Source of the DNA: a virus
Lineage: Duplodnaviria; Caudoviricetes
Length of the DNA stretch: 59,066 bases
Virus record (IMG/VR): IMGVR_UViG_3300037751_000266
Span: 1-59,066 of that record
Reading direction: 5' to 3' (one strand)
The notes below the pieces were generated by a model that did not search any database, was not told the DNA's origin, and was given only the letters and a program-made list of their open reading frames with translations. A program made the translations under genes and the position numbers. Of the stretch, positions 1-59,066 are shown piece after piece. Each line of letters starts with the position of its first letter. Within the stretch, counting starts at the first letter, position 1.

Positions 1-1128
1 ACGGTGCAGAGATAGACCAGCAGTTAAAAATTAACCTTACATTTATGGTCTAACATGAAAAAACTTGCAATACTCTTATTGGTAGTGGCCTTGGCCGGAT
101 GCGCAAAAGACTACCGCTATCTTGAAGACACGGCAGCCGTGGATATTTCCGACGCTCCGACTCTCGGAACCCCTGCACCAGAAGACAAAATACTCACCGT
201 CAACTCAGGTAACACCGCAGGTAACAGGCTTTCATCAATGACCTTTGATGAAGCTCCTTGGCTCCTTGCCACCGAAACTGCTCCTGATTCAACATTGTTT
301 GGCGGTAATGAACCAAGTTACTTCCAGACAGCTCTCACTAATCCATTGGTTCAGGCTGATGTCGATAGTGAGCCAACAGACGGAAACACAAAGCCGATCT
401 CAAGCGATTGGGCGTATAACTTTTTAAACGGCATTGACCCGCCTGTACTGCATTCAGAAACAGGCACCGTTATTACCCGAAACGTAGAAACTACATTAAC
501 AGACAGCACAAACATTCCAGACAGCGCAGCCGTTATAGACTATGGAAACGCAAACTGGTTAAACAGTGGAACAGGGTTGGAGTCATTACCAACCGCCGAT
601 GATACTTTTTTGAAAGGCACTGGAGCAGATACTTACGAATGGTCAACCTACGCAGAATTAAAAGCCTCCCTCGGCGTTCCAGTTTCCGGCACCGACTTTT
701 ATTCCAAATCAAGCACCGACGCACTTATTACCCCAACCGAAATAGCCGGGAAAATTGCCGGCCAACCGATCACCCCGTCTTCGATCTCGGTCGCACCAAA
801 TTCGACAGGTCCACAAGTAATCGAGTTTGGCGAAGACACCGATGCAGGGCAGGACAAATACTCTATTGGCGCAAGTCCGGCCATGGAAACGCCATTCGGA
901 GAGCTAGGTCCGGTGCGCCCACCGCAGGCAGGGCAGATAAAACGGTACAACGCCCCGTCTCCTGTAACCGGGGCAGACGGGACGGTCCGGAATATGGCGC
1001 AGGCGTATTATGAGGATCCCGCAGCGGGCAACCTCGTTGATATGCTGGATTGGCCGGAAGGATTAACTCTCGGTGATATTAATGCAACACTTGGCGCTGA
1101 TGGTAATTTCCAGACCCAGCTTGATGAT
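1..1128 (+). repeat. Terminal direct repeat, copy A (diverged from copy B)
   Basis: Colinear with 57939-59066 at constant offset 57938; identical over 1-64 and 1004-1128, many substitutions between. Confidence 0.97.
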
Positions 1129-2253
1129 TTGCTCGCTCAAATAGAAGCAGTTCCGGGCTTAGTAAAAGACACGTTCCCTATTTATAAAGATTCAGAGCAT
1201 GTATCTGGAATATCATGGAACAGTACAACCGGAGCCTTGTTTGATGCAGACACAAATCAATGGTACACATGGGCGCTTACTGATTCATTATCTGGCGATC
1301 CCGGCGGGCCCACTGCTTTGTCTTTTGATATATCCGGATCAGGTCCTCAGTTCGGTACAATAGTTTATGACAGAGATGTCACAGCGACGACAACCGCAGA
1401 CCTGTGCGATGATTGGGCGGTTGAACTTACCAACGCAGGCGTACTTACTCTCGGTTATCTTGGAGGGGATGACACGGATACCACCGTTTGTACCGTAGCG
1501 GAAGATGTTTATGACGATGATACGTTGGTTGGGATTTCGTATGCCCCAGGCACGATTGAATCAAGCGTCGGTGGAGTGGCACTTGCCGCGATTGCTGATT
1601 TCTCCGCAAATACAACGCTCAACAGTAGTGAGTCTCCTCCTATCTCGGGATGCGGGACAAGTAGCGTTGTAGTGGATGCAGATTTTGAAACTAACCTTGA
1701 TGGTTTTGCGCAGGACTCAGGAAATTGGGGTATTACAAGCGGTGACGCCTATATAACGGCCACAAGCGGTACAGCAAGATTTTTACGCTCAACCACAGCC
1801 TTGTCGTCTGATTGTCAGTGGGTAAAATTCCAGATTACGGATGACTTTAACGCCGCAACTGCTTCTGTCGGTGCACTACTCAGAGCGTCAGGATCAACTG
1901 GCAATAAATACGTTGGTCGGATAACTTACGGTGCTACCAATCACACGTTATCGTTTATGACCTATAACGGAACCACTTCGCTTGGATTAAATGCAGACAA
2001 TATAACAACAATTCCAAAATTCGGAGTAGGAACCGTTTTGATGTTTCAGATATCCGGTACAGGCGTTGGTGGTACTACTTTAAGTGTCTGGATAGATCCG
2101 ACAGGGGCAAAACCGTCTGACTCTGGTGCTGCTGACTATACGGTGGTCAGTGATCAAGGGACCGCAGTTGATTCAGGCATATATGCTGGATTATTTGTGC
2201 TTGATTCTGCGTATCCTCCGACAAGGTTTGAGTACTATCAGGGTGGAAATTAA
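55..2253 (+). CDS. Large acidic lipoprotein with fibre-like/beta-rich regions
   Basis: MKK + hydrophobic stretch + LAGC lipobox; 732 aa T/S/D/G-rich; C-terminal beta-sandwich (lectin/LamG-like) appearance. Confidence 0.75.
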   Translation: MKKLAILLLVVALAGCAKDYRYLEDTAAVDISDAPTLGTPAPEDKILTVNSGNTAGNRLSSMTFDEAPWLLATETAPDSTLFGGNEPSYFQTALTNPLVQADVDSEPTDGNTKPISSDWAYNFLNGIDPPVLHSETGTVITRNVETTLTDSTNIPDSAAVIDYGNANWLNSGTGLESLPTADDTFLKGTGADTYEWSTYAELKASLGVPVSGTDFYSKSSTDALITPTEIAGKIAGQPITPSSISVAPNSTGPQVIEFGEDTDAGQDKYSIGASPAMETPFGELGPVRPPQAGQIKRYNAPSPVTGADGTVRNMAQAYYEDPAAGNLVDMLDWPEGLTLGDINATLGADGNFQTQLDDLLAQIEAVPGLVKDTFPIYKDSEHVSGISWNSTTGALFDADTNQWYTWALTDSLSGDPGGPTALSFDISGSGPQFGTIVYDRDVTATTTADLCDDWAVELTNAGVLTLGYLGGDDTDTTVCTVAEDVYDDDTLVGISYAPGTIESSVGGVALAAIADFSANTTLNSSESPPISGCGTSSVVVDADFETNLDGFAQDSGNWGITSGDAYITATSGTARFLRSTTALSSDCQWVKFQITDDFNAATASVGALLRASGSTGNKYVGRITYGATNHTLSFMTYNGTTSLGLNADNITTIPKFGVGTVLMFQISGTGVGGTTLSVWIDPTGAKPSDSGAADYTVVSDQGTAVDSGIYAGLFVLDSAYPPTRFEYYQGGN

Positions 2254-2254
2254 T

Positions 2255-5200
2255 ATGATAAATATAATATCAATAATTTTTATCATATTAATACACTGCA
2301 CTGCCTTTGCTGCAACCCCTACTATATCTGACTGGAACCAAACTACCGGAGTTATCTCTGGTAGTAACTTTGGAACCAGGTCGGATAACGGTGGCGACCA
2401 GAGTTACCTTCCAAAATGGTGGGACAACTTTGAAGACGGAAATCTAACCGGATGGTCTTTTAACCTCACTGGTAGCAGTTATTCAGTAGTCAACGATTCA
2501 AGCAGGGTGGGGTCGTCAAAGTCTATGCTGAAGAACAATACTGTGCCGACCGACGGAGGCCATATTAAAGTTGTAGCAAAACCATATTATTACAGCTCAT
2601 TCTGGATGAAAACCACCACAGGTAGTCTACTTAACAACAATAAATATTTTCGGATGGGTACAACTCAAGCGAGTCAGAATGTTGTCATGAACAGTAACTC
2701 GAACAACACGTCTAAAGTACAAATGACTATAGAGTACGCTGTTGACGGAAACGCTGTTAATTATGGAACTCAATCGCCCGCCAGTTTAACAACCTGGAAA
2801 TTTGTTGAAGTTATTATTGATAACGTAGGCAATAAGGTTCAGTTTTATTTTGACGGTGTTCTTAAAAATGAAATACTTAACCGTTTGACAGGGGATGAGT
2901 TTTCAAAATCCCCATATCTAGGCTATGGGTACTGGTATTCTACAACATATGGAATAGGCAACGGCTGGTATTTCGACAATACCTATATCGACTACACCCC
3001 TGCAAGAGTTATGCTGTGCACTGGTTCCCCTTTTACCTCACGGGGACAGTGTGAAATGCAAATCCCTACATCGTGGGGTAGTGGCTCAATTACGGCGCAA
3101 CCCAACAAAGGCATTTTCCCTTCTGGTTCGTCAGCGTATCTATATGTGGTAAACGATAACGGGGAATATAGTGATGGCAAATTGGTTACCGTAGGGTCTG
3201 GCGGTTCTGAAGCACAGTCAGTACAAAGCACCAATCCGGTGGACGGAGCAACTGGAATTACTCCAAACTCAACAAACAGTATCAGTTTTGCAAAAAACGT
3301 GGATTGCTCAACTGCTGCTGATATTACCATCAGCCACGGCACTAGATCTATAACTTGTTCTGGTGCCGTGGCAACCCTAACAACTTCTGGTCAACCAACT
3401 GGTACTGATATTACGGTTACAGTTCCAGCGACGGTCAAAGACACCTCAGGCAACCCTATGGATGCGCCGGTATCGTTTACCTATACGACCTCAGTACCAT
3501 CTGCGACATGCGATACGGATAATTCTTTATGCCCATCAGAGGATACTTGTGTCGCTGCTTGGCCCGAATATAGCTGGTGTCCATATGAGTTACCAGCTTG
3601 CAAGCCATCTGCGTGTACTGATTCCTGTGATGTTGATCATCTGTCTATGTGTACTGAGTCTGAGTGTTTGTCTATAGATTTGACCTATTATGAGGGTGCG
3701 TGTCGTGATGCTGCACAGGACCCATTAGTCACAGGACCGAACCTTATCACCAACCCTAATTTAACCTTGTGGGCGACAGAAACCCCGAACATGCCTACGG
3801 GATGGACGAGCTACAAAGGGCAAAATGTCAGGCGTGATCCACTCGGCGTACGTCTATGGGATGGTGGTCATATCTTGCAAGCTAACAAACTTGAAGCCAA
3901 TACAAAATATTTTTATGCCTACAATTATCTCAAAGGAACCTCCACAGCCGAGGTGTCGTGGTACGACAGTAAAGCCTTAAGCTATACGACTGGCACGAAG
4001 ACAGGAGTTTTCACTACTGGACCGGCTCCTTTACCAGACCATGGGATATATTTTTACGCAAAAGCGGCACCAGACCTATACCTTAATGATTTTGTTTTGA
4101 AAAATGTCAATGACGTAGACTGTACTAACGACTTTAGCTTGTGCCAAACCCCGACGACATGCGAGGTGGCAGGGTACTATTATTGGGATAACGGGTGCCA
4201 GGGCGTTGCTCCCTCGATATTGAACGAGACTTTTGCCGATGGTGACGCAACGGGATGGTCAACGGTAAATCAATCCACGCCAGGAACTCCGTCATGGAGC
4301 GTGGTAAACCAGCAATACAAACAAGCAAATGACTTGAAGGGATTTGACCAAAGTTATCATTTGGGATCATACGCTTACTGGACAGCGGGAACAGCATGGG
4401 ATGACTACAGAGTATGGGCCACAATTACCCCGATTGATAGCCCCGCACGAGACACAGCAGGCTTGATGTTTCGATATACTGACCAAAACAACTACTACCG
4501 ATTATCGTTATCGAGGGTGCAAGGCTTTTATCGGTTAGAGAAAAAAGTTGATGGAGTCTTTTCGACTATTGCCGTAACCGGCAGAGGGCCACTGCTTGAA
4601 TCGCAGGAAGTTGGAGTCGAGGTTAACGGGTCTAACATTATTATTGAGGTTAACGGACAGCCTCTTTTCTCCACGATTGACACCAGTTTAACAACCGGAA
4701 CAATTGCCCTATATAACATGGGACCGGCAACCTTTGACAATATCGCAGTTGAAGTGGTTGACACATTGCCCAAAGTTGTGCTTTCCAGCCCTATCGATTA
4801 TCAAGTTTTAACAGGAAACACGATAACCGCCTCTGCCGTGGTAAACAATCTACCTGAAAATGGATATATCGTATTTTCTTTAGATGGAGTAGCAGGAGAT
4901 CCAATAACCGCTGCGCCGTTTACTGAGGAATTTGCCAGCCTATCGGACGGAGACCATACGATATTAGTGTCTTTGTATGTCGATGAAGAAAATATAGAAT
5001 CATCCGATAATCGCACTTTCGCCACTGGTGGAATATCGATCGTAGCAATAGGCGACAGCATCACGAACGGCACGTTTGATGATATCAGCGCCGACAACAT
5101 ATCGTCAAACAACCGGAATATAAGTCGTGGTTTTACCCCTATTTTAACCGGCTGGTTGGAAACCAACCTTAATAAGCCGGCCATGATTTATAACAGCGGG

Positions 5201-5734
5201 ATTGGTGGGATCAAATCATACGATGGATCGAATAATATTCAATCCGAGATAGATAGATACCCGGGCTCAGAGTATTTTTTAATTCTCTACGGCACAAACG
5301 ATGCAACTAACACTTTGTTCTCTCCACCTGGGAACACCTGCACCGAGGCTAATTTTTTAGCGGGTCTTGTCGAGTGTGACGGAACGTACAAGGCGTATAT
5401 GCGGGACATAGTCATGACCTTGAAAGATGCCGGTAAGTTCCCATTGCTGGCACTTGTGCCTTACAACAAAACGGCAACTTCGACCGAACTAACCCGGATT
5501 CAGAATTACAACGCTGCAATTGCCCAGCTGATCAACGAACACAACCTGTTAACCGATGCACCGGATTTATATAGCCACTTCGAAACCAATCAAGACCAGT
5601 TGATAGACAACGTGCATCCTAACGGAATCGGTTATCAATCGGTGGCGAATAAATGGTACGAAGAATTAACGAACTACTGGACCGGAGTTTTTGAGCCGAA
5701 TCGGGCAAGTGTTATTCACGCAACAATACATTGA
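2255..5734 (+). CDS. Secreted multidomain protein: LamG-like, Ig-like (Big_5), Cys-rich repeats, glycan-binding-like domain, C-terminal SGNH/GDSL hydrolase
   Basis: Likely start ATG 2255 just after the upstream stop; signal peptide MINIISIIFIILIHCTAFA; SGNH blocks IGDSIT, GIGG, YGTND, DNVHPN; Big_5-like STNPVDGATGI...ISF...VKDTSGNPM. Confidence 0.8.
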   Translation: MINIISIIFIILIHCTAFAATPTISDWNQTTGVISGSNFGTRSDNGGDQSYLPKWWDNFEDGNLTGWSFNLTGSSYSVVNDSSRVGSSKSMLKNNTVPTDGGHIKVVAKPYYYSSFWMKTTTGSLLNNNKYFRMGTTQASQNVVMNSNSNNTSKVQMTIEYAVDGNAVNYGTQSPASLTTWKFVEVIIDNVGNKVQFYFDGVLKNEILNRLTGDEFSKSPYLGYGYWYSTTYGIGNGWYFDNTYIDYTPARVMLCTGSPFTSRGQCEMQIPTSWGSGSITAQPNKGIFPSGSSAYLYVVNDNGEYSDGKLVTVGSGGSEAQSVQSTNPVDGATGITPNSTNSISFAKNVDCSTAADITISHGTRSITCSGAVATLTTSGQPTGTDITVTVPATVKDTSGNPMDAPVSFTYTTSVPSATCDTDNSLCPSEDTCVAAWPEYSWCPYELPACKPSACTDSCDVDHLSMCTESECLSIDLTYYEGACRDAAQDPLVTGPNLITNPNLTLWATETPNMPTGWTSYKGQNVRRDPLGVRLWDGGHILQANKLEANTKYFYAYNYLKGTSTAEVSWYDSKALSYTTGTKTGVFTTGPAPLPDHGIYFYAKAAPDLYLNDFVLKNVNDVDCTNDFSLCQTPTTCEVAGYYYWDNGCQGVAPSILNETFADGDATGWSTVNQSTPGTPSWSVVNQQYKQANDLKGFDQSYHLGSYAYWTAGTAWDDYRVWATITPIDSPARDTAGLMFRYTDQNNYYRLSLSRVQGFYRLEKKVDGVFSTIAVTGRGPLLESQEVGVEVNGSNIIIEVNGQPLFSTIDTSLTTGTIALYNMGPATFDNIAVEVVDTLPKVVLSSPIDYQVLTGNTITASAVVNNLPENGYIVFSLDGVAGDPITAAPFTEEFASLSDGDHTILVSLYVDEENIESSDNRTFATGGISIVAIGDSITNGTFDDISADNISSNNRNISRGFTPILTGWLETNLNKPAMIYNSGIGGIKSYDGSNNIQSEIDRYPGSEYFLILYGTNDATNTLFSPPGNTCTEANFLAGLVECDGTYKAYMRDIVMTLKDAGKFPLLALVPYNKTATSTELTRIQNYNAAIAQLINEHNLLTDAPDLYSHFETNQDQLIDNVHPNGIGYQSVANKWYEELTNYWTGVFEPNRASVIHATIH

Positions 5735-5738
5735 GTAT

Positions 5739-6125
5739 ATGAAAAAAATAACAGCGATCATCATAATTGTTTTTCTGTTCGGTTGTTCTCCCTCCCAGAA
5801 GGCACCTGTTGATGAGGCTCAGATAACAGCCCTTGAACAAGATTACGCAGTTGCCCTATGGAAAGCGAGTAAAGCAAAAACAGATGAATGCACAAGCCCT
5901 TTTAAGTGGATTGCCTACACGTTTATCCCAGATAAAAACTGGTCTGATTGTTGTTGGCAGCATGACTTCGATTATCACTATGGGTATTTGTACAACATAT
6001 CAAGAGAGCAGGCCGATTACGAACTATGGGAGTGCGTTGACTCAGGCGGTAATCCTGTTGTCGCAAGGGTGATCTATACGGGCGTTAAAATAGGCGGCGG
6101 TTTTTATTACGAAAACGGAGAGTAA
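5739..6125 (+). CDS. Lipoprotein with phospholipase A2-like motif
   Basis: MKKITAIIIIVFLFGC lipobox; DCCWQHDFDY (CCxxHDxxY) plus ADYELWECV, the His-Asp pattern of PLA2-like proteins. Confidence 0.65.
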   Translation: MKKITAIIIIVFLFGCSPSQKAPVDEAQITALEQDYAVALWKASKAKTDECTSPFKWIAYTFIPDKNWSDCCWQHDFDYHYGYLYNISREQADYELWECVDSGGNPVVARVIYTGVKIGGGFYYENGE

Positions 6126-6126
6126 A

Positions 6127-6309
6127 ATGGCAAACATCAATCAGCAAGTCAGGTCAAAAACGAATCAGGCATTGGTAATTACCGGGGCTATCCTTTCTGT
6201 TTTACCCGCATTCGGAATAGACATCGGGGAAGAGGCAACGGCAGGTATTATGACAATCATTGGTATCATAATGAGGCAGGTCACCAAAGAACCTCTTTCC
6301 GACAAATAA
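6127..6309 (+). CDS. Putative holin
   Basis: 60 aa, two hydrophobic segments, charged C-terminus, upstream of the endolysin candidate. Confidence 0.6.
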   Translation: MANINQQVRSKTNQALVITGAILSVLPAFGIDIGEEATAGIMTIIGIIMRQVTKEPLSDK

Positions 6310-6320
6310 GGATAAAATTA

Positions 6321-6671
6321 ATGCAAGAGTTTATCGCAAGAATATTCATCGATCATTGGGAGAAAGTCGGAGTTGTAACCCTTATTACCATTGTCTCATG
6401 GGTAACAAGGATGGATTTTCGAATCACAGCCCTGGAAAAAAAACCGCCATGTCCAACGCTCGATGATTGTTCCGGGAAAATGCTTGCAGCCGAAAAAATC
6501 AACCAAGGTAGGTTCTCTTCAGGGGTTAGGGAATTTGACAGCTTGGCAATAGCAATTCGAGAAACGAACAAAATATTAGAGGTGCGTTTTTCTGACATCG
6601 ATCAGAAATACGACAGGATCATCAATCATCTCTTGGAGATAAAAAAAAATGAATCCAGTAGAAAGAACTGA
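6321..6671 (+). CDS. Single-TM coiled-coil protein (holin/antiholin-like)
   Basis: N-terminal TM segment VGVVTLITIVSWV followed by heptad-like helix; lysis-region position. Confidence 0.45.
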   Translation: MQEFIARIFIDHWEKVGVVTLITIVSWVTRMDFRITALEKKPPCPTLDDCSGKMLAAEKINQGRFSSGVREFDSLAIAIRETNKILEVRFSDIDQKYDRIINHLLEIKKNESSRKN

Positions 6672-6906
6672 ACACGTTTTGAATATGCCAGCCATGCACC
6701 AACTTGTTATCGATCTAGCCAAGTGTCGAAAAAGTTGTGAGCTCTGCGAGGAAATAATACCAGGATTCAAAACACGTTTTGAAGGGGTATTGTCAATCAG
6801 TAACAGCAATGTAAAGGACATCAATATCAGAGCAAAGATAAACCGAGCAATCAACAACTGCCCAATTGATGCGGTGTCACTAAGGAAGCAAGATGTTCCG
6901 GCCTGA
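6649..6906 (+). CDS. Hypothetical protein
   Basis: RBS GGAG, overlaps both neighbours. Confidence 0.55.
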   Translation: MNPVERTEHVLNMPAMHQLVIDLAKCRKSCELCEEIIPGFKTRFEGVLSISNSNVKDINIRAKINRAINNCPIDAVSLRKQDVPA

Positions 6907-7357
6907 TCGCCTGCGGGAACTTATCCGGTTTTCCTTGAGACCGATTAACAAGTGGTCTGAAGAAGCTGAAGAATTAATAATAATGATTGCCGCCCATGAG
7001 TCTTATCTCGGTCTGCACCTTAAGCAAATCGGCGGCGGACCTGCCCGTGGTCTATATGGCATAGAGTTGGCTACCGAAAAAGATATATGGCGATCGTATT
7101 TGGCATATAAGCCAGGGCTGGTAGCACAGATTAAATCAATGGGCGGCCCTAACGGCCCCGATGAGCTGCACCTGACATATAATTATATCTATGCAACAAT
7201 CATGTGCCGTGTTAAACTGTTGCAATGTCCTGGCCCTCTTCCGGCAGCGGACAACCTCCCGGCAATGGGCAAATATGCAGACGATTTTTACAACGCCGGG
7301 GGTAAGGCAAGTCCCGACAAATACATAAACGATTATAAACGACTGGTTTTAAACTAA
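6893..7357 (+). CDS. Putative endolysin (lysozyme/transglycosylase-like)
   Basis: IAAHES...LKQIGGGPARGLYGIELAT pattern with catalytic-type Glu; follows the holin candidates. Confidence 0.65.
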   Translation: MFRPDRLRELIRFSLRPINKWSEEAEELIIMIAAHESYLGLHLKQIGGGPARGLYGIELATEKDIWRSYLAYKPGLVAQIKSMGGPNGPDELHLTYNYIYATIMCRVKLLQCPGPLPAADNLPAMGKYADDFYNAGGKASPDKYINDYKRLVLN

Positions 7358-7368
7358 AGGAAAACATT

Positions 7369-7647
7369 ATGCCAATGTCAAGAGAACCAAACACTACAAT
7401 AGTAATGCAGGGAGCCTTTACCCCTAACCGAGTGCAGGCTTACGAATTGGGCGTTGCGTTGCCGCTACAGACAAACGACCGAGTTTTCAGGGTTCGTACC
7501 GAAGTGGGTGTGATTTACACAATGGCTAACGGTGGGGCGCAAGATGAAATAACCCTTATGCCAGGGGAGACCACAGGAGTCGGTGACCGCAATTCAGGCA
7601 TGACTCATTTAACTTTTGATGCAGCAGGATTTATCGAGGTAATGTAA
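7369..7647 (+). CDS. Hypothetical virion-associated protein
   Basis: RBS AGGA, coupled (TAATG) to the downstream fibre-like gene. Confidence 0.55.
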   Translation: MPMSREPNTTIVMQGAFTPNRVQAYELGVALPLQTNDRVFRVRTEVGVIYTMANGGAQDEITLMPGETTGVGDRNSGMTHLTFDAAGFIEVM

Positions 7648-9791
7648 TGGATATGTCCTTTTGTGGCATGACTCCTTTTGTTGTTCTGTTCGGGCTATCT
7701 GCCAACCCTGGCGAAAAAACCGCCGAGCTTTCCACGCCCACACTGTCAAGGCCGTTCTGCCCATCACCAAAGCCAGAATCAACTGACGCGATCACTATAA
7801 CCGGCGGGACATACCAACTCAAGGTTGATGGTGTGTGGGGTGCGCTTACGGCTGACGCTGGCACTTGGGGCACGGCTACAGCCGCTAAAGTTTCCATAGA
7901 GAGTAGTGGGGCTTATGAAACTCCTGTAAGTGCTGTGATGACTATTGGTGGAATAGATTATACGTTTACAGTTACTACCAGAGCAGCCGATATAATTTGT
8001 GATCCATTCACTTTCGATCCTGTCTATGATGTCTTGCTTAATACTCTGACCGAATCAAATGAAATCACTGTTGCAGGTATTGAGATTGACGTGCCGATAA
8101 CCGTGGTTGACCTCGAATACCAGATCAACGGTGGCGCGTGGACTTCAGCTGAAGGCACGGTTTCGCTTAATGATGTTGTCAAGGTTCGAAGGTTGTCGTC
8201 AGTTGATGAAAACTTGGCCGAGACAAGCGGTACTCTTTATATTGGGACTGTTTCTGGTGTATTTACCATTACAACAGAGGCTTATGTTGATAGAGTTGAT
8301 CCATCGATACCAGCCGGATTAACTGCCGTAGCAACGGGCGCAAGCACAGTTGACGTTTCCTGGGAAGCGGCCACGGACAATGATGCTATATCTCACTATA
8401 TCCTACGTAGGGATGACGTGGTAATTGGTGGCAATATCGAAGGGCTATCATATGCCGACAGTGGCTTAACCGACGGTACTGGATACAGTTACACTATTGA
8501 GGCAGTGGACACCTCTGATAATACATCTGGTCAATCGAGTGCTGCCCTTGTAACGACAGATCCGCTCCCGGTATTACTCTGGAATGCCGAGGATGGGCTT
8601 GTTTCCGAAACCGGTGGAACGTGGCAATATGAGTATGCAGGACCGCAATATGATGATAGCGGATTGAGTGTTGGTGCTGTACCTGTAAAACATTACAACG
8701 TCGATGGTAGTTTAAAAGGATATTGGGGCGGACCTGCTTACGCTAATATTCTACCATCATTAAGTTTTACATTATCTGGAGGCACGGCAACAACGGGCAT
8801 TGTTGATCCTGACGGAGGGACAGGAGCTTATGCACTTACCGAAAGCGCAACAACTAGTGCCAAGTGGATAGCCCCTAGTTCGGTCTCAGGAACTAGTTTT
8901 GTTGCTGGTGCTACCTATATTATGCCGCAAGTTATAAAGATGTCAGGGAGGAGGTTCGTCCAATTAACTGGCAGCGGTGGTGCCTTTGGTTCAAGTCAAT
9001 ATGCAAACTTCGATCTTCAGGAGGGGGCCATAACCGCTGTTGTTGGGTGTACAGCAGGGATAACCCCACTTGGGGATGGGTGGTTTTTGTGTTGGCTAAG
9101 AGTAGTTGCAACTAATACTGTGTCTGTAATAGGCAACATAGTTTGTTCAATTACGGCCGGTGACTCAACTAGAGTGCCGAGTATAGCCGGAATAAACGGT
9201 GAAGCTTTTAAAGTATGGCAACCAATGACCATAGCCGGGACTAACAGGATGCCTTATGTGCCACCAACCACTTCAGTAGTATCCGCAGCAGGAACCTCAA
9301 GTGACAACGGTATGTATCTGCCAATGACAACAGATGTCAGTGCAGCTTTGAATACAGCCGCTCAATTTGCTCTCGCAACCTTGGTTACTGTAGGAGTCTC
9401 AAGTGCAAACCTATCATCTGATGCCAACATACTCAGCACAGACAATGCCGTAGTCAAGCCTCTGTGTTTTGGAGCATCGGCAACAATAAAGGCCGGTGAT
9501 GGGACAAACACCGCAACAGTCACCGTGGTTGATGGTTGGGCAGAAGGCGAGACTATCGGGGTAACTCTAAGATCAACGACCAATGGAACAAAGCTCCAAG
9601 TTGGGTACATTAAATCCTCCGAAACAGAGATAACCTGGGGAACTGAAGTAGATTTCACTGGCTCTTTAGGTACCGAGCCAATAAGACTTGCCTATAATTC
9701 AGTTATCCCAATATGGAATAGGCACTTGCAGATATGGGATACAGAAACGGTTGATGACAGTGAATTAATATTGCGCTTAAACGAGGCATAA
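7647..9791 (+). CDS. Fibre/receptor-binding-like protein with fibronectin type III domain
   Basis: FN3 signature PSIPAGLTA...VDVSWEAATDN...Y...YADSGLT..TGYSYTIEAVDTSDNTS; beta-rich carbohydrate-binding-like C-terminal half. Confidence 0.7.
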   Translation: MDMSFCGMTPFVVLFGLSANPGEKTAELSTPTLSRPFCPSPKPESTDAITITGGTYQLKVDGVWGALTADAGTWGTATAAKVSIESSGAYETPVSAVMTIGGIDYTFTVTTRAADIICDPFTFDPVYDVLLNTLTESNEITVAGIEIDVPITVVDLEYQINGGAWTSAEGTVSLNDVVKVRRLSSVDENLAETSGTLYIGTVSGVFTITTEAYVDRVDPSIPAGLTAVATGASTVDVSWEAATDNDAISHYILRRDDVVIGGNIEGLSYADSGLTDGTGYSYTIEAVDTSDNTSGQSSAALVTTDPLPVLLWNAEDGLVSETGGTWQYEYAGPQYDDSGLSVGAVPVKHYNVDGSLKGYWGGPAYANILPSLSFTLSGGTATTGIVDPDGGTGAYALTESATTSAKWIAPSSVSGTSFVAGATYIMPQVIKMSGRRFVQLTGSGGAFGSSQYANFDLQEGAITAVVGCTAGITPLGDGWFLCWLRVVATNTVSVIGNIVCSITAGDSTRVPSIAGINGEAFKVWQPMTIAGTNRMPYVPPTTSVVSAAGTSSDNGMYLPMTTDVSAALNTAAQFALATLVTVGVSSANLSSDANILSTDNAVVKPLCFGASATIKAGDGTNTATVTVVDGWAEGETIGVTLRSTTNGTKLQVGYIKSSETEITWGTEVDFTGSLGTEPIRLAYNSVIPIWNRHLQIWDTETVDDSELILRLNEA

Positions 9792-9792
9792 A

Positions 9793-10371
9793 ATGGCCGA
9801 ATACATATCTGGATTCTTTGTTTCTGATGGTCTTGGATTAACATCAATCAACGGTGTTAAGCCCTTAAACGCATGGCCTGTTTGTATCGATGGGACGGAT
9901 CAAATTGTCATGGCTATATGGAAGAAAGGCTATTTCCCATACGTTGAGGGGGAAATGACCGAAGCTATCGACAGCGTGCAAGTAAGTATTGTGGACAAGG
10001 CGTTAGGTGATGCTCGCGAAGGGGTCCCAACCACTCCTCAGCTTTACGATAAATGGACTGCTGATACACCTGTACTGGTTGGACAAATGCTTGTCCATGA
10101 GTGGGATGTCGAAGGCGTCAGAAACGTTCAGCTTTATAGGGTTTTACAGCCTCATACAACACAGGCAGATTGGGAGCCACAGAACGTTCCTGCACTATTT
10201 GTAAAGGCTGTTCCTGCCGGGGTTGTTGCTGATTGGGTACAGCCATCTGGCGCTCATGATAGTTACAACATTGGTGACAAGGTTATGTACAATGGGGAAG
10301 TTTATGAGAGCCTGATAAATGCCAATGTGTGGAGTCCGAGCGGATATCCCGCTGGGTGGGTCAAACTATAA
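9793..10371 (+). CDS. Tail-associated protein with CBM5/12 (ChiC-like) carbohydrate-binding modules
   Basis: LYRVLQPHTTQADWEP and WVQPSGAHDSYNIGDKVMYNGEVYESLINANVWSP..YPAGW aromatic motifs. Confidence 0.75.
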   Translation: MAEYISGFFVSDGLGLTSINGVKPLNAWPVCIDGTDQIVMAIWKKGYFPYVEGEMTEAIDSVQVSIVDKALGDAREGVPTTPQLYDKWTADTPVLVGQMLVHEWDVEGVRNVQLYRVLQPHTTQADWEPQNVPALFVKAVPAGVVADWVQPSGAHDSYNIGDKVMYNGEVYESLINANVWSPSGYPAGWVKL

Positions 10372-10383
10372 TGGAGTAGTGGA

Positions 10384-11334
10384 ATGCAACAACAGTTTAA
10401 GAACAGCACCATCCTATATGCCGACGACTGTATCAAGCTCCATAAACATGTGACCCAAGGCACCGGCAAGGTTGTCTTACTCATTCCTCCCCACGCAGGG
10501 CGACACGGAAACATAGCGCAAAACATGCTTGATGCACTGGCAGCCGAGGGTTTGAGAGTATATTGGTATGAGTTACTGCCGGCCACCATGCAGACATGTA
10601 CCATGTCGGTGTATGGTTTGGTTCAAAAAATCAAACTGTGCATGGATATGGTTCTCAATGACACGCATGTTGATTTTGTCGATTTACTCGGGATCTGTCA
10701 AGGCGGGTGGTTATCGGCTATTTATACCGCGCTGTATCCTGAAACGGTCAGCAGGTTGGCTTTATTCGCCTCACCGATCAATCTTAAAACCGGCACGGAT
10801 AACGGCATTGAGAAATACTGTAAAACAGCGTCTATGGCTTGGCATAGGATGGTGGTTGATATTCATGGAGGATATCAGCCGGGATACATGCAGTGGCTGG
10901 CTTTTGCCTTAGCTAATCCGATTCCGGTGTTTTGCACTCGGTATCAAAAACGGTTAATATACATGATGAACGATGATAAAGTTGCCCTGGCTAAACTGGA
11001 CCGAGACGATGCTTGGTATGATTACTTTATAGACCTCCATGGCACATGGTTTCTTGAGGCCATGGAACATCATTTTATCGGCAACAAGTTATATGAGGGC
11101 ACTTGGGATTTAGGCAATGGTATTATCCCGAAACTTTCAAATATTGCCTGTCCAATATCGGTATATGCCGGTGCAGATGATGACATAACCCACCCTGAAC
11201 AGGCGAGGGGCGTACTTGACAAGGTGTCGTCGAAGGACAAGAGGTTTGCTATTTTTGAAGGTGCTGGTCATACTAAGGTTTTCGCGGGGGGAAAATGCAT
11301 CAGACAGTTTATCGATGATTTTTACCCTGGATAA
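10384..11334 (+). CDS. Alpha/beta hydrolase of the PHA synthase/depolymerase (PhaC/PhaZ/DUF3141-like) group
   Basis: LIPPHAGRH, Cys-nucleophile box LGICQGGW, ASPIN, acid GADDDIT, His GAGHTKVF. Confidence 0.75.
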   Translation: MQQQFKNSTILYADDCIKLHKHVTQGTGKVVLLIPPHAGRHGNIAQNMLDALAAEGLRVYWYELLPATMQTCTMSVYGLVQKIKLCMDMVLNDTHVDFVDLLGICQGGWLSAIYTALYPETVSRLALFASPINLKTGTDNGIEKYCKTASMAWHRMVVDIHGGYQPGYMQWLAFALANPIPVFCTRYQKRLIYMMNDDKVALAKLDRDDAWYDYFIDLHGTWFLEAMEHHFIGNKLYEGTWDLGNGIIPKLSNIACPISVYAGADDDITHPEQARGVLDKVSSKDKRFAIFEGAGHTKVFAGGKCIRQFIDDFYPG

Positions 11335-11354
11335 GTCCCACGCTTATCCAGGGT
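11324..11354. terminator. Hairpin at the convergence of the two genome arms (likely bidirectional terminator)
   Basis: ACCCTGGATAAG-7nt-CTTATCCAGGGT perfect 12-bp stem, T-rich downstream on both strands. Confidence 0.8.
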
Positions 11355-11360
11355 TGTGTT

Positions 11361-11822
11361 TTACGCAAACTCTTTTAATTCAATTATCCGGTATAATTCG
11401 TCGATCAACTCCTTGCCTTTTTCGAACGCTTCAAAATTATTACCGTCCCGATCGCAAAACTTTCGGATGCATTTAACCGCTTCGAATATCGGCCACAACA
11501 TTTCATATTTGTCTTTGTTGTGACCGTGGAGTTCAATAAGATCGATTATTATCGTTTCACACATACAGAGAATCGCTGTGGCTGAATATCCGCTGTCGGG
11601 ATGATCCATAACAAACTTAGTGAACCGTTCGCGCCGTGCTTTGACCCATTCTCTATTGCTAAAGCCAGGAAAGTTTATTATTGCGCTACATGTTGCATCA
11701 TATCCATTTGTAACAGCCTGACGCATATCGATACGGCTGAAACTGTTGGTTTGGCGTAGGGTTTCGAAGCAGCCTGCAAGAATTGCGAGGAGAACAAGAG
11801 ATTGGTCTGCGTGCTTAGCCAT
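11361..11822 (-). CDS. Hypothetical protein
   Basis: 153-aa ORF with RBS GGAG, last gene of the leftward arm. Confidence 0.7.
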   Translation of the reverse strand: MAKHADQSLVLLAILAGCFETLRQTNSFSRIDMRQAVTNGYDATCSAIINFPGFSNREWVKARRERFTKFVMDHPDSGYSATAILCMCETIIIDLIELHGHNKDKYEMLWPIFEAVKCIRKFCDRDGNNFEAFEKGKELIDELYRIIELKEFA

Positions 11823-12031
11823 TGATGGTTGACTCCGGGGAAAAACACGAACACCTCAAACTCAGCTTCCTGTAGCATTTCCCGCTCTCATCAACTTTAA
11901 GTTCAGCGATCCTCCTCCCTTTTCTACCCTTGATGGTTTTTGCCATTGCACAAATCCTCCCAGCTCTCAAGTATTCGCATTGCATAATCACACCATTTGG
12001 TTAAGGTTAAATATCATGTATTGCTTTTATC

Positions 12032-12304
12032 TTACTGTTTGTGCGTTGTTTTAGATTTAGGCACCCAATCCTCAAAAACAATCTTGTCAAAATCGGCAAA
12101 CTCTTTGATATACATCCCAAACAGGGCTTGGAGTGACGGCTCTGTAAAATAGTTCACGATTTTGGTTACCATTAGGGTGTCTCTATCTAGAATTTTAGTG
12201 GTGATCTTGAAAATGTCGTTGTCGAACAAAGCAAGAACAGTCTTCCTTAATGTTTTGCGATTGAAAGCCACTGTCGCCTTAATTAGTTGTGGTTTATTCT
12301 CCAT
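12032..12304 (-). CDS. Hypothetical protein
   Basis: Start MENKPQ after GAGGGA, overlapping the upstream stop. Confidence 0.6.
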   Translation of the reverse strand: MENKPQLIKATVAFNRKTLRKTVLALFDNDIFKITTKILDRDTLMVTKIVNYFTEPSLQALFGMYIKEFADFDKIVFEDWVPKSKTTHKQ

Positions 12305-12557
12305 AATTTCCCTCAACAAACTCAGGACATTGTTCAATTGTATCAACAAACGGCAACTTTGCCCGATCCGCAATAGCCTTGTCTATTTTTCCGTCATCAA
12401 TAGCGGCATAGGATATTGCCAATTCGATATCACACAAAGCCTCACCGTAATTACCGTCTTCGTCAATAGGACAATCTTTAGCGCATCGGTCGCAGTTTAT
12501 ATCACGCCACATCATAAACTCTGTTCCGTTGGAAAATGCGGTTATTCTTTCGCTCAT
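12294..12557 (-). CDS. Hypothetical Cys-containing phage protein
   Basis: Start MSERITAF after GGAGG; FSNGTEF..W...NCDRC motif. Confidence 0.65.
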   Translation of the reverse strand: MSERITAFSNGTEFMMWRDINCDRCAKDCPIDEDGNYGEALCDIELAISYAAIDDGKIDKAIADRAKLPFVDTIEQCPEFVEGNYGE

Positions 12558-12614
12558 CGTAAAACCTCCAAAAAGCCCTTTATAACATTTTGATGTAGCA
12601 CAGTCCATACCATC

Positions 12615-12851
12615 CTACACCTGCGCCTCTACTTGTTGCGTGGTGAGCCGTTTTTCGGCCCTAGTTTCCATTACATCGGTTATAGCAGAACAGATATCCT
12701 CGACTATACCACGGACTGCGCTCATGGCCGGATCGTTTTCTCTTGGAACCGTCGCGAGAACAAACGTTTCTCCTACTACGACATAGTAGCGTTCGCCGCC
12801 TATTTCGATCATTTGCCTGGTGCAGTGGTCAACTTCAGGTTTTTCGCTCAT
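12615..12851 (-). CDS. Hypothetical protein
   Basis: Coupled ATGA overlap with upstream ORF. Confidence 0.55.
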   Translation of the reverse strand: MSEKPEVDHCTRQMIEIGGERYYVVVGETFVLATVPRENDPAMSAVRGIVEDICSAITDVMETRAEKRLTTQQVEAQV

Positions 12852-13108
12852 GGCTTTTTCAACCCCTCGATAGCGGCAAGAGCGACGCTGGCTCTGTCAA
12901 GGTTAATCCTGGCTGTTTGCACTCTCTCCTTGGCTTTTTCAAGCAGGTAGGTATAAGCGGCCTCCCAGGTATCGTGATACTGTTCGTAACCACATTCTTT
13001 TTTTACCCGTGAGCCTTTGATGTAAAAGAAGTGCTCAGTTTCTTTTTCAACTTCAACTTCCTGAATCAGTTTGTTTCTGTAATAACCGCCTGTTTTGAAT
13101 TTAATCAT
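12848..13108 (-). CDS. Hypothetical protein
   Basis: RBS GGAGG; VEVEKETEHFFYI resembles 29746-30039 (AEIIRETPKLYWI). Confidence 0.65.
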   Translation of the reverse strand: MIKFKTGGYYRNKLIQEVEVEKETEHFFYIKGSRVKKECGYEQYHDTWEAAYTYLLEKAKERVQTARINLDRASVALAAIEGLKKP

Positions 13109-13168
13109 TTCACCCTCCGTTAATTTTGCTTACCATCAACCCGGCGTGTAATCCCTTGCGCCGATAGC

Positions 13169-14089
13169 TCAACTTTTCTTACTTACCAGTACGTCTAGCC
13201 AATCCTGTCCAGGGATAAGGGGAATCTTTACCTCTACTGGCATATGTCTTTGGACATTCACCGCATTAGCTAAACCATATGCCGCCTTGTGACCTGTGTA
13301 ATTGAAGTCGTTGTCTCCAAATACCACCAGCTTTTTAACACCGTTTGGCGGCACAAATTTTTCCATTAATATTGCTGTTGTTGCAGCCCATGTTGGTATT
13401 CCGAAAAGCTCAGTGGTGGCTATAGCTGTCTCAATTCCTTCAGCTATACCCAACACTCCGTTTTCAGCCACAGGGAAAAGCCGACAAGCTCCACCTGTCA
13501 GTTTTTCTAGTGCTGGTATTATTTTCTTAGCGTCTTTGATTTTAAGTTTTTCCCCTTCGGCGGTTAGATATGTTCGGTGCATTGTTAATGCCGTATTGTC
13601 TTTACTGGTAAAAACTGCAAGCATGGCCTTTTGGTTTTTCTTGGTTTCAAGTTCCCAACATTTTTTATGGTATCTCAAGTTGGTTGGTAGTTTTGTCAAC
13701 CCTCTTCCGGTTAAATATCTGTAGGCTGGATCACCTTCTTTTAAAATATCCGAACCCATAAATATTGACCGCATGACATCTGCCGATACTTTCGGATCTT
13801 CTTTTCTTGGTATAGCGTCAACTGATCCTATGATACTGGCAATTTCTTTTAGTGCCCCCGGGAAGTCAACGCCTAAGACTTTCTGGACTATCGACCATCC
13901 ATCACCAGGGCCGCAGCCGTTGCAATAATATGTTCCCTTCCCTTCTTTGTCATCAAATCTAAATCTGTCTTTTCCCCCGCACATGACGCACTCTTTGTGC
14001 CTACCATCACCGACATCAATTCCAAGAGAGTTAAAAATTCCCGGCCACTTTCCCACAACGTCTTGCTTTAATTGATCTCCGTCAATCAT
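13169..14089 (-). CDS. DNA primase (zinc ribbon + TOPRIM, P4 alpha N-terminal-like)
   Basis: HKECVMCGGKDRFRFDD..G.GTYYCNGCGPGDG; IAEGIETA; FGDND; GQDWLD. Confidence 0.92.
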   Translation of the reverse strand: MIDGDQLKQDVVGKWPGIFNSLGIDVGDGRHKECVMCGGKDRFRFDDKEGKGTYYCNGCGPGDGWSIVQKVLGVDFPGALKEIASIIGSVDAIPRKEDPKVSADVMRSIFMGSDILKEGDPAYRYLTGRGLTKLPTNLRYHKKCWELETKKNQKAMLAVFTSKDNTALTMHRTYLTAEGEKLKIKDAKKIIPALEKLTGGACRLFPVAENGVLGIAEGIETAIATTELFGIPTWAATTAILMEKFVPPNGVKKLVVFGDNDFNYTGHKAAYGLANAVNVQRHMPVEVKIPLIPGQDWLDVLVSKKS

Positions 14090-15672
14090 GCTGTTACCCC
14101 TTTTTGTTTGCCTTTAAGGTATCGTATCAACTGGCTTTTCATATAATTTAAAAAAGCCTCGTCAGGCGGAATAGGGGAGACATCTTCCATTCCTTTTGGC
14201 TTTACGCCGAATCTCCCTCTGTACGCGCCGTATATTCTGGACGGCTTGTTATTTTTTTGTCTGGGAACCCAATGAAGAAGCATGCCGTAAAACATCCTTT
14301 TTTCTGCCATTGTATGTTTCTTTTTCCCTTTTAGCTCTTGCAAATCAGCGTCAATAACATCAACTTTTTTCCCAAACTTCTTAACTTCGGTTCCGCAATC
14401 AGGGCAAATTTTAACGCCTTCAAACACAGCAAGACAAGCAGGACACTTACACGTAGTTTTCTCTTTCTCTTTTTTCTTTTTTTCTTTCCACGCTTTTTCT
14501 TTTCCTTCAAGCGTCCACTCTACTTCGTCGGTAAGAAATCCGTGTTCTTCTATCACCCCGCCATGGTCTATAATTATACAATCTCCACCGTGTTTTTTGG
14601 GTCTTAGGCCACGACCGCAGCATTGTCGATAAAGACCGAGTGACTTTGTTGGACGAGCCATGACAACACAGCTTATATTGGGACAGTCCATGCCTTCCTG
14701 GTAAAGAGCTACATTACATAAAACGGTTATATCTCCGCTCTCCATCATCCTGAAAGCATCGTCCCTTTCTTCGTCGGTCGATTTTGCGTCAAGGTGCATT
14801 GCTGAAACGCCGTGTTTTTTAAATTCTTCGCATATGTGTATCGAATGCTTAACCGTTATACAAAAAACGATTGTAGGGCGATCCTGTGCTATTCTGAGCC
14901 AGTTTTGAACTATGTCACCAACTAGTTTAGATGTGTTGTTTTTCTTTTCAAGGGCAGTAGTGTCGTAATCACCACGAACTATCTTAACGCCTTCGACTTC
15001 TGGCGGTGCGGCAAAGTACCTAGCCTCTGCGAGAAAACCATTGTCGGTCAATTCTTTTACGCTGATAACATCAACGATCTTGTCATAAAGACTGCCAAGC
15101 GGTCTATTATCGGCACGAACGGGAGTTGCAGTACAGCCTATTATCACCCTATCTTGATAAAACTCCATAATTTCCATGTAGCTTTTCGAGAGAGACCGGT
15201 GGCATTCATCCACCAAAACAAGAGAAGCGTCGATGAAAAATTTACCATCCTCAAAATTCAACCGTCTTTTGTATGTCTGGTACGTTCCTATCTGAACTTT
15301 TTGCAAGGTGTCTGATTCTTCCCCGGCCATAATTATCCCCGGATTTATACCAAAAAGTTGCAAAGTGTCTCTCATCTGGTAAACAAGGTTCCTTCGATGA
15401 ACGAGCCACAACACGGTGTTGCCTTTTTCGACAGCAAGTCTAATTATTTCTGAAACGATCCAACTCTTGCCTGATCCAGTAGGAGACACTAGAATAATTT
15501 TTTTACAATCTTTGGTTATTGCCGCCCTTGTTTCAACAACAGCCCAGAGTTGATATTCTCGTAATTGAGGCAATACTCGTTCAACTATTTCGCCAGTGTC
15601 TATGTCTTGCAACACTCCGTCAATTTCCCAAATGCGTCTTTGTTTCATTCCTTCCAGAAAAACAGTCTTCAT
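14086..15672 (-). CDS. SF2 DEAD/DEAH helicase (RadD/YejH-like) with C-terminal zinc finger
   Basis: SPTGSGKS, VDECH, TATP, EGMDCP, QCCGRGLR, CPAC...CPDC. Confidence 0.93.
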   Translation of the reverse strand: MKTVFLEGMKQRRIWEIDGVLQDIDTGEIVERVLPQLREYQLWAVVETRAAITKDCKKIILVSPTGSGKSWIVSEIIRLAVEKGNTVLWLVHRRNLVYQMRDTLQLFGINPGIIMAGEESDTLQKVQIGTYQTYKRRLNFEDGKFFIDASLVLVDECHRSLSKSYMEIMEFYQDRVIIGCTATPVRADNRPLGSLYDKIVDVISVKELTDNGFLAEARYFAAPPEVEGVKIVRGDYDTTALEKKNNTSKLVGDIVQNWLRIAQDRPTIVFCITVKHSIHICEEFKKHGVSAMHLDAKSTDEERDDAFRMMESGDITVLCNVALYQEGMDCPNISCVVMARPTKSLGLYRQCCGRGLRPKKHGGDCIIIDHGGVIEEHGFLTDEVEWTLEGKEKAWKEKKKKEKEKTTCKCPACLAVFEGVKICPDCGTEVKKFGKKVDVIDADLQELKGKKKHTMAEKRMFYGMLLHWVPRQKNNKPSRIYGAYRGRFGVKPKGMEDVSPIPPDEAFLNYMKSQLIRYLKGKQKGVTA

Positions 15673-15684
15673 ATTTTCTCCGTT

Positions 15685-16071
15685 TTAAAAAGGACAGTCA
15701 TCATCTAGTAATAAATAATTAGATTGTCCTTGGATAGGATGTAGTTTAGTAGTCCTGTTGTTGTTACTACCTAAGGCTACCCTTGGCGACTCTTCAGTGT
15801 CGCTTAAGGGTAGGTTAAGGGTCGCTTTAGGGTCGCTTACTTTTTTTTTGCTGCTTTTTTTCCCACCAAGAGAACCGCTTTTTGCTTGTTTTTCTCTATA
15901 CTGCTTTACTTCGTTAATTACTTTCTTAGTGTATTCTGTGCTACCTTTGGCGGCCACTAAGTCAAGAACGAATTGAGTGAGCCATTCCTTGTGTTTTCCA
16001 TCTGGAATTTGCAAAACCTCGGACATTAATTCGGCTGCAACTATTTTATAAAAGAAAGGCTTACAATTCAT
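15685..16071 (-). CDS. Short replication initiator-like protein containing iteron-like repeats
   Basis: Directly upstream of helicase-primase; REKQAKSGSLGGKKS followed by low-complexity linker encoded by 11-bp repeats; acidic DDDCPF tail. Confidence 0.55.
   Translation of the reverse strand: MNCKPFFYKIVAAELMSEVLQIPDGKHKEWLTQFVLDLVAAKGSTEYTKKVINEVKQYREKQAKSGSLGGKKSSKKKVSDPKATLNLPLSDTEESPRVALGSNNNRTTKLHPIQGQSNYLLLDDDCPF
15799..15840. repeat. Four 11-bp tandem iteron-like repeats (putative origin)
   Basis: GTCGCTTAAGG GTAGGTTAAGG GTCGCTTTAGG GTCGCTTAC, next to T-tracts. Confidence 0.6.
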
Positions 16072-16469
16072 TGTTCTCCTTTCTTCCATTCTTCTACTGT
16101 TTTGCTGCCTTTTCTCCTGTTACAATTAAGGCAAGACGTAGCCAAGTTGTCACGTTCATTACTTCCACCAAGAGAGAAGGGTATTATGTGGTCTATCTCC
16201 ATAAAACCACTATTTTCTCCACAATAAACGCACGTATTATTATCCCTTAAAAGCACCTCTCTTTTTGTTTTTTCCCATAATGCACCAGAAGGTCTTGGCG
16301 TGTTTTGATACCGGCATATGTTTGTCAGTATTTCTTCGACATCTGGACGCAAGGGGTCTTCTTGCAGTAGGTTTATAAAATCAGCTACGGTCATCCCGTC
16401 GTTTTTGTCATCAACACAAAAATAAAACAAACTTGGGATATGAACAGTGAAGTGTGATATTTTTCTCAT
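16068..16469 (-). CDS. HNH endonuclease
   Basis: RDNNTCVYCG...EIDHIIPFSLGGSN...NLATSCLNCNRRKG. Confidence 0.93.
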   Translation of the reverse strand: MRKISHFTVHIPSLFYFCVDDKNDGMTVADFINLLQEDPLRPDVEEILTNICRYQNTPRPSGALWEKTKREVLLRDNNTCVYCGENSGFMEIDHIIPFSLGGSNERDNLATSCLNCNRRKGSKTVEEWKKGEQ

Positions 16470-16484
16470 TTAACCCACCAAAAC

Positions 16485-16610
16485 AAAAAAGGCATTTCAG
16501 TAAGCCCAAAAGAAAATCTGAATATCCCAGAATATCCATCTCTTGGTTTGGCGTGCTTACTGAAATGCCTTCGTTTTTTTAGTATCATCTCTGTTGTCCA
16601 TTCTGGGGTG
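16485..16610 (-). promoter_or_regulatory. Leader hairpin/terminator with alternative pairing (element 1)
   Basis: 17-bp inverted repeat 16489-16505/16555-16571, U-tract on minus strand; loop CCCAGAAT (16526-33) complementary to ATTCTGGG (16600-07). Confidence 0.7.
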
Positions 16611-16758
16611 AACTGTTTGGCCTAAGTTGGTGCCACCCAACCTCGCTGACCTGACAGAGCAACAATACTAAACCTACCAATAATTTCAACTAAATTTTGA
16701 CAGGGTTTGGAACTTTTTTGTGAATAATTAAGGTGTTACTTTGTGGTATGGATGGGGC

Positions 16759-19419
16759 TTAATTATGATCGATATCTTGTGCAATTGCAACTTCACAATC
16801 AAACAATGTCGGAGCTATAGCCATATTGTCGGCCTGGTTAAGATAGGTTAGGCTGTCGGCAAAATAACCGGGATTTAATTCACAACATTTGCCCTTGCGA
16901 CCTTTAATTACTGCCCTGTATGGAACAGTGGCTAATCCTCCGAATGGATCATAAACAAGGTCGCCTTTGTTGCTGTATCGCTCTATTATCCTATCTACTG
17001 TATCAATTTGTAAGGGGCAAATATGAGTTGTGAGGTTCTTTTGTTTCTGATTGCCGTTAAGCGTTCTCATCCTGTTTACATCTATCCAAACGTCGGGATG
17101 GTTTGATGGAGGATCAAGCAACATGAACGTTGAAGGAAGCGCGCCCTTAATATCCAGAGCCTCACCTATTTTGACATGGGTTTCGTAATCATAAACACCG
17201 TCAGATAAATATTTTTTAAACATCTTTCGGATTATTTGCGGCGGGTATGTTACTAGCTCGTCAACAGATAAAAGCCTATCTCCTGAAGTTTTCCAAAAAG
17301 CGTGAGCGTCAATTTGCCAGCGTGACCGAGAATATCCGCCGATGCTTTCAAAGTGTTGGTATGTTTCGCACTTATTGCAAAACCATCTGCGCTTTTCATC
17401 CCCATAAAGCAATGGGTCTTTTTCTTGAGCTTCAACTTTTATATCTTCCCCTGCAATCGGATGGTGTCCGCAATTGGGGCATTCGTGATAGTCGCACTTC
17501 TTTTTAACAACCTTTTTATCGGCATAAGCATTACTTAAATCTGTCGGAGGTTTGCGGAATATGAGAATATACTCCGGACAGCCTACGCCCATTTTCGAAC
17601 CGTCTTTGCACTGCTCGGTCCAGCCAAGGCGATAGGTTTGGTTATTCTCCCGGACAACATCAGTTACTATCGTAATAATTCCGATCTTCTTAAAGCCGTG
17701 TTTCTGAAAATGCAGGCTTGTTTCTTCCAGCATATTGTCGCAAGTCGGAAATCCAAAGCCGGTGACGTTGCCGAATAGGATCCTGTCCTTAATGTGGATA
17801 GCGGCAATCCTGCCGGGGTTTAAAACTCTGAACAAGTGCGGAGTAAGAAAATCCATCTGCTGCCAGAAATGGGAGTTGCTTTGAGTGTGTCCAAAATCAT
17901 TATAACTTGGCGTGTATTCGTAATGGTTGGCAAAAGGAATTGACGTATGGATTAAATCAACGCTGTTTTCCGGCATGGAGCGAGTTTCTTCCACGCAATC
18001 GTTATTTACTGCTACGTAGTTTTTTCCGGCAACCTCAACTCTACTACAACCGATACCGCGAGATATTTCGTCCATCATCTGCAAAGTCGAAAGACCGTGT
18101 TTTTTTATTATATCGCTCATTTTATCCACCATTATGTTATGATTATCCCACTTTTCTTTTAATATCTGCAAGACACGCTTTTCGGTATCGGTGTAGATGA
18201 CATGGACGTGACATTCTTTGTCCTGTAAAAACCTGACTATCCTATGGAAACTCTGGATAAAATCGTTAAATTTAAAACCTATTCCGAGATATATTGAATT
18301 ATGGCAGTGTCTCTGGAAATTACAACCCGATCCGCTTAGAACGGGCTTAGTGGCCAGATATTGGAATTTTCCATCTGAGAAATCTATTATCCGCTTTTCC
18401 CGTTCATCCAGATCAAGAGAACCGAAAACCTCTTTACAAGCCGGCAGCGCCTTTTTAATGGCATGGCGTTCTATCTCTTGATCGTGCCAGATTATGAAAT
18501 TATCTTCCGGTCTGTCTCCGACAATCTCCATCATTTTTTCTATTCTTTCATCGACACTGTTTCTTTTTTCCCGGCTGGCATCGGACAAAGACAAAGCTGC
18601 ATCGTTGAACATATTCATTTGCCCGGTCTTCTCGGTCCTGAATCTAACCCCGGTAGGTATTTCGTGATAATGAATATGTACTTTAGGTACCACATAACCA
18701 TCGTCGCAATATCCGAGGTCAGACGGACGTTGCAGGAAGATAGCCCATGAATTAAGCCAGTACCAAAATTCTGTTTCATGGTGTGGGTGCAGTGTTAAAT
18801 TGTTCGCCTTGGTGCTGTCTCTTTGGAAAAACCTTGTCAACGCCTGGCCGGTATCGAGTATGCCAAGGAAACCAGCGTAATGGATAAGCTCTTTGTAGCG
18901 GTTTGGTGATGGTGTAGCGGTAGCGACAAAGCGGTATTTTACATCCTGGAAAAGATCAAGAAACGATTGATATGTTTTACTGCCATAACTGCGAAGGACA
19001 GATGCTTCATCCAGACAGACAACTTTGAACTCGTTCACGTCGAGCCGACCATCTCTAATGCTTTCATAATTGGTGATGTAAAATCCGTCACCGTCAAGCT
19101 CTTTTGTCCACCGGATAAACTTCAGGTCCATATCTAAAAGTTTACCGTCCCGGGTGAACTCTTGACGTACTCCGAGCGGAGCGACTATTAAACATTTCCC
19201 GCCCTCTTTGTTGAAAATTTGCCTATTTATTTCGAGCTGCATAAGGCTCTTACCCAATCCGAAACTAGCAAAAATCGCCCTTCTTCCCCCAATCAGCGCC
19301 CATTGCACAATGTCACGCTGATGTGGAAAAAGGACAGAGCTTATTTCTTCTTTGGAAACATCAAAGCCGGTCCTGTTTTCAAGGATCATTTTTGATCTTA
19401 AAAATTCCAGATATTCCAC
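16759..19419 (-). CDS. SNF2-like helicase fused to N4/N6 DNA methyltransferase
   Basis: GTG start after GGAGG; FGLGKS, LDEAS, TATPSPN; HTSIPF motif IV, HICPLQ, YDPFGGLAT motif I, CELNPGY. Confidence 0.9.
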   Translation of the reverse strand: MEYLEFLRSKMILENRTGFDVSKEEISSVLFPHQRDIVQWALIGGRRAIFASFGLGKSLMQLEINRQIFNKEGGKCLIVAPLGVRQEFTRDGKLLDMDLKFIRWTKELDGDGFYITNYESIRDGRLDVNEFKVVCLDEASVLRSYGSKTYQSFLDLFQDVKYRFVATATPSPNRYKELIHYAGFLGILDTGQALTRFFQRDSTKANNLTLHPHHETEFWYWLNSWAIFLQRPSDLGYCDDGYVVPKVHIHYHEIPTGVRFRTEKTGQMNMFNDAALSLSDASREKRNSVDERIEKMMEIVGDRPEDNFIIWHDQEIERHAIKKALPACKEVFGSLDLDEREKRIIDFSDGKFQYLATKPVLSGSGCNFQRHCHNSIYLGIGFKFNDFIQSFHRIVRFLQDKECHVHVIYTDTEKRVLQILKEKWDNHNIMVDKMSDIIKKHGLSTLQMMDEISRGIGCSRVEVAGKNYVAVNNDCVEETRSMPENSVDLIHTSIPFANHYEYTPSYNDFGHTQSNSHFWQQMDFLTPHLFRVLNPGRIAAIHIKDRILFGNVTGFGFPTCDNMLEETSLHFQKHGFKKIGIITIVTDVVRENNQTYRLGWTEQCKDGSKMGVGCPEYILIFRKPPTDLSNAYADKKVVKKKCDYHECPNCGHHPIAGEDIKVEAQEKDPLLYGDEKRRWFCNKCETYQHFESIGGYSRSRWQIDAHAFWKTSGDRLLSVDELVTYPPQIIRKMFKKYLSDGVYDYETHVKIGEALDIKGALPSTFMLLDPPSNHPDVWIDVNRMRTLNGNQKQKNLTTHICPLQIDTVDRIIERYSNKGDLVYDPFGGLATVPYRAVIKGRKGKCCELNPGYFADSLTYLNQADNMAIAPTLFDCEVAIAQDIDHN

Positions 19420-19431
19420 ATTTACCTCCGC

Positions 19432-19540
19432 AAAAAAATATCCCCGCCTACATACCATTGGGGTGAGAGTTTTCGTCAGTGGCGAAAGACCCAAGGTTAT
19501 AAGCGGGGATATGGTTACTGATTTACGCCGACTCTCACAT
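19432..19540 (-). promoter_or_regulatory. Leader hairpin/terminator with alternative pairing (element 2)
   Basis: ATATCCCCGC/GCGGGGATAT stem (19438-47/19503-12), U-tract before the RBS; loop GTGAGAGT (19463-70) complementary to ACTCTCAC (19531-38). Confidence 0.7.
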
Positions 19541-19582
19541 CGGTTGTTTTTTTTGGACCTTAACACATAATTTCAGTTAAGA

Positions 19583-19828
19583 TCAAGCGCTAATGTCACC
19601 GGCCATTAAATTAGCCGCGCGCCTTAATCTTGAATTGAACCAGCGTCTTATCGCATAACTTCTGACAAGGCTGATTACTGTAAACCACGCCCCTATCCCG
19701 ATATTCGTTTTCAGCGAAACATGAATATCGAACATCGGGAAAACTACTACCTGTGAAATCAGAGCTACCCAGAATCCGATCAGGATATTCATGATTGATT
19801 CTATTAAACTGCTTATCTTGGATTGCAT
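19583..19828 (-). CDS. Small two-TM phage membrane protein often found beside phage methylases
   Basis: MQSK..SLIES..NI.IGF...SLVRSYAIRRWFN pattern. Confidence 0.75.
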   Translation of the reverse strand: MQSKISSLIESIMNILIGFWVALISQVVVFPMFDIHVSLKTNIGIGAWFTVISLVRSYAIRRWFNSRLRRAANLMAGDISA

Positions 19829-19987
19829 TTGAAGAGCCTCAATTGTCTCTTGTTTTTCGGTTTAACCTCAAGCCGACCAGCACAAGCGTCTTCCAGTCTC
19901 TTCGCCCGTTTTTCGATCTCGGCCATGTATTCACGGCCTACTGGACGGCCACCAACTAAACCGCATCTGCGTGTTTTGAATATTGGT

Positions 19988-20347
19988 TCATCCAATGTTT
20001 TTGCCATTTTCAAAGCTAGCCCACCATATTTCACTTTCTCTTTCGTATTGGCTTTTGGTTACGTCGTCGATAGCAAAAACAGAGAAATCCTTACACGACA
20101 GCATTCCTTGAGCCCAACCTCCGTTCCCTTCTAATAACGTCTCGGCTTCTTCAATTAACCCTTCGGTAAACCCGCAAAAGTTGATAGCCTCATCCCTTGT
20201 AAACCACTGTTCTTCTTCGTCTGAACAACTGCCGATAAAGTAAATATCTTCTCCATCGGTACCTATGTCGTCCTCGTAAATATCAGGGTAGCTATTTTTT
20301 AGAACGCTTATGTCGGTTCCATGTGGCACCTTTATCCTGACTTCCAT
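19988..20347 (-). CDS. Acidic hypothetical protein
   Basis: ORF with upstream GGAGG. Confidence 0.6.
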   Translation of the reverse strand: MEVRIKVPHGTDISVLKNSYPDIYEDDIGTDGEDIYFIGSCSDEEEQWFTRDEAINFCGFTEGLIEEAETLLEGNGGWAQGMLSCKDFSVFAIDDVTKSQYERESEIWWASFENGKNIG

Positions 20348-20427
20348 TGACCAAGCCTCCAAAATAAGTTAATATTAATCCAATCGCGCCCGGCACCCTG
20401 ACTTAGGTTACGGTCGGGCCTTCTTGT

Positions 20428-20790
20428 TTATTTGACTTCCAAAACCTCTTGGTACGTCAAAGTCTGTTCCTCAGTGTCACGTATCCAAGCGTCAACAGCC
20501 TCTTGATTCTCGCACCGTGACAGGTCAACCGCACCAGCCATGCCGTTTGATTCAATCAGCAGCATGTTTTTGCCTCGATTACACCACAGGACCAAGCCTG
20601 GAGCAATTTTTACTTTTTTTGTAGTTATTGGTCGGCACGACTGGTGAGGCTCGGCTACCCTGTCCCAACTGTCTTTTGGCTTGAAATTACTGCATGGTTC
20701 GATTCCCCGGCAGTCTGAATCTATTTGGTAATAGAGGCAATCGTAACAATTATTTTCACTGTTGTTCATAATGTTCACAGGCTCCTTCAA
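20428..20790 (-). CDS. Hypothetical protein
   Basis: CxxC-containing ORF in the leftward operon. Confidence 0.55.
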   Translation of the reverse strand: MKEPVNIMNNSENNCYDCLYYQIDSDCRGIEPCSNFKPKDSWDRVAEPHQSCRPITTKKVKIAPGLVLWCNRGKNMLLIESNGMAGAVDLSRCENQEAVDAWIRDTEEQTLTYQEVLEVK

Positions 20791-21090
20791 CGTCTTGAAT
20801 GTTAAAGCGCTCTCTGGAATGCTTTATGTGCCGCATGGTTGAGCGCTGTTTCGGTTTTCCGGCAGGGTGTACGCAAGAAATATCTCCTACCCTGCCGTCG
20901 TTTAATGTTACGTGATGTCGGCAATAGATGCAGCTCATTGCATTACAACCGACAAAACTCCGTCAATCTCAAGAATCTTTTGCTCAACTGAGTCAAGATC
21001 GGTTGAACTTACTAACACAACATAGGTTCGGGATTGCGGCGGGTCATCGCTGAAGGGATCGCTAAATACCGGCGGTTTTTCTTCCATGTT

Positions 21091-21684
21091 TTACCTCAAT
21101 TCGTTGACTATTCCATCAAGCTCACTGGAAAATCTAATGAGCGCCAAATGTAACGCTTCACAAAACTCGTCGTTTCGCTTTTCAAGGATGATAAGTGGCT
21201 TCATTCCAGGCATGTAGCTCATAAAATACCAGCTATCAAAACCAGTAACCAACATGCTACCATGTACCTGTTGATAGTATTCAGGTGGCACTCTTCCTTT
21301 CAATAAATATTCAACGTGAACGGCCATAGAAGGACATTTTATTTCAAGTCCTAGTGTTGAGTTAAGACCGTCAGGAGAGCACGAAAAAAGGCCGCTGTCA
21401 TGAACGCACATGCCGACCTCTTCGACCTCAACTCCGGACAGCATTAAAAAAAGGTTTCTCGCTTCAGGCTCAAGCTCAATTCCCCTGGTCATGGCAGCGT
21501 TCTGATACGATTCTTCGCGTGTGCCGGTTATCCTTTCACCTGCAAGCTGATAAAGGTATTTCTGTCTGCTCTTGCTGGTTTTACCGTCACAGGTGACAAT
21601 GTTTTTAAACTGGCTGGCTGATGGCATCCCCGTTCTGGCCTGGTGCCATTCCGTACTTCCCTGAACAAGGTCAAGAATCTTCAT
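21091..21684 (-). CDS. YqaJ/lambda-type exonuclease
   Basis: QGSTEWHQARTG..SAS, RGIELEPEAR, CSPDGL, LEIKCP, YYQQVHGSM. Confidence 0.93.
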   Translation of the reverse strand: MKILDLVQGSTEWHQARTGMPSASQFKNIVTCDGKTSKSRQKYLYQLAGERITGTREESYQNAAMTRGIELEPEARNLFLMLSGVEVEEVGMCVHDSGLFSCSPDGLNSTLGLEIKCPSMAVHVEYLLKGRVPPEYYQQVHGSMLVTGFDSWYFMSYMPGMKPLIILEKRNDEFCEALHLALIRFSSELDGIVNELR

Positions 21685-22298
21685 GACTTCACCTTCGATT
21701 TGACCGCAACCATGATCGCAGGGAATTTGTCCGTGGTAATTTGGTCGAGTGATTCAACACCGGCGTATGCTTTGAATTTATCAATATCAACGCTCCGGTC
21801 TTTGATTTCTTTCTCAAGTTTTGCCAGTTGTGCTTTTGAAATAACTGAAACTGGCTGTAGAACATGGGCCTGGCTGTCGGGATCATTATCGCCTTCAGTC
21901 GGTATAGCGAAAGCCTGAAAAGCCATAGCTTTATATGCATATGACATTGCCTTTCCTGCGCTCTTGTCCCCGCTATCCATTGCCTCACCTAGCACCGGAC
22001 CTACAACGTGCTTACTACCATCCAGGGTCGAAACAAAGTCATATTCCATTTCAACGGTAGTGTGGAAAAGCGGATTGCCTTTCCCGCTGGTTCGCTCGGT
22101 GTGAACGTGGGCAAGCATTCTTGGCAGGATCACAAGGTTTGATTCAACAAGCAGGCCGGACAAAACATTATAAACGTCATCTATGCCTCTAAAATTAAAG
22201 GCCGCACCCTGTGTGCATTTCCGGTCTTTGGCTATTCCTTCTTTAACGAGGCCAGCCTGAACCATGTTGATTGCCTTATATACGCCGAAATCTGCCAT
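21681..22298 (-). CDS. erf: ERF-family single-strand annealing recombinase
   Basis: FNFRGIDDVY, GEAMDSGDKSAGKAMSYAYK..FAIPTEGDNDPD. Confidence 0.9.
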   Translation of the reverse strand: MADFGVYKAINMVQAGLVKEGIAKDRKCTQGAAFNFRGIDDVYNVLSGLLVESNLVILPRMLAHVHTERTSGKGNPLFHTTVEMEYDFVSTLDGSKHVVGPVLGEAMDSGDKSAGKAMSYAYKAMAFQAFAIPTEGDNDPDSQAHVLQPVSVISKAQLAKLEKEIKDRSVDIDKFKAYAGVESLDQITTDKFPAIMVAVKSKVKS

Positions 22299-22301
22299 GG
22301 C

Positions 22302-22568
22302 CTAAACCTCCTTTGAATAAATAGCATAATATCGGACACCCTCAACAATAACGAACTTTTCAACAGGGTACATCTGGCTGTTGCGTTGAATCGTTTCGGC
22401 ATTGGGAAAAATTCTGTCAAAGGTAGGATCGTTCAGGTGCACATCGGCGGACTCGACAAACCTGATTGACAACAACTCACCGGCTTGTAAATTATGTTGT
22501 TCTATCTGTTTTTTAATAGAACTTAAAACGTCAATCGGTCTGTTGCTCCAATATTCGTGTTCTTCCAT
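22302..22568 (-). CDS. Hypothetical protein
   Basis: RBS AGGAGG. Confidence 0.65.
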   Translation of the reverse strand: MEEHEYWSNRPIDVLSSIKKQIEQHNLQAGELLSIRFVESADVHLNDPTFDRIFPNAETIQRNSQMYPVEKFVIVEGVRYYAIYSKEV

Positions 22569-22745
22569 GATTCCCTCCTTAAATTAACGCCAGCAACACA
22601 GCGCTCATAATAACAGTTGCGATCACGATACCACAGTAACACAACCAGTCTAATTTTCTGCACCGAGACAAACAATCTGTATTGTGAGATATAACTGAAT
22701 TCCAGTGGCTCATGATTTCCTCTCGTTTATTTTTATCTTGAGTGA

Positions 22746-22788
22746 AATATAATAAGATTGTTTGTTTGTGTCAACAAAATTTTGTTGA
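22746..22788 (-). promoter_or_regulatory. Sigma70 promoter overlapped by an 18-bp palindromic operator
   Basis: Minus strand TTGACA(22774-69)-N17-TATATT(22751-46); perfect palindrome TCAACAAAATTTTGTTGA at 22771-22788. Confidence 0.8.
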
Positions 22789-22804
22789 TTGCATCGAATA
22801 AAAA

Positions 22805-23101
22805 TTACAGTTTATCCGGTTCGTGCAAAAGCATGGTTTGAACCGATTCGGGCAAGTCCAGTTTGTAAGCGTCGAACAGGCTATGGCAGGTCAGGCAAGC
22901 GGTGACGATGTTGTTCGGGCTGTCACTGCCGCCCTGACTGCGGTTTATCACATGAGCCGGTGTTAAATTATTAGGTGAACCACAGAAGATGCAAAAACCA
23001 TCCCTTTCGAAAATATACTGGCAAAGCTGGCGATATTTGGCCGGGGACAGTTTTAGTCTCTTGCCTGTGGTACGGCGATTAATTGCCCTTTTGCTGCTCA
23101 T
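22805..23101 (-). CDS. HNH endonuclease
   Basis: RDGFCIFCG...AHVINRSQGGSDSPNNIVTACLTCH..FD. Confidence 0.88.
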   Translation of the reverse strand: MSSKRAINRRTTGKRLKLSPAKYRQLCQYIFERDGFCIFCGSPNNLTPAHVINRSQGGSDSPNNIVTACLTCHSLFDAYKLDLPESVQTMLLHEPDKL

Positions 23102-23499
23102 TTAATTTCACCCTTCCCGCAATGCTGGTTAGCGTCAACCCACTCGCCAAGGTCAATAACAGGCTTTTTGCAATCATCAAACTCAACCTCGATACGCAAG
23201 TCTTTTCCGCATTCGGCGTATCCGGTCCACTGGTCTGTTGCTCTTATTGTGGCTCCGTGTTTTTTGAGGAGATTTTGCAATTCAGCCGTGAAGTCTGCTG
23301 CCTTTATCTCTTCCATATATGGAACCAGACCACATTCACACTCACCATCACCCCAAACTATTCTTTGAGCACAGTGGAGCCTATGGCCAGCTTTGATAAG
23401 GGTGTCTATTTCTCTTCTCATCTGGGCGTTATTTACAGAGCAATCTGCACAAACAAGAGCGCTTGTTGCTTCGGCTATGCCGCATTGTTTGCATTTCAT
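23098..23499 (-). CDS. Hypothetical Cys-rich protein
   Basis: RBS AGGAG; CxxC pairs. Confidence 0.6.
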   Translation of the reverse strand: MKCKQCGIAEATSALVCADCSVNNAQMRREIDTLIKAGHRLHCAQRIVWGDGECECGLVPYMEEIKAADFTAELQNLLKKHGATIRATDQWTGYAECGKDLRIEVEFDDCKKPVIDLGEWVDANQHCGKGEIK

Positions 23500-23508
23500 T
23501 TTGTTCTC

Positions 23509-23805
23509 CTAAATATTAACATCAGTCAGTTTGCCGCAATGTCGGCATTTGGTGCGGATTTTCTTGTCAAGTTTCGCCTGTGCTTCTACCAATCGCTGCC
23601 GCTGGTACATCCACATATTCTCTTCGCCAGCCATTCTTTCCAGAACTGCAATCGGGTTCAGTCTTTCTCCGCATGTGGCGCACGTTACCTCTTGTAATTC
23701 CCGATCAACTTCAATTTGCCTGTGCTTACATTTGGTCGATAGGTTCTTATTGGTGACTGACTTTATGGTTAGTAGGGCTGATTTGATTGGTATTGGCTTT
23801 TTCAT
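23509..23805 (-). CDS. Zinc-finger phage protein
   Basis: CKH..I.VD...VTCATCGERLNPIAVL...KCRHCGK. Confidence 0.7.
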   Translation of the reverse strand: MKKPIPIKSALLTIKSVTNKNLSTKCKHRQIEVDRELQEVTCATCGERLNPIAVLERMAGEENMWMYQRQRLVEAQAKLDKKIRTKCRHCGKLTDVNI

Positions 23806-24293
23806 GGCTTCTTAAGGGTGTTCGTTTCGATCACCCTGTCTCGGCACTCAGCGTCAGGATCGGCGCAAGTTTTGTGTACTATCTTTTTGTAACCGTCAAC
23901 CTCGACTTCTTTGAAATGATTGCCGTATAGTTTTTTGCCACAATTCCAACAGAAGCGCACTCTAGGTTTATCCATTTTATACTCCTTTGTGGTGTTTTAC
24001 GTATACTCAAGGCATAGGTGTCTTAATGACCCGTTCAAAACGAATATACCTAATACATGATATCCTCTTTAAACCATGCAAACCTCTTTCGAGGGAAAAC
24101 GGCGACATTGTCAGGTACCGGTTTACTTGCCAAAAAGTGAAAAACAAGCCCAGTCGGTGAACACTGGTTTCCTCACGGATTCGTTATGAACATTCCTGTT
24201 TTGTGTCTGGGAGACCTTACCGCCGGCCAAGCGGCTCTACCGTTTTTTGTGCAGCTCATGTTCTATCTTTGGATGGGGAGAGAAAACAATGCC

Positions 24294-24400
24294 AAAAAAC
24301 CCCGAAAGTCAAAGCTCAATACCCTGGAAGGAATTGAAGAGAGCTAAGACAAACGGGGTTCTTCGGAAATTCGGTAGTGGTTCTTCTTCCTTCCAGGGAG
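24294..24400 (-). promoter_or_regulatory. Leader hairpin/terminator with alternative pairing (element 3)
   Basis: AACCCCG/CGGGGTT outer stem with AGCTC/GAGCT inner stem; loop CCCTGGAAGGAA (24322-33) complementary to TTCCTTCCAGGG (24387-98); minus-strand TTGAAT-N17-TATTGA just upstream. Confidence 0.7.
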
Positions 24401-24604
24401 AGAAGTTTTGCTTACCACATCTCAATACTAAATCCTAACGACAAATTCAACAAAAAAAATCACCAATAAATCTTTGAACTTCTTCTCCGAGAAAAAATAT
24501 CCTCAATCCAAAACACAACGTAAACCGAAAGCGTTGAAGCAGCCCCGGTAAGAAGAGACAGACCGACAGGGGGCCGTAACCATAGACTTCATCATAGTAC
24601 CTCC

Positions 24605-24979
24605 TTAATTTTCCTGAAAATCTTGTAAAATATCACATACCATGGCCTGGGCAGATGTCGGCAGTTTTGATATGCAATTGCTGGGCAGGTCGTCCTTCCA
24701 GTTGTAAAACAGATAATCGCCAAGATCATCGAGCGCACTGTGGAAAACAAAACCGTCTTTAAAGAAAGCGTCTACGATTGCGTGGCAGGTCGGACACATC
24801 GTGTAATTCCCGATACTGTCTACTCTGAAAATAGAACAAAAGTAAAAATCCGAACCTTTAGCAATAACACCTTTACACTCGCAGCAAGTATGATCCTTAC
24901 CGGCTTTGAGCTTTCTTTTGCTGTATCCTAAATAATCATCATCATCTTGGTTGCATCCAGCGTTACATGAACATTCCAT
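24605..24979 (-). CDS. Zinc-binding hypothetical phage protein
   Basis: KAGKDHTCCECKGVI.KG..Y...MCPTC. Confidence 0.7.
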   Translation of the reverse strand: MECSCNAGCNQDDDDYLGYSKRKLKAGKDHTCCECKGVIAKGSDFYFCSIFRVDSIGNYTMCPTCHAIVDAFFKDGFVFHSALDDLGDYLFYNWKDDLPSNCISKLPTSAQAMVCDILQDFQEN

Positions 24980-25254
24980 TTTTATACCCCCACAGGTTGA
25001 ATTAACGATAGGCTTCCGGCCAAGGCGATCAGCCAGAAAATTATTAGGATTGCTTTTGTTGTTGTGGTCATGGCTGATCCTCCGTTATTTCCTGCCACTC
25101 AAGATCAAGCCAACCATCAGCGTGCATAGTAAAACCACATTTACCGCACTTACAGGATTCATCAACCCATATCCAGACTATTTCGCCCTTGTTTTTATCA
25201 GCGCAATTTTTACAGGGACACCTTTGTTTTTCAGCACAACATGGACATTTCATA

Positions 25255-25734
25255 TCATTTTTCCTTTTGAGTAATTTCTTTTCTTTTTGGTTCAGGTAAC
25301 GCAATCTTTTTATCAAACCCGAAAGATAGAACATGGGTAATTAAATCCACCATGTTGTCCTGCGTAGCGTCCAGGTGGGATATTTTACTGATTACCCACT
25401 CCCTGATAGCCGGATACTGTTCAGGTGCTTTAGTACGGACTATTTTCAGGTTTTCAACGAGCTGTTGAAATTCAGGGTGGTTGCTCGGATCGCCAAGGAT
25501 AATGTTGAGCAGGAATTTCTCTTTGAAATAAAGATGCTGTTCTTCTTTGGTTAGTCCGAGCTCTTTGGCAATAATGCCAGTGCACAGCCAATAATACCCC
25601 CGCTGCCCTTCTGACAGACTTTCTTTTCGCCCCTTGACGGTGACACCTATCTCGCCGAGTCGTTCAAATTCATCACGGATCGTATTGAAAGAATCACCGA
25701 GCTGTGTCTGGTTTTTGATTATTATTTCAATCAT
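25255..25734 (-). CDS. NinB/Orf-like recombination protein
   Basis: SLSEGQRGYYW...IAKELG...HLYFKEKFL...SHLD.T...M...I pattern. Confidence 0.65.
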   Translation of the reverse strand: MIEIIIKNQTQLGDSFNTIRDEFERLGEIGVTVKGRKESLSEGQRGYYWLCTGIIAKELGLTKEEQHLYFKEKFLLNIILGDPSNHPEFQQLVENLKIVRTKAPEQYPAIREWVISKISHLDATQDNMVDLITHVLSFGFDKKIALPEPKRKEITQKEK

Positions 25735-25745
25735 GGTTTTTCTCG

Positions 25746-26072
25746 TTATAATTGTTTCAGCTCTTCCAGTGCAACCTTGGCCCTTTCTACGGCCCAATTA
25801 CCCTCCGACTGTGAGGCGATAAAACTCATAGCATTAAGCAGTATGTCAAAATTACGTCCCTCGGAAGGTCTCCGTTTTATGAATCTATCAACAAGACAAT
25901 CACTTGAGCAGAAGTGTAAGCACTCATAATTTGCTATACTTGTAAATTCCCTTCTAGGGAGGTTGTTTTGAACACACAGTGAACCATTGTCGGTAGAAAA
26001 TTCTATCCATCCATCGAGGTTTTCTGATGTTTTTTGGCACCTGTCGCATGTGTAAATCGTTTTTACGGCCAC
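25746..26072 (-). CDS. Hypothetical protein
   Basis: YTCDRC...HFCSSDCL; RBS AGGGAG. Confidence 0.6.
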   Translation of the reverse strand: MAVKTIYTCDRCQKTSENLDGWIEFSTDNGSLCVQNNLPRREFTSIANYECLHFCSSDCLVDRFIKRRPSEGRNFDILLNAMSFIASQSEGNWAVERAKVALEELKQL

Positions 26073-26082
26073 TGTTTTCTCC

Positions 26083-26280
26083 CTATGGAAGTTTTATTTC
26101 CTTGAATCCTCTTTTAAGCAAAGCGATTTCTCTGTCTTTTCTATCAAGTATAAGGCGCACAAGCTCTGCTGGCGGTGTTCCCCACGGTCCGTGTTCGTCT
26201 AGCATCCCATCCGAAAGGTCAAGCACATTGACGACATCTTCCAGCATATTTTCAAGTTCTTCTTTTGTCCACTTACTCAT
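26083..26280 (-). CDS. Hypothetical protein
   Basis: Coupled ATGA overlap. Confidence 0.55.
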   Translation of the reverse strand: MSKWTKEELENMLEDVVNVLDLSDGMLDEHGPWGTPPAELVRLILDRKDREIALLKRGFKEIKLP

Positions 26281-26483
26281 GGCAAATGATCTCCAAGTGA
26301 AGTCTCACCCTTAAATTTCAACAAAAACCGAGCCAAGGTGTTTTCCATTCCCGGCAAAGTCACCTCGTTGTAAATATTCCAGTACAGGCCGTGGAGTTGT
26401 TCGTGCTCGTCCCGGCTGGCTTCTTCCTGCTCGGCTTCGATTGCATCGAGCAGGTTTTGTTTTGCGTTGGCGAAGATTATCAT
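26277..26483 (-). CDS. Hypothetical protein
   Basis: Among the first genes of the leftward arm. Confidence 0.55.
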   Translation of the reverse strand: MIIFANAKQNLLDAIEAEQEEASRDEHEQLHGLYWNIYNEVTLPGMENTLARFLLKFKGETSLGDHLP

Positions 26484-26633
26484 TTGATAGCCTCAGCCCA
26501 TTGGCTCAAAAAGAAATACTCAGCGGCGAGGATCATCAGACCGATCGTTGCAAGTGATGCGATAAGTTTGGTTGTTTCTTTGATTTTCGCTATGGTCATT
26601 TTACACCTCAAGTTGAATTTTTATCTTGACCGC

Positions 26634-26713
26634 AAAATAACTCTTTATTTTATCCTTGTCAACAATATTTTGTTGATTATTTTATTGACAGGCGGTTTTG
26701 GTGGTGTTATTCT
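26634..26713. promoter_or_regulatory. Divergent promoter pair with palindromic operator at the strand switch
   Basis: Leftward TTGACA(26662-57)-N17-TATTTT; rightward TTGACA(26685-90)-N17-TATTCT(26708-13) with TGn; TCAACAATATTTTGTTGA at 26659-26676. Confidence 0.85.
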
Positions 26714-26726
26714 GTTGGTAATTAAT

Positions 26727-26886
26727 GGCGAGAGTGGCGGAAGCGCGTAAAAACTATTTTTAACGGCAGCGGCGCGAACAGTAGACGCAGGTGAAAAGTA
26801 AGTTTATCCGATGATCTTGGCTATAGACAAGGGAGGGAACGAAGGCCACAACTTTTCGTGCAGGTATCGAAGCCTGCCTTTCGCCA
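26727..26886 (+). ncRNA. tRNA-like RNA with enlarged D-loop and no anticodon loop
   Basis: Outer helix GGCGAGAG/CTTTCGCC, TG linker, D-stem GCG-GAA...GTAGA-CGC, T-arm GCAGG-TATCGAAG-CCTGC, long helix GAAAAGT/ACTTTTC in place of the anticodon arm. Confidence 0.75.
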
Positions 26887-26895
26887 GTTTTTTAA

Positions 26896-26971
26896 GGGCG
26901 TATAGCTCAACGGTTGAGCAGCACACCCATAATGTGCCGATATGCTGGTTCGAATCCAGTTGCGCCCACCA
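26896..26971 (+). tRNA. tRNA with CAT anticodon (Met or Ile2)
   Basis: GGGCGTA/TGCGCCC acceptor, GCTC/GAGC D-stem, GCACA-CCCATAA-TGTGC anticodon arm, TTCGAAT T-loop, encoded CCA. Confidence 0.93.
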
Positions 26972-27204
26972 ATTTCACAGGACATTACGCATATTCAATT
27001 CAAGCCAAACGGAGGCCGCCATGGAACAGATCGGATAACGACCGATCACTCGACATCATGGGGAGAGTATAAAAAGCCCATGGCCTCACAGGACGGTTGA
27101 TACCGTTTACCGCGGCTACAGGGTAATGGTAGCGCCGGAAGTCGTAACCGGCAAGCGTATTTGTAGTAACTGAAGAAATAAAACCAGTAACCGTAACAAC
27201 CGGA

Positions 27205-27402
27205 GTGAAAATGACGAAAGCAATACGAGTTGAAAACGCAGACACCAGTGACCACAAGGTAATGGTGCAGGTTTGGGAAAAAGGACCGGATGGAGGGCAT
27301 GCAAAAATGATTTCTGAGCATCCGTTAAATTATCCTACATCGATGATCGAAAAAACCATTTGGCAAGGTCACTTTCTAGTGATTAAAGAGGTAACGCCGT
27401 AA
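27205..27402 (+). CDS. Hypothetical protein
   Basis: RBS GGAG; VRVENADTSDHKV.VQVWEKG-like motif. Confidence 0.65.
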   Translation: MKMTKAIRVENADTSDHKVMVQVWEKGPDGGHAKMISEHPLNYPTSMIEKTIWQGHFLVIKEVTP

Positions 27403-27429
27403 CTAACCAGTGACACTGTGTTCAGATAA

Positions 27430-27455
27430 CCCCCTGCCTTCGGGTGGGGGAATTT
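27430..27455 (+). terminator. GC hairpin with cUUCGg loop (terminator or stabiliser)
   Basis: CCCCCTGCC-TTCG-GGTGGGGG followed by AATTT. Confidence 0.55.
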
Positions 27456-27469
27456 AAAAGGAGGATAAA

Positions 27470-27661
27470 ATGCACTTTATAAAACTTACACTGGCAAACA
27501 ATGAGACCACCCTTGTTAATATGGATTTAGTTTACGAGGTACGAATTGGTAAACACAAAGCTTTAAAAGGTTCTCAGCTGTATTTTTCAACAGGAGGTGA
27601 GGGAGATTCTATTTTTGTGCATGAGTCACAGGAAGAAATTCTAGGAAAATGTGAATCATGA
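27470..27661 (+). CDS. Small FlbD-like hypothetical protein
   Basis: FIKLT......LVN.D.V..V......I.V.ES.EEI pattern; strong RBS. Confidence 0.55.
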   Translation: MHFIKLTLANNETTLVNMDLVYEVRIGKHKALKGSQLYFSTGGEGDSIFVHESQEEILGKCES

Positions 27662-27855
27662 ATTGTCCAAACTGCGGCAAACCAAACGACGACAACTGGC
27701 CGATAACCGTCAACGACGAAATCAAGGACGGCGGCTGTCAAGATTGTTGGGAGTTGGAAGTTGACGCAGCGTGGTGGGATGCAGTTGATTCCTTGGCTGT
27801 CTGGTGGGACAACCCGGATTCTTTAATTGCTTATTGTGAGGAGGATGAGCCGTGA
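27658..27855 (+). CDS. Acidic zinc-finger hypothetical protein
   Basis: CPNC...CQDC; coupled start. Confidence 0.55.
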   Translation: MNCPNCGKPNDDNWPITVNDEIKDGGCQDCWELEVDAAWWDAVDSLAVWWDNPDSLIAYCEEDEP

Positions 27856-28020
27856 GTGTTGTCAGAGAAAACCTAATGAACCAAAAAGGGTATACGCCCT
27901 ATTGCGGTAACGAAACAGGCTTTTGCCCTTTACCGAGAACACACTAAAATATGTTATAAGTGTAAAAATTACGCATCTATTTGGTGCGTGACGTGTAAAC
28001 ACCACAAGGACAGGTAGTAA

Positions 28021-28332
28021 ATGAGCCACCCACGCCGGAAGAAAAAAATCGACAGCAACCAAACCGAATTAGTGAGACAGCTTCGTTCAATCCCGGGCGT
28101 AACGGTTGTAACAGACAAGGATGATTTATTAATTGGGAGAGTAGTAAACGGCGAACCCCGAACATTCTGGGTAGAAATAAAGAATCCAGCCGTAGTAAAG
28201 AAAAATGGTGAGCTACAAAAAAGCGCATTACGCAACAGTCAGAAGAAAATTAAACAGGAGTGGAAAGGACAATATCTCGTCGCCTGGACGCTTGAACAGA
28301 TTTTGCAGGAAATTGGTATAACGAAATTATGA
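28021..28332 (+). CDS. PD-(D/E)xK / VRR-NUC-like endonuclease
   Basis: KIDSNQTELVRQLR..G..V...DDLLIG...WVEIK...SQ...W.G. Confidence 0.8.
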   Translation: MSHPRRKKKIDSNQTELVRQLRSIPGVTVVTDKDDLLIGRVVNGEPRTFWVEIKNPAVVKKNGELQKSALRNSQKKIKQEWKGQYLVAWTLEQILQEIGITKL

Positions 28333-28547
28333 AACAAATAGAATATAACCCCGAAGCAATCCCCAACCTAATGTTCGGTGTCGGGCTATCACAAGCCGAA
28401 TTTGCAGACCATGCGGGGATAAACCGCCAGCTTGTCAATAACTACATCAAAAAGAAACATCGGCCAAGTGTGGAGACTATAGCTGATTTGTGCAATGTTT
28501 ATGGGGTGGAGCCGGGATACTTTTTTAAAACCAAGGGGGGGAAATGA
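28329..28547 (+). CDS. XRE-family HTH regulator
   Basis: GLSQAEFADHAGINRQLVNNY....RPSVETIADLCNVYGV. Confidence 0.9.
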   Translation: MKQIEYNPEAIPNLMFGVGLSQAEFADHAGINRQLVNNYIKKKHRPSVETIADLCNVYGVEPGYFFKTKGGK

Positions 28548-28979
28548 AATACATTCTTTCTTTTGCCATTTGTTTAATTGGGGCTTTTGTCGGACAGCAC
28601 CTTCTCGTTGAGCCGTGGTCGATATGGACGACAGGGGCCATTACAGGTATAACTTCTCTCTCAATAAATCAACTATGAAACCAACAAAATTAACAGCCAA
28701 AATATCCATAGTAAAAACAGGCAGCACCCGCATGAAAATATTCCACACCGACATAGGCGATATGACCAGCGCGGAAATGAAACAGGCGGGATTTAACCCG
28801 AAGCAGATTTACGAACGTGTCCGTGATAAGGGCTGGAAGCATAAAGACATTTTCCGAGAGGGGCATTTGCCCAGGGCGGCCGAACCATGTATCATCGATT
28901 GTGATGTAAGTGGACTGTCCAACGCATCACGGCTGCGGAACTTGGACAAGATTTCGGTTGGTAGTTTTGAGGCGAGTTT

Positions 28980-29687
28980 ATGAAAGTGCTTATCGCTTGT
29001 GAATTTTCCGGGGTGGTACGAGAATCGTTTAGGGCTCGGGGTCACGACGCTTGGTCATGTGATTTAAGAGACGCAGAAGACAATTCGATATATCACATAA
29101 AAGACGATGTTCTAAATATTATTTATGGTATAGGATCCGGCACATATAACGGTGTTGAATTTCATGATCTTTCTCGTTTTGAAAAAGAAGAAGTCAACCA
29201 AGGGATAATAGAAGAAGATGTTCAGGCTTGGGATCTTATGATAGCCCACCCACCATGTACAAGGCTTACTAACGCTGGAGTCAGGTGGTTGAAGGTAGCG
29301 CCAAGAGGAAGAAGCCTTGAGGACTTGTGGCAGGAATTAAGGGAAGCAGCTACCTTCTATAAAGCACTCAGGGATGCCCCAATCGAAAAGAAAGCCATAG
29401 AGAACCCAGTAATGCACAAATATGCGAGAGAACTGATAGGGCCAATGACTAGACAAATAGTTCAGCCTTGGTGGTTTGGTGAGCCTGAATTCAAGGCAAC
29501 AGGGTTTGAGTTATATAATCTTCCTCAACTCGTCCCAACTAATAAATTAACTCCACCTAAATCAGGGACAGTGGAGCACAGAGCGTGGTCTAAGGTGCAC
29601 ATGATGTCTCCAGGGGCTGATAGGGAGAAAAACAGAAGCAGAACCCTGAAGGGCGTAGCGGAAGCTATGTCATCACAATGGGGATAA
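28980..29687 (+). CDS. Phage DNA cytosine methyltransferase-like protein
   Basis: KVLIACEFSGVVR..F...GHDAWSCDL, WDLMIAHPPCT, IENP, RSRT..GVAEAM..QWG. Confidence 0.85.
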   Translation: MKVLIACEFSGVVRESFRARGHDAWSCDLRDAEDNSIYHIKDDVLNIIYGIGSGTYNGVEFHDLSRFEKEEVNQGIIEEDVQAWDLMIAHPPCTRLTNAGVRWLKVAPRGRSLEDLWQELREAATFYKALRDAPIEKKAIENPVMHKYARELIGPMTRQIVQPWWFGEPEFKATGFELYNLPQLVPTNKLTPPKSGTVEHRAWSKVHMMSPGADREKNRSRTLKGVAEAMSSQWG

Positions 29688-29745
29688 AACAAAAACATGT
29701 GCAGAAAACTCCAAATCTACAAATTATCGGCAAAATATTGGCTAC

Positions 29746-30039
29746 ATGGAGGAGCAGGGCATGGGCAATGCAAAAAATATTTACAAAGTAAAAGATGGGC
29801 AGCTTGTTAGTGCCGAAATAATCAGAGAAACCCCTAAGCTTTATTGGATAGAGAGAGGTGAAGGGTTTGTCTATGGAACTAATTTTACCAAAGAACATGC
29901 GTGCATTACTCCAGAAGAAGCCATATTGGAGGAATACAACGCGGCTGTAACGAAAGTAGGAATGATGGAGGAAATATTGAAAAAAGCCCAAGAGAGACTG
30001 GCAGGCGCGTTGCGTCTTAGAAAAGAATACAACGTATAA
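29746..30039 (+). CDS. Hypothetical protein
   Basis: ORF in rightward operon; resembles 12848-13108. Confidence 0.55.
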   Translation: MEEQGMGNAKNIYKVKDGQLVSAEIIRETPKLYWIERGEGFVYGTNFTKEHACITPEEAILEEYNAAVTKVGMMEEILKKAQERLAGALRLRKEYNV

Positions 30040-30052
30040 GCGAGGTTATTCG

Positions 30053-30259
30053 ATGAGCATCATACGAGAAAATCTAATGAAGCAAAAAGGATATTCCCCT
30101 TATTGTGGAGACGAAAGCGGTCTTTGTCCTTTACCAAGGACGCATTTCGATGGAGAGCAATTTGTCTGTAAGCACTGTGGGTGGATGTCCAGATTTCCGG
30201 CTGATTTTATCAATGAATATAAGGAAAAGTGGTCAGGTGCAACGATTGATACTAACTGA
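30053..30259 (+). CDS. Small zinc-ribbon phage protein
   Basis: RENLM...GYSPYCG...C..PRT.FDGEQF.C..CGW.S.FP. Confidence 0.7.
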   Translation: MSIIRENLMKQKGYSPYCGDESGLCPLPRTHFDGEQFVCKHCGWMSRFPADFINEYKEKWSGATIDTN

Positions 30260-30498
30260 TTATCAAAGGACAACTTAATGAAAAAAGTCCGGGTAAGATA
30301 TGTAGGCAGCACAATAAACGGTCTAAAGCGCATTGTAACCCTGGAAGAGGCAGATATTGGCTTTCTTGAGGCAAAGCGGTATCTGGCCGGCTTAAGAGAT
30401 CTGGAGTTGGCTGAATTGCCGCCGCCGAGGATAGACGAAGTGTCGGAGGTTGTTGAGTGATCTTTGTTTGGTAAACTTTTAAATTAAAAGGTGGGAAA

Positions 30499-30927
30499 AT
30501 GAACATTTACATTATTGCGTTAACTGTTGGTGGTTTTTTTGCTGCAATACCCTTTGTGATATATCTAGGGTGTTGGTGTTGGCAGTTGGGTTGGGCGTGG
30601 GTAGACGACAGTGAACCAGATAAGGTTAATAAGTTTATAAAATATTTGTGTTATAAAAAAGGTTATACAGATAGATATGATGAAGACGCAGAATATCCAT
30701 TTTATACGAAAAGTGGATATATTAGCGAAGGGTCCGCCCCGTTTTTCCAATTGGTTTTAATGGCCGGATTGCTTCCAATATTTGCTGTTTTTGCTTTCCA
30801 GTTCTACCCTGTTGCGTTGTCTTTGTCCCTAGCTATTGGACTCGCTTATTTGTGCAGGTTTGCCCGTAGGCTTAACAAGAGGGTTAAGTCACACGTCGTT
30901 GACTTAAATGCTCACAAGACACAATGA
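30499..30927 (+). CDS. Membrane protein
   Basis: Three hydrophobic segments. Confidence 0.65.
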   Translation: MNIYIIALTVGGFFAAIPFVIYLGCWCWQLGWAWVDDSEPDKVNKFIKYLCYKKGYTDRYDEDAEYPFYTKSGYISEGSAPFFQLVLMAGLLPIFAVFAFQFYPVALSLSLAIGLAYLCRFARRLNKRVKSHVVDLNAHKTQ

Positions 30928-31269
30928 ATCCGATTATAATAGGCATAGACATAACCAGCAAAATAGATATTCCAGTTTATGCGATTAAAAAAGCAGATGG
31001 CAGCTTCGAGGTTTTGAGTAAAAACATTGAGGTTGTCCGGGATGCTGAAATTTACCTTAACAGGAGTGGCAATGATCTTAAAGTCAAACCAGAGAAAAGA
31101 AATGCTCGAAGCGGCCAAACCACTGATGTTGTGGATCAACGAAAATTGCCACCCGCACTGTGAGGCAACAGTTGACCATAACACGGTTGTTTTGACAGAA
31201 GGCGTTGCGTGTCAACGGACTGATGAGTTTTTGCAAGACTGAGATTATTTTAATCAACGAGGTAAAAGA

Positions 31270-31656
31270 ATGGAATGGTCAACAGAAACACCAAAACGCC
31301 CCGGCTATTATTGGGCGAGAACGAAAGACGAAAAAGGAGGCGAAGGTGAACTGGTTTTAGTGCAATTTGACGGATCACGTGCGGCAAGGCCGGGAGACAA
31401 AACTATATCATCAGCCATGGAATTTGACGAATGGTTGGGGCCAATTGCTGAGCCTAAAAAACCATTAAGGGTCAAAGAAAAAGTTGTGCTAAACTTCAAT
31501 GGCTGGAAGAAGGAAGAATGGATTAATAAAGGTACAACTGAGATTGTTATTCAATTTCCACATTCGTTACCCGGTATGAAAAGCCATAGCACTACCTTTT
31601 GTCTTTCTGGTGAAGACCTATGGTCTAAGCTTCCTTTGTTTGTAAACAAGGAGTAG
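31270..31656 (+). CDS. Hypothetical phage protein
   Basis: WSTETPKRPGYYW...EWLGPIAEP motif. Confidence 0.65.
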   Translation: MEWSTETPKRPGYYWARTKDEKGGEGELVLVQFDGSRAARPGDKTISSAMEFDEWLGPIAEPKKPLRVKEKVVLNFNGWKKEEWINKGTTEIVIQFPHSLPGMKSHSTTFCLSGEDLWSKLPLFVNKE

Positions 31657-31970
31657 CCATGCCAACAAGACCAAGACCAAAACGAGGAATGTTGCGGGAT
31701 GAGCCGAGGTTGCGGTATCGGGTTGAGTACACGCAAGGTTATTGTAATTCGCACGGTCAGCCAGTACCCCATGATTTTTATTTCAACCCTCACTACTCTT
31801 TTCCAACAACTATTGAAAAGAAAATCCTTCAAGAGCGCATCAACGGAATATGGGTTGATGTGGTATAGGTGACAATATGGAAGAGTTTATTATATCCATT
31901 ATCATACTTTTTGTTTTATTAATGTGAGCAAGCTGATCTAGTGCAGGATGCGCTGAAAATAGAAAAATCA

Positions 31971-32056
31971 GGACAGGTTCCATAATGGTATTGGAAACGA
32001 CTGCTAATCGTTCGAGGGTAACACCTTTCCGAGTTCGAATCTCGGCCTGTCCGCCA
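31971..32056 (+). tRNA. tRNA-Ser(GCT)
   Basis: GGACAGG/CCTGTCC acceptor, G discriminator, CCA; AACGA-CTGCTAA-TCGTT; long variable arm; CCGAG-TTCGAAT-CTCGG. Confidence 0.95.
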
Positions 32057-32090
32057 AAAAAACTAAGCAAGCAAATTGTTAGATAAAAAG

Positions 32091-32119
32091 TTGTGCAACA
32101 TCTCAAAACGTGATATAAT
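32091..32119 (+). promoter_or_regulatory. Sigma70 promoter with extended -10
   Basis: TTGTGC-N17-TATAAT with TGn. Confidence 0.7.
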
Positions 32120-32136
32120 AAGTAAAATTATAATTT

Positions 32137-32169
32137 TTCGTCCTGTTCTATCAGGGCGTGGATTGAAAC
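32137..32169 (+). CRISPR. Solitary type I-C-like CRISPR repeat (no array, no cas genes)
   Basis: TTCGTCCTGTTCTATCAGGGCGTGGATTGAAAC: 7-bp hairpin CGTCCTG/CAGGGCG followed by TGGATTGAAAC, the type I-C 3' handle. Confidence 0.8.
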
Positions 32170-32179
32170 AGGAGCAACA

Positions 32180-32500
32180 ATGGCAAAAAACATCGTCAAT
32201 TTTGTTCAACCCCCATCGTTTAGGCAGCTTTCACTCGAAAGGGCCAAGTCGAATCGCATTGCAGAAATCACCGAAAAGGCGCGGAGACTCCGTGTAATTC
32301 AGGAAGTTGTTGATAAATTCGAACAGGTAGACGTTCACGAAGAGGAAGTTGTTCTCAACGACGGTCGCAGGGCTGTGTTGTTTTCTGTGCGTGATACGAA
32401 AGACGATGGGCTGTTTGTGCTAAAAGACGAACTGGACTCCGGCGCGATTACCCGGAAACAGATTTGTGACCAATTGCTCGGACTGTCATGCCAGAATTAG
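32180..32500 (+). CDS. Hypothetical protein directly downstream of the solitary repeat
   Basis: RBS AGGAG abuts the repeat end; 106 aa. Confidence 0.75.
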   Translation: MAKNIVNFVQPPSFRQLSLERAKSNRIAEITEKARRLRVIQEVVDKFEQVDVHEEEVVLNDGRRAVLFSVRDTKDDGLFVLKDELDSGAITRKQICDQLLGLSCQN

Positions 32501-32613
32501 TCAAAGACTATCAGCCGATAGCTAAACCGGCAATCCCGGCCAGGAAAATGCAAGAGATATTGTATCGGGTGTTGAAGATGCTGGTTGACCTGTTAGCCAA
32601 GGAGCTTAAGTAA
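32488..32613 (+). CDS. Small ORF (41 aa)
   Basis: Overlaps upstream stop; MPELVKDYQPIAK... Confidence 0.45.
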   Translation: MPELVKDYQPIAKPAIPARKMQEILYRVLKMLVDLLAKELK

Positions 32614-32614
32614 A

Positions 32615-32779
32615 ATGAAAAACTGGCAAAAAGCAATAGCATCAATGACCACAACCGAGCAAGGCAAGTTTTCTAAAAGCGTATCAAAGATAAGGAAACC
32701 GGCTATTGACATAATCACCGATACAGAATGTTATCTGGTTGATAAGGAATTGGTTAAGGGTTATTTAAAGAAGTTTTAG
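32615..32779 (+). CDS. Small ORF (54 aa)
   Basis: RBS AAGGAG, start adjacent to upstream stop; MKNWQKAIASMTT... Confidence 0.5.
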   Translation: MKNWQKAIASMTTTEQGKFSKSVSKIRKPAIDIITDTECYLVDKELVKGYLKKF

Positions 32780-32802
32780 AAACACTGTAGCAAAAACATA
32801 GC

Positions 32803-32903
32803 GGCAGACCACTCTTTTAGACGCAATCTGCCAGTAAACCACACCCCAAAAGGCGCATGGTGCAAAAGAGGAAACTCTATTGCCTGTGCGTCTTTTTTTT
32901 TTT
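32803..32903 (+). promoter_or_regulatory. Leader hairpin/terminator with alternative pairing (element 4)
   Basis: AAAAGGCGCA/TGCGTCTTTT stem plus long U-tract before GGAG; upstream CTCTTTT pairs with loop AAAAGAG and AGACGCA with the 3' arm TGCGTCT. Confidence 0.65.
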
Positions 32904-32912
32904 GGAGAGAAA

Positions 32913-33191
32913 ATGTTACACGTTGCAGGTGAAATGCCAAAATACAAATGCCACAAAGTAGTAAGTGCGCTAAAGATTGCCTCTATTGTTGAAATGGATA
33001 TAAACCAAGCCCGGGAGCCCGTGGGAGCTGTCATCACCCCAAAAGAAAAAGGTTACGCTTGCTTTAATGTCTCAGGCGCGTATTTAAGTAAACATAATCC
33101 ACAAGTAGGCGGATATTACGTTGTGTGTGAAGACGGTTATGAATCGTTTTCGCCGGTGGATGCCTTTGAGTCGGGACACAAAAGGATTTAG
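32913..33191 (+). CDS. Conserved phage protein
   Basis: MPKYKCHKVVSALKI...KHNPQVGGYYVVCEDGYESFSP..AFESG. Confidence 0.75.
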   Translation: MLHVAGEMPKYKCHKVVSALKIASIVEMDINQAREPVGAVITPKEKGYACFNVSGAYLSKHNPQVGGYYVVCEDGYESFSPVDAFESGHKRI

Positions 33192-33522
33192 GCATGGAAC
33201 CTTGTTAATTGAGAGTGATAGAGGAACAAAGAGAACTAAACAACAAGTTCCACAAATTGAGCAAGTTCCTCAACTCAGACAAAATTATGACGACAACACC
33301 AGAAGAACAGCACAGGTTAATACGGCAGATGGTATTCATGGAAGCATACTCAAATGTTCTCAGCGAACGGATAAAGGCATTTTAATGTCAAAAGGTAATT
33401 CCAGTTGCCATATCCCCAACAACAAATACAGAGAAGGTTGGGACCGGATATTTGGGAAAGACCGCAAGCGGCAAGAACAGCCAGCCGGTGACCGCAAAAA
33501 GAAACAAGGAGCAACAAAGTAA

Positions 33523-34080
33523 GTGAGGGCCCTAACACCAAAACAACAGATGTTCGTATCGGAATATTTAATCGACTTAAATGCGACACAAGCCGCGATA
33601 AGAGCCGGTTATTCTCAAAAGACATCTGGGTGGATTGGCCCACAGCTACTCGCTAAAAGTCACATTGCAAAATCCATAGCTGATAAAATGGAACGGCGAT
33701 CTGTCGCGGTAGGGGTAGATGCCAATTACGTTCTAAAGCGCCTGACTGAGATAGACGAGATGGATGTAATAGACATCCTCGACAGCCGCGGCTCATTTAA
33801 GCCGATAGCCGGCTGGCCTAAGATATGGCGGCAGTTTATTTCAGGTATCGACGTTGCTGAAATGTGGGAAGGTCAGGGTGATGATAGAAAACTCGCTGGC
33901 CTTCTCAAGAAAATCAAGTGGCCGGATAAAATAAAGAACCTTGAGCTCATTGGCAAACACGTTGCAGTCCAGGCGTTTAAAGATCAGGTAGCGCACAGTG
34001 GAGCGATCGAGATAACCGAATCCATCAAAGACGTTCTTTCCAGGGTTGAAGATCAAACATGGGGCCTGCCGAATGACTGA
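33523..34080 (+). CDS. terS: Terminase small subunit
   Basis: LTPKQQMFVSEYLIDLNATQAAIRAGYS...KKIKWPDKIKNLELIGKH. Confidence 0.95.
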   Translation: MRALTPKQQMFVSEYLIDLNATQAAIRAGYSQKTSGWIGPQLLAKSHIAKSIADKMERRSVAVGVDANYVLKRLTEIDEMDVIDILDSRGSFKPIAGWPKIWRQFISGIDVAEMWEGQGDDRKLAGLLKKIKWPDKIKNLELIGKHVAVQAFKDQVAHSGAIEITESIKDVLSRVEDQTWGLPND

Positions 34081-35623
34081 GTTTGACCCCGGCTTAATGG
34101 TTGACCTCGAAAAGAAGCTGCTCGACCGTGAGTGGCGAATGGACAACCTGTATTACATAAAAGATAAGTTTGGTAATAAGATCAGGTTCGTGCGTAATGA
34201 ATCACAGATGATGTTCTGGCGGTCAATGTGGTACTACAACATCATTTTAAAAGACCGCCGCCGTGGTTTTTCTACTCTCTGTGCTATCTTTATTTTAGAC
34301 TCATGTCTGTTTAACTCCAATATCAACGCCGGTATTATCGATATATCTCTCGTTGATGCACAAAAGAAACTTGACAAAATATCCTTCGCTTACGTCAACC
34401 TACCAACATTCTTAACATCTGTCAGGACCACAGAAACAGACTCCAAAACAGAGTTGAAGTTTAACAACGGATCGTCTGTATATGTCGGGACTTCACATCG
34501 TGGCGATACTCTGCAAATCCTGTTTATTTCCGAATACGGCAAGATATCGGTCCGTTTCCCTGAAAGGGCCAGAGAGATAAAAACTGGTGGCCTCCCCACT
34601 GTCCACCCCGGCAACTTCATTATCATGGAATCCACGGCAGAAGGAAATAGCGGGGAGTTCTTTGATTTTTGCAAAAGGTCAAGAGACTTGATAGACAGAA
34701 ATCAACTGCTAACCAAACTTGACTTTAAGTTCCATTTTTTTGGATGGTGGGAAGGCAGCGAGAACGAACTGGAACCGGAAGGTGTAGAAATATCCAAGGA
34801 AGCACAAGAGTATTTAGTAGCCTTAGAGAAAGAGCTAGGGCGAAAGCTGTCTGCCCGTAAGTGGGCATGGTATTCAAAGACCTTTGACACTCAGGGAGAT
34901 GATATGGGTCGAGAGTATCCAGGCACTCCGGACGAAGCCTTTGCCGCCGCAGTTGAGGGTGTTTATTTAGCCAAAATCCTGCGCAAGATGAAAAAACGCG
35001 GTCAGATCGTGTCCATCCCCCCCGATCCTGGCATTCCGGTTAATACCGGTTGGGACTTTGGCTTGTCCGATCACATGACAATATGGCTGCATCAAAGAGT
35101 GAATTTTCAAGATAGACTGATTGGCTACATAAGCGGCACAGACGAAGACATCTATTACTATTGGCGAGAGCTACAAAAGCTCGATCACATATATGGCTAT
35201 CACTTTCTTCCGCATGATGGTGAAACCAGGCGTATAGGCACAGCGAAAAGCGCAGAAGAAAAACCAAAAACAATAGAAAAACTGTTGAGCGAAGCAGGGA
35301 TGAAAAACATCAAGATAGTCCCAAGGATATCCGAAAAATGGGTTGCTATCCAAGAGGTCAAAAGGTGGCTACCCCAAGTGTTTATAGACCCGGTACAGTG
35401 CAAAGATGGGCTAAATTGTCTCGAAAACTTCCGGCACGAATACGACGAAAACATGGGAAAATTCAAAGATACGCCGCGCCATGACTATGCCATGCACGGC
35501 TACGACGGACTTGAAACACTGGCGAGAGGGTTGAACGCTCATGGTGTTATCACCGATGTTCCTTTTCAGGCTCAGATACAAGTGCCTTTCTCAATGCCGT
35601 ATGATACGGGGGCTGGATACTGA
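34073..35623 (+). CDS. terL: Terminase large subunit
   Basis: ILKDRRRGFST Walker A region, LFISEYG Walker B, MESTAEG, WDFGLSD nuclease, LPHD, PRHD..HGYD. Confidence 0.95.
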   Translation: MTEFDPGLMVDLEKKLLDREWRMDNLYYIKDKFGNKIRFVRNESQMMFWRSMWYYNIILKDRRRGFSTLCAIFILDSCLFNSNINAGIIDISLVDAQKKLDKISFAYVNLPTFLTSVRTTETDSKTELKFNNGSSVYVGTSHRGDTLQILFISEYGKISVRFPERAREIKTGGLPTVHPGNFIIMESTAEGNSGEFFDFCKRSRDLIDRNQLLTKLDFKFHFFGWWEGSENELEPEGVEISKEAQEYLVALEKELGRKLSARKWAWYSKTFDTQGDDMGREYPGTPDEAFAAAVEGVYLAKILRKMKKRGQIVSIPPDPGIPVNTGWDFGLSDHMTIWLHQRVNFQDRLIGYISGTDEDIYYYWRELQKLDHIYGYHFLPHDGETRRIGTAKSAEEKPKTIEKLLSEAGMKNIKIVPRISEKWVAIQEVKRWLPQVFIDPVQCKDGLNCLENFRHEYDENMGKFKDTPRHDYAMHGYDGLETLARGLNAHGVITDVPFQAQIQVPFSMPYDTGAGY

Positions 35624-35732
35624 TGTTAGGAAAATACAGCACATTAAAAGTCTCCCGCCGCAGATATCGAACACTTTTTGGAAATTATCCAATAAAATCA
35701 AGATATGCAATTTGTAGTACAAAAGAGTCCAA

Positions 35733-37940
35733 ATGGAGCAAGTCTTGATCGAAGAAACAGAAGAAACAACGCAAGAAGACGAGCAAGACACCAGAAAGCG
35801 CCGCGCACTCATGGCCCTTGCCGACATCTGCATCAAAACCAGAGACGAAGCCGTTACGTATCGGCGCAACTCAGGTATTGAGCGACAGTGGGCCGAAGAC
35901 GAGAAGATATTTAAGGAAGGAACAGAAGTCTCCCCCGGCGGTGACAGTGTAACAGACTACGCTCAAGGTATCGGTAACAAGCAGCTGAACAAGCAAAACA
36001 CCCGCTCGTCTGTCGTTGTCAACATAATCCGTGGCCGGGCCGAAGTAGCCGAGGCCAGGTTTGCCGATATTCAACTTCCCACCGATGGAAGGAATTGGGG
36101 GATAGACATTACCCCGAACCCTGAACTTGACGAACAGCGCAAAGACGAACGACCAGCATTACAAAACGGCCAGCCGATAACCGACGAGCAGGGCAACAAA
36201 GCGCCAATGTCCGCAGTAGCCGCCGACAAGATAGAAAAAGCTCGAAAAGCCATGAAGTTAATGGAAATCGAGATTGACGATCAGCTTTCCGAATGTGACT
36301 ACAACGCCGAACAGCGCAAGCTAATCAAACAGGCTGTTCGGTTGGGTGCTGGAATAATCAAAGGCCCGAACGTTGCTAAAGCTGTAACCAAGAAATGGAT
36401 ACCGGAACAACAGGAAGATGGTTCGATTGCTCACGTTATGCAGATGGTGGAGAAACAAAAGCCGTCTAGCCGCTTTGTTGATTGCTGGAATGTATATTTC
36501 TCTCCCGGTACGACATCGAACATTCAAAAATCATGCGAATATGTCTGGGAAAAAGACACTATCCTGCCAAGAGATGTAATTGATCTGATCGGAGTCAAAG
36601 GTTATTTCGACGATCAATTAAAGTCCATCCTGCTCGAACCGCCGAAACGGACATCATGGGCCAACACTGGCCGTGACGGAGAAAAAGTTACAGAGGCCGA
36701 AGTCGGCAGCGCCTTTGAGATATGGCAGGGAGTAATTGACATCCCCCGCGAGCATCTGGAAGCTATCGGCTGCAACGTCAAGAATGATTTCCGCAAGCTC
36801 ACCGCCAATGTGGTGATGATAAATGACAGGCCCGTTCGGGTTGAGCTCAATACCCTTGATTCAGGCGGTATTCCTTACGATGTGTTCAGGTGGGCCGAGA
36901 TTGATATAAACTCTCCTTACGGTATCGGTATCCCCCGGAGGTTGTCTTGGTTGCACCGTATTTTAAAAGCTGCGTGGAGGGCAATGATGGACAATAGCGG
37001 CGAGTCTGCTAAGTCAACCATCGTCGCCAACAAGACCCTTCAGCCTGCACCGGGGCAGTTGTGGCAACTCGGTTCTGTCTTTATCAATAAAGACGACATG
37101 GAGGACGCACGAAAAGCCTTTCAGGTGTTCACCGTTCCCAATAACCAGCAACACTATCAAGCAATCATCGAGCTTGTTTTGCGCTTTGCCGACCTCGAAA
37201 CAGCGTTACCTACCATATTCCAAGGTGAGGCTCAAAAACTCCCAGATACCCTTGGTCAAACAAATATAGCAGTTGATTCAAGCAACGTAGGGTTAAGACA
37301 CCGCACGAAACATTACGACGACGACATCACCGACAAGCATATAACCCGCTACTACCACTACAACATGCAGTACTCCGATAAGCCGGAAATCAAAGGTGAT
37401 TTTAAAGTTATCAGTCGGGGCACTTCAGTCTTATTAGAGCGCGATCAGCAAGGCAGGGCGATTCTCGAAGTGTATGCTCTCAAGCAGGACCCACACTTTG
37501 ACCGAATCATCGACTGGAACAAGGCTGCTGAAATGGCCGTTAAGTCGAAACGCCTGGATATTCTCAAATCAGAAGACGCACTGGCGCAATACGATGAAGA
37601 GAAAAAGAAACAGCAGCCGCCCGAACCGCCCGAAGTGCAGCTTGCCAAACTGAAAGCGCAAGGCGAGTTAGAAAAAGAGAAGGTAAGGCAAGAAGCGATA
37701 ATGAAGGAATTGGAGTTTAAAGCACAGCAGGCTGAACTAGACCGCGCTCATGAAACTGAAATGAAAGCCATAGACTTCCAAATGAAGCAAATGGAGTACG
37801 CCGAGAAATCCGGCATGTCGCTTGATAAGTTAAAGGTTCAACTGGCATTAAGCGCTCAAGGTGGACCTACCCCACAAGTGGCAACTCCTCCAACAGAGCC
37901 CATCGGCAAGGCCAGGAAGGGTCATGCGTATGCGGAGTAA
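35733..37940 (+). CDS. Portal protein
   Basis: 735 aa after TerL; GAGIIKGP, PYGIGIP, helical coiled C-terminal barrel. Confidence 0.85.
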   Translation: MEQVLIEETEETTQEDEQDTRKRRALMALADICIKTRDEAVTYRRNSGIERQWAEDEKIFKEGTEVSPGGDSVTDYAQGIGNKQLNKQNTRSSVVVNIIRGRAEVAEARFADIQLPTDGRNWGIDITPNPELDEQRKDERPALQNGQPITDEQGNKAPMSAVAADKIEKARKAMKLMEIEIDDQLSECDYNAEQRKLIKQAVRLGAGIIKGPNVAKAVTKKWIPEQQEDGSIAHVMQMVEKQKPSSRFVDCWNVYFSPGTTSNIQKSCEYVWEKDTILPRDVIDLIGVKGYFDDQLKSILLEPPKRTSWANTGRDGEKVTEAEVGSAFEIWQGVIDIPREHLEAIGCNVKNDFRKLTANVVMINDRPVRVELNTLDSGGIPYDVFRWAEIDINSPYGIGIPRRLSWLHRILKAAWRAMMDNSGESAKSTIVANKTLQPAPGQLWQLGSVFINKDDMEDARKAFQVFTVPNNQQHYQAIIELVLRFADLETALPTIFQGEAQKLPDTLGQTNIAVDSSNVGLRHRTKHYDDDITDKHITRYYHYNMQYSDKPEIKGDFKVISRGTSVLLERDQQGRAILEVYALKQDPHFDRIIDWNKAAEMAVKSKRLDILKSEDALAQYDEEKKKQQPPEPPEVQLAKLKAQGELEKEKVRQEAIMKELEFKAQQAELDRAHETEMKAIDFQMKQMEYAEKSGMSLDKLKVQLALSAQGGPTPQVATPPTEPIGKARKGHAYAE

Positions 37941-37943
37941 TCA

Positions 37944-38246
37944 ATGAAATGGTTCACTAAAAAAGAAAAGAACCTTCCTTTCGAAGCAAAGCTGAAACAG
38001 GAAGGAGACGATGCCGAGCTGGATATCTATTCAAAGACTTGGCGATATATAGAAAAATGGCAGCAAGAACAGATAACCGCCGAACGCGAGAAAAACGACG
38101 CACTACGCCGGGATGCTGTGGAAACTGCATTTATAAGAGGAAAGATTCAAGCTTTAAAGGATCTTGAAGAACTTGGCCGGGAAGCGTCCCGCCCTAAAGA
38201 TACCCGCCTAAACGCCGGGGAAGAGGAAAGCACATGGAAGATTTGA
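37944..38246 (+). CDS. Small head-module protein
   Basis: Between portal and scaffold; TAFIRGKIQALKDL. Confidence 0.7.
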   Translation: MKWFTKKEKNLPFEAKLKQEGDDAELDIYSKTWRYIEKWQQEQITAEREKNDALRRDAVETAFIRGKIQALKDLEELGREASRPKDTRLNAGEEESTWKI

Positions 38247-39058
38247 CAGACGAAGAGTATCGAGCACAGGCAGCACAGAACATCTGGGGTGGCAAGACTG
38301 AGTTGTTTGAGACACCCACAGAAAAGCCGGTTGAACTTGAGCCAGAGGTTGAAAAACCAGTTGAAGTCGATAAACCCGCCGAGGTCGAGATTGACCCCGC
38401 CGTTAAAGCTTACATCGAATCACAACTTGGCGAAGTGAACAACCTTAAGTATCGGCTAAGTCAGGCCGAGAAAAGAGTTGGGTCATTGCAGAACGATATC
38501 CAGAACAGGAAAAAACCTGAACCGCCACCGGAGATAAAGCCGGAGCCGGTTAAGAACGCCAAGTGGGAAAAGCTCAGAGCCGAGTACCCCGAGGACGAAG
38601 ATAAGTTCAACGTAATGGAAGAAGTCTTTTCAGAGGCAAGCAATATTGATATCCCCGATGTGGCAAAGATCAGGGCCGAACTGGAAACTGATTTTACTAC
38701 CAAACTGAGTGAGGTCCAGAAGACTTTCGAACTGAAGCTGCTCAAGAGTCACCACAAGAATTGGGAGTCAATTGTTGCCGAGCCTGAATACAACACCTGG
38801 ATAGTTTCACAGCCACCGGAAATTCAGGACAAGGCTTTTAACTCCAACGATGCTTTGGATGCTGTTGAGGTAATCGATCAATATCTGCTGTCAAAAAAGC
38901 CGAAAGAAAAACCAGCAATCGAAAAAGAACGATCAGAAAGACTGGAACGAGCCACCGAGCCACCACGGAGCGGGGTCAACCAAAAAACCAAAACAATCGC
39001 CGATATGACCGACGAAGAATACCGGAAAGTAGCGGCGGCCAAAATATTCAAGAGGTAG
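38234..39058 (+). CDS. Capsid scaffolding protein
   Basis: Acidic coiled-coil, E/P/K-rich, precedes capsid; TDEEYR motif at both ends. Confidence 0.75.
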   Translation: MEDLTDEEYRAQAAQNIWGGKTELFETPTEKPVELEPEVEKPVEVDKPAEVEIDPAVKAYIESQLGEVNNLKYRLSQAEKRVGSLQNDIQNRKKPEPPPEIKPEPVKNAKWEKLRAEYPEDEDKFNVMEEVFSEASNIDIPDVAKIRAELETDFTTKLSEVQKTFELKLLKSHHKNWESIVAEPEYNTWIVSQPPEIQDKAFNSNDALDAVEVIDQYLLSKKPKEKPAIEKERSERLERATEPPRSGVNQKTKTIADMTDEEYRKVAAAKIFKR

Positions 39059-39061
39059 CAA

Positions 39062-40093
39062 ATGCAAAATTATAGCACCGTTGCATCACGTAATCTAATC
39101 GATGCAGAAATGAAAATGCTCGCCCACGCTGAGACTGAATCAGTCCTCGGTATGTTTGGCGATCACAAATCCCAACCACAGCGCAAGACCGACACTCGCG
39201 TTTTTAGACGATTGAACCCGTTTAATATGAATGCAGTCGGCGCACCGAATATCAACCCCAATGCCTTTATCACCGCAGAGGGAACCACCCCGACCGCTAA
39301 CACTATCAGTTATACCGATGTGTCGGTAACGCTCAACCATTACTCCGTATTATTCAAGTTCTCCGATAAGTCCGAGTTGATGTACGAGGATGATATCCCT
39401 TCAGATATGGCAATTTCTACAGGCGAAACCATTGCCGAGATTGCCGAGCTGGTTGCCTACGGTCAGTTAAAAGCTGGCAGTTCTGTCAACTACTCAAATG
39501 GCACTACCCGCGTTGGATTGAACAGCGTTATGAGCCTTAATACCCTTGACCTGGCCGCGCGTGGACTATATAACGCGAGAGCCAAGCGGGTCACTAAGAC
39601 TATCGCAGCAGGTCCCAACTTTGACACTGCACCTGTAGAGCCGGGGTATGTGATCTTTGTTTCAACAGATCTTAAATCCGATGTGCAAAAGATTGACGGA
39701 TTTGTCAAACGGGTTGAGTATGGTTCTGCAATTTCACCAGTTCACCCTAACGAGTTCGGCGCAGTCAATGAGTATCGGTTTGTATCATCTTCTTTGTTCA
39801 CCCCAGTACTTGCCGCCGGTGCCGCTGATAACGGCACTATGGTCAGTGCCGGTGGAGCGAACAATGATGTTTACACCTCTGTCATTATCGGACAGGACGC
39901 AATCGGACATATCTCTCTCAAAGGAAAAGGGTATTCGGGGATCAAACCGACAATCATTTCCAGCCAGACCGCGAACCACGCGAATCCTGGCCGGTCGCAT
40001 GGTTTTGTTGGGGCAGATTTCTACTATAATGCGATTCGTCTTAATGATAATTTCATGTCGCGCGTCGAGTCATGTGCTTCTTCTCTCGCATAG
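39062..40093 (+). CDS. Major capsid protein, N4-gp56-like family
   Basis: VFRRLNPF...EGTTPTA...DVSVTL, FVKRVEYGS...HPNEFGAV..YRFV, ANPGR..GFVGADFY. Confidence 0.9.
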   Translation: MQNYSTVASRNLIDAEMKMLAHAETESVLGMFGDHKSQPQRKTDTRVFRRLNPFNMNAVGAPNINPNAFITAEGTTPTANTISYTDVSVTLNHYSVLFKFSDKSELMYEDDIPSDMAISTGETIAEIAELVAYGQLKAGSSVNYSNGTTRVGLNSVMSLNTLDLAARGLYNARAKRVTKTIAAGPNFDTAPVEPGYVIFVSTDLKSDVQKIDGFVKRVEYGSAISPVHPNEFGAVNEYRFVSSSLFTPVLAAGAADNGTMVSAGGANNDVYTSVIIGQDAIGHISLKGKGYSGIKPTIISSQTANHANPGRSHGFVGADFYYNAIRLNDNFMSRVESCASSLA

Positions 40094-40140
40094 TCAAATA
40101 ACAAATAAAGCGCTCAAAGTATCGAGCGCATAGGTGAACC

Positions 40141-40404
40141 ATGGGAATTAAAACAGCAACAGCGGCCATGCAGGGCGCACAGAACAAAAAAACCACAAGG
40201 CAACTGCTTGAAGCAACGAGGTCAGACCTTGCCACGCTTCGAGCGGTGGTAATCCAGTTAGTCACCGATAATGCCAATCGAATAGCTAATCATAATACAT
40301 TGATTGCCAAACTCAATCTCGATGCAGGCGTTACCGATGAAGATTATGCAGCAGGAACGGAAGCAGTTTCTTCCAATCCGGCGGCACTCACACTTGAACC
40401 ATAA
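40141..40404 (+). CDS. Head fibre/decoration-like protein
   Basis: Follows capsid; NTLIAKLNLDAGV coiled motif. Confidence 0.6.
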   Translation: MGIKTATAAMQGAQNKKTTRQLLEATRSDLATLRAVVIQLVTDNANRIANHNTLIAKLNLDAGVTDEDYAAGTEAVSSNPAALTLEP

Positions 40405-40414
40405 GAGGTATTAA

Positions 40415-40888
40415 ATGAATTTAAATAACGATCCACGCGGTTTGACTGCTTGCCTTTGCAAAGCCGGTCTTGCTCTCGGAGACGGCGCGAAAACCGGAAC
40501 CGCTACCGCTGCACCAAACGGCGCAGGGGTAGACTATTGTATTAAAGGTATTGTTTATCATCTGGCCGATGCAGCCGATAATATTCCTTTAACCGCAGCA
40601 CCAGCACAAGGGTTGCTTACATCTTGCCTGTATGCGATTTGCATAGATGCAGATGGGACCAGACTGAGCGTCCAGGGTAATCCTGTTTTAACTGCCGACA
40701 TGGTAGCTGGCGCAGCCGTGCTTGATTGGCCGCTTGCACCTGCCGATTATTGTGTTCTCGGTTATGTCCGAGTCGATACCGCATCAACCGCTAACTTTAC
40801 GCCAGGCACCACGGCACTCGACGCGGCCAACGTCACAGAAACTTATATCGATGTGTTCACTCCACCGATTGAACCCTTATTGGTATAG
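40415..40888 (+). CDS. Capsid decoration-like protein
   Basis: Ala/Gly/Thr-rich; FTPGTTALDAANVT. Confidence 0.6.
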   Translation: MNLNNDPRGLTACLCKAGLALGDGAKTGTATAAPNGAGVDYCIKGIVYHLADAADNIPLTAAPAQGLLTSCLYAICIDADGTRLSVQGNPVLTADMVAGAAVLDWPLAPADYCVLGYVRVDTASTANFTPGTTALDAANVTETYIDVFTPPIEPLLV

Positions 40889-40908
40889 GTCAGACAGATA
40901 ATTCAGAC

Positions 40909-40928
40909 AGGGGGAGCAATCCCCCTTT
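40909..40928 (+). terminator. Hairpin with GNRA loop after the head genes
   Basis: AGGGGGA-GCAA-TCCCCCT-TT. Confidence 0.6.
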
Positions 40929-40937
40929 GAGGTAAAC

Positions 40938-41366
40938 ATGGGAAGAGAAACAATAGCAAATAGCGTAGGCCAGGATAAGGCAAAGACATTGCCTGAAATT
41001 GGCGCAAACGGGCCGATTGAGAAAGTCGTTGAAGGTGATATTGATCTGTCGGCCTTTATGGAACAACTTCTTACTATTCGGGTAGCGCACGACAAAACCC
41101 CCGGCTCCCTGCCAACTATAGCACCATCAGTACAATCGGTTCGGCAAAACATAATCAGGGGCATCAATCAGGATGTAAAACGCAAATACGTTGAAGCAAT
41201 GGCCCGATCCAGGGTCACTGATTACGAACAGTTGGTGCAGAACCCAATGGACCCCTCAAATATCCAGATGATTCCTACCACGACGCTGACCGCTGATTTT
41301 GTGGTTATACGTGACCCACATCCGCATGGGCGCGAATGGCTCCAACAGATACTTGACCAGCCATGA
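40938..41366 (+). CDS. Conserved structural-module protein
   Basis: IIRG....VKRKYVEAMAR...F.VIRDPHPHGREWL. Confidence 0.7.
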   Translation: MGRETIANSVGQDKAKTLPEIGANGPIEKVVEGDIDLSAFMEQLLTIRVAHDKTPGSLPTIAPSVQSVRQNIIRGINQDVKRKYVEAMARSRVTDYEQLVQNPMDPSNIQMIPTTTLTADFVVIRDPHPHGREWLQQILDQP

Positions 41367-42031
41367 ACCGATTGCAGCTTGCCAAAAAGATAGCCTTTCA
41401 TTCCGGCATGTCTGACAGCGGCCCTGTTTCCACGGTCAATGTGTCCGGCGAAGAGGCTAAGATAATCGACTGGCTCGATATGTCGTACCGTGACATTCTC
41501 GCCTTACATGATGACTGGCGTTTCCTGTATGGTGACTTTACCTTCCTGACCACTATCGGCAAATCAGAATATACCCCGGCTGAAGCGGGTCAGTCCGATT
41601 TTAAAAACTGGATCACCGAAGATGTCCGGTGGTGGAGAGAATTACCCAACGAACACGACCTCATCTTTACCGAATGGGAAATATTTAAACGGGTGAATCT
41701 GTTCGGCAGTGCCAGGACTCAAACAGGCCAACCGTGTGAATTCACCGTTAAGCCAGACAGGAGTATTGTTGTTTGGCCGATTCCAGATGATACATACACG
41801 ATTTACGGCAACAAGTACAAGAAGGGTCTTGATCTCACGGCAGACGACAGTGAGCCGATTTTCGACAGTGATTATCACTGGCTGATAGTCTGGCGAGCAA
41901 TCGTTTATTACGGGGCTGACTATGTGGAGGCTGATAAGTTCGCCTTTGCCGCCGGGGAGTACAAAAGAATAAAAGGCAATATGGAATACAACGAACTTCC
42001 AACACTACAGCGTGGAGCGCCTTTGTGCTGA
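41363..42031 (+). CDS. Head-tail adaptor protein
   Basis: H.DWRFL, G.P..FT, WPIPDDTYTI, DSEPIF..YHWLIVWRA; position. Confidence 0.8.
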   Translation: MNRLQLAKKIAFHSGMSDSGPVSTVNVSGEEAKIIDWLDMSYRDILALHDDWRFLYGDFTFLTTIGKSEYTPAEAGQSDFKNWITEDVRWWRELPNEHDLIFTEWEIFKRVNLFGSARTQTGQPCEFTVKPDRSIVVWPIPDDTYTIYGNKYKKGLDLTADDSEPIFDSDYHWLIVWRAIVYYGADYVEADKFAFAAGEYKRIKGNMEYNELPTLQRGAPLC

Positions 42032-44181
42032 AACTGCCTAGAATCACAATGCACACTGAAAAGATTTCGTTTCAAGGCGGGTTAGATACCGAGACCCCGG
42101 AAATGGAATCTATCTCAGGCCGGGTTCGTGATTCGGAGAATTTGTATCAAGAGGTGAACGGCGGGTATTCAACGATAAACGGATATGAGGCATTCAGCGG
42201 GTTGCCTGCACCATCGTCGGCTTATTATATAGTCCTCCCGGCGATAGTCAACAGTACCGTTAATGTCGGTGATTTGATAACCAATATCGACGGCAACGTG
42301 TATGCCACAATAGCCGGAATGGACACTGAACTTCTCATCCTCGTTGATACGTTCGGTGTTTTCAAAGAATACGCCCCCGATATTGGTTCGTATCTGGTCG
42401 ACGGGACAGATAGTATTATTGATGGCGAGTCCGATTTACAAGACGGTGAGCCAGGGGAAGACGGAGCTTTGTATGTAAATGGAGAACCGGTCGGCGTTTG
42501 TATCGGACTCGCGAGAACAGTCGGCAGTGCAGACACGCCGGAACTGGACGCAATTTATAAAAATATGGCCGAGGATATTTACCGCAGCCGTATTGAGGCA
42601 GTGCCAGGCTCCGGACCTATCAGGGGCATTTGGCTGTTTGACGATGTCTGGTATGCGTTCAGGGATAACGAGGACGGAAACGCCGGGGTGATGTACAGCC
42701 ATTCTGTCACTGGATGGGTGCCGGTTGATTTAGGCAAGGAGTTAATATTTACTTCAGGTAGTTTCGAGCCTTTGGAAGATTCTACAATAGTCGGGGCGAC
42801 AAGTGGCGCGTCGGCCAAAATAGCCAGAGTTGTTTTGGAAGATGGTAATTTTTTGGCAGGGACGGCAGAAGGTAGATTCATTCTCAAAGAGCAAACAGGC
42901 AGTTTTGCAGCAGAGACACTAAATCTTGGCTCGGCAATAAACATTGCAGATATAGCCGGAAATAGTCTGAACATAGCCTTTGATCTGCCGGCCGGCCGGT
43001 TTGATTTTGACAATTCCAACTTTACCGGCAGCACCTCAACCAAACGAATGTACGGAGTCGATGGTAAAAACAGGGGCTTCGAGTTTGACGGTACGACTTT
43101 TGTGCCAATAAATACATGGATGATTCCCGACGCGCCAGATCATGTTGTTGAACACACCTATTCGCTGTTCTATTCATTCGGTCCTTCGGTGCAGGTATCG
43201 GCAATCGGCTTTCCATATAAGTTTTCGCCTACCGCCGGGGGAGAGGATGAGATAGCACTTGGTGACGATATAACGGGATTCGTGCCGCAAATAGGTAACG
43301 ATTCAGGAAACGCTTTGGCAATCTTCACTAGGAATTCTTTCGGTGTTTTGTACGGCACATCAAAAGACGACCGGGTCTTGGTCCATCAGCGAAAAAGTAA
43401 AGCCGGGGCAATCGATTGGACCCCGCAGATTTTAGGCAACACCTTTTCCCTCGATGATCGGGGAGTGACCAAGCTAAGCACCACCCAAAGCTACGGCAAC
43501 TTTGCCGACGCCACAGTTAGCCAGAATATTCATAGTTGGCTAACCACTAAGAAAACACAAGTCGTTGCTTCATGTATCGTCAGGGAGAAAAATCAATACT
43601 GGATCTTCTTTGCCGATAAAACTGCCTTATGTGCCACAATCAAAAACGGTGAGATTGCCGCTTTCATGCCTATGCGATTAGCGCATCAAGTGTCATGTGT
43701 CTGTTCCATAGAAGACTCAACCGGCAAAGAGGTAATCATGTTCGGTTGCGACGATGGGTTTGTCCGGCAGATGAACAAGGGCTTAAGTTTTGACGGTGAA
43801 AACATAGATTGGTTTGCCGACTTCACTTTTGATAATTTCGGCAGCCCGACCATAAAAAAGAAATTCCACAAACTGACAGTAGAGGCCAAAGGCACAGGGT
43901 ATTCTAAATTCTATTCATCATACGAACTGTCCTACGGTGATGCTAACGTTATCCAACCCACCGAAACAACCAAAGAACTGACGTTCGCTGTCGGCAGTTG
44001 GGACAATGGAAATTGGGATGTGGGTATATGGGACGGTAAAACACTCACACCAAGTTATTTTAAATTATACGGAACCGGGGAGAATATATCTTTGAAACTA
44101 TCAGGGTCAAGCGACTATTGCAGTCAGTTAAAAATGTCAGGGGCTTTGGTACAATTTAAAGCGACAAGGGAAATGAGATGA
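42025..44181 (+). CDS. Tail nozzle/stabilisation protein (P22 gp10/T7 tubular B-like)
   Basis: FQGGLD N-terminus, beta-propeller-like body, follows adaptor. Confidence 0.75.
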   Translation: MLKLPRITMHTEKISFQGGLDTETPEMESISGRVRDSENLYQEVNGGYSTINGYEAFSGLPAPSSAYYIVLPAIVNSTVNVGDLITNIDGNVYATIAGMDTELLILVDTFGVFKEYAPDIGSYLVDGTDSIIDGESDLQDGEPGEDGALYVNGEPVGVCIGLARTVGSADTPELDAIYKNMAEDIYRSRIEAVPGSGPIRGIWLFDDVWYAFRDNEDGNAGVMYSHSVTGWVPVDLGKELIFTSGSFEPLEDSTIVGATSGASAKIARVVLEDGNFLAGTAEGRFILKEQTGSFAAETLNLGSAINIADIAGNSLNIAFDLPAGRFDFDNSNFTGSTSTKRMYGVDGKNRGFEFDGTTFVPINTWMIPDAPDHVVEHTYSLFYSFGPSVQVSAIGFPYKFSPTAGGEDEIALGDDITGFVPQIGNDSGNALAIFTRNSFGVLYGTSKDDRVLVHQRKSKAGAIDWTPQILGNTFSLDDRGVTKLSTTQSYGNFADATVSQNIHSWLTTKKTQVVASCIVREKNQYWIFFADKTALCATIKNGEIAAFMPMRLAHQVSCVCSIEDSTGKEVIMFGCDDGFVRQMNKGLSFDGENIDWFADFTFDNFGSPTIKKKFHKLTVEAKGTGYSKFYSSYELSYGDANVIQPTETTKELTFAVGSWDNGNWDVGIWDGKTLTPSYFKLYGTGENISLKLSGSSDYCSQLKMSGALVQFKATREMR

Positions 44182-45164
44182 ACAATTATTATACTCCAAC
44201 AGGTGTTCCGTCAACTGATTCTAAATTAAATTCTTCACTTGTCCGCAACGAGTTTTCAGTCATTGGACAGGCGTTTGACAAGATGCCAGTTTTAGACAGT
44301 AGCGGAAATCTGCCTGTTTTTGTCAATCCGGCTGGGTCTAAACTGGAAGTCCGAACCGCAGAAGAGGCGCTTGCCTTGTTGGGAGCCGTAGGGTTGTCGG
44401 AAAACAAGGTGCAGTTTCCCAACGAGGCCGGTTCGATAGTTTCACAGCTGTCGAACATCAATACCTCAGAGCGCGAGTACACATACCAGGACAGATCCGG
44501 AACTATCGCACTGCGTAGTGACATCCCGGTCGGCACGGTTTCGATGTTCATCGGCGGGTATTATACCGATGCGGATAACGGCGGGTTTGTCGGGGTAACA
44601 ACCACCGCGGCGGCCTTTAACGCTTTGTATAACGATATTGGCTTATATGCTGCCAACGGCGCGGCGTTGAATCATCCGCTTTCGCCTTACTGGAATGCAG
44701 CAAACAGATACTTGCCCAAAATAGACGATGACCGCTTTTTCATGGGGTCAAATTCGTGTGGCGCTGTTGGTGGATCGAACACCGATACTCACGTTCACGA
44801 TGTAGCCCATACCCACGCTAACATTCACACTCATTATATAGACCACGTACACTCCACTGGAAATTTCGCACTGACCGAGGCGCACAACGGGCCGCATCAG
44901 CACACATATGTAATGAAAACTACCGTTGGCGGCAGTTCGGCTGGTGGTGACGCTCAAAGTATAGGGTTAGGTAATTACGCCACTAGTGTTTCTGGCAGTG
45001 GTGTTCCCCACAACCACGGCAACACCGGAACCTCAACAGCGCCAACCAGCGGAGGTGCGTCAGCCAACAGCGGAGCGGCATCAATTACAAATAGCGGAGT
45101 GACAAGTGTTTCCGATAAAAGGCCATTGTTTATTAAAGGCATTGCATACGTAAAGGCATGGTAA
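44178..45164 (+). CDS. Short tail fibre with His-x-His tip
   Basis: Collar-like IPVGTVSMF...YLPKIDDDRFFMG; HVH, HTH, HQH, HNH motifs; RPLFI...YVKAW end. Confidence 0.75.
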   Translation: MNNYYTPTGVPSTDSKLNSSLVRNEFSVIGQAFDKMPVLDSSGNLPVFVNPAGSKLEVRTAEEALALLGAVGLSENKVQFPNEAGSIVSQLSNINTSEREYTYQDRSGTIALRSDIPVGTVSMFIGGYYTDADNGGFVGVTTTAAAFNALYNDIGLYAANGAALNHPLSPYWNAANRYLPKIDDDRFFMGSNSCGAVGGSNTDTHVHDVAHTHANIHTHYIDHVHSTGNFALTEAHNGPHQHTYVMKTTVGGSSAGGDAQSIGLGNYATSVSGSGVPHNHGNTGTSTAPTSGGASANSGAASITNSGVTSVSDKRPLFIKGIAYVKAW

Positions 45165-45421
45165 TGTACACGATAAAATTCAAAGCTCCAGGATGGTTAT
45201 TTGCCAAGAAAGTAAAAAACGTCACAAGCCACTGGTTAGACGATATGGCCTCGCAGGAACAGCGGTCTAAAGAAGGATATGTTTTCGGAACTCCTGTTTA
45301 TTGGGGAGTCAGGACCAAGGATGATAATATCAAATGGATTCCCCTTGGCTGGTTTTTTGAAACAATGCCGGACTATGCCGCGCAAGAGCAAAAAAGGATT
45401 AATGAAATGGTGAACCGATGA
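45158..45421 (+). CDS. Hypothetical protein
   Basis: Coupled to fibre gene. Confidence 0.55.
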   Translation: MVMYTIKFKAPGWLFAKKVKNVTSHWLDDMASQEQRSKEGYVFGTPVYWGVRTKDDNIKWIPLGWFFETMPDYAAQEQKRINEMVNR

Positions 45422-46173
45422 CCCTCAACTACGATCCATTGCAGCCGGTATACGCCGAGGCTACTAAATATCAAGCGCCGACCGTGGCAAATCCTGAAGC
45501 TATTCTCGGCCAGACCAAAGACGCTGAAAGCTATATCGATCCATCCAAGGCCACGGTAGAAGGAAGAGCCACAGGATTATTAGCGAGTGGCAACCCTCTG
45601 TTGCAGCAGGCGCAACAACAGACAACAAGAACCGGAAACGCAAGGGGCCTGCTTAATACTAGAGGAACGGCACAGGCCGGAACAGAGGCTATGATAGGCA
45701 AAGCGATACAGATAGCCTCACCTGACGCTGAAACATATGCTCATTTCGGGAAAGCTAATCAGGCTGTCGAAAACCAGGGATTAATCAATAACCAAGTAGC
45801 CTCATTACAGAACCAGCAGAAACAAAACGACGCTGTTATAACCGGGGCGCAGGCTGAACAGAACTACGGCAATACTCAGAAATTGTCACAAGCGACTCAG
45901 TATCTACAGGCCGAGATAGCAAAGGACTACAAAAAATTCGCCTTCGACTTTGATAAGCAGTTGGTTGATTTGGGAATAGAGGCATCAGAGCGAAAATCAG
46001 CCGGTGATGCTATATCGGCGCAAACAAATACTATGATGTCAATAATGGGTAGCCTGCTAAACAATACAGATATTGTGATGAGCGAAGAGGTTACTACGTG
46101 GGTGTCAGATTTTCTCTACAAAGGATGGGCTACCACAGCGTCGCTATATAATCTCGAAATCGAGGTGGTTTAA
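45418..46173 (+). CDS. Putative ejection/internal virion protein
   Basis: Q/A/N-rich helical; NARGLLN motif. Confidence 0.65.
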   Translation: MTLNYDPLQPVYAEATKYQAPTVANPEAILGQTKDAESYIDPSKATVEGRATGLLASGNPLLQQAQQQTTRTGNARGLLNTRGTAQAGTEAMIGKAIQIASPDAETYAHFGKANQAVENQGLINNQVASLQNQQKQNDAVITGAQAEQNYGNTQKLSQATQYLQAEIAKDYKKFAFDFDKQLVDLGIEASERKSAGDAISAQTNTMMSIMGSLLNNTDIVMSEEVTTWVSDFLYKGWATTASLYNLEIEVV

Positions 46174-46514
46174 TGAGTTTTGACGTGAACGATTACAGTT
46201 TCTACGATGAAAGTGAATGGGACAACTCGTTTGATGTCTCTTTTGACTTACCAGGAACAACCAACACCCCTGCGGATACGGACTGGTGGGGCAAGGTGAG
46301 CAGTGCAATAAACACCCCTGTCGGTTCAGGTCTTATTGTAGGGGCAGCTCAAGGGGCTTTAGGCTACATGAGCGACAAGGCCAACCGGAAAGCCTATGAA
46401 AAATCAGCAAACCGAACAACCGACGAACAGCGCCGAATAAGGGACGAGCATAACAAATCTATCTCGGTGCCATTCACTGGAGCAAAGAGAGCGAAATATC
46501 ATGGGAATCCTTAA
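46173..46514 (+). CDS. Putative internal virion protein
   Basis: Gly/Ala hydrophobic segment, coupled starts. Confidence 0.6.
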   Translation: MSFDVNDYSFYDESEWDNSFDVSFDLPGTTNTPADTDWWGKVSSAINTPVGSGLIVGAAQGALGYMSDKANRKAYEKSANRTTDEQRRIRDEHNKSISVPFTGAKRAKYHGNP

Positions 46515-47343
46515 TCCAAACGGACCAGCTGCGTCACACATTGGCGAATTTTCAGGGCCAACAACAGGATATAATCAAGGCCCATTAACTGAGGCGGCTA
46601 CCGACTTCGGCATTCGTGCGGCACTTGGAGTTACAGGCCTACCAATGGGCGGCACAATCGCCGGGGTTTTGGACGATGCAGAAGACGGAAAATTCTCTGC
46701 AACCAAGACCGGGATTAACGCAGCAACCGAGGGACTATCCAGAGCGCTCGGTGGGTACGGTGGTTTGATCGGTCCTGCAATGAGTGTTGGATATGGCGCA
46801 GTTACAGGGGGATTAACCGGAGCGGCGAAGAGTGCTACCAGATCGGCTTCTCAAGTTGCAGGGGCAATGCTCGGTTCTACCCTTGGTCCACTTGGCTCAT
46901 TGGCAGGATCAATCGGCGCAAGTGTTCTCGGAGATATGGCTTCGCAGTCTTTCGACGACGGTCATATCGGTGACGCTTTAGGAACAAGGGCAAGGGAGGG
47001 CGCAAGGGATAGGGCTGAAGACTCAGGATTCTCGGTAGGCGATACGGCAAGAGGTTTTGGTGTCGATGCTGGTGCGTATGGCCTTGATCCCGGCCTTGGT
47101 AGCAGTGGATACGGATTAAATCCCGGCCTGTCATCTATGGACAAATACGGATCTTACTCGCTCGATGATACAGAAAGCCTCGGTGCAAAGTCATACGGTG
47201 GATACAGCGAATCAGGAGGGTATAACGGCGGTGACGGTGGATATGGAGATAGAGGTGGCAACGACTCTGACTCAAGTTCATCTGGTACGGGCATGGGTGG
47301 GTTCGGCGGTGGTGACATGGGCAAGGGCGGAGAATCTTGGTAA
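46501..47343 (+). CDS. Glycine-rich putative ejection protein
   Basis: Glycine-zipper segments and G/S/D/Y-rich tail. Confidence 0.6.
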   Translation: MGILNPNGPAASHIGEFSGPTTGYNQGPLTEAATDFGIRAALGVTGLPMGGTIAGVLDDAEDGKFSATKTGINAATEGLSRALGGYGGLIGPAMSVGYGAVTGGLTGAAKSATRSASQVAGAMLGSTLGPLGSLAGSIGASVLGDMASQSFDDGHIGDALGTRAREGARDRAEDSGFSVGDTARGFGVDAGAYGLDPGLGSSGYGLNPGLSSMDKYGSYSLDDTESLGAKSYGGYSESGGYNGGDGGYGDRGGNDSDSSSSGTGMGGFGGGDMGKGGESW

Positions 47344-47360
47344 CTTTAAAAGGACATGAT

Positions 47361-47864
47361 ATGGAACAGGGAATAGTAGCACCACAGGGACAACCTCAAC
47401 CTCAACAACAGCAAGGCGGCGTTTACCCGAAAGATAAAAACGAGGTCGATAAATTTGTCGCAGGTGTCATTGCATCGATCCATGACGACAAAATCCGAGA
47501 TCAGATCATGCAGCAGTTGATGAACGAGCAAGTACCTGTACCGGTTCGAATCGGCAACGTGGTTTCCCAGATAATCACCTCGATGTTGGAACGAGTTAAA
47601 AAACAGGCAGGGCGCAAGCCACACCTTCAATTGATTCTGAAGTCAATCAAAATGGCTGTTTTGGAAGTGTCGAAGATGGGTGAAATAGCCGGGGTAAAGT
47701 CTACCCCCGAAGAACGCAAGCAGGCCGCCGGGATAGCTGGCAGTTTGATTGAGAGCGGCCAAAAGGGGCAAATGCAGGGGCAACAGCAGGGACAGGCCGA
47801 GCAACAAGGTCAAGGTATGATGCAGCAACCGATACAAGAAGCTCCACCTCAAGAGGGGTTTTAA
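47361..47864 (+). CDS. Gln-rich putative internal virion protein
   Basis: Start MEQG after AAGGA; Q/G tracts at both ends. Confidence 0.6.
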   Translation: MEQGIVAPQGQPQPQQQQGGVYPKDKNEVDKFVAGVIASIHDDKIRDQIMQQLMNEQVPVPVRIGNVVSQIITSMLERVKKQAGRKPHLQLILKSIKMAVLEVSKMGEIAGVKSTPEERKQAAGIAGSLIESGQKGQMQGQQQGQAEQQGQGMMQQPIQEAPPQEGF

Positions 47865-48590
47865 ATGGAAGGGATACTCAGAACAGTATTAGGCGGTGTT
47901 GCCGGTGGAGCTCAAGCAAACCTTACCGAGTTACAGAAAGAAGCCGACCTCAAACGACAGAAGTCTTTCGCAGCGCTGATGCAGCAATACGGGCGTGAAA
48001 ATATGGAGTTCGGGAACAAGCTCGCAACAGATCGTGACGCTACCAACCGAAAAAATGCCAAAGAGGATGACTTCGAAAGCTATATTCGAAAACGCTCTGC
48101 TGATGCGTCAGACTACGATAAACAAACCAAGGATAAAAGGCTTGACGCTGACACCCAATACGGAAGAGAGAAAGGACTTCTCGGGATGAAAATGTCCCAC
48201 GAAAGCGCCTTAACAGACAAAGAAATACAAGCGAAAAAGGAATTGTATAAATTAGAAGGTTTGGCAAAACCTGAAATAAAACCAGGCACAGCCTTAAAGG
48301 AAATTTCCACAATAGACACACAGATAGGAAACATCAGAAAAGGCAATATGCTAACTGAAGATGGGATGAGTGACATCCTCGAAAAAATGCCTGAACTGGC
48401 ACCGTTTATCAACACTAAGGCTGAAATGTCACCGGAAGATAAAGAAAAAGTAATAAGAAGCTTAACGAAGTATAGAAACTATCTTTCTAGGTTTATTCCT
48501 TACGAAAATAGTGGTATAATATCAAACGAAGATGAAGATTCTGATGTAGACGATATTGAGTTAGACATTAATTCCCTCCTTGGTGAGTGA
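47865..48590 (+). CDS. Putative ejection protein
   Basis: N-terminal LGGVAGG then charged helix; precedes giant gene. Confidence 0.6.
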   Translation: MEGILRTVLGGVAGGAQANLTELQKEADLKRQKSFAALMQQYGRENMEFGNKLATDRDATNRKNAKEDDFESYIRKRSADASDYDKQTKDKRLDADTQYGREKGLLGMKMSHESALTDKEIQAKKELYKLEGLAKPEIKPGTALKEISTIDTQIGNIRKGNMLTEDGMSDILEKMPELAPFINTKAEMSPEDKEKVIRSLTKYRNYLSRFIPYENSGIISNEDEDSDVDDIELDINSLLGE

Positions 48591-51500
48591 TGCGCTTAGA
48601 TAAAATCAGGCAACATCCTAAGTTTCAGTCTTTGAATCCTGAAGATCAAGCGACGGTTATTAAGAATTTCATCAATCGAGAATGGTCGAAATACGAAACT
48701 CACAAGTCTTATGCTTCATTGCCTGACGAGGACAAAGAAAAAGTTAGGTCAGGCTTTATGTCCCGTTTTTACGGTGACGCTCTCAAAGAACAACCTTTCG
48801 TTGACGCAAAACAGCCCAATCCGATGTTCGAAGGATTGACCCCGGCTGGTTCTCCGCAAAGCGTTCATGCTCCTGTTGAATATCCCGAAGATCCAGAAAG
48901 AGAAGGCAAGATAAATCGCACGTGGGGCGAAGCGGCCAAAGACACGGCAATTGATGCAGCCAACAGCGTAATTGGTTTAGGTGAGGCTGGTGTCGGTATT
49001 GCCGATATGGCTTCTTTTAACCTGGCTGGGAAAGGTTTGTCCAAAATTGGATACGATCCTGCACAAACTAAAGGCATATTGGCTCAAGGTTATTCGGACA
49101 GCCGTAAGCAAGCCAACAAAGAAGTATCAGAAGCCAAAGGTTTTCTTGGCACAGTTGACGCTCTGCTCGATAATCCCTCCGTAGCCTTTGGTGCCATAGT
49201 CGAATCATCCGCTCTCACCGCTTCAGGTGCAGCAATAGCCAGATACGCCGCAGTTAAACTACTCGGTTCGGCTCTTGCGAAAAACGGCATTACCGCCGGA
49301 TCAGCCGCAGCTAAAGACTTCGCCGCTAAATTCTTTTTAAATCCATCAGTACAATCAAAGATAGTCATGGCTGGGGCTGGCGCAGAGGGTGCACAGACCG
49401 CCGGACTAATTCAAGAACAGGGCCGACAGGCGGGAAGAGATTGGAGTGACACTATTCTCCCAGCAATGGGCGCAGGTGCAACGACCGCTGCGATAGGTGG
49501 GCTTACCTCGAAAATCCCCGGCTTACGTGATGCCGAAGCTTCTCTTGCCACTGCCGGACTCGGCGGACGTATTGCCGCTAAACAAGCCGTTCCTAATATT
49601 CTTAAAGGTACGGTCAAGGAAGGTCTTGAAGAAACTCTCCAGTCAGGCCAGGAAAACGCCTTAACCAACGTGGCTTTGGGCAGACCATGGCGCGAAGGAA
49701 ATGCCGAAGCCGCCGGAATGGGCCTCGTTGTCGGCGCAGGACAGGGCGGGGCTATGATGACCGGCTCAAGCATGCTGAACCTGAAGCGAGCCGTATCAGC
49801 CGATATTCTCCAATCAAAAAACGTTGATGAGGCTATATCTAAATTCCAACAGGGCACAGGGATACTCCAAGGAGCGCAGAATGATATTCTTCAAAAAGGT
49901 GGAAATCCGAATATTACCGAAGCCGAAACCCCAATTAACCTTGAAAGAGCAACGGGACTTTTATCATCAAGAACTGAGGTCGCTATACCTCAGAAGAATG
50001 AAGGAAATGCAGAACGTGTCAATGATTTACCAGCCGGAGAATCACCGCTAAGCATTATCCCGAGTGAGAATAAAACCTACGATAAAATTGTTCTACCCGC
50101 AGTTGAGCCAAATCCGAGCCAAATTGAGCCAATAGCCGAGCCAATACAAGGAGAACCAAATGATCCTGTTCAAAATATTGGAGATCAAATTACTCCACGG
50201 AAAACCGAGACACCTTCAGGAGAGGTCGAAGTTAGACCGACGGAGACAGAACAGGATACAAATAATGGACAGCAAGGGGGAGTGGCAAGAACCGACAGAA
50301 TCGTTACAGAAAGTTCTAATGGGAATAGACGAGAGTTTGAGTCAGAACAGGTCGAAAATGAATCAACAACTTCATTAGATGGCAAAACTGATACGAAAAC
50401 AGGACAAAACAGCGTTGAAAATAGATCGACAATCGATTTTCAACCAACCACCGACACCGGAGCAAGCGAAGCAGTTAAGCCGGAAGATGATACCTCAACC
50501 ACAGACAATAGACAAGTCGATGCCGGATTTCCTAATGAAGATATTAGGATTCAAGATAGTGCAGAAATAAAAGGAGGTGGTCAAATATCTCCTGTAGAAC
50601 CGACAGGTAAATTGGTCCAAGAGTCTATCCCCGACAAGGAAGAAAGCACCAATCAAGACATCACGGCGCAGGGAACACCTCCGGAAGCCTCTGGAATAGC
50701 TCCGACGACCGAAGCGACAGCAAGCGCACCGTCCGGAGGTGTTGTTGAAATAGCCAAACAAGTAGAAAAATCGCTCAAATATGACGGAACGAATTTAAGT
50801 TTACATCAATTCACCGCATATGACGGACCGGCAAAAGGTGCGACGTTCAGTGTCAAAAACCCGACACAGGAAGAAATACAGGCAGGATATGATAAGGTCG
50901 TTAAGGCTTTTACCAAGCCAACGGTTAAATCAGTCCGTCAAGAGATAACCAAACTCAACGCACAAATTAAAAACAAGCCTACTGCCGGGTTAAAGGCTGA
51001 ACTTGCCGATGCAAAAACAAGGCTGACCGAACTTAAAAAGTCTGAATATGCCGCGAAGCAAAACGCCGTAACTCAGTCAACCATGCCGGAATATGCCAAA
51101 AGAGCGGGAATAAAAACCGCAGCACAAGCAAATAAAAAAGGCATATCAAGATTTATCCCAGAAGCTAAGGTCATTGCCGACCAGATAACTGAAGATATAG
51201 CAATGTGGATACCGGGAGAAAAGCCAGAGGTATCAGAAAGACTTGCTGAAGAAATGCTTCGCCAGACAATGCTTGAAGGTGGGCGGGACTTGGCTATCCG
51301 CTCTCTGGCTATCCGTTACGAGAAAGATTCCAAGGGCGCTGACAGCAACATTAAGCGCATGAACGGCAAGATTGCTAAAGCGCTTAGGGATTATGGAAGC
51401 AAGAGACAATCTGAAAGAGATGAACTTAACAAACCGGCAGCACCTCAACGCAACACGCTCACATCAAAACAACAAAAGATATTCGACCAACTACAAGAGT

Positions 51501-54500
51501 CAGGTGCAATCAAACTCATAAGCCGGAGTGAGGTCGAAGATATTCTCCTTGCCGCTGGCGTTGATCCGAAGCAAGTGAAGTATTCAGTAAGAACAAAACC
51601 AGCACCTAAAAAAACAATCAAGGCCTATAAGCTCTTCAAGGTAAAAAAGGGACAACCTGGTAAATTATTCGCACTTTTTGTTGACGCAAACACGCCTATT
51701 GATATAGGCGTGTGGCTCGATGCAGAAGCCGGAGAACTGACCGACAAAGGTAAAGTTAAGTCAAAACTTGGGCCTCTCGCTTATCGCCCCGGTTGGCACG
51801 GTGGAGATATGCCGGTAGCAACCCACATAGGGTCGGGTGGGACAACTCCAACAACAAGGCCAAAAGACCAAGTATGGGCAGAAGTGGAGTTCCCTGCTGA
51901 TGTTGATTGGCAAAAAGAAGCCAATAGCAGGGCGAGAATTAGCAAGAAAGGTAAACCTGTCTTAAATACGGCACATATAACCGACCAAGTACCCGAAGAT
52001 GGTCACTATAGATATAAAACCAACTCCAACATGACAGGCTCATGGATTATTGCTGGTTCAATGAAGGTTAACAGAATCCTTTCTGATAATGAGGTTTCTG
52101 CAATAAACGAGAAAGATGGGGTTAGTGATCTTAAAAGAGACGAGCCATTTGATTTTGAGGGGTATGGTTTCGATGTCAAATATTCAAAAGATGGCAAAAA
52201 GATAGAAGGGTTTACCCTACCGGACGGCACGGTCTACCTGATAAAAGAAAACATCAAAGATTTATGGCCTGTTATTCGTCACGAAATAGCCATTCACAGC
52301 AGAAAATTATTACTTGCCGACAAGGAGTTTGCCGGACTGCTTGAATCTCTCAAAGCAAGGCAGAACGACGAATCAGCCACGGGTGAAGCAATCCGCGCGG
52401 CCATGGCAAAAGTACCAAGTGATACCAACTCCGAGCATTACCTTGAAGAAACACTTGGGTATATGGTCACAGATGCGCCTGAAGTTGGAATGGTTAGGCG
52501 GTTTATTGCCATGATTAAAAAGGCCATGGTGTCGCTTGGATTTGATCCTTCGTTGTTTACGATAAGCGATATTTCAGCCTTGGCCGATTCTGTTTTAATG
52601 GGCAAACGTGGCCGGATTGAATCGCTTACACCGAACATTTCAGGCAGCGACACAGCCAAAATCCAAAAGATCAAGCAATCCCGCCCACACATAGACGAGA
52701 TTGAGTTTGATACCATATCGGCTGCAATTCTATCGGACAACATAAAGGACATCCCTCTAACCCGCACGGCCATGGCTGTTCTATCGGACATGGTAAGCGA
52801 AGGTCTTGCCAGCAACGAACTATTAGGAAAGTTCGATTCCGCAAAAGTAAAGGCCGACTTCAATGAATCAGCCAGAAAACTGGTAAAAAAGCGCACCGAT
52901 AAAGAACTGGAGGATATTGAAGTTGCCGACCTTGAACTACTGGAAGACCTCACCGACTTCGTAAAAGAATACGGGCCGAAGAAAGTCAAAGACGCTATAG
53001 CCAAGGAAGAAAAGAAGCTCGAAGAACTGGCGAAACCTAAACTTATCAGCAGTCACAAGAATTACACCTTGTCTGAATCCATTGTCGGGACAAAATGGAA
53101 AGTATCAAAGAATAGTCCAGCCCCTTGGAATCCGACCGATAAAATCCACATTGTAGCCATAGACGAAACAGACGGTCCGAAAAAGAAAAAGGTCGAAAAC
53201 GTTCAACGGGTGGTAGAAGCGGCAGTCCCGCGAATATCCGAAGACGTAAAGGCGGTTCGATTTATTCTTCCAGACGGAACCGAATACACCGTATTGAACA
53301 ACAAAACCGCGCTTCGTTCGTTTAAGAAACTGGTCAGTAAGATTTACACCCCTGTGCCGAAAGTGCGTAAAGGTTCTACCTCGGTCAACCAGACCAACAA
53401 GGCGAAGAAGACTTTCGATTGGGGCGAGAAAACCATTGCTCACGGCGAGTGGGTAAGTGACGGAACAATGATTGTTAAAGGGTTTACCCCACCGACACGA
53501 CCGACACAAGAACTGAACAACGTTGACACCTTGCTTGTTTCTTATCAGCAAATGGCTGAAAAGGCCAATCCAGCCGAGATACGATATTACACCAGTGGCG
53601 AAACAGATACAGTGGTAGCCAAAGAGCCTGTCTTGCAAATGGGTGAGTTTAACGCACAGGCTATCATCATGGACAGCATAACCAATAAACGGTTCAATGT
53701 GTCGCAGGGTAAACTGAATATAGTCGAATCAATCTATCCTGATGTTGAATACCGGATATCTCCTGACGGTGTGGTGTTCGGATACAACGAAGGTGAATTT
53801 ATCGCCGCGGTAATGCCAATGCAAGGCAAGCCAGTGAACGCCGATAAAGCCAAAAGCTACGGCCTTTATTCCATGGGCGAGTTTGCCGACACTCCGGTTA
53901 TTATGGAAATGCCTGAATTGGTCGAACTGGCTACCGAGTTGATGAATGGCAACCGTCCTCAACTGGTAGACAAATTCCGCAAGTCAGGGGTAAAAGGTCA
54001 GTTCATGCCATCCGGACCGGGCGGGATTAAAATTCTTAAAGAACTCGGTGCAGACTTTCACCAGGCATTAAAGACCATGGCCCACGAAATAGGCCATTTG
54101 ATCGACTACAAAGACGCTGACACCATGTCGCGGGGTAATATCCTTGGACGGATAGCTTCTTTGAAAAAGTACATGAAGCATTACCTCGAAGAAAAGCCCG
54201 GATCGCCGGGAGTTATCACCGAAGCAGACCGCAAACGGTTAATGAAAGAAGCACGACTGTTAACCAAACGCGAAGCCAGTGAGTTAATCGACGAGGTTAT
54301 CACCACAGAAACGCCGGTTACGCCGGAACAGGTCCTTGCTGTATTGAAAGGAATGGAAACCGACCCGGAACCGACCGCCGATGTAATAAGTTTTATTTTC
54401 ACCGCGTCGACCGCTGTGAAAAAATCTATCGGACTACAGGCGATGAAGGGGCTTTCTCCCGAAGAAATGGCCCACCTCAAGACCTACATCGAGGTTAAGA

Positions 54501-57367
54501 CCGGCAGCAAGATCGAACAGCCCAGCCCGACCAACAAAGATGTTTATGAAAAGTTTAAGAAACTGGTCAAAGAAGAGATCGCCAAAAGAAATCTTATTTC
54601 CAAAGAAGTTATTACCGAAGAACTGAAACTGTTTACCCAACTATGGAAGCCGTTTAACGTTTGGGGCAACGCCAAATATACCAAGTATCGGTTTTCATCT
54701 GAAGAACTTTATGCCGATGCACTTTCTGGGATCTTGGTTAATCCGCAAATGGTCCAGCGGGTGGCGCCTGAGTTCTACAAAGGATTTTTCAATTACATCG
54801 ACAACAAACCGGAAGCGTCAGAGATATGGGGCGAGATTGCCAAACGGATAGGGCGTGGACCGGTTGAAGTTTCTAGAGCCAGGATTAAGCGTGATTATGA
54901 AATGTTCAAAAGGGGTGAGGATATTCGCGCAGAACTAGCAAAGGGAGAAGAGAGCCAGGGATTCTTTGACACGTTGGCCTTGACTTTGAGCGACAAAAAT
55001 CATTTTCTAAACAAGGCATTACGTCAGAGTGCCGATAAGGACAAGGCAGCAGCGGTAATCAACGAACAGAAAGAGCTTGATTATATCCCATCAGAGGTAG
55101 ATGCATATCTGTTTGAGATAAATAAAACCATCCAAAAAGAACTTGACGACAATAACCTGACAGTCCATGACCTCGACGTAGTGGCTATGAGGAAGCATAT
55201 CATAGCCAACAGGGAAGGTATGCTTTCAACAGAAGGGTACGGATCAAAGACCTCAACCGATGACCTTAAAATATTAAAAGATGATTGGGGAGAAGAAAAA
55301 TACAACAAGGTCGAAGAGTTACTCAATAAGTTCAGAGCAATCAGGGATAAACGGATTTACCCGTTGATGGAAGAATCCGGCTTATATTCTGAAGAATTCG
55401 CTAAGTATATGAATGAGACGGTTGATTACACCAAGGTCTCAGTTAACCATCATTTAAACAAGAAATTCGGTGAAGGTGCAGGCGGCCGAGTTTACAAGGC
55501 GCTTGGCACTTTGTCTGAAGTAAACTCACCGGTAACGGCAACTATTTTGCAAGACATCTCACTTATCAGGGCAGCACGGATAAACAAATCCAAACGATCT
55601 ATATTACCCCTGTTGCAAGAAGTCGGATCACTCAAACCGGCTAAAGGGACGTTTAACGGCAAGTTTATGGTGGCAGCAGAACCGGATGAAGCCAACGAGC
55701 GCATTTTTTCGGTGATGATAAATGGTAATATGGAAAATTATTATGTTTCAAAGAATATCGCCGAGGCCTATGAGTTCGACCCATACACCGCCAATCAGGT
55801 TATGGAGGCGTGGAATTTCGTTGCATCAGGGACCAGACAATTGTTTATCTCCAAAAACCCGGTATGGATGGCGAGAAACCCTGTCCGTGATTTCAAGGGG
55901 ACGGTGACGAAAAACAAAGAGATAGGCTTACGTCACATGCCATTCTTGGCATGGGCATATGCCAAGTCTGTTCCGGAAGCGTTTCAGGACGCATGGAAGG
56001 TAAAGCGAAGTGAAACCATCGATTGGTTGATGACCAACAGGGCGTTAGCGGAAGACAGGATTTATGACGGTCGCGACCTTAGCATGGACACTGAACTTGA
56101 CCGGCTGCAAACGAGATTCAAACTTTCAACCAAATCAAATCAAGAGGCCTCTAAATTTCAAAACGTTTGGGCGAAGTGGGTAATCCGGAACTTTAGCTGG
56201 CAGGGCATAAACAGAAACGCCGACAACGCAGGACGTGCAATGGAAATATTGAGCAAGATAGCAGGGGCTAAATATTTATTGCAGCGCGGAGTGCCAAAAC
56301 AAGAAGTACTAAACAAGGTTAGAAATGGACTGATAGGAACCCCCAACTGGAAAGAAAAAGGAACATTACATTCTATCACAAATTCTATCTTCATGTTTTC
56401 AAACATTGCGGTACAGGGACTAAAATCACACATAGCTGCGGCAAAAGCCAACCCTGGAGATTATATCTGGAAAAACATTGCTCTGAATGTTGTGCCAACT
56501 GTCATAATGTTCTTTGCGGCAAAGGGTTTTTTTGATGATGAGGAAGATGATGGGACAATAACCGGAGGTGGCCCCATAAAAAGGATTATGGCCGGAGTGC
56601 CAGAATATAATTTAGCGCACTACAGCTGTACTCCTTTGTTCCTTACCAAGGATAATCAAAGTGTTTGGTTACAAGCGCCAAGGGATTATGAGGGGCAGGT
56701 TCTCGGTGCCGTTACATGGAAAATGCTAAACGGTAATTTTACAGGTAAAGGGTCTGCCTTATCTGAACTGTATAACGTTTTCCCATACAAAATTCACCCT
56801 ATAATCAACTCAGCGCTGTATTTGAAAGACGTTTATATTTCGGGCATAAACCAAGTTGACGACTACATGGGCCGCAACAAAAACAGCGACGAAGCTATGG
56901 ATGTGGGCGGGTGGATGTTGGCAAAAGAGGTAGCAAAAAACATCTGGCGCGATACAGGCGGCGGCACTTTATATAAACCGGAATACGACGACATAAAAAG
57001 AGATCGGTCCACAGCCGAGATGGTTTTGAATTTGTGGGGTGTGAATGCAATCGGTGCATATATCCAGATTTCAGATAGAGGAGTTTCCGAAAAAGTATTT
57101 AAAAAGTATCGAGAATTAGACCTGCAAGCAACCAAACAGAATGTCGCAATCAATAAATCTCTATCTAAAATGTCACAGGACGAAAAGATGATTATGGCAG
57201 AGATTGCCCCGAAACTAAAAGACCGGATTGTCAAACAGGGGCTACTTGCGAAAAACACAGCCTTTACAAGAGGTCTTGCCGGTGCAACTTCACAAGAGAA
57301 ATTAGCAATTTTTATGCAAGAAATGGCAGGCGATATGAAGAGGAAAAAGAATGACAACATCGAATGA
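48587..57367 (+). CDS. Giant polyvalent virion/ejection protein (2926 aa) with zincin-like motifs
   Basis: Ala/Gly-rich N-terminus, acidic linker, KAYKLF...YRPGWH...QVWAEVE domain, RHEIAIH, AHEIGH + EELYAD, LPD38-like C-terminus. Confidence 0.8.
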   Translation: MMRLDKIRQHPKFQSLNPEDQATVIKNFINREWSKYETHKSYASLPDEDKEKVRSGFMSRFYGDALKEQPFVDAKQPNPMFEGLTPAGSPQSVHAPVEYPEDPEREGKINRTWGEAAKDTAIDAANSVIGLGEAGVGIADMASFNLAGKGLSKIGYDPAQTKGILAQGYSDSRKQANKEVSEAKGFLGTVDALLDNPSVAFGAIVESSALTASGAAIARYAAVKLLGSALAKNGITAGSAAAKDFAAKFFLNPSVQSKIVMAGAGAEGAQTAGLIQEQGRQAGRDWSDTILPAMGAGATTAAIGGLTSKIPGLRDAEASLATAGLGGRIAAKQAVPNILKGTVKEGLEETLQSGQENALTNVALGRPWREGNAEAAGMGLVVGAGQGGAMMTGSSMLNLKRAVSADILQSKNVDEAISKFQQGTGILQGAQNDILQKGGNPNITEAETPINLERATGLLSSRTEVAIPQKNEGNAERVNDLPAGESPLSIIPSENKTYDKIVLPAVEPNPSQIEPIAEPIQGEPNDPVQNIGDQITPRKTETPSGEVEVRPTETEQDTNNGQQGGVARTDRIVTESSNGNRREFESEQVENESTTSLDGKTDTKTGQNSVENRSTIDFQPTTDTGASEAVKPEDDTSTTDNRQVDAGFPNEDIRIQDSAEIKGGGQISPVEPTGKLVQESIPDKEESTNQDITAQGTPPEASGIAPTTEATASAPSGGVVEIAKQVEKSLKYDGTNLSLHQFTAYDGPAKGATFSVKNPTQEEIQAGYDKVVKAFTKPTVKSVRQEITKLNAQIKNKPTAGLKAELADAKTRLTELKKSEYAAKQNAVTQSTMPEYAKRAGIKTAAQANKKGISRFIPEAKVIADQITEDIAMWIPGEKPEVSERLAEEMLRQTMLEGGRDLAIRSLAIRYEKDSKGADSNIKRMNGKIAKALRDYGSKRQSERDELNKPAAPQRNTLTSKQQKIFDQLQESGAIKLISRSEVEDILLAAGVDPKQVKYSVRTKPAPKKTIKAYKLFKVKKGQPGKLFALFVDANTPIDIGVWLDAEAGELTDKGKVKSKLGPLAYRPGWHGGDMPVATHIGSGGTTPTTRPKDQVWAEVEFPADVDWQKEANSRARISKKGKPVLNTAHITDQVPEDGHYRYKTNSNMTGSWIIAGSMKVNRILSDNEVSAINEKDGVSDLKRDEPFDFEGYGFDVKYSKDGKKIEGFTLPDGTVYLIKENIKDLWPVIRHEIAIHSRKLLLADKEFAGLLESLKARQNDESATGEAIRAAMAKVPSDTNSEHYLEETLGYMVTDAPEVGMVRRFIAMIKKAMVSLGFDPSLFTISDISALADSVLMGKRGRIESLTPNISGSDTAKIQKIKQSRPHIDEIEFDTISAAILSDNIKDIPLTRTAMAVLSDMVSEGLASNELLGKFDSAKVKADFNESARKLVKKRTDKELEDIEVADLELLEDLTDFVKEYGPKKVKDAIAKEEKKLEELAKPKLISSHKNYTLSESIVGTKWKVSKNSPAPWNPTDKIHIVAIDETDGPKKKKVENVQRVVEAAVPRISEDVKAVRFILPDGTEYTVLNNKTALRSFKKLVSKIYTPVPKVRKGSTSVNQTNKAKKTFDWGEKTIAHGEWVSDGTMIVKGFTPPTRPTQELNNVDTLLVSYQQMAEKANPAEIRYYTSGETDTVVAKEPVLQMGEFNAQAIIMDSITNKRFNVSQGKLNIVESIYPDVEYRISPDGVVFGYNEGEFIAAVMPMQGKPVNADKAKSYGLYSMGEFADTPVIMEMPELVELATELMNGNRPQLVDKFRKSGVKGQFMPSGPGGIKILKELGADFHQALKTMAHEIGHLIDYKDADTMSRGNILGRIASLKKYMKHYLEEKPGSPGVITEADRKRLMKEARLLTKREASELIDEVITTETPVTPEQVLAVLKGMETDPEPTADVISFIFTASTAVKKSIGLQAMKGLSPEEMAHLKTYIEVKTGSKIEQPSPTNKDVYEKFKKLVKEEIAKRNLISKEVITEELKLFTQLWKPFNVWGNAKYTKYRFSSEELYADALSGILVNPQMVQRVAPEFYKGFFNYIDNKPEASEIWGEIAKRIGRGPVEVSRARIKRDYEMFKRGEDIRAELAKGEESQGFFDTLALTLSDKNHFLNKALRQSADKDKAAAVINEQKELDYIPSEVDAYLFEINKTIQKELDDNNLTVHDLDVVAMRKHIIANREGMLSTEGYGSKTSTDDLKILKDDWGEEKYNKVEELLNKFRAIRDKRIYPLMEESGLYSEEFAKYMNETVDYTKVSVNHHLNKKFGEGAGGRVYKALGTLSEVNSPVTATILQDISLIRAARINKSKRSILPLLQEVGSLKPAKGTFNGKFMVAAEPDEANERIFSVMINGNMENYYVSKNIAEAYEFDPYTANQVMEAWNFVASGTRQLFISKNPVWMARNPVRDFKGTVTKNKEIGLRHMPFLAWAYAKSVPEAFQDAWKVKRSETIDWLMTNRALAEDRIYDGRDLSMDTELDRLQTRFKLSTKSNQEASKFQNVWAKWVIRNFSWQGINRNADNAGRAMEILSKIAGAKYLLQRGVPKQEVLNKVRNGLIGTPNWKEKGTLHSITNSIFMFSNIAVQGLKSHIAAAKANPGDYIWKNIALNVVPTVIMFFAAKGFFDDEEDDGTITGGGPIKRIMAGVPEYNLAHYSCTPLFLTKDNQSVWLQAPRDYEGQVLGAVTWKMLNGNFTGKGSALSELYNVFPYKIHPIINSALYLKDVYISGINQVDDYMGRNKNSDEAMDVGGWMLAKEVAKNIWRDTGGGTLYKPEYDDIKRDRSTAEMVLNLWGVNAIGAYIQISDRGVSEKVFKKYRELDLQATKQNVAINKSLSKMSQDEKMIMAEIAPKLKDRIVKQGLLAKNTAFTRGLAGATSQEKLAIFMQEMAGDMKRKKNDNIE

Positions 57368-57632
57368 AATTCCAGCCAACGCCGTGCCAATTAGGCACTC
57401 GACGTGCGGCAAGGTTGCAAGGTGGTATATAGGGACTAAAGAGCAAAAAATGAGAAGAAGCGCTGATATTGTTTATCTTGATGGAACTAGACCAAAACTG
57501 TTTTCAAGAGAATTGCCGTGTCCTAACTGTGATAAATCTACGGGTTATTTTACCAGGTGTTTTGACGAAAAAGTAGATCAAAGTTTTGACGTAAATTCTG
57601 TGCGTTATTTAAATTCAGGTAATCTAGAATGA
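57351..57632 (+). CDS. Zinc-ribbon hypothetical protein
   Basis: HSTCG...CPNC. Confidence 0.6.
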   Translation: MTTSNEIPANAVPIRHSTCGKVARWYIGTKEQKMRRSADIVYLDGTRPKLFSRELPCPNCDKSTGYFTRCFDEKVDQSFDVNSVRYLNSGNLE

Positions 57633-57991
57633 TAACCGCAGCCGAAGTAAGAAAACTTTTCCCTAAATCAGACAACCTTCTTTTTGCCAAGACTTGGACG
57701 CTCCCAACTTATAAGCAAATCAAAGAAGCTGTTGCCGACAACATAAAACAAAGAGAATCACGTCGACTACTCGATCCAAATATCAAAAAAGACAAAATAG
57801 ACTGCGCTCGTAACGTCCTCGTTGCCGTAGCCTTGATGTGTGAATTTGATTGGCCTGTCTGCTTGGTTCAGATAAAAGGTCACGCGGTCTTAGGTGTTAT
57901 CGACGACACAAAAACAGTGCATTATTTCGAGATGCTGGACGGTGCAGAGATAGACCAGCAGTTAAAAATTAACCTTACATTTATGGTCTAA
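57629..57991 (+). CDS. Hypothetical protein, possibly transglutaminase-like Cys enzyme
   Basis: IDCA...GHAVLG...HYFE spacing; its 3' end also forms window bases 1-53. Confidence 0.5.
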   Translation: MITAAEVRKLFPKSDNLLFAKTWTLPTYKQIKEAVADNIKQRESRRLLDPNIKKDKIDCARNVLVAVALMCEFDWPVCLVQIKGHAVLGVIDDTKTVHYFEMLDGAEIDQQLKINLTFMV

Positions 57992-59066
57992 CATGAAAAA
58001 ACCCGCAATACTCTTTGTGCTAATCCTATTGTCTGGATGTGCAAAAGACTACAGGTATCTTGAAGACACGGCAGCCGTGGATATTTCCGACGCGCCGACT
58101 CTCGGAACCCCTGCACCAGAAGACAAAATACTCACCGTCAACTCAGGGAACACAGCAGGTAACCGGCTATCATCAATGACCTTTGACGAAGCTCCTTGGC
58201 TCCTTGCCACCGAAACCGCTCCCGATTCGACATTGTTTGGAGGTAACGAGCCAAGTTACTTCCAGACAGCTCTCACTAATCCGATTGTGCAAGCTGACGT
58301 TGATAGCGCCCCGACAGATGGAAATGCTAAACCGATTTCAAGCGATTGGGCGTATAACTTTTTAAACGGCATTGACCCGCCCGTACTGCATTCAGAAACA
58401 GGCACCGTTATTACCAGAAATGTAGAATCTACATTAACAGACAGCACAAACATTCCAGACAGCGCAGCCGTTATAGACTATGGAAACGCAAACTGGTTGA
58501 ACAGCGGGACGGGGTTAGAATCGCTCCCCACCGCTGACGACACTTTTTTGAAAGGCACCGGTACCGATACTTACGAATGGTCAACATACGAAGAATTAAA
58601 AGCGTCTCTCGGCGTACCGGTATCCGGCGCTGATTTTTATTCCACCTCAGCGACCGACGCACTTGTAACCCCAACCGAAATAGCCGGGAAGATTGCCGGA
58701 CAACCGATCGCCCCATCTTCAATTTCGGTCGCGCCAAACTCAACAGGCCCACAAGTCATTGAATTTGGCGAAGACACCGATGCAGGGCAGGACAAATACT
58801 CTATTGGCGCAAGTCCGGCCATGGAAACGCCATTCGGAGAGCTAGGTCCTGTACGTCCACCACAGGCGGGACAGATAAAACGATACAACGCACCTTCGCC
58901 TGTAACCGGGGCAGACGGGACGGTCAGGAATATGGCGCAGTCGTATTATGAGGATCCCGCAGCGGGCAACCTCGTTGATATGCTGGATTGGCCGGAAGGA
59001 TTAACTCTCGGTGATATTAATGCAACACTTGGCGCTGATGGTAATTTCCAGACCCAGCTTGATGAT
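57939..59066 (+). repeat. Terminal direct repeat, copy B
   Basis: Colinear with 1-1128. Confidence 0.97.
57993..59066 (+). CDS. Second allele of the 55-2253 lipoprotein gene (runs off the window end)
   Basis: MKKPAILFVLILLSGCAKDYRYLED..., open frame to the end. Confidence 0.85.
   Translation, partial: MKKPAILFVLILLSGCAKDYRYLEDTAAVDISDAPTLGTPAPEDKILTVNSGNTAGNRLSSMTFDEAPWLLATETAPDSTLFGGNEPSYFQTALTNPIVQADVDSAPTDGNAKPISSDWAYNFLNGIDPPVLHSETGTVITRNVESTLTDSTNIPDSAAVIDYGNANWLNSGTGLESLPTADDTFLKGTGTDTYEWSTYEELKASLGVPVSGADFYSTSATDALVTPTEIAGKIAGQPIAPSSISVAPNSTGPQVIEFGEDTDAGQDKYSIGASPAMETPFGELGPVRPPQAGQIKRYNAPSPVTGADGTVRNMAQSYYEDPAAGNLVDMLDWPEGLTLGDINATLGADGNFQTQLDD

What the first reader, a model, noticed from the sequence alone, without database searches (positions are those of the whole stretch)
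32091..32200. Solitary type I-C CRISPR repeat forming the 5' UTR of a phage operon (Racr-like or Cas-sensing leader)
Seen: a promoter (TTGTGC-N17-TATAAT, extended -10), then one repeat TTCGTCCTGTTCTATCAGGGCGTGGATTGAAAC with an intact 7-bp hairpin, then directly AGGAG-CAACA-ATG. I found no second repeat and no cas gene. Known: type I-C repeats end in GGCGTGGATTGAAAC; Cas5d cuts at the hairpin base and leaves a UGGAUUGAAAC handle; solitary repeats in phages can act as RNA anti-CRISPRs (Racrs). Inference: the RNA decoys host Cas5d/Cas7. Because the pseudo-spacer is the RBS and start of ORF 32180, Cas processing or loading could also control that ORF, coupling its expression to the presence of a host I-C system.
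Basis: partly seen in the sequence, partly recalled or inferred. Interest (0 to 1): 0.88.

Follow-up and report, generated by a model that had tools for sequence, protein, structure and literature searches.

The report
Lone CRISPR repeat leading a phage mRNA
An uncultured 59-kb phage carries one copy of a type I-C CRISPR repeat right behind a promoter and right in front of a small gene, most likely an RNA decoy against host CRISPR proteins, which is a kind of element described in 2023.

Summary
A 33-nt sequence at 32137-32169 (+) has the anatomy of a type I-C CRISPR repeat: a 7-bp stem, a 6-nt loop and the 11-nt tail UGGAUUGAAAC. It is the only such copy in a 98%-complete virus record that has no I-C cas genes. 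It lies behind an extended -10 promoter, and its last base sits directly against AGGAG-N5-ATG of a 106-aa ORF.

Its 3' 18-mer occurs in arrays beside I-C cas genes. Its best named BLAST match (28 of 32) is a repeat in the I-C array of Lysinibacillus plasmid pBsph. A covariance model of I-C repeats scores it 25.9 bits, within the 19-35 bits of the pBsph repeats.

In two mosaic relatives both stem arms are unchanged (14 of 14), the tail has one natural variant and the loop changed at 3 of 6 positions.

This is a solitary repeat unit, the class shown in 2023 to include RNA anti-CRISPRs (one is I-C). Function, expression and host remain untested, and the "Cas-sensing leader" idea is still speculation. 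It is a new member of a known kind.

A side finding may matter more: about 25-35 solitary I-C repeats lie inside a ~110-nt element spread over two betaproteobacterial chromosomes.

The parts
31971..32056 (+). tRNA-Ser(GCT). It marks the end of the upstream unit and is absent at this spot in the two related viral contigs.
   Evidence: ARAGORN; Rfam tRNA 52.2 bits; alignment with L039/L040.
32091..32096 (+). -35-like hexamer TTGTGC (3 of 6 to consensus; TTGTAC in the relatives).
   Evidence: Read. Not called by the promoter scan. Alignment.
32111..32119 (+). Extended -10 element (TG-n-TATAAT). The inferred transcription start is near 32126.
   Evidence: Read. Positions 32120-32136 are 17 of 17 identical in L041, and 32097-32119 are 21 of 23 identical.
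32137..32169 (+). Solitary type I-C-type CRISPR repeat (SRU): 2-nt overhang, 7-bp stem (32139-32145 / 32152-32158), 6-nt loop (32146-32151) and 11-nt tail (32159-32169).
   Evidence: searches (25.9 bits, E 1.4e-4; 28 of 32 to a pBsph I-C array repeat), 13+34 (the 18-mer lies in arrays beside I-C cas genes).
32158..32159 (+). [quoted passage not shown] Cleavage would leave the 11-nt 5' handle on the downstream RNA.
   Evidence: Inference from the geometry and from Cas5c biochemistry in PMC8524198. Not tested.
32170..32174 (+). Shine-Dalgarno AGGAG. It starts at the base after the repeat and is unpaired in the predicted fold.
32180..32500 (+). ORF of 106 aa with no known family. It is a real gene by its substitution pattern. 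The model has one long helix, three strands and two short helices.
   Evidence: Codon-position identity to L041 is 97/103/77 of 106. No Pfam or PHROG match. Eight phmmer hits, five of them ~100-aa proteins. AF2 pLDDT 74. No fold match at E<=0.001.
32488..32779 (+). Two small co-oriented ORFs (41 and 54 aa) inside the block that is conserved together with the SRU. TerS follows at 33523.
   Evidence: Block 32073-32774 is 87.7% identical to L041. TerS: Pfam Terminase_2.

Best explanation
The 33-mer is a solitary repeat unit (SRU) derived from a type I-C CRISPR repeat. It is transcribed from its own sigma-70-type promoter as the 5' leader of the mRNA for ORF 32180. In a host that carries a I-C system, Cas5c would recognise the stem base and the UGG that follows it, and would cut between 32158 and 32159. 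It would stay on the 11-nt handle, and Cas7 and Cas8c would assemble on the RNA downstream. Cas subunits would thus be tied up in guide-less, non-targeting complexes, which is the Racr-type decoy mechanism.

Shown here: the identity and anatomy of the repeat, that it is solitary, that it lies in the sense orientation behind a promoter, and that its stem and tail are conserved.

Inferred: that it is transcribed, that Cas proteins bind it, and that it inhibits immunity.
For: 1. Repeat identity.
- The 3' 18-mer occurs in arrays directly beside Cas8c/Cas7/Cas4/Cas1c (L011) and Cas5c/Cas8c/Cas7 (L025).
- It also matches the arrays of G001, which encodes Cas5c.
- A BLAST of the 33-mer against 72,556 plasmids, with no pre-selection, gave four near-full-length hits. 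All four are the same repeat in the array after cas5c-cas8c-cas7c of Lysinibacillus pBsph-type plasmids (28 of 32; same U.G wobble and 6-nt loop).
- Model R1 scores the SRU at 25.9 bits. The pBsph repeats, which were not used to build the model, score 19.4-35 bits.

2. Geometry. It has a 7-bp stem, an 11-nt 3' overhang and UGG after the cut site. These are the features Cas5c needs, while the loop and the 5' overhang are dispensable (PMC8524198).

3. SRU hallmarks. It is intergenic, directly behind a promoter, with no cas genes and no partner repeat. This matches the description in PMC10651486.

4. Conservation. In L041/L042 the block is 87.7% identical and third codon positions are 72.6% identical. 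Against that background, stem arms are 14 of 14, the tail 10 of 11 and the loop 3 of 6 identical. P(0 changes in 14) is 0.011 at the third-position rate. The tail variant (UGA) also occurs in other canonical viral I-C repeats.

5. Precedent. RacrIC1, a I-C SRU transcribed on one RNA with acrIC5, inhibits I-C interference (PMC10651486).
Against: - No host is known, so it cannot be shown that the host has a I-C system. No array with this stem was found: 34 genome loci, 1 metagenome locus and 122 spacers were checked, and 2 of 3 window thirds were compared with five candidate genomes.
- There are no expression data.
- No terminator follows the repeat, so it is not a stand-alone small RNA like RacrIF1.
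- The 5' end reads TTCGT, not the GTCGC seen in 56 of 68 distinct viral copies.
- The conservation test rests on a single pairwise comparison. At the block-wide rate it is not significant (P = 0.16 for the stem). The whole leader from the -10 element onwards is conserved too, so promoter or UTR constraint could explain it.
- The relatives' copy changes the third base of the UGG that BhaCas5c reads, and it scores only 18.6 bits.
- The SRU is absent from 45 loci around more distant TerL relatives.
Confidence: 0.55

Rival explanations
1. Cas-responsive cis-regulatory leader. Cas5c cleavage and Cas7 loading on the handle-proximal RBS and start codon change the translation or stability of the ORF 32180 mRNA. 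Expression of that gene would then report whether a I-C system is present. This can coexist with the decoy role.
For: - The handle abuts the SD, with 0 nt between them, and the ATG lies 10 nt after the repeat.
- The SD is unpaired in the predicted fold, so translation is open unless a protein binds.
- Among 56 distinct solitary viral I-C copies away from locus edges, an ORF of at least 50 aa starts within 30 nt downstream in sense for 20. The antisense control gives 9.
- Examples are portal genes at 5 and 15 nt and a sigma factor at 14 nt.
- Cas5c stays on the 5' handle (PMC8524198).
Against: - There is no direct evidence.
- The enrichment comes from a crude ORF rule on high-GC contigs and is modest.
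- In compact phage genomes any intergenic element lies near a start codon.
- The function of ORF 32180 is unknown, so there is no rationale for Cas-dependent control.
Confidence: 0.12
2. crRNA-like guide (crlRNA/Cracr-type). The SRU yields an RNA with the 11-nt handle and a pseudo-spacer. That RNA steers host Cascade to a partly matching host or phage promoter and represses it.
For: - Single-repeat I-C SRUs that give crlRNAs with an 11-nt 5' handle and a variable 3' end are reported in bioRxiv 10.1101/2024.12.27.630466 (passages).
- Viral Cracrs, including I-C ones, are reported in bioRxiv 10.1101/2024.10.29.618823 (section 7).
Against: - The pseudo-spacer is the phage's own RBS and coding start.
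- There is no second repeat.
- In the window, only one TTC-flanked site resembles the pseudo-spacer (49222-49238). It has 3 mismatches, one at seed position 4.
- Host targets cannot be searched because the host is unknown.
Confidence: 0.07
3. Relic or neutral hairpin. The repeat was picked up by recombination with a host or plasmid array. It now persists as a harmless 5' stem-loop, perhaps one that stabilises the mRNA, with no interaction with Cas proteins.
For: - It is confined to one phage lineage.
- The 5' end departs from the consensus.
- The fold can extend into a lower stem that includes part of the handle, and the relatives' G-to-A change turns a U.G pair of that stem into U-A.
- The hairpin energy is ordinary.
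Against: - The tail and both stem arms are kept while the loop drifts, which is the pattern Cas5c recognition predicts.
- The orientation is sense.
- It sits directly behind a strong -10 element.
- Solitary I-C repeats recur in many unrelated viral contigs: 77 of 109 solitary matches have an in-register stem.
- No tyrosine integrase is present that might use it as a recombination site.
Confidence: 0.18
4. Chance resemblance of an unrelated UTR hairpin to a I-C repeat.
For: - The Rfam hit is far below threshold.
- The 10-mer alone is not rare.
Against: - The 14-mer is expected 0.03 times per window, and the exact 11-mer 0.028 times.
- On top of that, an in-register 7-bp stem is present.
- The covariance model gives E 1.4e-4.
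- The nearest named match is a real I-C array repeat.
Confidence: 0.03

Closest known systems
RacrIC1 (type I-C RNA anti-CRISPR of a Bifidobacterium pseudocatenulatum prophage; PMC10651486, passages read)
   Same: It is a solitary I-C repeat mimic on a mobile element. It is transcribed on the same RNA as a neighbouring small gene, and no cas genes are present.
   Different: RacrIC1 lies 11 nt downstream of acrIC5, at the 3' end of the message. Here the repeat is the 5' leader and abuts the SD of an ORF of unknown function. The activity of RacrIC1 has been shown; here it has not.
RacrIF1 and viral SRUs in general (Faure 2019 as cited in PMC10651486; SRUFinder survey of IMG/VR3)
   Same: It is an intergenic, solitary repeat directly behind a strong promoter in a viral genome.
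   Different: RacrIF1 is a stand-alone small RNA that binds Cas6f and Cas7f. In I-C the processing enzyme (Cas5c) holds the downstream handle, so the decoy body would be the mRNA itself.
Single-repeat I-C SRUs that give regulatory crlRNAs (Nezha- and Gabija-linked; bioRxiv 10.1101/2024.12.27.630466) and viral Cracrs (bioRxiv 10.1101/2024.10.29.618823)
   Same: A I-C repeat-like unit is processed at the hairpin base to give an 11-nt handle. A single repeat can suffice.
   Different: Those units lie in or next to cas loci, or carry a pseudo-spacer that matches a promoter with a PAM. No such target was found here, and the pseudo-spacer is the start of a coding region.
Degenerate repeat at L113:6001-6033 in the I-C array of Lysinibacillus sphaericus plasmid pBsph (NC_010381.1)
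   Same: It is 28 of 32 identical, with the same TTCGT start, the same U.G wobble, a 6-nt loop and a 7-bp stem whose top pair is swapped (C-G for G-C).
   Different: It is one member of an array beside cas5c-cas8c-cas7c and ends in AAAT. Nothing shows that Lysinibacillus is the host: the phage is 45% GC and its TerL is nearest to phages of Proteobacteria at about 40% identity.

Membership tests
Type I-C CRISPR repeat (sequence and structure class) | 11-nt 3' tail UGGAUUGAAA(C/U), which becomes the crRNA 5' handle | tested here: met
   Exact at 32159-32169. The handle length comes from PMC8524198.
Type I-C CRISPR repeat (sequence and structure class) | 7-bp stem whose 3' base abuts the tail, with a short loop and a 2-nt 5' overhang | tested here: met
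   The loop is 6 nt rather than 5, and one pair is U.G. Loop identity is dispensable for Cas5c.
Type I-C CRISPR repeat (sequence and structure class) | Canonical 5' start GTCGC | tested here: not met
   The window reads TTCGT. Among 68 distinct viral solitary copies, 56 start GTCGC, 5 TTCGC and 3 GTCGT. TTCG starts also occur in real arrays (G001, L025, pBsph). The 5' end is reported as not critical for processing.
Type I-C CRISPR repeat (sequence and structure class) | The same sequence class is found in arrays next to I-C cas genes | tested here: met
   L011 and L025, G001 contig 25 and pBsph.
Solitary repeat unit (SRUFinder criteria, PMC10651486) | Intergenic, with no full or partial repeat within 100 bp | tested here: met
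   It lies between tRNA-Ser and ORF 32180. Flank alignment is at the chance level. The covariance model finds a single site.
Solitary repeat unit (SRUFinder criteria, PMC10651486) | Not linked to cas genes | tested here: met
   No Cas5c, Cas7c or Cas8c in the 98%-complete record.
Solitary repeat unit (SRUFinder criteria, PMC10651486) | BLAST bit score of at least 41.1 to a repeat in their 17,823-repeat library | tested here: inconclusive
   Their library was not available. My best named match scores 41 bits, which is right at the cut-off.
Solitary repeat unit (SRUFinder criteria, PMC10651486) | Promoter within 250 bp upstream | tested here: inconclusive
   An extended -10 element with a weak -35 is seen by eye and is conserved in the relatives. 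The consensus scan did not call it.
Racr (functional RNA anti-CRISPR) | Transcribed, and bound or processed by the cognate Cas proteins | not testable with these tools
Racr (functional RNA anti-CRISPR) | The host carries the matching CRISPR-Cas subtype | not testable with these tools
   The host was not identified.
Racr (functional RNA anti-CRISPR) | Inhibits interference | not testable with these tools
   This needs an experiment.
Cracr / crlRNA mini-array | Two repeat-like units flanking a short pseudo-spacer | tested here: not met
Cracr / crlRNA mini-array | Pseudo-spacer with PAM-proximal matches to a cas or toxin promoter | tested here: inconclusive
   No convincing TTC-flanked site exists in the phage. 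Host targets could not be searched.

The most novel reading that the evidence does not exclude
The I-C repeat may be a Cas5c-processed leader. Cleavage at 32158/32159 and Cas7 loading over the adjacent SD and ATG would make the output of ORF 32180 depend on whether the infected cell has a I-C system. This would belong to a wider, undescribed class of solitary I-C repeats fused to start codons. I saw such fusions before portal and sigma-factor genes of other phages. I also saw about 25-35 copies inside a ~110-nt multi-hairpin element that abuts start codons across two betaproteobacterial chromosomes, one of which has its own I-C system with the same repeat tail.
Probability: 0.1. Interest if true: 0.8.

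Novelty: new member of a known kind. Interest (0 to 1): 0.4.

Why it matters
If the RNA is active, it adds a I-C Racr from an uncultured, probably virulent phage. It would also show a layout not yet characterised, in which the decoy is the 5' leader of an mRNA rather than a small RNA or a 3' tail. Because I-C Cas5c holds the downstream handle, this layout puts decoy formation and translation of the next gene in competition on the same molecule. That gives a simple system for asking whether phages sense host CRISPR proteins. ORF 32180 and its roughly 100-aa relatives would become candidates for a co-expressed anti-defence protein. The value is limited because the class is known, the host is unknown and nothing has been tested.

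Tried and rejected
Host identification failed.
- The 18-mer scan of genome contigs gave 34 loci but no array with the phage's stem.
- The degenerate stem-plus-tail pattern found only the two related viral contigs. In metagenomes it found one site that looks coding and has no array.
- 122 spacers from 9 arrays gave no match to the window longer than 15 nt, apart from one 20-nt match at 90%.
- Window 1-40000 compared with genomes G001-G005 gave only a 29-nt chance hit and the tRNA-Met.
- TerL is at most 43% identical to cultured phages, which infect Alpha-, Beta- and Gammaproteobacteria.

ORF 32180 stayed unexplained.
- It has no Pfam or PHROG family.
- The 5.8-billion-protein search found one cluster.
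- phmmer gave eight hits. Two are long proteins that match only the helix region in several stretches.
- The AF2 model has pLDDT 74, and Foldseek against the PDB found nothing at E<=0.001.
- The ESM Atlas gave no usable hit.
- No locus for relative P0003 was found in viral contigs, so I could not ask whether relatives of the ORF also follow an SRU.

Other dead ends.
- Rfam gave no family at gathering score for the SRU and none for the dispersed element.
- Sequencing runs: no RNA holder was listed, and two DNA runs held only small shares that I did not lay.
- A terminator-like site inside the ORF (32361-32376) is at the chance level.
- A literature search for dispersed chromosomal CRISPR-repeat elements returned nothing relevant. 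That single word search does not show the element is unpublished.
- The supplementary tables of PMC10651486, which list the IMG/VR3 SRUs, are closed. This SRU may already be listed there.
Full report
What is there

The window is a whole IMG/VR virus record of 59,066 bases with a CheckV completeness of 98%.
- TTGTGC at 32091-32096, a 17-nt spacer, and an extended -10 element (TG-n-TATAAT) at 32111-32119.
- The 33-mer TTCGTCCTGTTCTATCAGGGCGTGGATTGAAAC at 32137-32169.
- AGGAG at 32170-32174.
- ATG at 32180, opening a 106-aa ORF.

The predicted RNA fold has a 7-bp stem (32139-32145 with 32152-32158, one U.G pair), a 6-nt loop and a free 11-nt tail. The SD is unpaired.

A tRNA-Ser(GCT) ends 35 nt before the -35 hexamer. 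TerS, TerL and portal follow from 33523. The record has helicases, a primase, Erf, a RecE-like exonuclease and NinB on the minus strand. It has no tyrosine integrase.

Is it more than chance, and is it solitary?
- The 33-mer is unique at up to 3 mismatches, and 0 of 100 shuffles gave a match.
- The 3' 14-mer is expected 0.03 times per window.
- No partner repeat lies within +-200 nt. The best local score was 12, against a null of 9.9 +- 1.6.
- I built a covariance model (R1) from 23 I-C repeats of 32 nt taken from other viral contigs and two cas-linked arrays. All 23 share the 3' end through which they were found, so the model is biased towards that end. Run over the whole window with filters off, it finds this site alone (25.9 bits, E 1.4e-4). 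The next best site scores 10 bits.
- As a control on sequence the model had not seen, the repeats of the pBsph array score 19.4-35 bits.
- I-C Cas5c, Cas7 and Cas8c profiles find nothing in the record. The Cas5c profile did find its gene in three of four bacterial genomes searched the same way.

Against over-reading:
- The hairpin's energy is ordinary (z = -1.31).
- Rfam gives only a sub-threshold CRISPR-DR9 hit.
- The promoter scan did not list the promoter, because the -35 matches only 3 of 6.

Is it type I-C?

The 18-mer that spans the 3' arm and the tail occurs in 34 loci of species-representative genomes. Eight of these loci hold arrays. In the two arrays whose flanks I examined, the neighbouring genes are Cas8c/Csd1, Cas7/Csd2, Cas4 and Cas1c (L011) and Cas5c, Cas8c and Cas7 (L025). 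All of them score above NCBIfam cut-offs.

A BLAST of the 33-mer against all PLSDB plasmids, with no pre-selection, gave only four near-full-length hits. All four are the same site in pBsph-type plasmids of Lysinibacillus sphaericus (28 of 32, E 0.02). That site is one repeat of a degenerate array directly after cas5c-cas8c-cas7c. It shares the TTCGT start, the U.G wobble and the 6-nt loop.

Published Cas5c work describes canonical I-C repeats as a 7-nt stem with 2-nt and 11-nt overhangs. [quoted passage not shown] Recognition centres on the stem base and on the U-G-G after the cut. The loop and the 5' overhang are dispensable (PMC8524198, passages). The phage copy meets each of these requirements. 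Its only departure is the 5' start: TTCGT, against GTCGC in 56 of 68 distinct viral copies.

Relatives

ORF 32180 has close relatives in only two viral contigs (94-95% amino-acid identity). These contigs are mosaic relatives of the window. Shared patches are 70-94% identical, and the TerS/TerL segment is replaced. Homology around the SRU begins just upstream of the promoter, and the tRNA is absent there.

Identity to L041 by feature:

| Feature | Identical positions |
|---|---|
| Whole block 32073-32774 | 616 of 702 (87.7%) |
| Third codon positions of the ORF | 77 of 106 |
| Stem arms | 14 of 14 |
| Tail | 10 of 11 |
| Loop | 3 of 6 |

At the third-position rate, P(0 changes in 14 stem bases) is 0.011. 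At the block-wide rate it is 0.16, while the loop then shows an excess of change (P = 0.028).

This is one comparison only. The whole leader from the -10 element onwards is also unchanged, so the signal is suggestive and no more.

The tail change (UGG to UGA) is a natural I-C variant. A scan for the 15-mer with the UGA tail found 39 viral loci. Of the 37 matches outside the two relatives, 17 have an in-register stem of 5 or more pairs, about 10 of them follow a canonical (G/A)TCGC start, and one lies in an array.

Forty-five loci around more distant TerL relatives (35-58% identity) have no SRU. The element is therefore specific to this lineage.

How common is the layout?

In all 116 there are 195 matches, and 109 of them are solitary. 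Of those, 77 have a stem of 5 or more pairs in register, and 68 of these are distinct.

Of the 68, 56 lie away from locus edges. Among these, an ORF of at least 50 aa starts within 30 nt downstream in sense for 20, against 9 for the antisense control. Within 15 nt the numbers are 14 and 6. The ORF rule is crude, so I take this as a hint.

Clear cases are portal genes at 5 and 15 nt, a sigma factor at 14 nt and a metallo-beta-lactamase-fold gene at 2 nt. A repeat placed against a start codon is therefore not unique to this phage. The gene that follows is usually an ordinary phage gene, which weakens the idea that ORF 32180 must be an Acr.

What it most likely does

Solitary repeat units behind promoters in viral genomes were shown in 2023 to act as RNA anti-CRISPRs that trap Cas subunits in aberrant complexes. 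One I-C example, RacrIC1, is co-transcribed with acrIC5 and is active on its own (PMC10651486, abstract and passages).

The present element fits that class, and I put the decoy reading at 0.55. In I-C the processing enzyme keeps the downstream handle. The RNA that Cas7 would coat here is therefore the SD and the start of ORF 32180. Decoy formation and translation would compete on each molecule. It follows from the geometry but nothing here tests it, and I put it at 0.12.

A guide-like role is possible in principle, because single-repeat I-C crlRNAs exist (bioRxiv 10.1101/2024.12.27.630466; bioRxiv 10.1101/2024.10.29.618823, section 7). I found no target for such a guide.

A relic or neutral stem-loop remains a real alternative, at 0.18.

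What could not be settled

- Host: no array with this stem and no spacer match was found. TerL is nearest to phages of Proteobacteria at about 40% identity.
- Expression: no RNA run was listed.
- ORF 32180: it is a real gene by its substitution pattern but has no known family or fold.
- Prior record: the supplements of PMC10651486 are closed, so I cannot say whether this SRU is already listed there.

Side finding

Two betaproteobacterial MAGs hold dozens of solitary copies of the I-C tail.
- G001 has 47 matches against 1 for the reversed control. About 20 of them lie in two real arrays, one of which is beside Cas5c.
- G002 has 34 matches against 0 for the control.

The solitary copies end a ~110-nt element with three hairpins (for example L101:313-424). 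In about 9 of 16 copies with a recognisable left end, the element's left end is the start codon, on the other strand, of an unrelated ORF of 100 or more codons. These ORFs look like housekeeping genes, with names recalled from their N-termini only. In several copies the right end is fused to an ATG. Rfam has no family for it. This deserves its own study.

Verdict

Identity as a I-C solitary repeat is well supported. The anti-CRISPR function is plausible but untested. It is a new member of a known kind, and I score interest at 0.4.

Noticed in passing
G001 loci L093-L111 (e.g. L101:313-424, L096:336-447); G002 loci L006, L008, L014, L035: A ~110-nt multi-hairpin element ends in a solitary type I-C repeat. 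It is spread over two betaproteobacterial MAG chromosomes: about 25 solitary copies in G001 and about 34 in G002, against 1 and 0 matches for the reversed control. G001 has its own I-C system (Cas5c on contig 25, plus two arrays) with the same 16-nt repeat tail. The element abuts start codons on both sides. In about 9 of 16 copies with a recognisable left end, that end is the ATG, on the other strand, of an unrelated ORF of 100 or more codons, and several right ends are fused to an ATG. There is no Rfam family for it.
   Followed up: partly
Viral loci L190, L143, L121, L170, L138/L181, L184: In other viral contigs, solitary I-C repeats sit 0-15 nt before the start codons of ordinary phage genes. 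These include a P22-like portal, an HK97-type portal, a sigma-70 family protein, a metallo-beta-lactamase-fold protein and a 724-aa protein of unknown family. Sense-downstream ORF starts within 30 nt number 20 of 56, against 9 of 56 for the antisense control.
   Followed up: partly
L113 (NC_010381.1, Lysinibacillus sphaericus pBsph) 1994-6600: A plasmid-borne cas5c-cas8c-cas7c lies in the 12-kb stretch with no cas3, cas1, cas2 or cas4 annotated there. It is followed by an array of four uniform repeats and then about eight increasingly degenerate ones. One of these is the closest named match to the phage repeat.
   Followed up: partly
L025:5204-5569 (Fuerstiella MAG): A six-unit array lies directly after cas5c-cas8c-cas7c. 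Every repeat differs from the others, but the stems keep pairing through changes on both sides.
   Followed up: no
window 33557-35577 versus L041:7512-9358: The TerS/TerL segment of the window has no DNA similarity in the two related contigs. The portal onwards is 94% identical (84% in L042), so the packaging module has been swapped between close relatives. The tRNA-Ser at 31971-32056 is likewise present only in the window.
   Followed up: partly
window 4270-4301 (-): A 12-nt piece of the I-C tail with a weak stem lies inside the 1202-aa ORF, on the opposite strand. The covariance model scores it 10 bits (E 2.4), which I take as chance.
   Followed up: no
window 48587-57367 (+): A single ORF of 2,926 aa lies at the end of the structural block. 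I did not examine it.
   Followed up: no
window 31878-31928 (+) and L039: A small hydrophobic ORF (MEEFI..., 16 aa) just upstream of the tRNA is conserved in the relatives. There it is followed by a hairpin instead of the tRNA.
   Followed up: no
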